Source: Alkalilimnicola ehrlichii MLHE-1 (lineage in GTDB: Bacteria > Pseudomonadota > Gammaproteobacteria > Nitrococcales > Halorhodospiraceae). Taken from it: 32,000 bases of DNA. Numbering within the stretch: position 1 is the first letter of the stretch; every line of letters starts with the position of its first letter. The position numbers were made by a program, and so were the translations under genes. The notes beneath the pieces are model-generated. The model was not told the DNA's origin and did no database searches. It saw nothing but the letters and a program-made list of their open reading frames with translations. The stretch covers positions 1,350,001 through 1,382,000 of the forward strand of contig NC_008340.1 in NCBI RefSeq assembly GCF_000014785.1, in the 5' to 3' direction. This document shows, piece by piece, positions 1 to 32,000 of this stretch.

Positions 1-1424
1 CAGTCCGCCGCGTAGATCAGCCGCTGACACCCCCAGTGCCGCCCGCCCACCTTGATGGGCACCGAGACCTCTTTGACCAGGGCATGGTGCCCTTCGCCCA
101 GATTCAGGCGGTAGGTCTGCAGCAGGAAACGCTCGCGGTTGCGGGTCGCGGCACGGGTCTCGCGGCTGTCCAGCCGTCGCCGATGAAACCGCGGTAGTTC
201 GGCGCTGTCGTCCGCTGACGGGGCGCGGGCGGCCTCACGGCTTTGTGCCGGCACATACCCGCCCAGGTCGCAGACGAAGGCGGACAGCACCCGGCGCTGG
301 CGCTGCAGGGCCGGTTCCTGGATGGCCGGCAGCACCCGGTCACAGAACTCGGAGTTGGCGGCGGTGAAACGGGGTGGCGCGGTGTCGGCCTCGCGCTGGT
401 AGTTCTGATCGAACAGCGCCTGTTCGTTGACACTGCCGCGCTTCAGGCCCTCCTCGAAGGCGGCGGCGGTGTCCGCGGCCAGTTGCTCGGCCAAGCGGAT
501 ATAGGGCGTGTCGATGGTCTCCACGCCCTCCACGGCCGTTTCGCGGATCAGTAGCTCGGTGTAATGACGCAGCTTCTCCGTCCGTGCCTCAGCCTCCTCC
601 AATGCATCGTTGGCGTGCCGGACCTCGCTGGTGAGCTCCTCGAGCCCTCCCACCGTCCTGCGGCAGTGCTGGTCGATCTCGCCGACGGACTCATGGATGC
701 GCCCGGACTCGGTGTCCACGTCCTGCATGGCGCTGCCCACCGTCTCCATGATCTCCTGGATGGCGTGGGTGCCCTCACGCACCGCCTGGGCCTTCTCCGT
801 GCTCTCGGCACCGCGCCGGATCAGCCGCTCGATGATGTTGGTCAACTCCTCCAGGATCTGATGGATCTCGGAGGTGGCATCCGCCGTTTGCTTGGCCAGC
901 TCCTTGACGTGCTCCGCCACCACGGCGAAACCGCGGCCCACCTCGCCGGCGCGGGTGGCTTCGATGGTGGCGTTGAGGGCGAGCAGATTGGTTTGCTTGG
1001 CAATGGTGCTGATCTCATTGGCCACCTGGGCCACGCCCTGCAGCGCCTCGTTGAGGCTGCTCAACTGGCCTTCGATATGGGTGACCGACTCGGCCAGCCC
1101 GCGGATCTGCTCCAGCGAGTGGGTGATGGTTGCGCGTGAGCGCTCCACGTCCTTGCCGGCGCTGGCCGCCACGTCGTGGGCGCGGCGGGCGGCTTGGTCG
1201 ACGGTGTCGTTGGCCTCGCTCATGCGCCGCGCGGTGCCCACCAGGTCGGAGAATATGGCCGCCTGGCGCCGGAACAGTTGGGCGACGTGTTCGATGTGGT
1301 TGACAATGTCCACCGCCTCCACACCCACGCCGCTGGTGCGCTCGGCGATCTGCTGGATGACCGAGAAATGGTTCATGGTCACGGAAGGCGTGCGCTCTTC
1401 GTTGTCCTTGACTACCGAAGCCAT
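1..1424 (-). CDS. Methyl-accepting chemotaxis protein, soluble. MCP signalling domain is N-terminal and a Cache-like sensor region follows it. C-terminus runs off the window.
   Basis: Own translation of the minus strand from ATG (complement of 1422-1424): MASVVKDNEERTPS... There is no stop before the window edge, so it is absent from the ORF track. It carries the canonical MCP hairpin EISTIAKQTNLLALNATIEATRAGEVGRGFAVVAEHVKELA. A GGGGGAG Shine-Dalgarno lies 5 nt upstream. No TM or HAMP segment at the N-terminus. The distal part ends ...VSVPIKVGGRHWGCQRLIY, a Cache-type signature. Confidence 0.85.
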   Translation of the reverse strand, partial: MASVVKDNEERTPSVTMNHFSVIQQIAERTSGVGVEAVDIVNHIEHVAQLFRRQAAIFSDLVGTARRMSEANDTVDQAARRAHDVAASAGKDVERSRATITHSLEQIRGLAESVTHIEGQLSSLNEALQGVAQVANEISTIAKQTNLLALNATIEATRAGEVGRGFAVVAEHVKELAKQTADATSEIHQILEELTNIIERLIRRGAESTEKAQAVREGTHAIQEIMETVGSAMQDVDTESGRIHESVGEIDQHCRRTVGGLEELTSEVRHANDALEEAEARTEKLRHYTELLIRETAVEGVETIDTPYIRLAEQLAADTAAAFEEGLKRGSVNEQALFDQNYQREADTAPPRFTAANSEFCDRVLPAIQEPALQRQRRVLSAFVCDLGGYVPAQSREAARAPSADDSAELPRFHRRRLDSRETRAATRNRERFLLQTYRLNLGEGHHALVKEVSVPIKVGGRHWGCQRLIYAAD

Positions 1425-1839
1425 GGTCGGCTCCCCCTGGTCCCGTCGTCGTCGTCGTTGTTTGTTGTGGTTGTAATACCTTGCCCGTAGATGACGGCGG
1501 TGGGTGGGAAAACTTGAGCCCAACGGCCGGCGCAGGTGGATTAATACGTTGGCAGGGCAAAGGGTAAAGCCACCGGGGCGGCAGGGAAAGCCCCGGCGGG
1601 CCTGCCACGGCGGTTCCGCATTGCCGGCAATGGCCACCGGTCAAGCCCGTATCGGGTGGGTAAGCGATGGTATAATCTCCGGCCGATTGAGACAGTCCAC
1701 GAGTCAGGCCCCCATCTGTGATAGCCGAGTGTCTGAGTAACCGTCGTGCTCCCGGCGCGGTCCGCGAGGATCGGTGCGTCCCGGTGGTCCGGCCGGCGCG
1801 GTGCCGTGTGGCAGGTCGGGGGGCGGCCCCGGGTGACCG

Positions 1840-4173
1840 ATGGTGAAGCGATCACGTCAGAGCCGGCGCAGGGCCACCGGGCGGGGGCGCCCCGGGCGTT
1901 TGAAGCGCTGGGGCGCGCGTCTGCTGGGCCTGCTGGTCACGGTCGCCCTGGTGGCGGTGGGCCTGCTGGCCTTGTACGCCAAGTCGCTGGAGCCGGAGCT
2001 GCGCCAGCATTTTGAGGGCGGCCGGTGGGCGGTCCCGGCCCGGGTCTACGCCCGCCCCCTGGAGCTTTACGCCGGCAAGGCCCTGTCGCCGGTGGAGCTG
2101 CAGGTGGAGCTTGAGGAGCTGGGCTACCGGCAGACGACGTCGGGGCGCCAACCGGGGAGTTGGAGCCGAAACGGCGCGGTTTTCCACCTGAGTACGCGCG
2201 GCTTTGCCCACCCCGACGGTGAGGAGCCGGCCCGTAGCCTGCGCCTGGCCTTCGATGGGGGGCAGCTGGCCTCGGTGACGGGGTTGGATGACCGGGAGCG
2301 GGTCGGTCTGGCGCGTCTGGAGCCGGCGGTGGTCGGCAGCCTGCACGCGCCCCATCAGGAGGACCGCTTGCTGGTCCGGCTCGAGCAGGTGCCGGAGACC
2401 CTGGTCCGGGCCCTGCTGGTGGTGGAGGACCGCAAGTTCTTCGACCACCACGGCCTCTCCCTCACCGGCATCGCCCGGGCCGCCCTGGCCAATCTGCGGG
2501 CCGGCCGGGTGGTGCAGGGGGGCAGCACCCTGACCCAGCAGCTGGTCAAAAACTTCTACCTCAGTGCCGATCAGACCCTGCGGCGCAAGTTCACCGAGGC
2601 GGTGATGGCGCTGCTCCTGGAGCATTACTACGAGAAGGACGAGATCCTGGAGGCCTACTTTAACGAGGTCTTTCTCGGGCAGCGCGGCGGGCGGGGCGTC
2701 CACGGTTTCGGATTGGGTGCCGAGTTCTACTTCGGGCGTCCCCTGGATGAGCTCAGCCTCGCCCAGCAGGCCACGCTGGTGGGGATGGTGCGCGGACCCT
2801 CGCACTATAACCCGCGCCGCCACCCGGAGCGGGCGCGGGAGCGACGGAATCTGGTGCTCACGTTGATGGCGCGTCACGGCATTATCCCGGGGGACGAGGC
2901 GCGGGAGGCCATGGCGGAGGATCTGGGGGTCGTGGCCGACGGTCAGCGCCACCAAGGGCGTTATCCCGCCTTCATGGACCTGGTGCGCCGCCACCTGCAA
3001 CGGGATTACCGCCGGGAGGACCTGATCAGCGAGGGGCTGCATGTACACACCACGCTGGCGCCGCGGGTCCAGCGTGCCGCGGAGCGGGCGGTGGACAGCC
3101 GCCTGGCCGCATTCGGTGCGGAAGGATTGCAGGCGGCGCTGGTGTCGGTCTCGGTGGAGGATGGCGAGGTCAAGGCCGTGGTCGGGGGCGCGGACTACCG
3201 CTACGCCGGCTTCAACCGGGCCCTGGATGCCCGCCGCCCCATCGGCTCACTGGTCAAGCCGGCGGTCTATCTGGCGGCCCTGCGGGAACCGGGGCAGTAC
3301 GCCCTGGGGACCGTGCTCAGCGACGAGCCGGTCACCCTCCGGGATCGCGAGGGCGAGCCCTGGACGCCGCGCAATTACGATGGCGATCACCGGGGTGAGG
3401 TGCCGTTATGGGAGGCGCTGTCCGACTCGCTCAACGTGCCCACGGTGCGTCTCAGCCAGGGGCTGGGCCTGCGCCGGGTGGCCCGCACCTGGGCTGACCT
3501 GGGCGGCCGCGTCCCCAACACCCTGTACCCCTCGTTCGTGCTGGGTGCCAGCGAACACAGCGTGTTGGAGATGGCGCAGGTCTATCAGACCATCGCCGCC
3601 GAGGGCTTCCGGACCCCGCTGCGGGCGGTGCGGGCGGTCACCGACAGCGACGGCGAGCTGCTCTCCCGCTATCCCCTGGCCACCGAACAGGCGGTCGATC
3701 CGGCCAGCAGTTACCTGTTGCAGCATGCCCTGGAGCAGGTGGTGGCGCGGGGCACCGCGCGCGGGTTGCGGTCCTGGTTGGGCGACACCCACGGCCTTGC
3801 GGGCAAGACCGGAACCACCGACGATTACCGGGACGCGTGGTACGCGGGCTACTCCGGGGATCTGCTCTCGGTGGTCTGGTTGGGGCGGGACGACAATCAA
3901 CCGATCGGGCTCACCGGCAGTGGCGGGGCGATGCCCGTCTGGGGCGAGCAGTTTCAGGCATTGAGCTTCCGCCGCCTGAACCGCCTGCCCCCCGCTGGCG
4001 TGGAGGAGGCCTGGATCGATTACCGGACCGGGCGGCGCAGTGGCCCGGACTGTGACGGGGCGGTGGCGCTGCCCTATATCAGCGGGCACCTGCCGGCGGA
4101 GTCGGTGGTCTGTGCCCGCGAGCCGGACGACGACGACCGACGGGGCTTCTGGGATCGCGTCTTCCGGCGCTGA
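1840..4173 (+). CDS. mrcB: Penicillin-binding protein 1B (bifunctional glycosyltransferase/transpeptidase)
   Basis: 777 aa. Basic cytoplasmic tail plus TM (LLGLLVTVALVAVGLLALY). UB2H-like segment (RWAVPARVYARPLELYAGKALSPVELQVELEELGYRQ). GT51 motifs (VVEDRKFFDHHG, GGSTLTQQLVKN). Transpeptidase motifs SLVKP (SxxK), SDSLN (SxN) and KTGTT. Confidence 0.93.
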   Translation: MVKRSRQSRRRATGRGRPGRLKRWGARLLGLLVTVALVAVGLLALYAKSLEPELRQHFEGGRWAVPARVYARPLELYAGKALSPVELQVELEELGYRQTTSGRQPGSWSRNGAVFHLSTRGFAHPDGEEPARSLRLAFDGGQLASVTGLDDRERVGLARLEPAVVGSLHAPHQEDRLLVRLEQVPETLVRALLVVEDRKFFDHHGLSLTGIARAALANLRAGRVVQGGSTLTQQLVKNFYLSADQTLRRKFTEAVMALLLEHYYEKDEILEAYFNEVFLGQRGGRGVHGFGLGAEFYFGRPLDELSLAQQATLVGMVRGPSHYNPRRHPERARERRNLVLTLMARHGIIPGDEAREAMAEDLGVVADGQRHQGRYPAFMDLVRRHLQRDYRREDLISEGLHVHTTLAPRVQRAAERAVDSRLAAFGAEGLQAALVSVSVEDGEVKAVVGGADYRYAGFNRALDARRPIGSLVKPAVYLAALREPGQYALGTVLSDEPVTLRDREGEPWTPRNYDGDHRGEVPLWEALSDSLNVPTVRLSQGLGLRRVARTWADLGGRVPNTLYPSFVLGASEHSVLEMAQVYQTIAAEGFRTPLRAVRAVTDSDGELLSRYPLATEQAVDPASSYLLQHALEQVVARGTARGLRSWLGDTHGLAGKTGTTDDYRDAWYAGYSGDLLSVVWLGRDDNQPIGLTGSGGAMPVWGEQFQALSFRRLNRLPPAGVEEAWIDYRTGRRSGPDCDGAVALPYISGHLPAESVVCAREPDDDDRRGFWDRVFRR

Positions 4174-4229
4174 GCCGCGGTGGCGTTGCGCCCCATACCT
4201 TATGACCCGGAACCGGGGGATGACGACCC

Positions 4230-4727
4230 ATGACCACCACATTAAGACTGCTGGCCCTGCTCCTGCCACTGACCCTGGGCGCATGTGCTGTGCTGCCCCC
4301 AGAGGACCGACGGCCGGAGCCGGTGGAACCGGCCGAGGCCCCGGAGCCAGAGGAGGAGGCCCCGGTGGCGGAACCGGAGCGCGAACGCGAACCGGAGCGC
4401 GCGCGCATTCCCGATGCGGTCCTGGAGCTGGTGGCGGATGCCCGGCAGGCCGCCGATGCGGGGGAGTACGACCTGGCGGCCGCCTACCTGGAGCGCGCGG
4501 TGCGGATCAGCCCCAACCTGGCCCCGCTATGGCAGAACCTGGCGGTCGTGCGCTTCCAACAGGGCGACTACGCCCAGGCGGAGCAAATGGCGCGCCGCTC
4601 CATCCGCTTGGCGGAAGGTGACCGGGCGCTGCAGCAGCGTAACTGGCGGATCATAGAGGCCAGCCGCATCGAGCAGGGTGACGAGGAGGGTGCCCAGGAG
4701 GCGCGTCGCCAGGCGGAGGCCATTTGA
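4230..4727 (+). CDS. Outer-membrane lipoprotein with a Pro/Glu-rich linker and a TPR domain. Architecture matches the LpoP-type PBP1B activator.
   Basis: Lipobox LTLGAC after a hydrophobic signal (MTTTLRLLALLLPLTLGAC). Low-complexity PEPVEPAEAPEPEEEAPVAEPEREREPER linker. TPR-like helices (GEYDLAAAYLERAVRISPNLAPLWQNLAVVRFQQGDYAQAEQMARRSIRL). Lies 56 nt downstream of mrcB. Confidence 0.8.
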   Translation: MTTTLRLLALLLPLTLGACAVLPPEDRRPEPVEPAEAPEPEEEAPVAEPEREREPERARIPDAVLELVADARQAADAGEYDLAAAYLERAVRISPNLAPLWQNLAVVRFQQGDYAQAEQMARRSIRLAEGDRALQQRNWRIIEASRIEQGDEEGAQEARRQAEAI

Positions 4728-6673
4728 CCGCCGGGGACGCCCCCTTGCCGGAGGTGGCCCTGGAGGTGCTGGGCGCCGACGGGGCGCTGGCCGCGCGGAT
4801 ACTCGGCTTTCAACCCCGGGAGGCTCAGCAGGGCATGGCCGCGGCGGTCGCCGAGGCGCTGGCGGACAGCGCCACGCTGGTGGTCGAGGCCGGTACCGGC
4901 ACCGGCAAGACCTTCGCCTACCTGGTGCCTGCGCTGCTCTCCGGTCGGCGGGTGGTGATCTCCACCGGTACCCGGACACTGCAGGACCAACTCTTCCACC
5001 GCGACCTGCCCCTGGTGCGCGACGCCCTGGGTGTCCCATTGCGTGCCGCGCTGCTCAAAGGGCGGGGCAATTACCTCTGCCTGCAGCGGTTGGGCGCAGC
5101 GCGCGAGGGGACGCCGGGGCTGAGCACGGCACAGCAGGATGCCTTGGAGCAGGTGGCGGGGTGGGCGGCCACCACCGACTCCGGTGACCTGGCCGAGGCG
5201 CCGCCGGCCGCCCGGCGCCCCGATGTGCGCCCCCGAATCACCGCGACCGCCGAGAACTGCCTGGGCGGACAGTGCCCCCGCTTTTCCGAATGCCACTTCT
5301 ACGAGGCCCGGCGCCGGGCGCAGGAGGCCGACCTGGTGGTGATCAACCACCACCTGCTGCTGGCGGACTGGGCCCTGCGTGAATCGGGCTGGGGCGAGGT
5401 GGTGCCGGAGGCGGAGGCCTGGATCCTGGACGAGGCCCACCAGCTGCCGGAGACGGCGGCGCGTTTTTTCGGCCTGGGCCTCAGCGCCCGACAACTGCGG
5501 GACCTGGCCCGGGACTGCCTGGAGGACTACGGGCGCGAGGCCGGGGATCAGCCCGGTTTTCCGGAGCGGGTGGCCGCGGTGACCGCCGCTGCCGATTCGC
5601 TGCGCGACGCACTCGGTGAGGGCGATCAGCGGGCCGCCTGGCCGCAGCCCCCCGCTGCGGAGCTGCGCCGGGCGGTGACCGCACTCAAGGGGGCACTGCA
5701 CGACCTGGCCCTGGCCCTGGCGCCGCTCTCCGAGCGCGGGCTTGGCCTGGCCCGGTGCCAGCAACGGGCGGAGGCGCTCCACCAGGCACTGTGTCGCTTC
5801 AATGAGCCCGGGAGCGGTGATGGGGTGCCCTGGTTCGAGACCCAGGGCTCGGGGTTCTGGTTGCGGCTCACGCCGCTGGATGTCTCCGGTCCCTTCCGCA
5901 ACCGCCGTGCCGCGGCCCCCGCCGCCTGGGTCTTCACCTCCGCCACCCTGGCCATGAAGGGCGATTTCTCCCATTTCGCCGATCGTCTGGGCCTGGAGGC
6001 ACCGCGCACCCTCTGTCTGGACAGCCCCTTCGACTACGCCCGGCGGGCGCTGCTCTACCTGCCCGACAATCTCCCCGACCCGGACGCACCGGATTATGCC
6101 GAGCGTCTGGTGGCGATGGCGCGGCCGGTGATCACCGCGGCCCCGGGCGGGGCCTTCCTGCTGTTCACCAGCTACCGGGTGCTGCGCCGGGCCGCCGAGT
6201 CCCTTGCCGGCACCCTGGACCGCCCGCTGCTGGTCCAGGGGGCGGCGGCCCAGCACGAGCTGCTGGCCCGGTTCCGACGGGCCGGGGACGCCGTGCTGCT
6301 GGGCACAGCCAGCTTTTGGGAGGGGGTGGATGTGCGCGGCGCCGCGCTCTCGACCCTGATCATCGACCGGCTGCCTTTCGCCTCACCCGCCGACCCGGTG
6401 CTGCAGGCCCGGATTCAGGCGGCGGAGGCCGAGGGGATTTCCGCCTTCCGCCACCTGCAGTTGCCGCATGCGGTGATTACACTGAAGCAAGGGGTGGGGC
6501 GGCTGATTCGCGATGCGGATGACTGCGGTGTGCTGGTGATCGCCGATCCGCGGCTCACCCGCCGGGGCTACGGGAAGGTCTTCCTGCGGAGTCTGCCGCC
6601 CATGAGGCGCACCGGGTCGCTGGAGGAGGTGCAGGCCTTCTGGCAGGAGGGGCGAGATGAAGTTTCTGGATGA
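4724..6673 (+). CDS. yoaA: ATP-dependent DNA helicase, XPD/DinG family with an Fe-S cluster (YoaA-like size and layout)
   Basis: 649 aa. Walker A VVEAGTGTGKTFAYLVPAL. DEAH-type box ILDEAHQL. Four-Cys Fe-S segment (NYLCLQ...ENCLGGQCPRFSECHFY). C-terminal helicase motifs (FWEGVDV, LKQGVGRLIR). TTG start overlaps the upstream stop (TTGA at 4724-4727). The symbol rests on size and architecture only. Confidence 0.85.
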   Translation: MTAGDAPLPEVALEVLGADGALAARILGFQPREAQQGMAAAVAEALADSATLVVEAGTGTGKTFAYLVPALLSGRRVVISTGTRTLQDQLFHRDLPLVRDALGVPLRAALLKGRGNYLCLQRLGAAREGTPGLSTAQQDALEQVAGWAATTDSGDLAEAPPAARRPDVRPRITATAENCLGGQCPRFSECHFYEARRRAQEADLVVINHHLLLADWALRESGWGEVVPEAEAWILDEAHQLPETAARFFGLGLSARQLRDLARDCLEDYGREAGDQPGFPERVAAVTAAADSLRDALGEGDQRAAWPQPPAAELRRAVTALKGALHDLALALAPLSERGLGLARCQQRAEALHQALCRFNEPGSGDGVPWFETQGSGFWLRLTPLDVSGPFRNRRAAAPAAWVFTSATLAMKGDFSHFADRLGLEAPRTLCLDSPFDYARRALLYLPDNLPDPDAPDYAERLVAMARPVITAAPGGAFLLFTSYRVLRRAAESLAGTLDRPLLVQGAAAQHELLARFRRAGDAVLLGTASFWEGVDVRGAALSTLIIDRLPFASPADPVLQARIQAAEAEGISAFRHLQLPHAVITLKQGVGRLIRDADDCGVLVIADPRLTRRGYGKVFLRSLPPMRRTGSLEEVQAFWQEGRDEVSG

Positions 6674-7055
6674 GTTGGCCGATGCCCGGATCAGGGAGGC
6701 CCTGGAACAGGGCGAGCTGGACGATCTGCCCGGAGCCGGCAAGCCGCTGGCACTCGATGACGACAGTATGGTGCCGGAGGAGTTGCGGACGGCGTACCGA
6801 ATCCTCAAGAATGCCAACTGCCTGCCGCCGGAACTGCAGGATCAGCGCGAGGTGGAGTCCCTTGAGGCGCTGCTGGCCGGGCTCGACGACGACACCGCCA
6901 TCCAGCGCCGCCAGCGCACTGAGGCGGAGAAGCGCCTGGCGCTGCTTCGGGCCCGGCTGGAGCAGCGCCGGGGCCGCGGGCGGGGCGGCGGCCTGGTCGC
7001 GGTGGAGCGTGCTTACCAGGAGCGGCTGCTACGCCGGCTGGGTGGCGAGGAGTAG
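6657..7055 (+). CDS. DUF1992 (DnaJ subfamily C28-like) domain protein
   Basis: 132 aa. Family signature IREALEQGELDDLPGAGKPLALDDDSMVPEELRTAYRILKNANCLPPE. Overlaps the helicase 3' end by 17 nt. Confidence 0.8.
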   Translation: MKFLDELADARIREALEQGELDDLPGAGKPLALDDDSMVPEELRTAYRILKNANCLPPELQDQREVESLEALLAGLDDDTAIQRRQRTEAEKRLALLRARLEQRRGRGRGGGLVAVERAYQERLLRRLGGEE

Positions 7056-7090
7056 GCCCCGCCAACGGGCGTTACCAACCTTCCGAAAGG

Positions 7091-8179
7091 TTAGTAACAG
7101 CGGGCGGCCTGCACTGAGAGCACCCGGGGCAGGAACTCCGCCACCGTCTCCCAGTGCTCGCCGCCGTCGCGGCTGGCGAACAGGTGGCCGCTGGAGGTGC
7201 CAAAGTACAGCCCCGCCGGATCGGCACCGTCCTGGGCCATGGCCTCGCGCAGGACGGTGACGTAGGCGTGGCGTTGCGGCAATCCCCGGGTCAGGGGCGC
7301 CCAGTGTCGGCCACCGTCACGGCTGCGGTAGACGCGCAGGCGGCCGTCGCAGCAGGTCCGCAGGTGGTTGCTCTCAATGGGGATGACGTACACCGTGTCC
7401 GGATCCTGCGGCGGGGTGGCCAGGGCGTAGCCGAAATCGCTGGGCAGTCCGGAGGAGATCTCCGTCCAGTGCCCGCCCCGGTCGTCGCTGCGGTAGACGC
7501 CGTTGTAACACTGCCGGTAGAGCCGCTCCGGCCGGCGCGGACAGAGCACCGTGCGGTGCACGTTGTGGCCGGTCACGGCGCAGCGGCCGGGCAGGTTCTC
7601 GGCGCGGACCCCCTCGTTGCAGGGGCGCCAGCTTCGCCCGCCGTCGTCGCTGCGGAAGACTCCCCCGGCCGAGATGCTTACGTAGAGGCGTTGCGGCGAT
7701 TGCGGGTCGATCAGGATGGAATGCAACGAAAAGCCACCGCGGGCCGGCTCCCAAGTGTCCCGCGTGGGGTGTTCGTTGAGTGACGCCACAGGCGTCCAGC
7801 TCTGGCCGTAATCATCGCTGCGGAACAGGCCGGCCGGATCGGTGCCGGCGTAGACCGTCCCCGGGGCCTCGGCCGGTCCCGGCGCCAGGTGCCAGACCGC
7901 CTTCATCCGCTTGGGCCACAGCCCGGGGCGGTGCAGGGGCACGCCGGCGAGCGGTTCCCAGCGGTGGCCGGCATCGTCGGTGCGGTAGATATGCGCGCCC
8001 CACACGGGGTGGTCCACCGCCGCCAGCCCCCGCTGCGGGTCGCGCGGGTCCAGCCAGGCGTGCAGCACCTCGTATCCGGCGATCAGCGGCCCGGCCAGCT
8101 CCCAACCGGTCCGGTCAGGGGTGTCCTCCAGCCGGAACAGGCCCTTTTGGGTGCCAACGAGCAGTACGGTCTGGGTCAC
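7091..8179 (-). CDS. BNR/Asp-box repeat beta-propeller protein, cytoplasmic (no signal peptide)
   Basis: 362 aa with six SxDxGxxW Asp-boxes (TDDAGHRW, SDDYGQSW, SDDGGRSW, SDDRGGHW, SRDGGRHW, SRDGGEHW). No sialidase FRIP motif seen. Confidence 0.8.
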   Translation of the reverse strand: MTQTVLLVGTQKGLFRLEDTPDRTGWELAGPLIAGYEVLHAWLDPRDPQRGLAAVDHPVWGAHIYRTDDAGHRWEPLAGVPLHRPGLWPKRMKAVWHLAPGPAEAPGTVYAGTDPAGLFRSDDYGQSWTPVASLNEHPTRDTWEPARGGFSLHSILIDPQSPQRLYVSISAGGVFRSDDGGRSWRPCNEGVRAENLPGRCAVTGHNVHRTVLCPRRPERLYRQCYNGVYRSDDRGGHWTEISSGLPSDFGYALATPPQDPDTVYVIPIESNHLRTCCDGRLRVYRSRDGGRHWAPLTRGLPQRHAYVTVLREAMAQDGADPAGLYFGTSSGHLFASRDGGEHWETVAEFLPRVLSVQAARCY

Positions 8180-8248
8180 GGGGTCGGGTTCTCTCCACGG
8201 CCAGTGGGGTAGGGGCCAAACGATACCTGACTAAGTTACCATGAAGTC

Positions 8249-8677
8249 ATGATGGCGCCATTGTCCCCACACGCCCTGACCCTGCCCGCCCGCGAGCGCG
8301 ACCGGCTCGCGCGGTTGGGCCTGGCGCGCTGGCCGGAGGAGGCCTGTGGGCTCATGCTGGGCTGTGACGGTCGGGTCCGGCGGCTGGTGCTCTGCCGCAA
8401 TGTGGCGGCCCGCCGGGCGGACCGCTACCTGGTCCACGCCCGCGATTTCCTGCGCTGGGACCGCGCCGCCCACCGCCTGGGCCTGGATATCCTGGGCGTC
8501 TGGCACACCCACCCGGACGGCGGGGCGCGACCCTCCGGGACCGACCGTGAGCAGGCCTGGCGGGGGTGGAGCTACCTGATCGCCGCTGTGGACGGGCGTG
8601 CGATCACCGAGTTGCGGAGCTGGCGCCTGCGTGGCGATCATTTCATCGAGGAAACGTTATGTCTGAAACCAGCGTAA
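8249..8677 (+). CDS. JAMM/MPN+ metalloprotease (Mec+/QbsD-like)
   Basis: 142 aa. Catalytic Glu context WPEEACGLMLG. JAMM motif HTHPDGGARPSGTD (HxH-x7-S-xx-D). Overlaps the next gene by 19 nt. Confidence 0.88.
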   Translation: MMAPLSPHALTLPARERDRLARLGLARWPEEACGLMLGCDGRVRRLVLCRNVAARRADRYLVHARDFLRWDRAAHRLGLDILGVWHTHPDGGARPSGTDREQAWRGWSYLIAAVDGRAITELRSWRLRGDHFIEETLCLKPA

Positions 8678-10101
8678 CCGTGCGCCTGCCGGCGCCGTTG
8701 CGGCCCTTCGCCGGGGACCAGCCGGAACTGCACGTCCCGGGCGCCAGCGTGGGCGAGGTGCTCGAGGCCCTGGCCCGCGACTACCCGCTGCTGCACGCCC
8801 GTCTGGTGGATCCGGACGGCGAGTTGCGGGCCTTCGTCAATCTTTTCCGGGGTGAGCAGGACGTACGGGAGCTGGCGGGGCAGAGGACGCCGCTGCGGCC
8901 GGGCGATGTGCTGACCGTGTTGCCGGCGGTGGCCGGCGGGGCGCCCTCCGCCCTGGAGCGCCTCTCGGCGCGGATTCGCCGGGAGGTGCCGGAGGTCACA
9001 CCGGCGGAGGCGCAGAAGCTGGCGGCGCAGGGGGCAGTGCTGCTGGATGTGCGGGAGGCCGGGGAGGTGGCAGAGGGCAGCCCCACCGGCGCGCTGCGCA
9101 TCGACCGCAACTGGCTGGAGTTGCGCATCGAGGAGGCGGTGCCCGAGCCGGAACGGCCCATCCTTACCCTGTGCGCCGTGGGACAGCGCTCGCTGCTGGC
9201 GGCGGACGACCTGCGTCGCCTGGGCTATCGCGACGTGCGCAACATCGCCGGCGGCTTTAACCGCTGGAAGGACGAAGGCCTGCCCTTCGAGGTGCCGCGG
9301 GTGCTGGATGACGCCTCGCGGGCCCGCTACGCCCGCCACCTGCGCATGCCCGAGGTGGGTGAGGCGGGGCAGCTGCGCCTGGGCGAGAGCCGGGTGGTGC
9401 TGGTGGGGGCCGGAGGGCTGGGTTCGCCGGCGGCGCTCTATCTGGCCGCGGCCGGGGTGGGCACCCTGGTGCTGGTCGACCATGACGTGGTGGACCGCAG
9501 CAACCTGCAGCGCCAGATCCTGCATACCGACGACCGGGTCGGCCAGCCCAAGACGGAGTCCGGGCGGCAGGCGGTGGCCGCGCTTAACCCCCAGGTGCGC
9601 GTGGAGGCCGTCCAGGCCCGGCTGAACAGCGAGAACATCGAGGCCGTGCTCGCCGGCGCCGACTTGGTGATCGACGGCTCAGATAACTTTCCCACCCGCT
9701 ACCTGGTCAATGACGCCTGCGTGAAACTGGGCCTGCCGCTGGTCTACGGCGCGGTCTACCGGTTCGAGGGTCAGGTCACGGTGTTCAATGTGGATGACGG
9801 GCCCTGCTACCGCTGCCTCTATCCGGAGCCGCCCCCGGCGGAGCTGGCCCCATCCTGTGCCCAGGCCGGGGTGCTGGGCGTGCTACCGGGGGTGATTGGG
9901 CTGCTGCAGGCCACGGAGGCGGTCAAGCTCCTGCTGGGTGTGGGGGAGCCGCTGTCCGGTCGACTGGTGCACTACGATGCGCTGCGGGGGCAGTTTCAGC
10001 AATTGCGGATGAAGGCCAACCCCGATTGCCCCGTTTGCGCCCCCGGGCGTCCGTTCCCAGGTTATGTGGACTACGAGGCCTTCTGCAGCAGTTCGGCCTG
10101 A
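8659..10101 (+). CDS. Fusion protein: CysO/MoaD-type beta-grasp sulfur carrier with an internal Gly-Gly, then a rhodanese domain, then a ThiF/MoeB E1 adenylyltransferase domain
   Basis: Start chosen at ATG 8659, in frame within ORF 8566..10101. Residues 1-94 (MSETSVTVRLPAPLRPFAGD...FVNLFRGEQDVR...GDVLTVLPAVAGG) follow the CysO layout and end in GG at nt 8935-8940. Rhodanese loop LTLCAVGQRS. E1 motifs VLVGAGGLGSPAALYLAAAG, DRSNLQRQ, SCAQAGVLG, and Zn Cys pairs CYRC and CPVC. Confidence 0.85.
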   Translation: MSETSVTVRLPAPLRPFAGDQPELHVPGASVGEVLEALARDYPLLHARLVDPDGELRAFVNLFRGEQDVRELAGQRTPLRPGDVLTVLPAVAGGAPSALERLSARIRREVPEVTPAEAQKLAAQGAVLLDVREAGEVAEGSPTGALRIDRNWLELRIEEAVPEPERPILTLCAVGQRSLLAADDLRRLGYRDVRNIAGGFNRWKDEGLPFEVPRVLDDASRARYARHLRMPEVGEAGQLRLGESRVVLVGAGGLGSPAALYLAAAGVGTLVLVDHDVVDRSNLQRQILHTDDRVGQPKTESGRQAVAALNPQVRVEAVQARLNSENIEAVLAGADLVIDGSDNFPTRYLVNDACVKLGLPLVYGAVYRFEGQVTVFNVDDGPCYRCLYPEPPPAELAPSCAQAGVLGVLPGVIGLLQATEAVKLLLGVGEPLSGRLVHYDALRGQFQQLRMKANPDCPVCAPGRPFPGYVDYEAFCSSSA

Positions 10102-10164
10102 GCGGAAATGGACCGCGGGTGGGCGGTGCGGCCGGCCACGACCGCACCGGGCGCCTCAACGTGC

Positions 10165-10446
10165 TTATTGGTCCAGCGCTTTGTCCACCGCCTCCGGGTG
10201 GGTTTCGCAGAAGTGTTTCAGGGTTAGTTTCAGCTTGACCACGTGGCGGGTATCGCCGCGGGCCTCGGCGTGTTCAATGTCGTCCAGGATCATCCGCCGG
10301 ATGCGTGGACAGCCCTCCGGTGAGTGCACCAGATAGTTGCCCAGTTCGATCGCCAGCATCTCCGAACAGTGCTCGTGCTCGCAAATGGCGTCGATCTCCT
10401 CCTCCGTGAGCTCCGCGAGCTCCCGGCAGTCGTCGATGGTGAGCAT
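10165..10446 (-). CDS. Hypothetical small acidic protein with five Cys (93 aa)
   Basis: Strong GGAGG Shine-Dalgarno (caGGAGGtcaccATG). GC3-rich codon usage. No family recognised (MLTIDDCRELAELTEEEIDAICEHEHCSEML...). Confidence 0.6.
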   Translation of the reverse strand: MLTIDDCRELAELTEEEIDAICEHEHCSEMLAIELGNYLVHSPEGCPRIRRMILDDIEHAEARGDTRHVVKLKLTLKHFCETHPEAVDKALDQ

Positions 10447-10586
10447 GGTGACCTCCTGCTGCTAGGCCGATATTGGGGCTGGGGAACGGGGAGTCTTTAT
10501 ATCAGTATCGATCAGCCTACTGGCCTGTATAGGGCAAACCGTGCGTCATCTTGACGCAGATCAAGACAGTACCGGGCCGACCGGGA

Positions 10587-11474
10587 TCAATCGACGGCGT
10601 GTTCTATGGGCTCCAACGACAGGATGTAATGGGCGATGGCCCGCCGGTCGTCATCGCTCAGATGGCTGCTGGACTCGTCGATGAACTCCCCCATCAGGCC
10701 GCCGGCGAAGTCGCCGTCCGGGTCCATGCCGAAATCCAGGTAGCGGACCAAGTGGCGTTCGCTCCAGCGTCCGATCCCGGTTTCGCGGTGGGGGGTGATA
10801 TTGGGGGCGGTCTCTCCCTCCGGGCCGTCCCGGGCCCCCGCCAGCCACCGGTCGCGGTCGAGGCCGCCGGTGCGGGTTCTCGGCGTATGACACTCGGCGC
10901 AGTGGCTCAGCGCATGGACCAGGTACGCCCCCCGGTTCCAGGTCTCCGAGCGGGACGGATCGGGTTCGAATTCACCCGGCTCGAAGTTCAGCCACTTCCA
11001 CCCGGCCAGGGGCAAGCGCCAGCGCACGTGCCAGTGGAGTTCGTGGGGGCGGTTGGGTTGACTGACCGGTTCCAGTGACTGGAGGTAGGCCCACAGGTCC
11101 TCGAGATCCTGGCGCCGCATCCGGGTGTAGCTGGTGTAGGGGAATACGGGGTAGTAGTGACGCCCGTCGGGCGCGCGCCCTTCGGTCATTGCGCCGATGA
11201 AGTCATCCAGCGACCAGTCCCCCAAGCCGTACTCCGGATCGGGGGTGATGTTCGGCCCGTAAAAGGTGCCGAAGGGCGTCTCCAGCGCCCGGCCCCCGGC
11301 GAGGAACTCGGCGTCCTCGTCCCGGGGCGTATGGCAGGAGACGCAGCCCCCGGCCCGCATCACATACTCGCCGCGGGTGACCGGGTCATCCCCGGGTGCC
11401 TCCGCTGCGGCCGGCCCGGTCAGCGCCAGGACGGCCGCAGCGGCCAGGGCGGCTGTGGGCCAGCGCCCGGTCAT
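10587..11474 (-). CDS. Diheme c-type cytochrome, periplasmic
   Basis: Start moved to the internal ATG (complement of 11472-11474), giving signal peptide MTGRWPTAALAAAAVLALTGPAAAEA. Two CxxCH motifs (CVSCH, CAECH). Starts 10 nt after the cytochrome c' stop. Confidence 0.85.
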   Translation of the reverse strand: MTGRWPTAALAAAAVLALTGPAAAEAPGDDPVTRGEYVMRAGGCVSCHTPRDEDAEFLAGGRALETPFGTFYGPNITPDPEYGLGDWSLDDFIGAMTEGRAPDGRHYYPVFPYTSYTRMRRQDLEDLWAYLQSLEPVSQPNRPHELHWHVRWRLPLAGWKWLNFEPGEFEPDPSRSETWNRGAYLVHALSHCAECHTPRTRTGGLDRDRWLAGARDGPEGETAPNITPHRETGIGRWSERHLVRYLDFGMDPDGDFAGGLMGEFIDESSSHLSDDDRRAIAHYILSLEPIEHAVD

Positions 11475-11484
11475 GGGACCGACC

Positions 11485-11934
11485 TCAGTCGCGGAAATCG
11501 TCGTGACAGGCCCGACAGGATTGGCCCAGATCGCGGAAGGCCGCCATGATCTCCCGGTCAGTGCCATCCTCGCGCACCACCGCGTAGAAGGCCTCCGCGG
11601 CATCCCGGGTCTCAGCAGCGCGCTCTTCGAACGTCTGGCGGTCACTCCAGACCGCCTCGCGGGCGTCGTTGTCGCCGACGTCTGAGCCCTCCGGGAAGAG
11701 GGCGGGGATATCGCGGGTGAACTCCGCCAGTATCCGGGCGTGTTGCTCCAGGTTGTCGCGGAAGTCGACACCGTCCATGATGATGGCGGCCGACGCCGCG
11801 GCATTACCCCCCAGCGAGCTCATCACCCCCTGGCGGTAGTCGACGATGGCCTCCGGATCGGCTGCCATGGCGGGAAAGACCAGGCTGCCCCCCATCGCGA
11901 CGACCAAGCATCCGTTACGAATTGCCTTGATCAT
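11485..11934 (-). CDS. Cytochrome c' (class II c-type cytochrome)
   Basis: 149 aa. Signal peptide ending FPAMAADP. Four-helix-bundle size with a single CxxCH at the extreme C-terminus (CRACHDDFRD). GGAGAG Shine-Dalgarno. Confidence 0.85.
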   Translation of the reverse strand: MIKAIRNGCLVVAMGGSLVFPAMAADPEAIVDYRQGVMSSLGGNAAASAAIIMDGVDFRDNLEQHARILAEFTRDIPALFPEGSDVGDNDAREAVWSDRQTFEERAAETRDAAEAFYAVVREDGTDREIMAAFRDLGQSCRACHDDFRD

Positions 11935-12177
11935 GGAACTCTCCTGTATTTTTGTCTGTCCCTCAGTTAACGCTCGCCACCCAAGGAAACTATCGTCTGG
12001 CCTGCGTGACTTGGCAAGCGGTCAAGGCGAAAATAGCGGTGTGGGGCTGTGGAGTCACGGCGCCGGGTAGCGATTAAAGCGGATTTGACAGGCAGCGTTT
12101 GCTTGCTGTTAGTGTTTACGCACTCAATTCACTCGCGGCCGACGAGGCCGCCCATAAAATTTGGTGTCCAATTGTCC

Positions 12178-12780
12178 ATGACTATCATTGAAACGATGAA
12201 ATCTCGTATGGCGCGCGCCGGCATGGTCGCGGCCGTTTGCGGTGCCCTGGCCCTGGGGACCGGGGTCGCCGGAACGGCCATGGCACAGCAGCAGGGCGGC
12301 CAGGGCATGGAGCAGGCGCAGCAGGCGCAGATGCGTCTGCAGGAGATCCACCAGCAGCTGGGTGAACTCCAGCAGCAGACGCTGGAGGACAACGCCGGCC
12401 TGCGCCAGGAGCAGGAAGACCTGGAGGAGATGGCCGTCACCACCATGGAGAGCATGGGCCACGACCCGCGTGGCAACATCGAGCGCCTCGAGGAGCTGCG
12501 CGACCAGCTGCAGGCCGCCGAGGGCGATCCGGAGCAGCAGCAGAGCCTGTTCGAGGCATTTCAGGAAGAGCGCATGGCCCTGGAGGAGGCTCAGCGCGAT
12601 GCCATGGAGGATGAGGCCTTCATGGAGGCGCAGCAGGACTTCCAGGACAACCTGCTCGCCGCGATGCGTGCCGATCACCCCGAGACCGACGACCTGATCG
12701 CTGAGTTCGAGGAGATCCAGCAGGAGATGATGCAGATGCAGCAGCAGGGTGGCGGCATGCAGGGCGGCGGTATCCAGTAA
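12178..12780 (+). CDS. Secreted Gln/Glu/Met-rich helical protein of unknown function
   Basis: Start at ATG 12178 (alternative 12196) within ORF 12049..12780. Signal peptide ...AAVCGALALGTGVAGTAMAQQ. The mature part is extremely Q/E/M-rich and ends QQEMMQMQQQGGGMQGGGIQ. Followed by a strong hairpin terminator. Confidence 0.7.
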   Translation: MTIIETMKSRMARAGMVAAVCGALALGTGVAGTAMAQQQGGQGMEQAQQAQMRLQEIHQQLGELQQQTLEDNAGLRQEQEDLEEMAVTTMESMGHDPRGNIERLEELRDQLQAAEGDPEQQQSLFEAFQEERMALEEAQRDAMEDEAFMEAQQDFQDNLLAAMRADHPETDDLIAEFEEIQQEMMQMQQQGGGMQGGGIQ

Positions 12781-12832
12781 GCCCTGCCGCCTGTCGACAC
12801 CGCACTCACGAGTGCGTGCGAAAGGTTGCTGT

Positions 12833-12875
12833 GCGAGGACCGGTCCCCTACTGGGGGCCGGTCCTCGCGCGTTTT
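12833..12875 (+). terminator. Rho-independent terminator candidate
   Basis: GCGAGGACCGGTCCCC / loop tact / GGGGGCCGGTCCTCGC. 16-bp stem with one G-U pair, followed by gcgTTTT. Lies 53 nt after the stop at 12780. Confidence 0.6.
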
Positions 12876-12947
12876 CGGGGCCTCATTGGCAGCGGCGCGT
12901 GATCGCGGGACAATGACCGCTTCGTTTCCGAGGAGACCCGGCCCAGG

Positions 12948-13391
12948 ATGCTAAGCCCCGAATCGCAAACCACGGAACTCGCACTGTCCACGCCAGCGCT
13001 GCTCTTTCCGGCGATTTCGCTGCTGCTGCTGGCCTATACCAACCGCTTCCTAGCCCTCGCCTCGCTGATCCGCGACCTGCAGGCGCGCTACCGGGACAGC
13101 CACGACACCCGGCTCAAGGGGCAGATTGATAACCTGCGCCGGCGGGTCATATTGATCCGCAACATGCAGGTGGCGGGGGTGGCCAGCCTGCTCTTTTGTA
13201 CCTTCTGCATGCTGGCCTTGTTCGCGGGCTGGCTCCTGCTGGCGCAATGGATCTTCGCCGTCAGCCTGCTGTTGATGATGCTGTCGTTGGCGCTGTCGTT
13301 GCGGGAGCTGCAGATCTCGGTGGGTGCGCTCAATCTGCAGCTCAGCGATATCGAAGAGGGGCGCCGGCGCGGCGGTGCGGCCGGGCGCTGA
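12948..13391 (+). CDS. DUF2721-like membrane protein
   Basis: 147 aa. Three hydrophobic helices with the characteristic LLLAYTNRFLALASLIRDL segment between them. Confidence 0.7.
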   Translation: MLSPESQTTELALSTPALLFPAISLLLLAYTNRFLALASLIRDLQARYRDSHDTRLKGQIDNLRRRVILIRNMQVAGVASLLFCTFCMLALFAGWLLLAQWIFAVSLLLMMLSLALSLRELQISVGALNLQLSDIEEGRRRGGAAGR

Positions 13392-13401
13392 CGGCCGCGC
13401 C

Positions 13402-14685
13402 TCAGTGCCGCCGGGGCTGGCGGCGGCGCTTGTGGTGGGGTTGGACCCGGGCCATTTTCACCCGGTTGTCCTGGGTTTGCAGGATGGTCACCGGCCAGCC
13501 CTGGATCAGCAGGCTGGTGCCGGCCTCGGGGATCGACTCCAGGTGCTCCAGGATCAGGCCGTTGAGCGTACGGGGGCCATTGGCGGGTAGCCCCCACTTG
13601 AGCACCCGGTTGAGCTCGCGCACGGTGGTCTGACCCTCCACCATCCAACTGCCGTCGGGCTCCTGGTGCATGTTGGCCAGTGCGGAGCCCGGGTCGGTGG
13701 TGAACTCGCCCACGATCTCCTCCAGGATGTCATCCAACGCGGCCAGGCCCATGATGTCGCCGTACTCGTCCACCACCAACCCGATGCGCTCGCGCCGGCG
13801 CTGGAAGTTGAGCAACTGCTGATGCAGCCCGGTGCCCTCGGGGATGAAGTAGGCCTCACCGACCCGGCTTTCCAGGTCACTGCGGGTGAAGTCGCTGCGC
13901 AGCAGGTCGGCCAGCAGTTGGCGGACATGGATCATGCCCACCAGGTTGTCGATGGCGCCCCGGTACACCGGCAGGCGGGTGTATTGGGTGTTGATCAACA
14001 TCTCCACCGTCTGCGCCCAGGGGGCATCAAGATCGAGTCCGACCACCTCGTTGCGGGGCACCATGATGTCCTCCACCGTGGCGTACTCCAGATCGAGGAT
14101 GCTCAACAGCATTTTCTGGTGGCGTCGGGGGATCAGGTTGCCGGCCTCATTGACCACCGTGCGCAATTCCTCGCGGCTGAGGCTGTCGTCGCCGGTGTCG
14201 GTGACGCGGACGCGAAACAGCCGCAGCAGGCCATTGGCCACGGTGTTGACCATCCAGACCACCGGGTAGCTCACCAGCAGCAGCGGCGTCAGGGCGTAGG
14301 CGGCGGGGAAGGCCACCCGCTCCGGGTTCACCGCCGCCAGCGTCTTCGGTGTCACCTCGGAGAAGATCAGGATGGTAATGGTGAGCAATACCGCGGCGAG
14401 GGCGATCCCCGCTTCGCCCATCAGGCGGATGGCGATCAGCGTGGCCAGCGACGAGGCGGCGATGTTGACCAGGTTGTTGCCCAGCAGGATCACGCCCAGG
14501 ACCCGGTCGGGCCGCTCCAGCAGGCGCTCCGCCAGGCGGGCGCCGCGGTGGCCCTGCCTTGCCAGGTGACGCACCCGGTAGCGATTCACCGCCATCAGCC
14601 CGGTCTCGGAGCCGGAGAAGCAGCCTGAGAGCACGATCAGCACACCCAGGGCGATGAACAGGGTGGATAGCGGGATGGCCTCCAC
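13402..14685 (-). CDS. CNNM/HlyC-CorC family transporter (DUF21 + CBS pair + CorC_HlyC)
   Basis: 427 aa. N-terminal LSGCFSGSETGLMAVNRYRVRHL DUF21 signature. CBS region (VEDIMVPRNEVVGLD). C-terminal transporter-associated domain. Confidence 0.88.
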   Translation of the reverse strand: MEAIPLSTLFIALGVLIVLSGCFSGSETGLMAVNRYRVRHLARQGHRGARLAERLLERPDRVLGVILLGNNLVNIAASSLATLIAIRLMGEAGIALAAVLLTITILIFSEVTPKTLAAVNPERVAFPAAYALTPLLLVSYPVVWMVNTVANGLLRLFRVRVTDTGDDSLSREELRTVVNEAGNLIPRRHQKMLLSILDLEYATVEDIMVPRNEVVGLDLDAPWAQTVEMLINTQYTRLPVYRGAIDNLVGMIHVRQLLADLLRSDFTRSDLESRVGEAYFIPEGTGLHQQLLNFQRRRERIGLVVDEYGDIMGLAALDDILEEIVGEFTTDPGSALANMHQEPDGSWMVEGQTTVRELNRVLKWGLPANGPRTLNGLILEHLESIPEAGTSLLIQGWPVTILQTQDNRVKMARVQPHHKRRRQPRRH

Positions 14686-14688
14686 GAG

Positions 14689-15147
14689 TCAGGTCCGGAC
14701 CTTGGGGCCGACCCCGGGCAGGGCGCGCAGTCGGGCCAGTTCGTCGTCGTCGGGCAGGCGTGGCCGGTCGCGCTCACGGTCGACGATACAGAGAAAGCCG
14801 AGGGGTTCATCGCCGCTGGCATGGAACTGGTGAAAGGTCTGTGGCGCGATGTAGATACAGTCGTGCCGGCCGATCCGGTGCAGCGCATCGCCCAGGATCA
14901 GCTCCCCCTGCCCGCGCAGGATCACCACCGTGTGAGTGTGCTGATGCCGCTCCAGGGAGGAGTAGCCGCCGGGGGCGATCTCAAAGTACCGGGTCTGGTG
15001 GCCCAGTGCGCGCTCGTCCTCGTCAGCGCCCAGCAGGGTCTGCCGGGTGATGGCGCGGAAGTGGGTGCCATCGGTCTTGTAGGCCTTCAGCGGCACGCCC
15101 TCCCAGCGGTAGTCGCGGGCGTGGATGACCTTCGATTGCTCGGGCAT
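14689..15147 (-). CDS. Cupin-domain protein. By position a candidate methylthio-xylulose-5-P sulfurylase-type partner of the RLP.
   Basis: 152 aa. Cupin metal motifs (SSLERHQHTHTVVILRGQGE ... FHQFHASG). Starts 1 nt after the RLP stop. Confidence 0.75.
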   Translation of the reverse strand: MPEQSKVIHARDYRWEGVPLKAYKTDGTHFRAITRQTLLGADEDERALGHQTRYFEIAPGGYSSLERHQHTHTVVILRGQGELILGDALHRIGRHDCIYIAPQTFHQFHASGDEPLGFLCIVDRERDRPRLPDDDELARLRALPGVGPKVRT

Positions 15148-15148
15148 A

Positions 15149-16246
15149 TCAGTCTCGGATCGCTTGCATCAGGGCTCGGGAGGCGGCCTCGATGTCGCCC
15201 TGGGCGTAAAGGCTGCCCCCGATCAACAGGATGGTATCGGGCCCGTAGGCCTGCTTCCAGTGGCCAGCCCGCTTCACGTCCACGCCGCCGCCCGGTGTCG
15301 GCCAGGCGCTCGCCAGTCCCTCCAGGGGCCGGCGCAGGGCGTGGTTGATGGCCTGGCAGGTGTCGGCGGAAAAGCGAAAGCGGCCGCCAACGTTGGGATA
15401 GATCACGGCATCGGCGCCGGCAATGCGGAATAACTCGCCCAGCAGCAGGGCCGGGCTGATGCCGTGGCGCGGCAGAAACAGCCCGCCGGTCATCGCCGGA
15501 TGCGCCATCAGGGCCAGGCCGTATTCGTCCCGCGCCCAGCGCAGGGTCTCGAGGCCGGTGAGCCAGGGGCTGATCAGGACCATCTCACAGCCGGCGTCCC
15601 GCGCGGCCGCCAGCCGTTCCCCGAGGGCCTGGGGCGCTGCGGTGACATTGGGCAGGTACAGGCTGCGGCCGCCGCTCCTGCGGTTGGCCTGTCGCACCGC
15701 ATCCTGGCAGGCGTTCAGGCGCTCGGCGAAGGGGGCGTCCGGCTGATCGGCCAGGCCGTGGTCGTCCTTGATCAGATCAACGCCGCCGCGGGCGAAGGCG
15801 GCACACCGTGCGGCCAGCGCCGGTGCCGACAGCCCCATGGGCTTGAGCGCGGCGCAAAGCAATGGCCGCGCCCCCACGTCCAGCCGCGCCCGCAGCCCGG
15901 ACACCCCCAGCCCGGGGCCGCCCCAGCGGCGCAGCAGGCTGGGTGGCCAGGCCACCTGAACCAGCCGGATGCCGGACTGCAGCGAGATATTGCCGAAGAG
16001 CAGGTTGAGGCACTGGGTCAGCTCACCACCGATGGCGGCCAGCGGGTAGTCGATCTCGAGGACCCAGTGGTCCGCCCGCGGCTCGAGCGTGCGGATTCGT
16101 CCCACCATGCGCTCGGCGATGTCGCCGGGCAGGCAGTCGGCCGGCATCTCCACGGTCTGCTCCAGGGCGATGCCGCGGGCCTTGCCCTCGGGGGATTCAC
16201 CCTCGGCCAGGTAAAGCTCATAGGTGGCAGTGAGGACGTCGGTCAT
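15149..16246 (-). CDS. RuBisCO-like protein (Form IV RLP)
   Basis: Start at ATG (complement of 16244-16246) with GGAGGAACACCC upstream. 365 aa, MTDVLTATYELYLAEG... RuBisCO large-subunit barrel motifs are present in altered form: ALKPMGLS (KPK becomes KPM) and GGVDLIKDDHG (KDDE becomes KDDH). Also AHPAMTGG and PTPGGGV. Confidence 0.85.
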   Translation of the reverse strand: MTDVLTATYELYLAEGESPEGKARGIALEQTVEMPADCLPGDIAERMVGRIRTLEPRADHWVLEIDYPLAAIGGELTQCLNLLFGNISLQSGIRLVQVAWPPSLLRRWGGPGLGVSGLRARLDVGARPLLCAALKPMGLSAPALAARCAAFARGGVDLIKDDHGLADQPDAPFAERLNACQDAVRQANRRSGGRSLYLPNVTAAPQALGERLAAARDAGCEMVLISPWLTGLETLRWARDEYGLALMAHPAMTGGLFLPRHGISPALLLGELFRIAGADAVIYPNVGGRFRFSADTCQAINHALRRPLEGLASAWPTPGGGVDVKRAGHWKQAYGPDTILLIGGSLYAQGDIEAASRALMQAIRD

Positions 16247-17139
16247 GGGTGTTCCTCCGCGGGCCGCCGGGCCGGCGGCGCCGCCGGTCGGCGCAGGGTC
16301 AGGTTGAGCAGGCCGGCACCGATGACCAGGGCCATGCCCAGAAGGGTCATGGGGCCCAGCAGCTCGCCCCAGATCCACCAGCCGTAGAGCGAACCGAAGA
16401 CCACCGAGATGTAGGTGAAGGGGCCCAGGCGCCCCGACGGGGCGATGGCGAAAGCCCGGGTGAGCAGGAGCTGGGCCGATGTGGCACAGGCGCCAAGGAC
16501 CACCAACAGCACCAGCGTCTGACCCGTTGGTGTCTGCCAGACCCAGGGCAGGGGCAGGGCGGAGACCGTGGTGGCGGTCACGCCGAACCAGAAGACCACC
16601 CGGCGGCTGGATTCCTCCGGGCCCATGCGCCGGATGGTGACCTTGGCCAGCGCCGCCAGCGCGGCACCGGCCAGGCCCACTGCCCCCACCTGCAGGGCGG
16701 CGCCCTGCATGGCCCCGTTGGGTTGCAGGATGAAATAGACCCCAAGAAAGCCGACGGCGATGGCTAGGACGGTACGGCCGGACAGCGTCTCGCGCAACCA
16801 CAGCCAGGCGATCAGGGGTAGAAAGAAGGGGGCGGAGAGCTTTACCAGCAGCGCCTCCGCCAGCGGCATATGGGCGATGGTCCAGAAAAAGCAGTACATG
16901 GCGCCCACGCCGGCCAGGCCGCGCAGCAGATGCAGGTGCGGCACGCGGGTGGCCAGCCCCCGGCGCCCGCCCCGGACCAGCAGCGGCAGCAACAGCAGCA
17001 ACCCGAACAGGTTGCGGAAGAAGACGAGCATCTCGCTGGGCAGTTCCGCCGACGCCGCCTTGATGGTCGCCGCCATGGTCGCCAGCAGTAACTCGGCGAT
17101 GATGATTAGGGTTGCCCCCCGGCGGACGGCATCACTCAT
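16243..17139 (-). CDS. DMT-superfamily (EamA-type) transporter
   Basis: 298 aa, about 10 hydrophobic helices, duplicated EamA-like halves. Its stop overlaps the RLP start (ATGA). Confidence 0.82.
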   Translation of the reverse strand: MSDAVRRGATLIIIAELLLATMAATIKAASAELPSEMLVFFRNLFGLLLLLPLLVRGGRRGLATRVPHLHLLRGLAGVGAMYCFFWTIAHMPLAEALLVKLSAPFFLPLIAWLWLRETLSGRTVLAIAVGFLGVYFILQPNGAMQGAALQVGAVGLAGAALAALAKVTIRRMGPEESSRRVVFWFGVTATTVSALPLPWVWQTPTGQTLVLLVVLGACATSAQLLLTRAFAIAPSGRLGPFTYISVVFGSLYGWWIWGELLGPMTLLGMALVIGAGLLNLTLRRPAAPPARRPAEEHP

Positions 17140-18229
17140 TGTGGGGCGACAGGGGCACTTTCTCGGCCAGGGCGCAGGTGTTGCCCCCGGAGTGCTTGGC
17201 CAACTGCAGCGCCGCGTCGGCCGCGGCCATCAGATCGTCGCTGCTATCGGCGTGCTCCGGGTAGCCGGCCACGCCCATGGACACGGTCATCGCCGGCAGG
17301 TGCAGGCCGCGCAGGTGCACTCGGACCTTGGCCAGTTCCCGCCGCAGATCGTTGGCCCGTTCGATCGCATCACGGATGGCGGCCTCGGGCAGCACCAGAA
17401 GGAAGCGCTGGCCGGCGGCCCGGGCACAGATGTCCGAGCCGCGGAAGGAATGCTGCAGCAGGTCACTCATGGCCTGGAGCATGCGGTCACCGGCGTTCTG
17501 GCCATGCCGCTGGTTGTAGGCCTCGAAGCGATCCAGGTCAATCAGCACCACCGATAGCGGAAGCTGGTGGCGTTGGGCCCGATGCAGTTCGCGCTCCAGG
17601 GTGTCCTCCGCGTAACGGCGGTTGAACAGTCCGGTGAGCGGGTCACGGACGTTGCGATGGCGCAGGCGGTAGCGGAGGGTGTGGGTGGCCAGGGCCAGCC
17701 CGGCGGCCGAGGCCAGCATCTGCAGGGTCTGTTGTTCGCGTGCACGCAGCGCCCGGCCAGGGCTCAGGGGGCGGAGCTCCACGACCCCAAGGTAGAGGCC
17801 TTGGGCCTCGATGTTGAGTCGGTGTGCTGCCTGGTCCTCGGTGCACTCGTAATGAAGCGCATTGGGGTCGGTGAGCAGTTCGGCACCGCGCCAGGCGGCG
17901 ATCGCCCGGTTCGCGGGTTCTACGCCGGCCTGGTCGACAAAAATGGCCCCCGTGGTATCGGGCAGCAGCTCCGCCGCACAACGCGCCAGCAGTTGTGCGG
18001 CGTCGCCCTGGCTCAGGCTCTCGGTGAGACTGCCCAGCAGGGCGTGGAAGGCCTCGAGCACGTGGCCGAGCGCCGGGTCGGTGTCGGCAGCCCACCCTGC
18101 GCTGTCCCCGGTCAGCCCTTGGAGCTGGCGTTCCAGACTCGCCTGTTGGTCGTCCAGTTGCCGGACGAGCTGCCGCTGGGCCCTGAGGGCCTGGTTGATG
18201 GCCTCGAGCTTGCTCTGATCTGTCGTCAT
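17132..18229 (-). CDS. Coiled-coil + GAF-like + degenerate GGDEF domain protein. Predicted non-catalytic; the I-site is retained.
   Basis: 365 aa. GGDEF-domain entry RDPLTGLFNRRY and IDLDRFEAYNQRHGQNAGD. The active-site pentapeptide is AGQRF (nt 17402-17416) instead of GG(D/E)EF. RGSD (RxxD) sits five residues upstream. Confidence 0.85.
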   Translation of the reverse strand: MTTDQSKLEAINQALRAQRQLVRQLDDQQASLERQLQGLTGDSAGWAADTDPALGHVLEAFHALLGSLTESLSQGDAAQLLARCAAELLPDTTGAIFVDQAGVEPANRAIAAWRGAELLTDPNALHYECTEDQAAHRLNIEAQGLYLGVVELRPLSPGRALRAREQQTLQMLASAAGLALATHTLRYRLRHRNVRDPLTGLFNRRYAEDTLERELHRAQRHQLPLSVVLIDLDRFEAYNQRHGQNAGDRMLQAMSDLLQHSFRGSDICARAAGQRFLLVLPEAAIRDAIERANDLRRELAKVRVHLRGLHLPAMTVSMGVAGYPEHADSSDDLMAAADAALQLAKHSGGNTCALAEKVPLSPHNE

Positions 18230-18531
18230 GGCTTGTGGCTGTCCTGGTCCCGGGGCGGGCGGCCCGGGGCGTTTGCAGTCGGGTCAACGCCCGGCGGTGC
18301 CTTGCCACCGAGCAGCCGTACCAGCCGGGCACCGGTCTCCGGGTGGCGGCGGGCGAGCCGCGCGAGCACGAGTAGGGGTGAGCCGATGGCGAATACGGCA
18401 AGCAGTATGAAGCCGATCAGTTTAAGCCATGGAGGGAACAGTGGCCATAACCAGGTCACCAGTGCGTAGAGCAGGGCTATATACGCCACGGTGAACAGGG
18501 CGGCCAGAATGAGGGCGGGCAATGTGCGCAT
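18226..18531 (-). CDS. Small two-helix membrane protein, first gene of the RLP operon
   Basis: Start at ATG (complement of 18529-18531) inside the over-long ORF 18226..18885. [29 protein letters not shown]...[19 protein letters not shown]. Its stop overlaps the GGDEF start (ATGA). Confidence 0.55.
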
Positions 18532-18655
18532 GACGGCTCCGCGGGCTGTCGGGACCCGGTCGGCTGCGACCCGGGGGTCGGGCCGGGTTTCGTTCCGGGT
18601 TTCCTTACGGTGCATAATAGGCAGATTGGATGATAACAACAGCGAGGAGACCCGA

Positions 18656-19141
18656 ATGAGTGTTCCGACGACCGACCTCTGCGATGATTTCGCCGACGAG
18701 CTGCGGGTGATGAACCCGATGTTTCGGGATTTTGGCGGACGGGTGCGCTTCCACGGTCCGGTGACCACCGTGAAACTGTTCGAGGATAACTCGGCGGTGC
18801 GGGAGGCGTTGAGCGAGCCCGGCGAGGGGCGGGTGCTGGTGGTCGACGGCGGAGGCTCCATGCGGTGTGCCCTGTTGGGCGACAACCTGGCGGCCCTGGG
18901 GCAGAAGAACGGCTGGGCCGGGGTAGTGGTCTATGGGTGCGTGCGCGACAGCGCGGAGCTGGCCACGATCGATCTGGGTGTGAAGGCGCTCAACGTGCAC
19001 CCGCTGAAGAGTGTCAAAAAGGGCATCGGCGAGCGCGATGTCACCGTCACCTTCGCCGGGATCACGATTCAGGCCGGCGACTGGCTGTACGCCGACGAGG
19101 ACGGCATTGTCGTGGCCCGCAACAGCCTGGTGCAGGCCTGA
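18656..19141 (+). CDS. rraA: RraA family protein (RNase E regulator / HMG-aldolase fold)
   Basis: Start at ATG 18656 after [18 protein letters not shown]...[22 protein letters not shown]...[13 protein letters not shown] matches the RraA signature. Confidence 0.88.
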
Positions 19142-19165
19142 GCGGCGCCGCCGGAGACGCCTGTC

Positions 19166-19576
19166 ATGGGTCACCGGGACGACCAACCGACAGCAAAGGT
19201 CCGGCTCGACCGCTGGCTGTGGGCGGCGCGTTTTTTCAAGACGCGCCGTCTGGCCGTCGAGGCGATCAAGGGCGGCAAGGTCGAGGTGGATGGCGTGAAC
19301 GCCAAGCCGGCACGGGAGGTCGGTGCCGGTAACCGGGTGCGGGTGCGCAAGGGCGCGATCACCTTCGAGGTGGTGGTCCGCGATGTCGCCAACCAGCGCG
19401 GTCCGGCAAAGGTAGCGCAGCAGCTCTACGAGGAGACGCCGGAGAGTGTGGCCGCGCGGGAGAAGGTGCGGGAGCAGCAGCGCATGAACGCGGCCTTCGT
19501 GCCCCGCCCGGACCATCGCCCGGACAAGCGCAGCCGCCGGCAGCTGGCCCGGGTGAAGCGGGGCGGCGGGGAGTAG
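19166..19576 (+). CDS. hslR: Heat-shock protein 15, S4-domain ribosome-associated protein
   Basis: 136 aa. VRLDRWLWAARFFKTRRLAVEAIKGGKVEVDG S4 signature. Basic C-terminal tail. Confidence 0.85.
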   Translation: MGHRDDQPTAKVRLDRWLWAARFFKTRRLAVEAIKGGKVEVDGVNAKPAREVGAGNRVRVRKGAITFEVVVRDVANQRGPAKVAQQLYEETPESVAAREKVREQQRMNAAFVPRPDHRPDKRSRRQLARVKRGGGE

Positions 19577-19668
19577 GCCGCGCTCGGGGGGCGGAGGTGT
19601 GTCCCCGCGCCAGGCCTGCTAGAATGCGCGGCCCGCCTGTTCGCAAGCCATTCACGGTCCGAGTACGT

Positions 19669-19980
19669 ATGTCCGATCAGCTCCCACCCGATAGCAGTCT
19701 CTACGATATTGCCGCCGCCAACGTGGTGGATATGGGCAACCGGCTGATGGAACAGCATGAGGATGCCGATGCCTGGGAAGCGGCCTCGGGGATGCTGGCC
19801 GGGGCGATCCACTATTGGCTGTACGCCCGCCAGCCGTGCGGCGATCCGACCTGCGCCGATTGTGCCGATATGAGTTCGGCGGAGGAGCGACTGCGCCACC
19901 TGCTTGACGAGGTGCGCGAGTCAGCCCGCGGGAGCGATTACTACCACTCGCCGCACGACCACAACGTGGGCAACGCCTGA
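19669..19980 (+). CDS. Small acidic protein, possibly DUF3144-like
   Basis: Start at ATG 19669, in frame in ORF 19597..19980. MSDQLPPDSSLYDIAAANVVDMGNRLMEQHED...GMLAGAIHYWLYARQ. The family call is tentative. Confidence 0.6.
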   Translation: MSDQLPPDSSLYDIAAANVVDMGNRLMEQHEDADAWEAASGMLAGAIHYWLYARQPCGDPTCADCADMSSAEERLRHLLDEVRESARGSDYYHSPHDHNVGNA

Positions 19981-19989
19981 CCACCGCCC

Positions 19990-20608
19990 CCGCCATTGCG
20001 AGGGTCCGCCCCCGCCATTGCGAGGGTCGAAGGCTTTCCCCCGTCATCGCGAGGGCCAAAGGCCCCCTCCCCGTCATCGCGAGGGCCGGAGGCCCGTGGC
20101 GATCCAGAGGGGTAGACTGCCGCGTCGCTTCGCTCCTCGCAGTGACGGGGTGGCCCCTCTCCCCGTCATCGCGAGGGCCGGAGGCCCGTGGCGATCCAGG
20201 GCGGTAGACTGCCGCGTCGCTTCGCTCCTCGCAGTGACGGGGTGGCCCCTCCCCGTCACTGCGAGGGCCGGAGGCCCGTGGCGATCCAGAGGGGTAGACT
20301 GCCGCGTCGGCTTCGCCTCCTCGCAGTGACGGGGTGGCCCCTCTCCCCGTCATCGCGAGGGCCGGAGGCCCGTGGCGATCCAGAGGGGTAGACTGCCGCG
20401 TCGGCTTCGCCTCCTCGCAGTGACGGGGTGCCCCCTCCCCGTCATCGCGAGGGCCGAAGGCCCGTGGCGATCCAGGGCGGTAGACTGCCGCGTCGGCTTC
20501 GCCTCCTCGCAGTGACGGGGTGGCCCCTCCCCGTCATCGCGAGGGCCGGAGGCCCGTGGCGATCCAGAGGGGTAGACTGCCGCGTCGCTTCGCTCCTCGC
20601 AGTGACGG
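19990..20608. repeat. Tandem array of a ~92-bp palindromic (REP/MITE-like) unit: three solo left arms followed by six full copies
   Basis: Full units start at 20071, 20163, 20253, 20347, 20439 and 20531 (periods 92, 90, 94, 92, 92). Each has arms CCGTCATCGCGAGG ... CCTCGCAGTGACGG, which pair at 13 of 15 positions when each arm is extended by one flanking base. Solo arms lie at 19990, 20012 and 20041. There is no unique spacer between units. Confidence 0.92.
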
Positions 20609-20676
20609 TGGGGGTGGGTCCGCGCTTGCAGCGGCGGGGTGACGGGGCGTCGTTGCCGTCGTCGCAGCCCAGGGCG

Positions 20677-23600
20677 TCAGTGGAAATCCCGCGAACGGAC
20701 GTCCAACGCCCCGAGCCAGTCGCTCCAGTCCTCCAGCCGTCCGGCCACCAGGTGGGTGACCGCCCCCTTGCGCTCCCAGATGCCGCTGACCATCAGCAGC
20801 CGGGCCGCCAGCAGGGTGCGGCGCTGGGCCTCGGCGGTGGCCTTCCAGACCACCAGGTTGATCTGCCCGGTCTCGTCCTCCAGTGTCAGGAAGGTGACGC
20901 CGCCGGCAGAGCCGGGGCGTTGGCGGTTGATGACCAACCCGGCGGTGCGGACCAGGCGGCCGTGGCCGGTGCTGGCCAGATCGGCAGCGGTCAGCAGCCG
21001 GCGGCGTCGCAACTGCGGGCGGAGCAGGGCCAGGGGGTGGCGGCCCAGGGTGAAGCCCAGGCTGGTGTAGTCGGCCACCAGGTCCTCGCCCTCGGCGGGG
21101 GCGTCCAGCGCCGGCGCCGCCTCCTCGATGTGCAGATCCTCAAACACCGGCAGGCCGGCTTCGGCGCCCAGCACCTGCCACCAGGCCGCGCGGCGGTGAC
21201 CGGCCAGGCCGCGCAGGGCGCCGGCGTGGGCCAGGGTCTCCAGATCCCGGCGGTGCAGGGCGGCGCGGCGGGCCATCTCCTGCACGTCGCGGAAGGGGCG
21301 CCGGCCGCGGGCGGCGATCAGCCGGTCCGCCGCCCGGCGGTTGAGGCCCCGCACCAGGCGCAGGCCCAGGCGCAGGGCCGGTTCGCCGTCGCCGCGGTGC
21401 TCCGGGCTGCAGTCCCAGTCGCTGTGGCGCACGTCCACCGGGCGGATCTCCACCCCGTGGCGTTCGGCGTCCCGCAGTAACTGGGCCGGGGCGTAGAAGC
21501 CCATGGGCTGGCTGTTGAGCAGCGCGCAGGTGAAGAGGGCCGGCTCATGGCACTTGAGCCAGGCGGAGACGTAGACCAGCAGGGCGAAGCTGGCGGCGTG
21601 GGACTCCGGGAAGCCGTACTCGCCGAAGCCCTGGATCTGCCGGAAGAGCCGCTCGGCGTAGTCCTCGCAGTAACCATTGCGGCGCATGCCCTTGAGCAGC
21701 TTGTCCCGGAAGGGGCCCAGCCCGCCCTTGCGCTTCCAGGCGGCCATGGCCCGGCGCAGGGCGTCCGCCTCGCCGGGGGTGAAGCCCGCCGCCACCACCG
21801 CCAACTGCATTACCTGTTCCTGGAAGATGGGCACGCCCAGGGTGCGCGCCAGCACCCCGCGCACGGCTTCGCTGGGGTAATCCACCGGCTCCAGGCCCTC
21901 CCGGCGGCGCAGATAGGGGTGGACCATGTCCCCCTGGATGGGGCCGGGACGGACGATGGCCACCTCGATCACCAGGTCGTAGAAGGTCTGCGGCCGCAGC
22001 CGGGGCAGCATGGCCATCTGGGCGCGGGACTCGATCTGGAACACGCCCATGGTGTCGGCGTCGCTGATCATGCGGTAGACCGCCGGGTCCTCCGCCGGCA
22101 CGTCGGCCAGGGTAAGCCGGCGACCGCGGAACCCGGCCAGCAGGTCGAAGGCGCGGCGGATGCAACTGAGCATGCCCAGGGCCAGCACGTCCACCTTGAG
22201 CAGGCCCAGGGCCTCCAGGTCGTCCTTGTCCCACTGGATGATGGTGCGCCCGGCCATGGCGGCGTTCTCGGTGGGTACCAGCTCGCTGATGGGGCCCTCC
22301 GAGATCACGAACCCCCCCACGTGCTGGGAGAGGTGGCGGGGCAGACCCAGCAGTTGCCCGGCGATGGCCACGGTGCGGGCCAGGCGCGGGTCGTCCGGGT
22401 TCAGGCCGGCCTCGCGCAGCCGCTCCGGGTCCACCCGCTTGCCGTCCCACCACTGGATGCTTCCGGCCAGCCGGTCGATGGTCGCGGCGTCCAGCCCCAG
22501 GGCGCGGCCGGCGTCGCGCAGGGCGCTGCGCGGGCGGTAGCGGATTACCGTGGCGGCCAGGGCGGCGCGGTGGCGGCCGTACTTGCGGTAGATGTACTGG
22601 ATGACCTCCTCACGCCGTTCGTGCTCGAAGTCCACGTCGATGTCCGGCGGCTCACCCCGCTCCTTGGAGATGAAGCGCTCGAAGAGCAGCGACTGGCGGG
22701 CCGGGTCCACCGCGGTGATCCCCAGGCAGAAACAGACCGCCGAGTTGGCCGAGGAGCCCCGGCCCTGGCAGAGGATGCCCCGGCGCCGGGCGAAGGCGAC
22801 CACATCGTGCACGGTGAGAAAGAAGGGTTCGTAACCCATCTCGGCAATCAGGGCCAGTTCGTGGTCCACCTGGTGGGCGACCTTGTCGGGCATGCCTTGG
22901 GGCCAGTGGCGGCGGGCGCCCTCCAGGGTGAGCCGGCGCAGATAGCTGGCGGGGGTCTCGCCGGCGGGCACCAGCTCGGCCGGGTATTCGTAGCGCAGTT
23001 TATCCAGGCTGAAGCGGCACTGGTCCGCCAGGTGCACGCTGCGGCGCAGCAGCGCTGGGGGGTAGAGCCGGGCCAGGCTGTGCAGCGACCGCAGATGGCG
23101 CTCGCCGCTGCACTCCAGCGCCGTGCCCATCGCCGCCAGGGTGCGGCGGTGGCGCAGGGCGGAGAGGGTGTCCTGCAGGGCGCGTCGGCCGCGCCGGTGC
23201 ATCAGCACGCCGCCGGCGGCCACCGCCGGGAGCCGGAAGCGATCCGCCAGGGCCAGTAGCCGCTGCAGGCGGGCCTCGTCGTCGGGGCCGTGGTGCAGGG
23301 CCACTGCCACGTGGCCCCGATCGCCGAAATGGCGGGCGAACCATCGGCCCTGTTCGGCGTCGTGCGGTGCATCGTCAGGCACCCACAGGGCCAGGCAGTG
23401 GGGCAGGGTGCCCTCCAACTGCTCCCGTTCCAGACGGTAGTCCCCCTTGCGGGCCTGACTGCGGCCCAGGCTGATAAGCGCGCAGAGTTCCGCCCAGGCC
23501 CGGCGGCAGGGGGCGAGCAAGACCAGCAGCGGGCCCTGGTGAATGCGGATCTCGCTGCCGTGGATCAGGTGCAGGTCCGTCTCTTTGGCCGCCTGGTGGG

Positions 23601-23754
23601 CGCGCACCGCCCCGGCCACCGAGCACGCGTCGGTGAGGGCCAGGGCGCGGTAGCCCAACTCGGCGGCCCGCTGCACCAGTTCCGCCGGCTGAGAGGCACC
23701 GCGCAGGAAGCTGAAGCAGGACAGGCAGTGGAGTTCGGCGTAGTCGATGGGCAT
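20677..23754 (-). CDS. dnaE2: Error-prone DNA polymerase III alpha-like subunit DnaE2 (ImuC)
   Basis: Start at ATG (complement of 23752-23754). MPIDYAELHCLSCFSFLRGASQPAELV PHP-domain start is typical of DnaE2. 1025 aa. A LexA box lies 13 nt upstream. Confidence 0.92.
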   Translation of the reverse strand: MPIDYAELHCLSCFSFLRGASQPAELVQRAAELGYRALALTDACSVAGAVRAHQAAKETDLHLIHGSEIRIHQGPLLVLLAPCRRAWAELCALISLGRSQARKGDYRLEREQLEGTLPHCLALWVPDDAPHDAEQGRWFARHFGDRGHVAVALHHGPDDEARLQRLLALADRFRLPAVAAGGVLMHRRGRRALQDTLSALRHRRTLAAMGTALECSGERHLRSLHSLARLYPPALLRRSVHLADQCRFSLDKLRYEYPAELVPAGETPASYLRRLTLEGARRHWPQGMPDKVAHQVDHELALIAEMGYEPFFLTVHDVVAFARRRGILCQGRGSSANSAVCFCLGITAVDPARQSLLFERFISKERGEPPDIDVDFEHERREEVIQYIYRKYGRHRAALAATVIRYRPRSALRDAGRALGLDAATIDRLAGSIQWWDGKRVDPERLREAGLNPDDPRLARTVAIAGQLLGLPRHLSQHVGGFVISEGPISELVPTENAAMAGRTIIQWDKDDLEALGLLKVDVLALGMLSCIRRAFDLLAGFRGRRLTLADVPAEDPAVYRMISDADTMGVFQIESRAQMAMLPRLRPQTFYDLVIEVAIVRPGPIQGDMVHPYLRRREGLEPVDYPSEAVRGVLARTLGVPIFQEQVMQLAVVAAGFTPGEADALRRAMAAWKRKGGLGPFRDKLLKGMRRNGYCEDYAERLFRQIQGFGEYGFPESHAASFALLVYVSAWLKCHEPALFTCALLNSQPMGFYAPAQLLRDAERHGVEIRPVDVRHSDWDCSPEHRGDGEPALRLGLRLVRGLNRRAADRLIAARGRRPFRDVQEMARRAALHRRDLETLAHAGALRGLAGHRRAAWWQVLGAEAGLPVFEDLHIEEAAPALDAPAEGEDLVADYTSLGFTLGRHPLALLRPQLRRRRLLTAADLASTGHGRLVRTAGLVINRQRPGSAGGVTFLTLEDETGQINLVVWKATAEAQRRTLLAARLLMVSGIWERKGAVTHLVAGRLEDWSDWLGALDVRSRDFH

Positions 23755-23767
23755 GCGGGGTCTGGAG

Positions 23768-23783
23768 CTGTATAAATATACAG
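23768..23783 (-). promoter_or_regulatory. LexA (SOS) operator
   Basis: CTGTATAAATATACAG matches the gammaproteobacterial CTGT-N8-ACAG box perfectly and has an AT-only spacer. It sits directly upstream of dnaE2. Confidence 0.85.
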
Positions 23784-23848
23784 TTATTGTCGCCCTCCCG
23801 GCACCGGCCGGCAACCCTGCCGGGCGGGCGGCGAATCCTGGGGGCCGG

Positions 23849-25087
23849 TTAGCGCGGGGTGCTTGGGGGTGTCGGGGCGTCCAGGCCCTGCGGCGTCGCC
23901 TGCATGGCCGCCTGTCTCTGTACCGCCCTGGGTGCGCCATTGGCCAGCAGCACCGCGCCCAGTGAGCAGACCGCCATGATCAGCACAATGGGCAGGAGAG
24001 CCTCACCGGCCAGGCGGGTGGAGAGGGCGCTGACGGCACCCGCCACCGTGAATTGGGTGGCGCCCAGCAAGGCGGCGGCGGTGCCACCCAGGTTGGGGAA
24101 GTAGTCCAGGGCCCCCGCCAGGCTGTTGGGGACGATGGCGCCCATGCAACCGGTGACCGCCATCAGACAGGCCACCACGGCCCAGGAGGGCGCATCCAGC
24201 AGCACCAGCAGGATAAGCAGGGCGATGGCGAGGTGCTGCGTCGCGACCGCGGTGCGCAGGATGTGCACCGAGGGAAAGCGCAGGAGCAGGCGGCGGTTGA
24301 CCAGGTTCAGCACGGCCATGGCCGCCACATTGGCAGCGAACAACGCCGCGAAGGCGCTGCTGGAGAACCCGAACCACCCCTGGTAGATGAACGAGGCGTG
24401 GGTAATGAACACCAACATGGCACTGAAGGCCAGGGTCTGCAGGGCAATGAAGCGCATGGCCACCCGGTGCCGCAGTACCAGCAGGTAGTTGGTGACCAGC
24501 GATTGGACCGGCGTGCGCGCGGGGACGCGTACCGGGATGCGCCGGAACAACCGGTAATGCAGCAACACCCCGAGCAACAGCGCGTAGCCGCCAAGCGCGT
24601 AATAGATGGCGGGCCAGTTACTGACCGCCAGCAGGGCGCTGCCCAGGGCAGGGGCCGAGGCCGGGGCGATGAACATCACCAGGCCGATCAACCCGAACAG
24701 GCGGGCGGCCTCGTTGCCCCGGCACTGGTCGCGGACAATGGCCGGGACGGACACCGCGCAGAAGGCGCCGCCCACTCCCTGGACCACCCGCCACGCCAGC
24801 ATCTCGTTCAGGCTGTCCGCCTGCGCCACCATAAAGGCCGCGGCGGCGAAGACCGCCAGCCCCAGCAGCAGCACCCGCTGACGGCCGTAGCGGTCGGACA
24901 ACGGGCCGCCGATCAGTTGTGCCAGACCGAGGGCAAAGACATAGGCGCTCAGCGTCAGGCCCACATCCGCCTTGCTGACGCCCAGGTCGCCGGCGATGGC
25001 CGGGAAAGCGGGCAAATAGGCATCCAGGGCCAACGGCCCCAGGGCGACCGTCATGCCGAGCAGAATCGCGAGTTGATAATGGGGCAT
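23849..25087 (-). CDS. MFS transporter, Bcr/CflA drug-resistance subfamily
   Basis: 412 aa, 12 predicted helices. N-terminal signature LGPLALDAYLPAFPAIAGDLGVS...LIGGPLSDRYGRQRVLL. Confidence 0.88.
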   Translation of the reverse strand: MPHYQLAILLGMTVALGPLALDAYLPAFPAIAGDLGVSKADVGLTLSAYVFALGLAQLIGGPLSDRYGRQRVLLLGLAVFAAAAFMVAQADSLNEMLAWRVVQGVGGAFCAVSVPAIVRDQCRGNEAARLFGLIGLVMFIAPASAPALGSALLAVSNWPAIYYALGGYALLLGVLLHYRLFRRIPVRVPARTPVQSLVTNYLLVLRHRVAMRFIALQTLAFSAMLVFITHASFIYQGWFGFSSSAFAALFAANVAAMAVLNLVNRRLLLRFPSVHILRTAVATQHLAIALLILLVLLDAPSWAVVACLMAVTGCMGAIVPNSLAGALDYFPNLGGTAAALLGATQFTVAGAVSALSTRLAGEALLPIVLIMAVCSLGAVLLANGAPRAVQRQAAMQATPQGLDAPTPPSTPR

Positions 25088-25172
25088 TGACTCACCTGAT
25101 GAGCGCTAAAAGGCGCCTTGTGCGCTATTCCGTACGGGTGACTTGCCGGTCAGTCCGCCTTACACTGAACTT

Positions 25173-26477
25173 ATGGTCATTCAGGGTATGCCTTTTGTGC
25201 CGGGCGAGGCGGCCGGCCGGATCACCTACGAACCTGCCGATGCTTCGGACAGCCATATCCTTGTGCTGCCCTACGCCGAGACCTTCTCCCTGGAGCGCAT
25301 CCCGGCCGGTCTGGTGGTGTTGGGCGGTGCTCCGCTGGCTCACCCCTTGATCCAATTGCAGCAGCTTGGTGTGCCCACGGTGCTGCTCCATGCCCGGCAG
25401 GGCGACGCCCTGCACCCCGGCGAGCACTTCCATTTGGACGGGACCAGCGGCGTGCTGAGCCCCGCCGCCGGTCGTCCGGAACGGAGCCAGGTTCAGAGGG
25501 TAGCCCGCCAGAGTGGGCGTGTTCGGACTCGCGACGGTGTGCCGGTGCATCTGCGCGCCACGGTGACGGGCGAGTTGGGGGCCCGGACCGCCCGCGATGT
25601 CGAGGCCGATGCCATCGGTCTGGTGCACAGCGAGTACCTCACGCCGGCCTTGGCGCGGATGCCCGATCAGGCCTACTACGAGAAGGCGTTCGGGGCGATC
25701 TGCCGGGCGGCGGAGCCGTTGCCGGTCACCGTACGGCTGCTGGATATCTCGGTGGACAAGAAGCCCGCCTGGTTGGGTGAGCTGGCCGGTCTGACCGGCC
25801 TGCTCGGCCTGCAAGGATCACGACTCTATGATATACCACCGGTCAAGAGCGTGGTGGAGGCCCAGGCGGCGGCGTTGGCCACGCTGGCCCGTCACTACGA
25901 GCTTCGGGTGGTGATCCCCTTTGTCAACAGTCCGGAGGAGTTCCGCCATTGGCGCAACCGCCTGCGCCGCTGGTTGCCGCCGGTCATCCCCCTGGGGCCC
26001 ATGGTGGAGACACCGGCGGCGGCGTTGTCACTGCAGCAGCTGGACGCCGTGGCTGACTTCGTCAGTATCGGTACCAACGACCTGATGCAGTGCTTCTTCG
26101 GGGCCGACCGCGATATCCCCCAGGTGGCCGGCCACCTGGACCCCTACGCCCCCTCGCTCTATCGCCTGCTGCAGGTGGCGACCCGGGACGTGAACGTCAC
26201 CCGGGTCCAGCTCTGTGGCTTGCTGCAGCAGTTGCCCGGGGTGTTGCCGGTCCTCATCGGACTGGGTTTCCGGCGCTTCAGCGTCAGCCCCCGGCTGGTG
26301 CCCCGGCTCTCCGAGGTGGTGGCCGCCACAGACAGCCGCAGGGCCTATGAGCAGGCCCAGCGGATCTGTACCGCCCGGGACAGTCAGGAGGTGCGGGCGC
26401 TGCTTGGCTTTGGGCCGGGCGGTGATGAGCCCGCCGTACCGTGGCAGGTGGGCGAGGTCCGGCTGGGCCTGCGTTAA
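25173..26477 (+). CDS. PEP-utilising enzyme-like protein: swivel His domain plus PEP-binding TIM barrel only
   Basis: Start at ATG 25173 (TTG 25143 is also possible). Mobile-domain His context VVLGGAPLAHPLIQLQQLGVP. Barrel motifs SIGTNDLMQCFFGADRD and VQLCGLLQ. No ATP-grasp or HPr-binding N-terminal domain. Confidence 0.78.
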   Translation: MVIQGMPFVPGEAAGRITYEPADASDSHILVLPYAETFSLERIPAGLVVLGGAPLAHPLIQLQQLGVPTVLLHARQGDALHPGEHFHLDGTSGVLSPAAGRPERSQVQRVARQSGRVRTRDGVPVHLRATVTGELGARTARDVEADAIGLVHSEYLTPALARMPDQAYYEKAFGAICRAAEPLPVTVRLLDISVDKKPAWLGELAGLTGLLGLQGSRLYDIPPVKSVVEAQAAALATLARHYELRVVIPFVNSPEEFRHWRNRLRRWLPPVIPLGPMVETPAAALSLQQLDAVADFVSIGTNDLMQCFFGADRDIPQVAGHLDPYAPSLYRLLQVATRDVNVTRVQLCGLLQQLPGVLPVLIGLGFRRFSVSPRLVPRLSEVVAATDSRRAYEQAQRICTARDSQEVRALLGFGPGGDEPAVPWQVGEVRLGLR

Positions 26478-26514
26478 CCGACTTGCGCCTCGGTCGTCCC
26501 GGGCCACCCGGTGA

Positions 26515-26727
26515 TCAGTCGCCCTGCCGGGTCGAAGGGCAGGGGGCCCCGCAGGGGGCACAGGCCGCGCTGCCCTCGCGCTGATTCAGGGTGGTCTCCA
26601 GGCCACCGACACCCAGGTTGGTCTTGAAGGTGGGGCTGGTGAAGTGGTCGGCCATCACGGCGCCCGTGACCAGGAGCAGGGCGGCCAGGACACGCCAGCG
26701 TTTGTACCCGCGGTTCGGTTCGCTCAC
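26515..26727 (-). CDS. Small membrane-anchored or secreted protein with a C-terminal CxxCxxxC motif (70 aa)
   Basis: GTG start 10 nt after the YeeE stop (TAAGGGGGGCGAAGTG). One hydrophobic helix (WRVLAALLLVTGAVMA). C-terminal SAACAPCGAPCPS. Nearly all codons end in G or C, as in the neighbouring genes. Confidence 0.55.
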   Translation of the reverse strand: MSEPNRGYKRWRVLAALLLVTGAVMADHFTSPTFKTNLGVGGLETTLNQREGSAACAPCGAPCPSTRQGD

Positions 26728-26737
26728 TTCGCCCCCC

Positions 26738-27961
26738 TTACCGATTGCTCAGGTTGAAGAAGGGGCGCAGGCGGATGCCGATCAGGGAGCCGACCCAGGC
26801 GGCGGCGAACCACACCCAGCCATGCAGGCTGGCCGAGGCGATGCCGCTGAACAGCGCGCCGATGTTGCAGCCGAAACCCAGGCGCGCACCATAGCCCATC
26901 AACAGACCGCCGAGAATGGCTGCCAGCAGTGAGCGGGGCGGTATCCGTCCGGCGCTCGCCTTGTTGTACTTGTTGGCCAGGCCGGCGGCCAGCATGGCGC
27001 CCAGGAACACCCCGAAGTTGGTCACCGAGGTCACATTCACCAGCACGCTGTCGCGCAGTGCCAGGGCGGGGTAGTCCCAGGTCCAGAATTCGAACTGGGC
27101 CAAATCGACGCCGACCGCCTGCAGGACCTTCGCCCCCCAAAGGCCGAAGGCAAAGGTGATGCCCCAGGGGTGACCGGAGAGCAATAGGATCGCAAGGTTC
27201 CCCAGGGCGAGGACCACCACCGCCCAGATCAGCGGCCATTGGCCGGTGAAAAAGGTCTGCAGCCACCCCTGGTCCGGGCCCGGACCGACGAACACCTTGC
27301 GCTCCACGTCGCCATGGTGACGCCGCTCCAGGTGGCTGATCCACGCCGTGAGGGCGGCGATCACCGCCAGTTGCACGCCGATGGCGCCGACCGGGCTGAG
27401 GCTGATGCTCAGGTTCACCGGATCGGCCCCCGGCTGATCCAGCCACCAGGGCAGGTGGAAGGTGCCCACCACTGAGCCGACGATGAAGAAGACCAGGGTT
27501 AGCACCATGCGGATGTTGCCGGCACCGACCGTGAACAGGGTACCGGAGCCGCAACCACCGCCCAACTGCATGCCGAGCCCGAACAGAAATGAGCCCAGCA
27601 CCAGCGAGACACCCACCGGCGCCAGTGCACCGGTCATGCTGCCGGCCTCGGCCCCGGCCAGCACCGGTACAAACAGCACCGTGGCCAGGGCCAGCAGGGC
27701 CAACTGCGCGCGCAACCCGGCACTGCGCCGCTCCACCACAAACCGGCGCCAGCCGCCGGTGAAGCCGAAGGCGCCGTGGTAGAGCGCCACCCCCAGCAGG
27801 CCGCCGATGAGGAAGAGGACGGCCATGAAGGGTGCCGTCTCCAGCCAGATCAGCCCGCCCAGCAGGGCGAAGCCCAGCAGTGCCGTGGCGACGATGAAAC
27901 GGTCGATCCCGCCCCGGTCCTCCTGGACTTGTGCGGTGACCGAGGTTGCGGTGCTTGCCAT
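26738..27961 (-). CDS. YeeE/YedE family sulfur-compound (thiosulfate) transporter
   Basis: 407 aa polytopic protein. Has the two conserved Cys loops of the family (QLGGGCGSGTLF and RLGFGCNIGALFSG). AGGAG Shine-Dalgarno 7 nt upstream. Confidence 0.88.
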   Translation of the reverse strand: MASTATSVTAQVQEDRGGIDRFIVATALLGFALLGGLIWLETAPFMAVLFLIGGLLGVALYHGAFGFTGGWRRFVVERRSAGLRAQLALLALATVLFVPVLAGAEAGSMTGALAPVGVSLVLGSFLFGLGMQLGGGCGSGTLFTVGAGNIRMVLTLVFFIVGSVVGTFHLPWWLDQPGADPVNLSISLSPVGAIGVQLAVIAALTAWISHLERRHHGDVERKVFVGPGPDQGWLQTFFTGQWPLIWAVVVLALGNLAILLLSGHPWGITFAFGLWGAKVLQAVGVDLAQFEFWTWDYPALALRDSVLVNVTSVTNFGVFLGAMLAAGLANKYNKASAGRIPPRSLLAAILGGLLMGYGARLGFGCNIGALFSGIASASLHGWVWFAAAWVGSLIGIRLRPFFNLSNR

Positions 27962-28039
27962 TCACTACTCCTGTGGCGAACGGTTCGCAGGGCGGGACCT
28001 GCGAACCGGGGAAAACGGTCTGTCGGGAGCGCCCTAGTT

Positions 28040-28999
28040 TTAGTTGAAGAAGCGCTCAATCAGTCGGGCCAGCCCCTGGCGCTCCACCTGCAGCGGGCGC
28101 TCGGCGTCGGCGCTCCACTCCACCATGGAGCCGTCGTACATCAGCACGTCGTCGTGACCGGCGATCTCGCTAAGCGCGAACCAACCCACGGAGGCCCAGT
28201 GCCCGGTGTTGCAGAAGGTGACGATCTCGCGCTGCGGATCAACGCCCGCCTCGGCCAGCAGTTGCTGCAGCCGTTGGCTGTCCACTGCGCGACCGGACTC
28301 ATCGACGATCAGGCGGGCCTCTTCCACATTCTTGGCCCCGGGGATGGTGCCGTGCGCCCGGGCCGCCGGATGCCCGCCGCGGCCCAGGTAGTGCGCCTGC
28401 GGCCGGTTGTCCACCAGCTGGGCGCCGCGCTCGCGCCACTCCAGTAGTCTTTCGGTGGTGCCAACCATCTCCGGTCGGAAATCCGCTGCGAAGTCGCTGC
28501 GCGGGCGTTCATGACCGCCGGTGGCCACCGGCAGCCCGGCCTCCTGCCAAGCGCGGAAGCCGCCGTTGAGGATGCTGACCCGGTCGTGGCCCAGGACCTT
28601 GAAGGTCCAGTAGATCCGGGCGGCGCTGCCGAAGTCCAGGCCATCAGTACCCGCAGCGGTGATCACCACATGGTCGTCGTTACTGATGCCCAGCTCGCGG
28701 ATCAGCCGCTCGAGCGATGCCACGTCCGGGAGCTGCGCGGGGACGCCCTGGCGCTCCGTGCGCCAGCCCGCCTTCAGGTAGTCGCTGTGGATGGCGCCCG
28801 GGATATGGCCCTCCAGGTAGGTGTCATGGCCACCGCCGTCCAGGGCGTTGCGGACATCCAGGACCACCAGGTCATCGCGCTCCAGTTGCCCCTGGAGCCA
28901 TTCGGGTTCCGCCAGCGGCCGCGCCTCCGGATCGCCCGCCCCGGCGTGGGGGGCCAGGGCCAAGAGGGCGGCGGCGAATAGGCTTGTCAGGATCTTCAT
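28040..28999 (-). CDS. Periplasmic tandem-rhodanese sulfurtransferase (thiosulfate/3-mercaptopyruvate sulfurtransferase family)
   Basis: 319 aa. Signal peptide MKILTSLFAAALLALAPHAGAG. Two rhodanese repeats. Active-site loop VTFCNTGHWAS in the second. Confidence 0.85.
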   Translation of the reverse strand: MKILTSLFAAALLALAPHAGAGDPEARPLAEPEWLQGQLERDDLVVLDVRNALDGGGHDTYLEGHIPGAIHSDYLKAGWRTERQGVPAQLPDVASLERLIRELGISNDDHVVITAAGTDGLDFGSAARIYWTFKVLGHDRVSILNGGFRAWQEAGLPVATGGHERPRSDFAADFRPEMVGTTERLLEWRERGAQLVDNRPQAHYLGRGGHPAARAHGTIPGAKNVEEARLIVDESGRAVDSQRLQQLLAEAGVDPQREIVTFCNTGHWASVGWFALSEIAGHDDVLMYDGSMVEWSADAERPLQVERQGLARLIERFFN

Positions 29000-29161
29000 G
29001 GTCGTCGTCCGAGCATTACCAAGTGTAATGGTTAGTTTATTTATAGATAAAAGTTTTTGTAACCAGCCTTGTTAGATCGATTATGAATTTGGTAAGGCAG
29101 TGACGCACTATCCAGGGGTGAGGCTGAGCGGCCGGCGACCAGGGGATGAGAGGGGGGGGGG

Positions 29162-29189
29162 GTGACAACATTCAAAAAAATTCTATAAT
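29162..29189 (+). promoter_or_regulatory. Sigma70-type promoter candidate for the disulfide reductase gene
   Basis: GTGACA, 16 nt (containing A7), then TATAAT at 29184-29189. About 68 nt upstream of ATG 29257. Lies in the only AT-rich island of this part of the window. Confidence 0.45.
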
Positions 29190-29256
29190 ATCGAACCAAC
29201 ACGACGCGGCCCCGGCCGTGACCGGAACAGACGTGGCCTGACCCCTAGGAGGGAAC

Positions 29257-30666
29257 ATGCGAGAGATTGAGGTCGATGTAGCGGTGATTGGCGCCGGCTC
29301 CGCCGGTTTGCGGGCTTATCGCAGTGCCGCCCAATACGCCAAACGGGTGGTGCTGATTGAGGGCGGTGACTACGGCACCACCTGCGCAAGGGTGGGGTGC
29401 ATGCCTAGTAAGCTCCTGATCGCGGCCGCCGAATCGGCGCATCATGCGCGCGGTGCTGCAAAGTTCGGGATCCGGGTGGCGGAACCCGAGGTGGACGGTC
29501 GGGCGGTGATGGAGCGGGTTCGCACCGAGCGCGACCGGTTCGTCGGCAAGGCCACGGCCGTGACGCAGAAGATCCCGGAGGCGGACCGGCTTCACGGGCA
29601 CGCCCGGTTCGAGGACCGGAACACCCTGCGGGTGGGGGATGATTTGCGGGTGCGCGCCGGCAGTGTGGTCATTGCCACCGGCTCACGGCCGCAGGTGCTG
29701 CCGATGTTCGAGGGGCTGGGTGACCGGTTGGTGGTGAATGACGACATCTTCGACTGGATGGACCTGCCCGAGTCGGTGGTGGTCTTCGGTCCCGGTGTGA
29801 TCGGACTGGAGCTGGGGCAGGCGCTGCAGCGGCTAGGGGTGCGGGTCCGGATGTTCGGCATCGGTGGTTTTGTCGGGCCGTTGACGGACCCCGACGTGAA
29901 GGCCATGGCGGAGCGTCACTTTCAGTCCGAGTTCCCGCTGGATGCGGACTCCCGTGTGGAGTCGGTGGCCCGGGAGGGCGACCAGGTGGTGGTCCGCTTC
30001 CGGGACGGGGAGGATGAGCTCCGGGAGGAGCACTTTGAGTACCTGTTGGCCGCCACCGGCCGGCGTCCGAACGTGGACCGGTTGGATATCGGCAATGCCG
30101 GGCTGGCGCTCGATGACCAGGGGCTGCCGGTCTTCGACCGCTATACCCTGCAGTGCGGCGACAGCAGCGTGTTCATCGCCGGTGACGCCAACAACCATCT
30201 GCCTCTGCTCCACGAGGCGGCCGATGAGGGCGTCATTGCCGGGCGGAACGCGGCCCGCTTCCCGGAGGTGGCGCCGGGACATCGGCACTGCCCGCTGAGC
30301 ATCGTCTTCACCGATCCGCAGATCGCGATGGTCGGCGATGCCCGTGCGGAGCTGGAAGAGGGCACCTATGCGGTGGGTGAACTGGATTTCAGCGCCCAGG
30401 CTCGGGCCAGGGTGATGGGCGAGGACCATGGTCTGATGCGGGTCTACGGCCGCTACTCGGACGGCCGGTTCTTGGGGGCGGAGATCTTCACACCCCGGGC
30501 GGAGCACATGGCCCATCTATTGGCCTGGTGCCGGGAACAGGGCCTGACCGTTGCCGAGATGATCGACAAGCCTTACTACCATCCGGTGCTTGAGGAGGGG
30601 TTGCGCAACGCCCTGCAGATGCTTCAGAGCCGTCTGGAACAGGGCCGAGGCCAGGTCCGGCCCTGA
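29257..30666 (+). CDS. Class I pyridine nucleotide-disulfide oxidoreductase (dihydrolipoyl dehydrogenase-like flavoprotein)
   Basis: 469 aa. FAD fold VAVIGAGSAGL. Redox-active disulfide GTTCARVGCMPSK. NAD fold VVVFGPGVIGLELG. C-terminal interface motif YYHPVLEEG. AGGAGG Shine-Dalgarno. Confidence 0.88.
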   Translation: MREIEVDVAVIGAGSAGLRAYRSAAQYAKRVVLIEGGDYGTTCARVGCMPSKLLIAAAESAHHARGAAKFGIRVAEPEVDGRAVMERVRTERDRFVGKATAVTQKIPEADRLHGHARFEDRNTLRVGDDLRVRAGSVVIATGSRPQVLPMFEGLGDRLVVNDDIFDWMDLPESVVVFGPGVIGLELGQALQRLGVRVRMFGIGGFVGPLTDPDVKAMAERHFQSEFPLDADSRVESVAREGDQVVVRFRDGEDELREEHFEYLLAATGRRPNVDRLDIGNAGLALDDQGLPVFDRYTLQCGDSSVFIAGDANNHLPLLHEAADEGVIAGRNAARFPEVAPGHRHCPLSIVFTDPQIAMVGDARAELEEGTYAVGELDFSAQARARVMGEDHGLMRVYGRYSDGRFLGAEIFTPRAEHMAHLLAWCREQGLTVAEMIDKPYYHPVLEEGLRNALQMLQSRLEQGRGQVRP

Positions 30667-30733
30667 TGGGGCGCCGGCGACCGGCCATCGGCATGACCCC
30701 CGCGCTGCGGGGGCGTCCGGTGGGTGGGGGGCG

Positions 30734-31207
30734 TCAGGCGAAGCCCGGCGGATTCCACTCGTCCATCATCTTGCGCCGCGCCGCATCCAGGCGCTCCGAC
30801 ATCAGACTGGCGAAGTGTTTGAGGATGGCGTAGCCCAGCCTCGGGTCCTTCTCGCAGTGCTGGCGGATGACCTCGCCCTCGAACTCCACCAGCCGGGTCG
30901 GTGCCTCGGCGCGTGCCTGGAAGGTCCATCGGTAGGGTGGGATCAGCCAGGACCAGCCCAGCACTTGGCCTGCCGTCAGGCTTTGTACCTCCAGTGTCGG
31001 CCCTTCAATGGCAGGGACCTCGATCACAATGTTGCCATCCTTGAGCAAATAAAAGTGACGGGCCGGATCGCCGTTGCTGAACAGCACCTCGTCCTTGTCC
31101 AGGGAGATCTCGCTGGCATGTTCGGCCAGCAGGTCCAGTACGGCATTGTCGAAATCGGAGAAGAAATCCTGATCGGCCAGGAATTGTTTGATCGCTGCTT
31201 TGGTCAC
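30734..31207 (-). CDS. Stand-alone cyclic-nucleotide-binding domain protein
   Basis: 157 aa. GTG start with AGGAGG 7 nt upstream. cNMP-binding beta-roll layout (FFSDFDNAVLDLLAEHASEISLDKDEVLFSNGDPARHFYLLKDGNIVIE...). No attached HTH or other output domain. Confidence 0.75.
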   Translation of the reverse strand: MTKAAIKQFLADQDFFSDFDNAVLDLLAEHASEISLDKDEVLFSNGDPARHFYLLKDGNIVIEVPAIEGPTLEVQSLTAGQVLGWSWLIPPYRWTFQARAEAPTRLVEFEGEVIRQHCEKDPRLGYAILKHFASLMSERLDAARRKMMDEWNPPGFA

Positions 31208-31475
31208 GGTGCTACCTCCTTGCCCGTCCGCCGCCGTTTGCGGTTATGGTTCGGGCCAGCCAGTGCCTTCTTATGATTCTTTAGAGCCCGCGGGCGACTT
31301 TGGTGTTCCCGCGGACCGACGTATTTTGTGCGGAGCACTGCCCCCAGCCTAGACTAAGCGGCGGGGCGTGTAACCCTGCACCGAGGCGGCAGATCAGCAC
31401 ACCGGCCCGACGCCCCGCGGGCGAAACGTAGGGTGGCTGCCGCCGGTGAGCGGCCGGTCAAACGGCGGGAGGCAG

Positions 31476-31784
31476 ATGATGAAAGTGACGGTGGATTTGT
31501 GCGTGATTCCCCTCGGGGCCGGGGTCTCTCTGGGCGGGTATATTGCCGCCTGTGAGCGGGTCCTGGAGGACGCCGGACTGAGCCACGAACTCCATCCCTA
31601 CGGCACCAATATCGAAGGCGAGTGGGACGCGGTCTTCGCCGCCGTCCGCCGTTGCCATGAGGTGGTGCACGACATGGGCGCCCCGCGGGTCTTTACCACC
31701 CTCAAAGTGGGCACCCGCACCGATCGGGACCAGTCCCTGCAGGACAAGGTGGCGAGTGTGCATCGCCATCTGGGCCAGGCATGA
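31476..31784 (+). CDS. MTH1187/YkoF (DUF77) family thiamine-binding-like protein
   Basis: MMKVTVDLCVIPLGAGVSLGGYIAACERVLEDAGLSHELHPYGTNIEGEWDAV... is the family layout. GGGAGG precedes the two ATGs at 31476 and 31479. Confidence 0.75.
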   Translation: MMKVTVDLCVIPLGAGVSLGGYIAACERVLEDAGLSHELHPYGTNIEGEWDAVFAAVRRCHEVVHDMGAPRVFTTLKVGTRTDRDQSLQDKVASVHRHLGQA

Positions 31785-32000
31785 GGGTGTTCCGCACCCT
31801 TTTCCCCGCGGAAAGCCGGCGCCTGCCCGCTCAGCGTTGGGTCAACATCGGGCTGCGCTCTCTGCACCTGATGGGGACGGCCGGACTCGGCGGCGCCTAC
31901 CTCTATGAGGCGCCGCAGGCGGCCTGGTTGCCCTATTTCTGGCTGACCATGGTGTCCGGGGTGTTGATGGCGGCTATCCACATCTGGAACAACGGGATCT
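31781..32000 (+). CDS. Membrane protein of unknown function, 5' part only (runs off the window)
   Basis: Own translation: MRVFRTLFPAESRRLPAQRWVNIGLRSLHLMGTAGLGGAYLYEAPQAAWLPYFWLTMVSGVLMAAIHIWNNGI. ATG overlaps the previous stop (ATGA at 31781-31784). No stop before the edge. Confidence 0.5.
   Translation, partial: MRVFRTLFPAESRRLPAQRWVNIGLRSLHLMGTAGLGGAYLYEAPQAAWLPYFWLTMVSGVLMAAIHIWNNGI

Follow-up and report, generated by a model that had tools for sequence, protein, structure and literature searches.

The window analysed here, a 32,000-nucleotide stretch of the Alkalilimnicola ehrlichii genome, contains two overlapping genes that respectively encode a small JAMM/JAB metalloprotease and a single polypeptide in which a ubiquitin-like (Ubl) carrier domain, a rhodanese domain and an E1 adenylation domain follow one another (Table 1). 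A preliminary description, made by inspection of the DNA, had recognized this three-part reading frame and an intact JAMM gene upstream of it, and both observations are borne out. Pfam recovers ThiS, Rhodanese and ThiF domains in one 480-residue chain; the motifs VLPAVAGG, CAVGQRS, GAGGLGSP, CYRC and CPVC are all found in it; and the JAB gene overlaps the fusion gene by 19 nucleotides (8659-8677) and encodes a motif, HTHPDGGARPSGTD, that fits the pattern HxHx7Sx2D. The codons of Gly93-Gly94 (nt 8935-8940) are internal to the chain, and that of the rhodanese Cys172 occupies positions 9172-9174. An NCBI protein of A. ehrlichii (P0001) is 99% identical to the fusion product and likewise 480 residues long. 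A longer version of the reading frame, starting from a GTG at 8566, was dropped, as the NCBI protein and the homologues begin at the ATG at 8659. A convergent ORF of 93 codons (10165-10446) was also rejected as a member of the module, having no Pfam or NCBIfam match and being conserved in the closest relative only.

Table 1. Features of the locus, in coordinates of the window
Feature	Position	Strand	Basis or remark
BNR/Asp-box beta-propeller gene, 362 aa, divergent	7091..8179	-	Pfam BNR and Sortilin-Vps10
JAMM/JAB (MPN+) metalloprotease gene, 142 aa	8249..8677	+	Pfam Prok-JAB PF14464, 3e-24
Ubl-rhodanese-E1 single ORF, 480 aa and stop codon	8659..10101	+	ATG at 8659
Carrier domain of the ThiS/MoaD beta-grasp type, CysO-like (aa 1-94, PAVAGG at its end)	8659..8940	+	Pfam ThiS
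Junction (aa 92-96, AGG|AP), predicted to be flexible and to contain the cleavage site	8932..8946	+	AF2 pLDDT, homologues
N-terminal helix and rhodanese domain, ~aa 99-215, loop C172-AVGQRS	8953..9303	+	Pfam Rhodanese
ThiF/MoeB-type E1 adenylation domain, ~aa 216-480	9304..10098	+	Pfam ThiF, Foldseek

The novelty was overstated in the preliminary description, as the locus and the idea of cleavage by the JAB are both already published. Iyer, Burroughs and Aravind (2006) list the same locus in their Additional file 2 as MlgDRAFT_2848, a 480-residue 'ThiS+Rhodanese+ThiF' protein, together with MlgDRAFT_2849, a 142-residue protein of the Mov34/MPN/PAD-1 type; the neighbours given there (the 362-aa, 132-aa, 649-aa, 93-aa and cytochrome c genes) match the window, the 362-residue product being named a conserved hypothetical protein. 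The organism ('Aehr') also appears in row 4b of their Table 1, and the study predicted that JABs release fused ThiS/MoaD domains. Their work is purely computational; its text places the rhodanese at the C-terminus when speaking of the class as a whole, and the A. ehrlichii fusion is not taken up there.

Conservation of the fusion and of its catalytic motifs

The fusion architecture, with its internal diglycine intact, recurs in at least 119 protein clusters of Gamma- and Betaproteobacteria. The lengths of the 119 full-length top homologues all fall within 460-499 residues, and each homologue has the same set of three Pfam domains. The clusters, at 58-89% identity, derive from independent genomes and metagenomes and maintain the fusion in frame. 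In certain relatives (e.g. L017, L025 and L033) the carrier and the rhodanese-E1 protein are encoded by separate genes that abut or overlap, and a single indel could join such genes; this might point to an error of sequencing or assembly, or to adjacent genes that have recently come to be read through in the manner of a pseudogene. The chance of this is negligible: the 480-residue ORF was already present in the 2006 draft (MlgDRAFT_2848) and is still present in the NCBI record, the codon GC3 is 0.86 along its whole length, and the survey of orthologues proposed in the preliminary description yields the in-frame fusion in all 119 clusters. The artefact reading is thus effectively refuted, and the fusion arrangement is real and widespread.

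The N-terminal segment had been taken for a β-grasp carrier resembling CysO of Mycobacterium tuberculosis, with the diglycine at its natural terminus, and the comparisons support this assignment. The Pfam ThiS match extends over residues 8-94 and covers the entire model (positions 1-76 of 76), with the diglycine at the model end. The best match in the PDB is M. tuberculosis CysO itself (3dwg_C, E 8e-16, ~41% identity), which aligns from end to end such that the diglycine of the fusion falls on the C-terminal diglycine of CysO, both sequences ending in PAVAGG; against the archaeal moaD_arch model (TIGR01687) the carrier scores 35.4 bits, the cut-off being 49.5. Furthermore, separate carrier genes ending exactly in VAGG followed by a stop codon occur in seven orthologous loci (L004, L007, L013, L017, L023, L025 and L033). 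In the fused homologues P[AS]VAGG is retained without exception (119/119), and it is usually followed by A, S or N. In the AlphaFold2 model of the fusion, residues 1-90 have pLDDT values of 82-93, and residues 92-96, situated between two confident domains, form the sole segment with values below 50.

The region beyond this junction corresponds to a complete stand-alone protein family. Residues 99-479 match NF006444/PRK08762, named 'molybdopterin-synthase adenylyltransferase MoeB', with 651.8 bits (cut-off 449) over model positions 3-386 of 387; the family model has the same rhodanese-E1 order and does not include a carrier domain. The preliminary description had regarded the rhodanese as permuted; it does lie N-terminal to the E1 domain, but this order is that of an already curated family, and all 80 loci recovered by the first scan share the rhodanese-E1 unit. 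Most members of the family have no carrier or JAB gene nearby. The score against TIGR02355 (moeB) is 237.9 bits, under its cut-off of 376.55, and that against the subfamily model NF004281 is 309.7, above the threshold of 266. Within this region the Pfam Rhodanese match spans residues 114-205 (1.4e-12), with C172, G175 and R177 invariant in 59 aligned homologues, and the ThiF match spans residues 224-459 (2e-86). The E1 domain displays the GxGxxG loop, four zinc cysteines (C383, C386, C457 and C460), Cys400 and a conserved C-terminal motif FPGYVDYExFC that includes Cys476, and Foldseek aligns it with ThiF (1zud) and MoeB (1jw9) at target TM-scores of 0.94-0.96. The JAMM, PAVAGG, Cys172, the GxGxxG loop, the zinc cysteines and Cys400, which together make up the catalytic motifs of the two proteins, are all intact and conserved.

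The locus presents three components that characterize the JAB / ThiS-MoaD / E1-rhodanese operons (class 4 of Iyer et al. 2006): a ThiS/MoaD-fold carrier with a diglycine (internal here, its release being putative), an E1 adenylation domain with a rhodanese bearing the catalytic cysteine (in the order rhodanese-E1 and not E1-rhodanese), and a separate JAB, encoded next to the fusion, whose JAMM motif is intact. A gene for a CysM-type PLP sulfhydrylase, the dedicated partner in the CysO/CysM/Mec+ cysteine pathway, was not found among the likely genes of the window.

The JAB gene and probable release of the carrier

The best PDB match of the JAB protein is 2kcq (E 1e-18), and the HxHx7Sx2D signature is present in all 25 neighbouring JABs of related loci. 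Among the loci that could be assessed, a JAB gene adjoins all 11 fused carriers with an intact diglycine and all six carriers with a tail of 2-12 residues after it (L006, L010, L015, L027, L095 and L096), as against three of the eight carriers that stop at the diglycine; the contrast (17/17 versus 3/8) gives a Fisher p of 0.001, a value that ignores phylogeny. One fused homologue (L005) has a degenerate end, PDFAAAG, at the equivalent position, with no JAB nearby. The co-occurrence supports cleavage by the JAB after Gly94, and we consider it likely, on these comparative grounds, that the JAB is the processing protease of the fusion protein. JAB genes are also found next to the diglycine-stop carriers of L004, L007 and L013 and next to rhodanese-E1 genes with no detectable carrier nearby (L039, L040, L121 and L124); therefore processing is not the sole role of the JAB, and the earlier proposal of a carrier-releasing protease is upheld as a probable function of the enzyme but not as its only one. 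Literature searches found no experimental study of a Ubl-rhodanese-E1 fusion, nor biochemical evidence that any of them is cleaved.

Two other functional readings bear on this proposal. The fused β-grasp domain may never be released, and might instead be a docking or regulatory part of a housekeeping MoeB-type E1 that serves a separate MoaD or ThiS, with the JAB having an unrelated or deconjugating role. Such a non-carrier role was proposed by Iyer et al. (2006) for Campylobacter Ubl-ThiF fusions that coexist with a separate ThiS, and A. ehrlichii itself has separate ThiS-ThiG and AOR-MoaD operons; the name MoeB given by NCBI to the fusion protein, the lack of a nearby carrier in most of the rhodanese-E1 family, and L005, which exemplifies a fused form that cannot be cleaved, agree with it too. 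However, all 119 fused homologues strictly keep P[AS]VAGG, which is hard to explain if a free C-terminus is never exposed, orthologues with a diglycine-stop carrier are known, and disorder is predicted at the junction. Moreover, a permanently fused domain predicts that JABs should be lacking throughout, whereas they adjoin the carrier in 17/17 loci where it is fused or tailed and its diglycine intact, and only the degenerate L005 fits. We hence regard a permanently attached carrier as improbable.

Alternatively, the module could act mainly in protein conjugation of the sampylation, urmylation or TtuB-like kind, with the released carrier being placed on target lysines and the JAB serving mainly as a deconjugase. 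The same three types of protein make up the SAMP1/UbaA/HvJAMM1 system of Haloferax, and the similarity is recognizable in the scores against the NCBIfam models for SAMP1 (56.5 bits), UbaA (342.5 bits, E 1.5e-102) and the Haloferax desampylase (69.2 bits, E 3e-19), but each of these stays under its curated cut-off (60, 450 and 130, respectively). The Haloferax E1 also lacks a rhodanese and its carrier is free, in contrast to the rhodanese-E1 with a fused carrier seen here. The presence of JABs beside carriers already ending in the diglycine (L004, L007 and L013) and the lack of a small-molecule acceptor enzyme in the window would be compatible with conjugation. Yet structurally the carrier comes closest to CysO, a sulfur carrier, the active-site cysteine of the rhodanese is invariant, no E2- or E3-like genes were seen, and cysteine-synthase, SufS/SufU and molybdenum-cofactor genes among the neighbours are indicative of sulfur transfer. 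We regard conjugation as improbable for the principal function. In our opinion the two genes probably form, by themselves, a module for sulfur-carrier activation of the JAB / ThiS-MoaD / E1-rhodanese class, with the carrier being released by the JAB.

According to this proposal the 480-residue product would be a precursor in which the JAB hydrolyses the Gly94-Ala95 bond. The products would be a CysO-like carrier of 94 residues, its AVAGG carboxylate now free, and a rhodanese-E1 enzyme of 386 residues that matches NF006444. By the chemistry established for the family, Gly94 would then be adenylated by the E1 domain, and the persulfide on Cys172 of the rhodanese would attack the acyl-adenylate, with reduction giving the carrier thiocarboxylate, which a partner enzyme would be expected to consume.

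Genomic neighbours and possible sulfur acceptors

The preliminary description had stated that no acceptor enzyme is encoded in the vicinity. A Pfam scan of the likely genes of the 32,000-nucleotide window indeed detected no member of the PALP, ThiG or MoaE families, but the statement does not extend to the relatives, in five of which (L001, L002, L010, L082 and L084) the gene immediately downstream of the fusion encodes a cysteine-synthase-like PALP protein and often overlaps the fusion stop codon (as in Aromatoleum, Inmirania and several metagenome-assembled genomes). The same description had held that a canonical acceptor conserved as the genomic partner elsewhere would make the locus an ordinary pathway variant, and the PALP genes of these relatives go part of the way towards this. 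Their products score 266-284 bits, under the curated cysK/cysM cut-off of 344, and a PDB sequence search with them is not discriminating (M. tuberculosis CysM 156 bits versus 185 for the best cysteine synthase).

The flanking genes, earlier dismissed as unrelated, turn out to include a conserved neighbour. The divergent BNR propeller, which is highly conserved, recurs beside the Ubl/JAB/E1 module, usually with YqeC and the molybdenum-cofactor genes MoeA, MobA or MoaA; the window propeller belongs to the same ORF cluster (c14) as those adjoining YqeC-Ubl-JAB-rhodanese-E1 genes in L004, L007, L013, L017 and L027, and the divergent layout is also seen in L081, L086 and L090, Aquisalimonas and Natronocella being among such relatives. 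SufS and SufU genes are found near related loci as well. A neighbour-joining tree of the rhodanese-E1 core, computed without bootstrap, does not resolve the two contexts, loci with cysteine-synthase neighbours and loci with BNR/YqeC neighbours being intermixed.

One of the closest known systems is the mec+/cysO/cysM cluster of M. tuberculosis, together with MoeZ, which is alike in its CysO-type carrier, the adjacent JAMM gene, the rhodanese-bearing E1 and, as regards the relatives of the window fusion, the cysteine-synthase-like gene directly downstream. It differs in that CysO is free and MoeZ is encoded elsewhere, whereas the carrier of the window is fused to its E1; in that the MoeZ rhodanese is C-terminal and that of the fusion N-terminal to the E1; and in possessing cysM, no counterpart of which is found in the window. 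Mec+ hydrolyses CysO-Cys, and in the relatives with a downstream PALP gene, where the partner would be a cysteine-synthase-like PLP enzyme as in mec/cysO/cysM, the same JAB would release the cysteine adduct too. The QbsC/D/E (thioquinolobactin) and Wolinella HcyS/D/F systems offer a precedent for the order of events proposed here, their JAMM proteins exposing the carrier diglycine before an E1-rhodanese makes the thiocarboxylate. QbsD and HcyD trim short tails, of 1-2 residues, from QbsE and HcyS, and the loci with 2-12-residue tails are their direct analogues; in the window, by contrast, a 386-residue enzyme would be removed, and no siderophore or homocysteine genes are near.

As no PALP gene is adjacent in the lineage of the window, where the partner is instead the BNR propeller that elsewhere accompanies YqeC and molybdenum-cofactor genes, the sulfur sink in A. 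ehrlichii may be a CysM-type enzyme whose gene lies elsewhere, or else a step related to the Mo/W cofactor. In the stricter form of the latter reading, the released thiocarboxylate would feed not cysteine synthesis but an undescribed step of Mo/W-cofactor maturation, for instance by supplying a sulfido or selenido ligand, together with the BNR propeller and, in most relatives, YqeC; we put this forward tentatively, as an unlikely option. YqeC is known as a 'selenium cofactor biosynthesis' protein. Were this reading true, BNR-YqeC-JAB-Ubl-rhodanese-E1 would represent a new cofactor-maturation module; we found no earlier description of the link between the propeller, YqeC and the molybdenum-cofactor genes, and it might help towards understanding the function of YqeC.

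Confirmation of the cleavage would extend known biology and not overturn it, given that the idea dates from 2006 and that trimming of tails by JAMM proteins has been shown in related systems. If the JAB does excise the carrier from its own E1, the locus would provide a clean bacterial case of a Ubl polyprotein matured by a DUB-type metalloprotease, paralleling the processing of eukaryotic ubiquitin precursors, and with two genes and one cleavage site it would make an easy system for study in vitro.

Architecture and conservation of the JAB-fusion pair

The JAMM protease and the single chain joining a CysO-like carrier, a rhodanese domain and an E1 enzyme, both proposed in the preliminary description, were confirmed by Pfam domains and motifs, and all the motifs quoted there occur in the window, whose G+C content is 64-74%. 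The signature of the protease (JAB) is HTHPDGGARPSGTD, consistent with HxHx7Sx2D, and the 480-aa fusion product is 99% identical to the A. ehrlichii protein at NCBI. As the ThiS match covers its entire model, the diglycine (Gly93-Gly94) lies at the model end. Among solved structures, M. tuberculosis CysO (3dwg_C, E 8e-16, ~41% identity to the carrier domain) comes closest to the N-terminal domain: fusion residues 5-94 align with residues 2-93 of its 93 and LPAVAGG terminates both, which bears out the expected equivalence of the carrier diglycine with the CysO C-terminus. AlphaFold2, given 59 homologues, yields a confident model (mean pLDDT 88.8): the N-terminal domain mixes strands and helices (pLDDT 82-93), values drop below 50 only at residues 92-96 (AGGAP), and the E1 region fits onto ThiF and MoeB at target TM-scores of 0.94-0.96. 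The conserved motif at the E1 C-terminus includes an invariant Cys476 outside the zinc site, which may be an extra cysteine of the sulfur relay. An internal diglycine is also seen in the solved structure of the Thermus thermophilus 'MoaD related protein' (PDB 1v8c, 168 aa), which aligns with the carrier and has ~80 residues past the GG at positions 86-87.

Features of the window and of the fusion product
Feature	Position	Strand	Remarks
Divergent propeller gene	7091-8179	-	362 aa; member of type B BNR propeller family
JAB	8249-8677	+	142 aa; Pfam Prok-JAB 3e-24
Fusion ORF	8659-10101	+	three Pfam domains in a single chain; 19-nt overlap with JAB ORF
ThiS domain of fusion	aa 8-94		Pfam; model positions 1-76 of 76
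Rhodanese domain of fusion	aa 114-205		Pfam
ThiF domain of fusion	aa 224-459		Pfam
E1 C-terminal motif	10057-10098 (aa 467-480)		FPGYVDYExFC
Cysteine-rich 93-aa ORF	10165-10446	-	CEHEHC...; convergent with fusion
Cupin gene and RuBisCO large-chain domain gene	14689-16801	-	adjoining
YeeE/YedE-type sulfur transporter and two-domain rhodanese	26738-28999	-	PF04143 (transporter); about 17 kb from module

A rhodanese N-terminal to the E1 forms the common core in 80/80 loci of our first scan. The order described earlier as permuted is thus real but already catalogued, since the curated NCBIfam model NF006444/PRK08762 represents exactly this Rhod-E1 (651.8 bits versus a cut-off of 449; aa 99-479 matching model positions 3-386 of 387). 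In composition the fusion is a carrier, about four linker residues and a complete stand-alone Rhod-E1. Of the best 120 database matches to the fusion (58-89% identity), 119 share its three Pfam domains and its length of about 480 aa, the lone exception (P0100, 453 aa) being truncated N-terminally; these 119 keep the internal P[AS]VAGG, usually followed by A, S or N. In 59 aligned sequences the rhodanese Cys172, the E1 glycine loop, the four zinc cysteines, Cys400 and Cys476 are invariant. The recurrence of this architecture, with its internal GG motif, in isolates (Aromatoleum, Aquisalimonas, Inmirania) and many metagenomes rules out an artefactual fusion.

Carrier C-terminus and the presence of JAB

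The loci of relatives (80 genome loci, 80 metagenome loci and ten contexts from an exact-protein look-up) were scanned with HMMs built for the present analysis. A JAB adjoins 17/17 fused or tailed carriers with an intact GG versus 3/8 carriers ending in a GG-stop (Fisher p = 0.001, uncorrected for shared ancestry), and the JAMM motif is intact in 25/25 distinct neighbouring JABs. This pattern is as expected if the carrier functionally ends at the GG and requires JAB wherever residues follow it.

Carrier forms and JAB adjacency in the scanned loci
Carrier form	Loci	JAB adjacent
Separate gene, exact VAGG-stop	L004, L007, L013, L017, L023, L025, L033, L115	3/8
Separate gene, 2-12 aa tail past GG	L006, L010, L015, L027, L095, L096	6/6
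Fused in frame, GG intact, upstream DNA present	window and ten others	11/11
Fused, degenerate carrier end (PDFAAAG)	L005	0/1

In the degenerate case (L005:1797-3317) PDFAAAG replaces PAVAGG and no JAB occurs within about 2 kb upstream; this fusion appears to be a non-cleavable version. In two unrelated metagenome-assembled genomes (L006:3840-4020, L015:10200-10400) the carrier gene extends 6-10 codons beyond the GG, its tail overlapping out of frame a Rhod-E1 with its own ATG start (MGAKD...), and these look like genuine split, short-tailed forms rather than sequencing frameshifts.

At four Acidimicrobiia-type loci (L039, L040, L121, L124) JAB lies 12-18 nt after Rhod-E1, with no carrier gene detected nearby, which shows a role beyond fusion processing. 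As JAB accompanies both GG-stop carriers and these carrier-less Rhod-E1s, it must do something else as well, for example release the product, as Mec+ does, or act in deconjugation.

In the best-supported account JAB would cut after Gly94, as the comparative pattern suggests, the freed carboxylate would be adenylated by the E1, the Cys172 persulfide would turn the adenylate into a thiocarboxylate, and a partner enzyme would use this up. E1 adenylation and persulfide-to-thiocarboxylate conversion are established chemistry for the family; their operation here is our extrapolation.

Genomic contexts and the sulfur sink

No PALP (cysteine-synthase-like PLP enzyme), ThiG or MoaE family was detected when the likely genes of the window were scanned against Pfam, and the earlier statement that no sulfur acceptor lies nearby therefore holds within the window. 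The flanks do matter, however, since the BNR propeller recurs beside Ubl/JAB/Rhod-E1 genes in relatives.

These relatives show two recurrent contexts, which a rough Rhod-E1 core tree does not separate. Type A, found in Aromatoleum evansii, Inmirania thermothiophila and several metagenome-assembled genomes, has the order [SufS-SufU]-JAB-fusion-PALP, with the PALP gene directly 3' of the fusion and often overlapping its stop codon; the PALP falls in the cysteine synthase family (TIGR01136, 266-284 bits, under the cut-off of 344). This layout resembles mec/cysO/cysM but adds an E1 in cis. In type B the Ubl/JAB/Rhod-E1 genes have as neighbour a BNR/Asp-box propeller whose gene is translationally coupled to YqeC (TIGR03172, 151 bits versus a cut-off of 73); MoeA, MobA and MoaA lie in the vicinity, in some cases along with a molybdopterin oxidoreductase cluster. 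Aquisalimonas and Natronocella are divergent as in the window, YqeC-BNR and JAB-fusion lying on opposite strands. Since its 362-aa gene belongs to the propeller family, the window is a type B locus without adjacent YqeC; its closest relative (88% identity) has an identical layout.

The propeller (loci: window, L004, L007, L013, L017, L025, L027, L033, L081, L086, L088, L089, L090) is highly conserved, with 57-83% identity among the top 120 matches, one of them from Gemmatimonadota. It is almost always coupled to YqeC ('selenium cofactor biosynthesis'), and the pair recurs beside Mo/W-cofactor genes and the Ubl/JAB/Rhod-E1 module. One Gemmatimonadota genome has the pair without this module, and the Pelomicrobium pair neighbours an AOR/MoaD operon for a tungsten enzyme. 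The literature searched yielded no description of the pairing.

For type A, the cysteine-synthase-like enzyme is the probable partner. In A. ehrlichii the sulfur could pass to a CysM-type enzyme whose gene lies elsewhere, or into a Mo/W-cofactor-related step with the BNR propeller. According to PMC3227635, MoeZR of M. tuberculosis serves CysO and MoaD alike, which makes dual use plausible. Since ThiS-ThiG and AOR-MoaD form operons of their own in A. ehrlichii, the fused carrier is an additional one.

Elsewhere in the window, the YeeE/YedE and two-domain rhodanese genes may form a pair for thiosulfate uptake and sulfur transfer. The product of the gene with the RuBisCO large-chain catalytic domain is probably RuBisCO-like and not a genuine RuBisCO, as its homologue in a relative (L085) has only 365 aa. 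The 93-aa ORF lacks a family match, and its conservation is confined to the closest relative (90% identity).

The paper of Iyer, Burroughs and Aravind (Genome Biol 2006, PMC1779556) has 'Aehr' in row 4b of its Table 1, and its Additional file 2 prints this neighborhood: MlgDRAFT_2848 (480 aa, 'ThiS+Rhodanese+ThiF') and MlgDRAFT_2849 (142 aa, Mov34/MPN/PAD-1), flanked by a 362-aa conserved hypothetical, a 132-aa protein, a 649-aa helicase, a 93-aa protein and cytochrome c. Gene lengths and order are those of the window; hence observation and interpretation were already in the literature, where our search found no experimental test of the fused family. The feature is real, its interpretation largely right, and it is a known bioinformatic finding belonging to a known kind of system. 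New here are the counts that tie JAB to the C-terminal status of the carrier, the degenerate counter-example and the BNR/YqeC/Mo-cofactor association; the remaining interest lies in the sulfur sink and the BNR-YqeC link.

Follow-up and report, generated by a model that had tools for sequence, protein, structure and literature searches.

The six-gene cluster of Alkalilimnicola ehrlichii MLHE-1 is a known system whose operon is extended in a lineage-specific way. In our judgement it likely combines the two-enzyme core of the MTA-isoprenoid shunt, namely a RuBisCO-like protein (RLP) and a cupin with predicted activities, with an upstream extension specific to the lineage, the common transcript and the accessory roles being proposed from sequence. 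The pair itself, which recycles methylthioadenosine (MTA) to an isoprenoid precursor and methanethiol, was already known and the copy described here is ordinary. The novelty is limited to its companions in this lineage, namely a transporter, an apparently inactive GGDEF protein and a tiny membrane protein.

Organization of the gene cluster

The stretch of DNA analysed (32 kb, hereafter the window) carries six ORFs on the minus strand between positions 13402 and 18531, whose coordinates and junctions were read directly from the sequence. From the upstream end these are a small ORF (18531-18226, 101 aa), a GGDEF gene (18229-17132, 365 aa), an EamA gene (17139-16243, 298 aa), the RLP gene (16246-15149, 365 aa), the cupin gene (15147-14689, 152 aa) and a CNNM gene with a GTG start (14685-13402, 427 aa). 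The small ORF and the GGDEF gene overlap by ATGA (18229-18226), the GGDEF and EamA genes by 8 nt (ATGAGTGA, 17139-17132) and the EamA and RLP genes again by ATGA (16246-16243). The RLP and cupin genes are separated by a single T (1-nt gap, 15148) and the cupin and CNNM genes by CTC (3-nt gap, 14688-14686). The tight packing and all five junctions lie where a preliminary description of this DNA had placed them. Codon-position GC is of the coding type in all six ORFs (GC3 0.75-0.91, GC2 0.41-0.52), and the Pfam families of the cluster are GGDEF, EamA (two repeats), RuBisCO_large, Cupin_2 and CNNM+CBS+CorC_HlyC.

Since a run of five junctions with gaps of at most 3 nt is the standard signature of co-transcription, the six co-directional genes, the CNNM gene among them, probably form one transcript. 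A terminator scan compared with shuffled sequence revealed no convincing intrinsic terminator within the cluster. Indeed, the total count of terminator-like matches is within about two standard deviations of the shuffles, and the two minus-strand matches, at 16910 and 16607, form stems of 5-6 pairs only and lie inside the EamA coding region. The intergenic region at 18532-18655 (minus strand), between the small gene and the divergent rraA gene (plus strand, ATG at 18656), is the presumed promoter region, as it is the sole non-coding gap upstream of the cluster. A GGAG is found 6-9 nt ahead of the small-gene ATG at 18531, while 18532-18655 displays neither a sigma-70 consensus match on the minus strand nor an Rfam riboswitch. 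In a sister-species contig (L085), whose RLP is 83% identical, the six-gene order and the junction spacing are the same.

The RLP and cupin as a probable shunt pair

By its sequence the RLP (15149-16246), which shows 100% identity to the protein of A. ehrlichii MLHE-1, is a Form IV protein of typical DeepYkr type. Its best PDB match, over the full length, is the DeepYkr RLP of R. palustris (3QFW, RLP1 type, 100% identical to P0121; 3e-73, 250 bits), and the YkrW enolases (1.6e-43, 152 bits) come far behind, with the Photo RLPs at about 1e-21 to 1e-23 (86 bits or less) and 3NWR at 72 bits. Membership of the YkrW/MtnW family was rejected, the NCBIfam scores being far below the equivalog cutoffs (180 against 409 and 140 against 513.6). 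A neighbour-joining tree with a partial YkrW sequence as its root places the RLP within a gamma/Gemmatimonadota clade, the sister group of which is the alpha clade. The KPMGLS (K135-S140) and IKDDH (I159-H163) motifs and the length of 365 aa, first regarded as oddities, turned out to be clade signatures. Indeed, in an alignment of 13 RLPs that covers both lineages with experimental characterisation, R. rubrum and R. palustris, K135, P136, G138, K160-D161-D162-H163, H249-P250, G288-R289-F290, G320-G321 and G343 are invariant, and the aligned RLPs of R. rubrum, R. palustris and 11 further members are 366-374 aa long. Identity to the characterised R. rubrum and R. palustris enzymes is 41-43% (43% over 350 residues for the R. 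rubrum RLP), and the sub-clade of the window RLP has a 5-residue insertion after the AHP motif. The protein is predicted to be a 5-methylthioribulose-1-phosphate 1,3-isomerase.

The cupin (14689-15147) is in turn a predicted 1-methylthioxylulose-5-phosphate methylsulfurylase. It matches 3IBM (5.7e-53), 3JZV (Rru_A2000 of R. rubrum, 5.7e-37) and 3KGZ (1.9e-32) in the PDB, the next match being 26 orders of magnitude weaker (1e-06). With 49% identity to Rru_A2000 and the ERHQH.H and HQF motifs conserved, it is orthologous to the R. rubrum methylsulfurylase, and the best matches of both proteins bear out the R. rubrum-type pair put forward in the preliminary description. The cupin gene lies directly downstream of the RLP gene in 71 of 80 related loci, drawn from genomes of Gammaproteobacteria and Gemmatimonadota, and the two are also adjacent in R. 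palustris, Rhodomicrobium and Magnetospirillum. Given this orthology and this adjacency, the RLP and cupin are very probably an MTA-isoprenoid shunt pair. The biochemistry and genetics of the pair are documented in R. rubrum and R. palustris (PMC4958253, PMC5893883), and its presence "in a similar gene organization" has already been named for Halorhodospira halophila and Nitrococcus mobilis (PMC4958253).

In such a shunt, methylthioadenosine would be converted to 5-methylthioribulose-1-phosphate by enzymes encoded elsewhere in the genome, and the DeepYkr-type RLP would turn this into 1-methylthioxylulose-5-phosphate. The cupin would then remove the methylthio group using a thiol (glutathione in R. 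rubrum), yielding 1-deoxyxylulose-5-phosphate, which feeds isoprenoid synthesis, and, once reduced, methanethiol that can be built back into methionine. The other large ORFs of the window yielded no domain of the mtnA, mtnP or mtnK type. This absence had been read as a departure from R. rubrum, which it is not, as mtnP/mtnA (Rru_A0361/0360) are not linked to the RLP gene (Rru_A1998) there (PMC4958253) and are apart from the RLP/cupin genes in R. palustris as well (RPA4821/4820 and RPA2169/2170, respectively; PMC5893883).

Accessory genes and their conservation

The small membrane protein (18226-18531), in which hydropathy indicates two hydrophobic segments (2-TM), has no Pfam or NCBIfam family in profile searches. 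In tblastn it has matches of 33-51% identity at the corresponding position of 13 related loci, and a cluster of 77-aa genes occupies that position in 19 loci, mostly directly after a phosphoribulokinase (PRK) homologue. The GGDEF protein (17132-18229) has a coiled coil in its N-terminal part, then a domain of about 110 aa that matches no assigned family, and then the GGDEF domain (Pfam, 3.5e-39, residues 195-350). Its N-terminal 193 aa match no Pfam family and the single-sequence AlphaFold model was unusable (pLDDT 40). The protein displays AGQRF where GG(D/E)EF is expected and an intact I-site RxxD (RGSD). The catalytic motif is degenerate in 21/21 orthologues, and the FRGSD I-site is kept across them except in the three Arhodomonas sequences and L002 (FRASD). 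This shared pattern points to a catalytically dead protein and makes a c-di-GMP receptor, as had been suggested, plausible rather than a cyclase. Degenerate-GGDEF receptors of c-di-GMP exist, e.g. PopA and PelD, and to our knowledge none is linked to methionine salvage.

The DMT/EamA-family transporter (16243-17139; Pfam EamA 2.3e-26, two repeats) shows weak similarity to NCBIfam 2A78 and YddG, far below the cutoffs, and no solved homologue was found by sequence search. The CNNM-family membrane protein (13402-14685; Pfam CNNM 2.7e-51, CBS and CorC_HlyC) scores 481.8 bits against NCBIfam NF008604 (YfjD/PRK11573, cutoff 475) in an alignment starting at residue 1. As a candidate CorC it was rejected, the CorC model giving 93 bits for a cutoff of 379 and the CNNM membrane domain being present; hence, of the "CNNM/CorC transporter" first proposed, the CNNM part stands and CorC gives way to the CorB/YfjD type. 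The CNNM gene is downstream of the cupin gene only in Halorhodospira-type loci (L034, L036, L040, L041, L043, L044 and L045) and L085, and in Arhodomonas it lies 5 kb upstream. A functional link to the RLP-cupin pair is doubtful, and the protein would most likely be a housekeeping ion or solute exporter merely sharing the transcript.

The small 2-TM, GGDEF and EamA genes precede the pair in several genera of gammaproteobacteria, namely Halorhodospira, Aquisalimonas, Arhodomonas and Alkalilimnicola. Among relatives, tblastn or gene clustering locates the GGDEF gene immediately upstream in 21 loci, EamA in 8 (directly upstream of the RLP gene, as also in L085), the small gene in 13-19 and PRK in 18, where it is usually the first gene of the cluster. 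This PRK homologue is of the plant/archaeal type (NCBIfam NF005655 293.9 bits, cutoff 236; best PDB match 5B3F, 2e-51). The order is PRK[26]GGDEF[-4]EamA[-4]RLP[-11]cupin in Arhodomonas aquaeolei and PRK[-1]small[-4]GGDEF[40]EamA[-8]RLP in Aquisalimonas lutea, so that with L085 and the overlapping junctions in other genera the tight gene order is indeed conserved. None of the accessory genes occurs in the alpha-proteobacterial, Gemmatimonadota, Immundisolibacter and Nitrococcus loci examined, and within the gamma group they are variably lost. The context differs from R. rubrum, as the preliminary description had held, by the small/GGDEF/EamA company and by a CNNM linkage that is confined to one lineage, and not by the mtn genes.

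Origin of the extension and alternative readings

The small 2-TM, GGDEF and EamA genes probably represent an extension of the module specific to Ectothiorhodospiraceae-like gammaproteobacteria. The EamA protein would most likely transport a pathway-related metabolite, either by uptake of an MTA-type substrate or by export of a sulfur product, and the degenerate GGDEF protein could act as a regulatory c-di-GMP sensor. The fact that EamA genes are very common counts against such a functional tie to the shunt. A second reading, which we take seriously without favouring it, is that the shunt pair is real and the small, GGDEF, EamA and CNNM genes are unrelated neighbours brought together by genome compaction and inherited synteny. 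Indeed, the RLP and cupin genes stand by themselves as a bicistron in R. palustris, Rhodomicrobium and Magnetospirillum and are split by an antitoxin gene in R. rubrum, the accessory genes are individually dispensable in gamma loci, as their counts show, and the CNNM gene fits the widespread housekeeping model YfjD. Furthermore, since most loci also share the rraA-hsp15 flank, as vertical inheritance predicts, the accessory-gene conservation could be vertical synteny. However, stops and starts still overlap at the junctions of the PRK/GGDEF/EamA/RLP/cupin block in genera whose RLPs share only 55-62% identity, Arhodomonas retains the block though the rraA-hsp15 flank upstream has been replaced, and the GGDEF orthologues are a distinct degenerate family seen here at this position only.

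It is unlikely that the gamma/Gemmatimonadota RLP and cupin use another sugar phosphate or substrate route, e.g. a ketose C1-phosphorylated by the PRK homologue, and so do not form a shunt in the R. rubrum sense: the modest identity to the characterised RLPs, the separate sub-clade with its insertion, the PRK homologue heading the operon in 18 relatives, including the heterotrophs Aquisalimonas and Arhodomonas, and the coupling of the Gemmatimonadota pair to an aldehyde dehydrogenase and a DUF72 protein would fit, but the active-site columns common to the R. rubrum and R. palustris enzymes are all invariant in the sub-clade, the methylsulfurylase-defining cupin is kept with the same His motif, and the PRK gene is absent from the MLHE-1 window, so that its function is not required at this locus. 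Likewise, retention of the cupin partner speaks against the wholly different RLP substrate suggested earlier.

Comparison with known systems

PopA/PelD-type receptors likewise have a GGDEF fold with a destroyed catalytic motif and a retained RxxD inhibitory site, whereas their N-terminal part differs from that of the window candidate. The E. coli YfjD/CorB type is matched over the full length above the curated cutoff and has the same architecture of CNNM, CBS pair and CorC_HlyC, in contrast to true CorC, which has no membrane domain. YkrW/MtnW (2,3-diketo-5-methylthiopentyl-1-phosphate enolase of Bacillus/Geobacillus) is also a Form IV methionine-salvage RLP and the next-best clade for the window RLP (152 bits; NCBIfam NF007095 180 bits), but it carries KDDE instead of KDDH and has no cupin partner.

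Among solved RLP structures, the closest is that of the R. palustris RLP1/cupin pair (RPA2169/RPA2170; 3QFW, 3KGZ), whose isomerase and methylsulfurylase roles are supported in vivo and in vitro (PMC5893883). Its two neighbouring genes overlap, as is the case in most relatives, but they form a stand-alone bicistron alongside a divergent NupC-type nucleoside transporter gene and, unlike the window, the locus has no GGDEF, EamA, small-protein or CNNM genes. The R. rubrum isomerase and methylsulfurylase (Rru_A1998 and Rru_A2000) belong to the same families (43% and 49% identity), the RLP being similarly short, with the common active-site signature K..KDDH..HP..GGRF..GG, and placed in the clade sister to the sub-clade of the window RLP. 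As in the window, mtnP/mtnA are unlinked (PMC4958253). However, a BrnA-antitoxin gene on the opposite strand lies between the two R. rubrum genes, which lack GGDEF, EamA and CNNM partners, whereas those of the window lie 1 nt apart within a co-directional cluster of six genes.

Organisation of the six-gene cluster

Read along the minus strand from 18531 to 13402, six genes encode in turn a 101-aa protein (18531-18226), a 365-aa GGDEF-domain protein (18229-17132), a 298-aa EamA/DMT protein (17139-16243), a 365-aa RuBisCO-like protein (RLP; 16246-15149), a 152-aa cupin (15147-14689) and, from a GTG start, a 427-aa CNNM protein (14685-13402). Base-by-base reading of this strand reproduced the six-ORF layout of the preliminary description and all five of its junctions: ATGA at 18229-18226, ATGAGTGA at 17139-17132, ATGA at 16246-16243, a single T at 15148 and CTC at 14688-14686. 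Pfam upheld the five family assignments, the small first ORF being without a Pfam family. Furthermore, the codon-position GC of all six ORFs is typical of real genes (GC3 0.75-0.91 and GC2 0.41-0.52, in a genome of 68% G+C).

The sole non-coding DNA upstream of the cluster is a divergent region of 124 nt (18532-18655) which it has in common with rraA. Rfam, searched with the leader and the whole window, found no riboswitch for SAM or c-di-GMP, and a consensus scan gave no convincing terminator within the cluster. As in an operon, the genes share one strand, junctions of a few nt and an order that is kept in relatives; since five junctions in a row measure no more than 3 nt, the six genes are very likely co-transcribed as one unit.

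Elsewhere in the window, a 92-bp unit is repeated six times in tandem (94% matches) at 20061-20608 (and 19984-20095), between an ORF without assignment and a 1087-aa minus-strand ORF (20677-23940). Each unit holds an internal inverted repeat, CCCCGTCATCGCGAGG ... CCTCGCAGTGACGGGG, and the array resembles a REP/BIME-like element rather than a CRISPR. A 511-aa plus-strand ORF (8566-10101) carries a ThiS domain (residues 39-125), then rhodanese (145-236) and finally ThiF (255-490); this succession represents either an unusual fusion and order for a MoeZ/MoeB-type sulfur-carrier-activating enzyme or an over-extended ORF start. At 10587-11934 on the minus strand, the ORF of a di-haem cytochrome c is called too long at its 5' end and there overlaps a gene for cytochrome c' (Pfam Cytochrom_C_2, 3.7e-27); this pair, with a DUF2721 gene, also flanks the cluster in the contig of a sister species (L085).

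The RLP and its cupin partner

In sequence the RLP is 100% identical to a protein of Alkalilimnicola ehrlichii MLHE-1. When all solved structures were searched, the best match of the RLP was 3QFW, over the full length (3.1e-73, 250 bits), compared with 152 bits for the YkrW/MtnW enolases, about 110 for archaeal form III RuBisCO, 86 and 78 bits for the Photo-clade proteins 2QYG and 1TEL, and 72 bits for 3NWR. That 3QFW might be the R. rubrum RLP was ruled out, its sequence being a 100% match to a Rhodopseudomonas palustris RLP1-type protein. The R. rubrum locus was found through the sequence of its cupin, Rru_A2000, and the RLP encoded there is 43% identical to that of the window across 350 residues. 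A neighbour-joining tree, rooted on a partial Geobacillus MtnW (YkrW) sequence as the sole outgroup clade, separates an alphaproteobacterial clade, which includes both experimentally characterised enzymes, from a gammaproteobacterial/Gemmatimonadota clade, which includes the window RLP and has five extra residues behind the AHP motif. Given that the tree holds no Photo, NonPhoto or other clade references, the placement rests on the score hierarchy and one outgroup; by these, the RLP groups with the DeepYkr references of Form IV and not with YkrW, Photo, NonPhoto or true RuBisCO. Hence we assign it to the Form IV DeepYkr type as a predicted MTRu-1-P 1,3-isomerase.

Thirteen RLPs were aligned (the window, R. 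rubrum, two R. palustris, Rhodomicrobium, Magnetospirillum, six gammaproteobacteria and one Gemmatimonadota). All thirteen share K135, P136, G138, K160-D161-D162-H163, H249-P250, G288-R289-F290, G320-G321 and G343, and the active-site signature of the characterised R. rubrum and R. palustris enzymes is present in the window RLP. The motifs KPMGLS and IKDDH and the short length had been taken as marks of an unusual RLP. Across the alignment, IKDDH is the same in every sequence, the KPMGLS site reads KPQGL in R. rubrum and R. palustris, and the other proteins have 366-374 aa as against 365; these features are therefore signatures of the whole clade.

Among PDB entries the cupin is closest to 3IBM (5.7e-53), followed by 3JZV, the structure of Rru_A2000 (5.7e-37), and by 3KGZ (1.9e-32); after these three the hits drop to 1e-06. 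With 49% identity to the R. rubrum enzyme and its ERHQH.H and HQF motifs retained, it is an orthologue of Rru_A2000 and of close structural-genomics relatives, apart from other cupins, and is predicted to be a MTXu-5-P methylsulfurylase of the Rru_A2000 family. The two genes are 1 nt apart in the window, and tblastn with the proteins encoded here places the cupin directly 3' of the RLP in 71 of 80 related loci. For R. rubrum and R. palustris, published work establishes the RLP as a 5-methylthioribulose-1-P 1,3-isomerase and the cupin as a methylsulfurylase that acts on 1-methylthioxylulose-5-P with glutathione and forms DXP and an adduct of methanethiol (PMC4958253, PMC5893883). The pair occurs in a similar gene organisation in Halorhodospira halophila and Nitrococcus mobilis (PMC4958253). 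As the roles are established and the pair has already been stated for Halorhodospira and Nitrococcus, that of the window is a member of a known system; the module brings nothing new, being an ordinary one that earlier literature had led one to expect in this family.

The accessory proteins

The GGDEF protein has a clear GGDEF domain (Pfam 3.5e-39), in which the GG(D/E)EF catalytic motif reads AGQRF. The motif is degenerate in 21 of 21 orthologues (SERRF, GGQF, DDTF, SGERF, DHGF and others), for which reason the protein should not be filed as a diguanylate cyclase. Five residues upstream lies an RxxD I-site, RGSD in the window, and FRGSD is kept in all but four orthologues, namely three from Arhodomonas without an I-site and L002, a related locus reading FRASD. 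The dead motif and the retained RxxD fit a candidate c-di-GMP-binding, non-catalytic protein, in agreement with the receptor-like role first suggested for it. A coiled coil makes up part of its N-terminal ~190 residues, together with a ~110-aa domain in which Trp and Gly are conserved. A Pfam scan of this N-terminus and of the small protein, at E values up to 10, returned nothing credible, and an AlphaFold model from the single sequence without an alignment reached a pLDDT of 40, too low to be of use. The alignment of the 21 sequences offered no conserved stretch usable for a metagenome search; a narrower one, run against metagenome contigs, gave generic GGDEF-domain patterns, with an RLP, cupin, EamA or small gene in none of the 80 matches listed.

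The small ORF has two hydrophobic segments. The EamA protein shows the two repeats of its family, of about 10 TM helices (Pfam EamA, 2.3e-26), with no equivalog-level NCBIfam match and no solved relative by sequence. The last gene product combines an N-terminal CNNM membrane domain, a CBS pair and CorC_HlyC (Pfam), and scores 481.8 bits over residues 1-421 against NCBIfam NF008604 (YfjD type; cutoff 475). The CorC model NF011675 gave 93 bits against a cutoff of 379 and CorC lacks the membrane domain present here, so that the label "CorC" of the preliminary description gives way to CNNM/CorB of the YfjD type. We regard this protein as a putative housekeeping exporter of that type that is merely on the shared transcript.

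Conservation of the neighbourhood

An RLP alignment, scanned against GTDB with each species represented by one genome, yielded the 80 related loci. Since the gene caller, a GC3-scored start chooser, fails to call the RLP in 8 loci as well as the window's small gene, our counts merge gene calls with tblastn. The GGDEF protein is directly 5' of the RLP in 20 of the 80 loci by tblastn, and in 21 with the gene-cluster analysis; by tblastn, EamA is found in 8 loci, the small protein at an equivalent position in 13, and, in 7 loci of exclusively Halorhodospira type, CNNM directly 3' of the cupin.

Gene calls and clustering give the following arrangements, with gaps in nt between genes in parentheses and overlaps as negative values: PRK (26) GGDEF (-4) EamA (-4) RLP (-11) cupin in Arhodomonas aquaeolei, where PRK denotes a phosphoribulokinase homologue; PRK (-1) small (-4) GGDEF (40) EamA (-8) RLP (70) cupin in Aquisalimonas lutea; and GGDEF (14-47) RLP (-4 to 18) cupin (21-28) CNNM in Halorhodospira, with the exception of H. 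abdelmalekii (L036), in which the GGDEF-RLP gap is 174 nt. In the metagenomic sister-species contig, whose RLP is 83% identical, gene order, junction spacing and flanks are all as in the window. Tight junctions thus persist in Arhodomonas, Aquisalimonas, Halorhodospira and this contig. The extended operon is real, occurs in several genera and is undescribed in the searchable literature; its support comes from gene neighbourhood alone. In a genome labelled "Alkalilimnicola ehrlichii strain AK92" (L074, 8001-8858), the RLP shares no more than 58% identity with its MLHE-1 counterpart and the tblastn match ends early, after 858 of ~1095 nt; either the gene is disrupted or AK92 is another species.

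The accessory genes are absent from the Nitrococcus, Immundisolibacter, Gemmatimonadota and alphaproteobacterial loci examined. A different conserved four-gene operon is seen in about 16 Gemmatimonadota loci, RLP (-8) cupin (-4) aldehyde dehydrogenase (-4) DUF72, in which the 4-nt overlaps couple the last two genes translationally to the pair (Pfam Aldedh for the dehydrogenase, 1e-137); it is found in L042, L050, L052, L053, L055, L056, L061, L068 and L076-L080, at about 9100-11300 of the 17-kb loci.

A divergent rraA-hsp15 flank is common to most of the gammaproteobacterial loci, hence much of the conservation is inherited synteny, and the accessory genes could be packed beside the pair without being its partners. 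Arhodomonas has a different flank in its place but keeps the block whole, which is some evidence for selection on the block. Packing without partnership falls, in our judgement, somewhat short of an even chance.

In 18 related loci, the first gene of the RLP-cupin operon encodes a 349-aa phosphoribulokinase homologue of the plant/archaeal type (Pfam PRK 3.5e-39; NCBIfam NF005655, 293.9 bits against a cutoff of 236; best structure match 5B3F, 2e-51), usually followed directly by the small 2-TM membrane protein. Examples are L019 (~4900-5990), L027 (~4900-5940), L002, L003, L004, L006 and L007. The window shows no trace of it, 18532-18655 being the place from which it is missing. Aquisalimonas and Arhodomonas are heterotrophs, and a PRK beside an RLP in such organisms raises the idea of a non-Calvin role; we speculate that it might, for example, phosphorylate a 5-methylthio-ketose at C1. 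A PRK heading the operon in heterotrophic relatives is a concrete lead to such a role next to an RLP.

Proposed function

We consider it probable that the six genes are co-transcribed and that their core serves the methylthioadenosine (MTA)-isoprenoid shunt: MTA would be converted into methylthioribulose-1-P by enzymes encoded elsewhere in the genome, the RLP would isomerise the latter, and the cupin, with a thiol, would cleave the methylthio group to give DXP and methanethiol. The small, GGDEF and EamA proteins may then serve to transport a pathway-related metabolite, with c-di-GMP exerting control over this transport, a role suggested by conserved linkage only. The chances that these accessory genes are functionally tied to the shunt are about evenly balanced, and for the CNNM gene such a tie is unlikely.

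Two further readings are both improbable. According to one, the RLP sub-clade of the window would use another substrate or reach it by another entry route; that the active-site columns are invariant and the cupin partner has been kept speaks against it. According to the other, which we hold to be just as doubtful, a larger unit would be under selection in Ectothiorhodospiraceae-like gammaproteobacteria. In that unit the dead GGDEF protein would sense c-di-GMP and gate EamA, EamA would move an MTA-derived sulfur metabolite or import an MTA-type substrate, and the PRK homologue of the relatives would supply the RLP substrate through C1 phosphorylation of a 5-methylthio-ketose. If true, it would mean a new entry route and a methionine salvage controlled by a second messenger.

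The possible importance of the locus lies in the conserved company of the pair in one gammaproteobacterial lineage, as a gene-neighbourhood hypothesis. To our knowledge, the MTA-isoprenoid shunt has so far been given neither a transporter nor a regulator, and it would be new to find c-di-GMP sensing tied to sulfur/methionine salvage.

Comparison with characterised loci

The first interpretation of the cluster is retained as far as the R. rubrum-type pair and the receptor-like GGDEF protein are concerned, and abandoned for the oddity of the RLP, the "CorC" label and the weight laid on absent mtn genes. Indeed, no mtnA, mtnP or mtnK is present in the 32-kb window, as had been stated, and neither an MTA phosphorylase (or nucleosidase and kinase) nor an MTR-1-P isomerase for the shunt is encoded there, but this is no contrast with the model organisms, in which they are unlinked too: mtnP/mtnA are Rru_A0361/0360 and the RLP Rru_A1998 in R. 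rubrum (PMC4958253), and RPA4821/4820 as against RPA2169/2170 for the pair in R. palustris (PMC5893883).

Transport- or thiol-related genes, which may be there by coincidence, neighbour the pair in three alphaproteobacterial loci: a divergent NupC nucleoside transporter in R. palustris (L081, 4570-5820), an opposite-strand MgtE Mg2+ transporter with CBS domains in R. rubrum (L082, 1472-2902), and a glutaredoxin and an EamA gene right after the cupin, on the opposite strand, in a Magnetospirillum MAG (L084, 6692-7962).

In R. rubrum the RLP is followed by an opposite-strand gene of the BrnA-antitoxin family, Rru_A1999, for which our literature search found no paper, and then by the cupin, the MgtE gene lying 2 kb upstream on the opposite strand. 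In R. palustris, Rhodomicrobium vannielii and the Magnetospirillum MAG, the RLP and the cupin form a free-standing overlapping bicistron. The context of the window is therefore unlike that of R. rubrum, as initially proposed, not by the genes it is missing but by those added around the pair.
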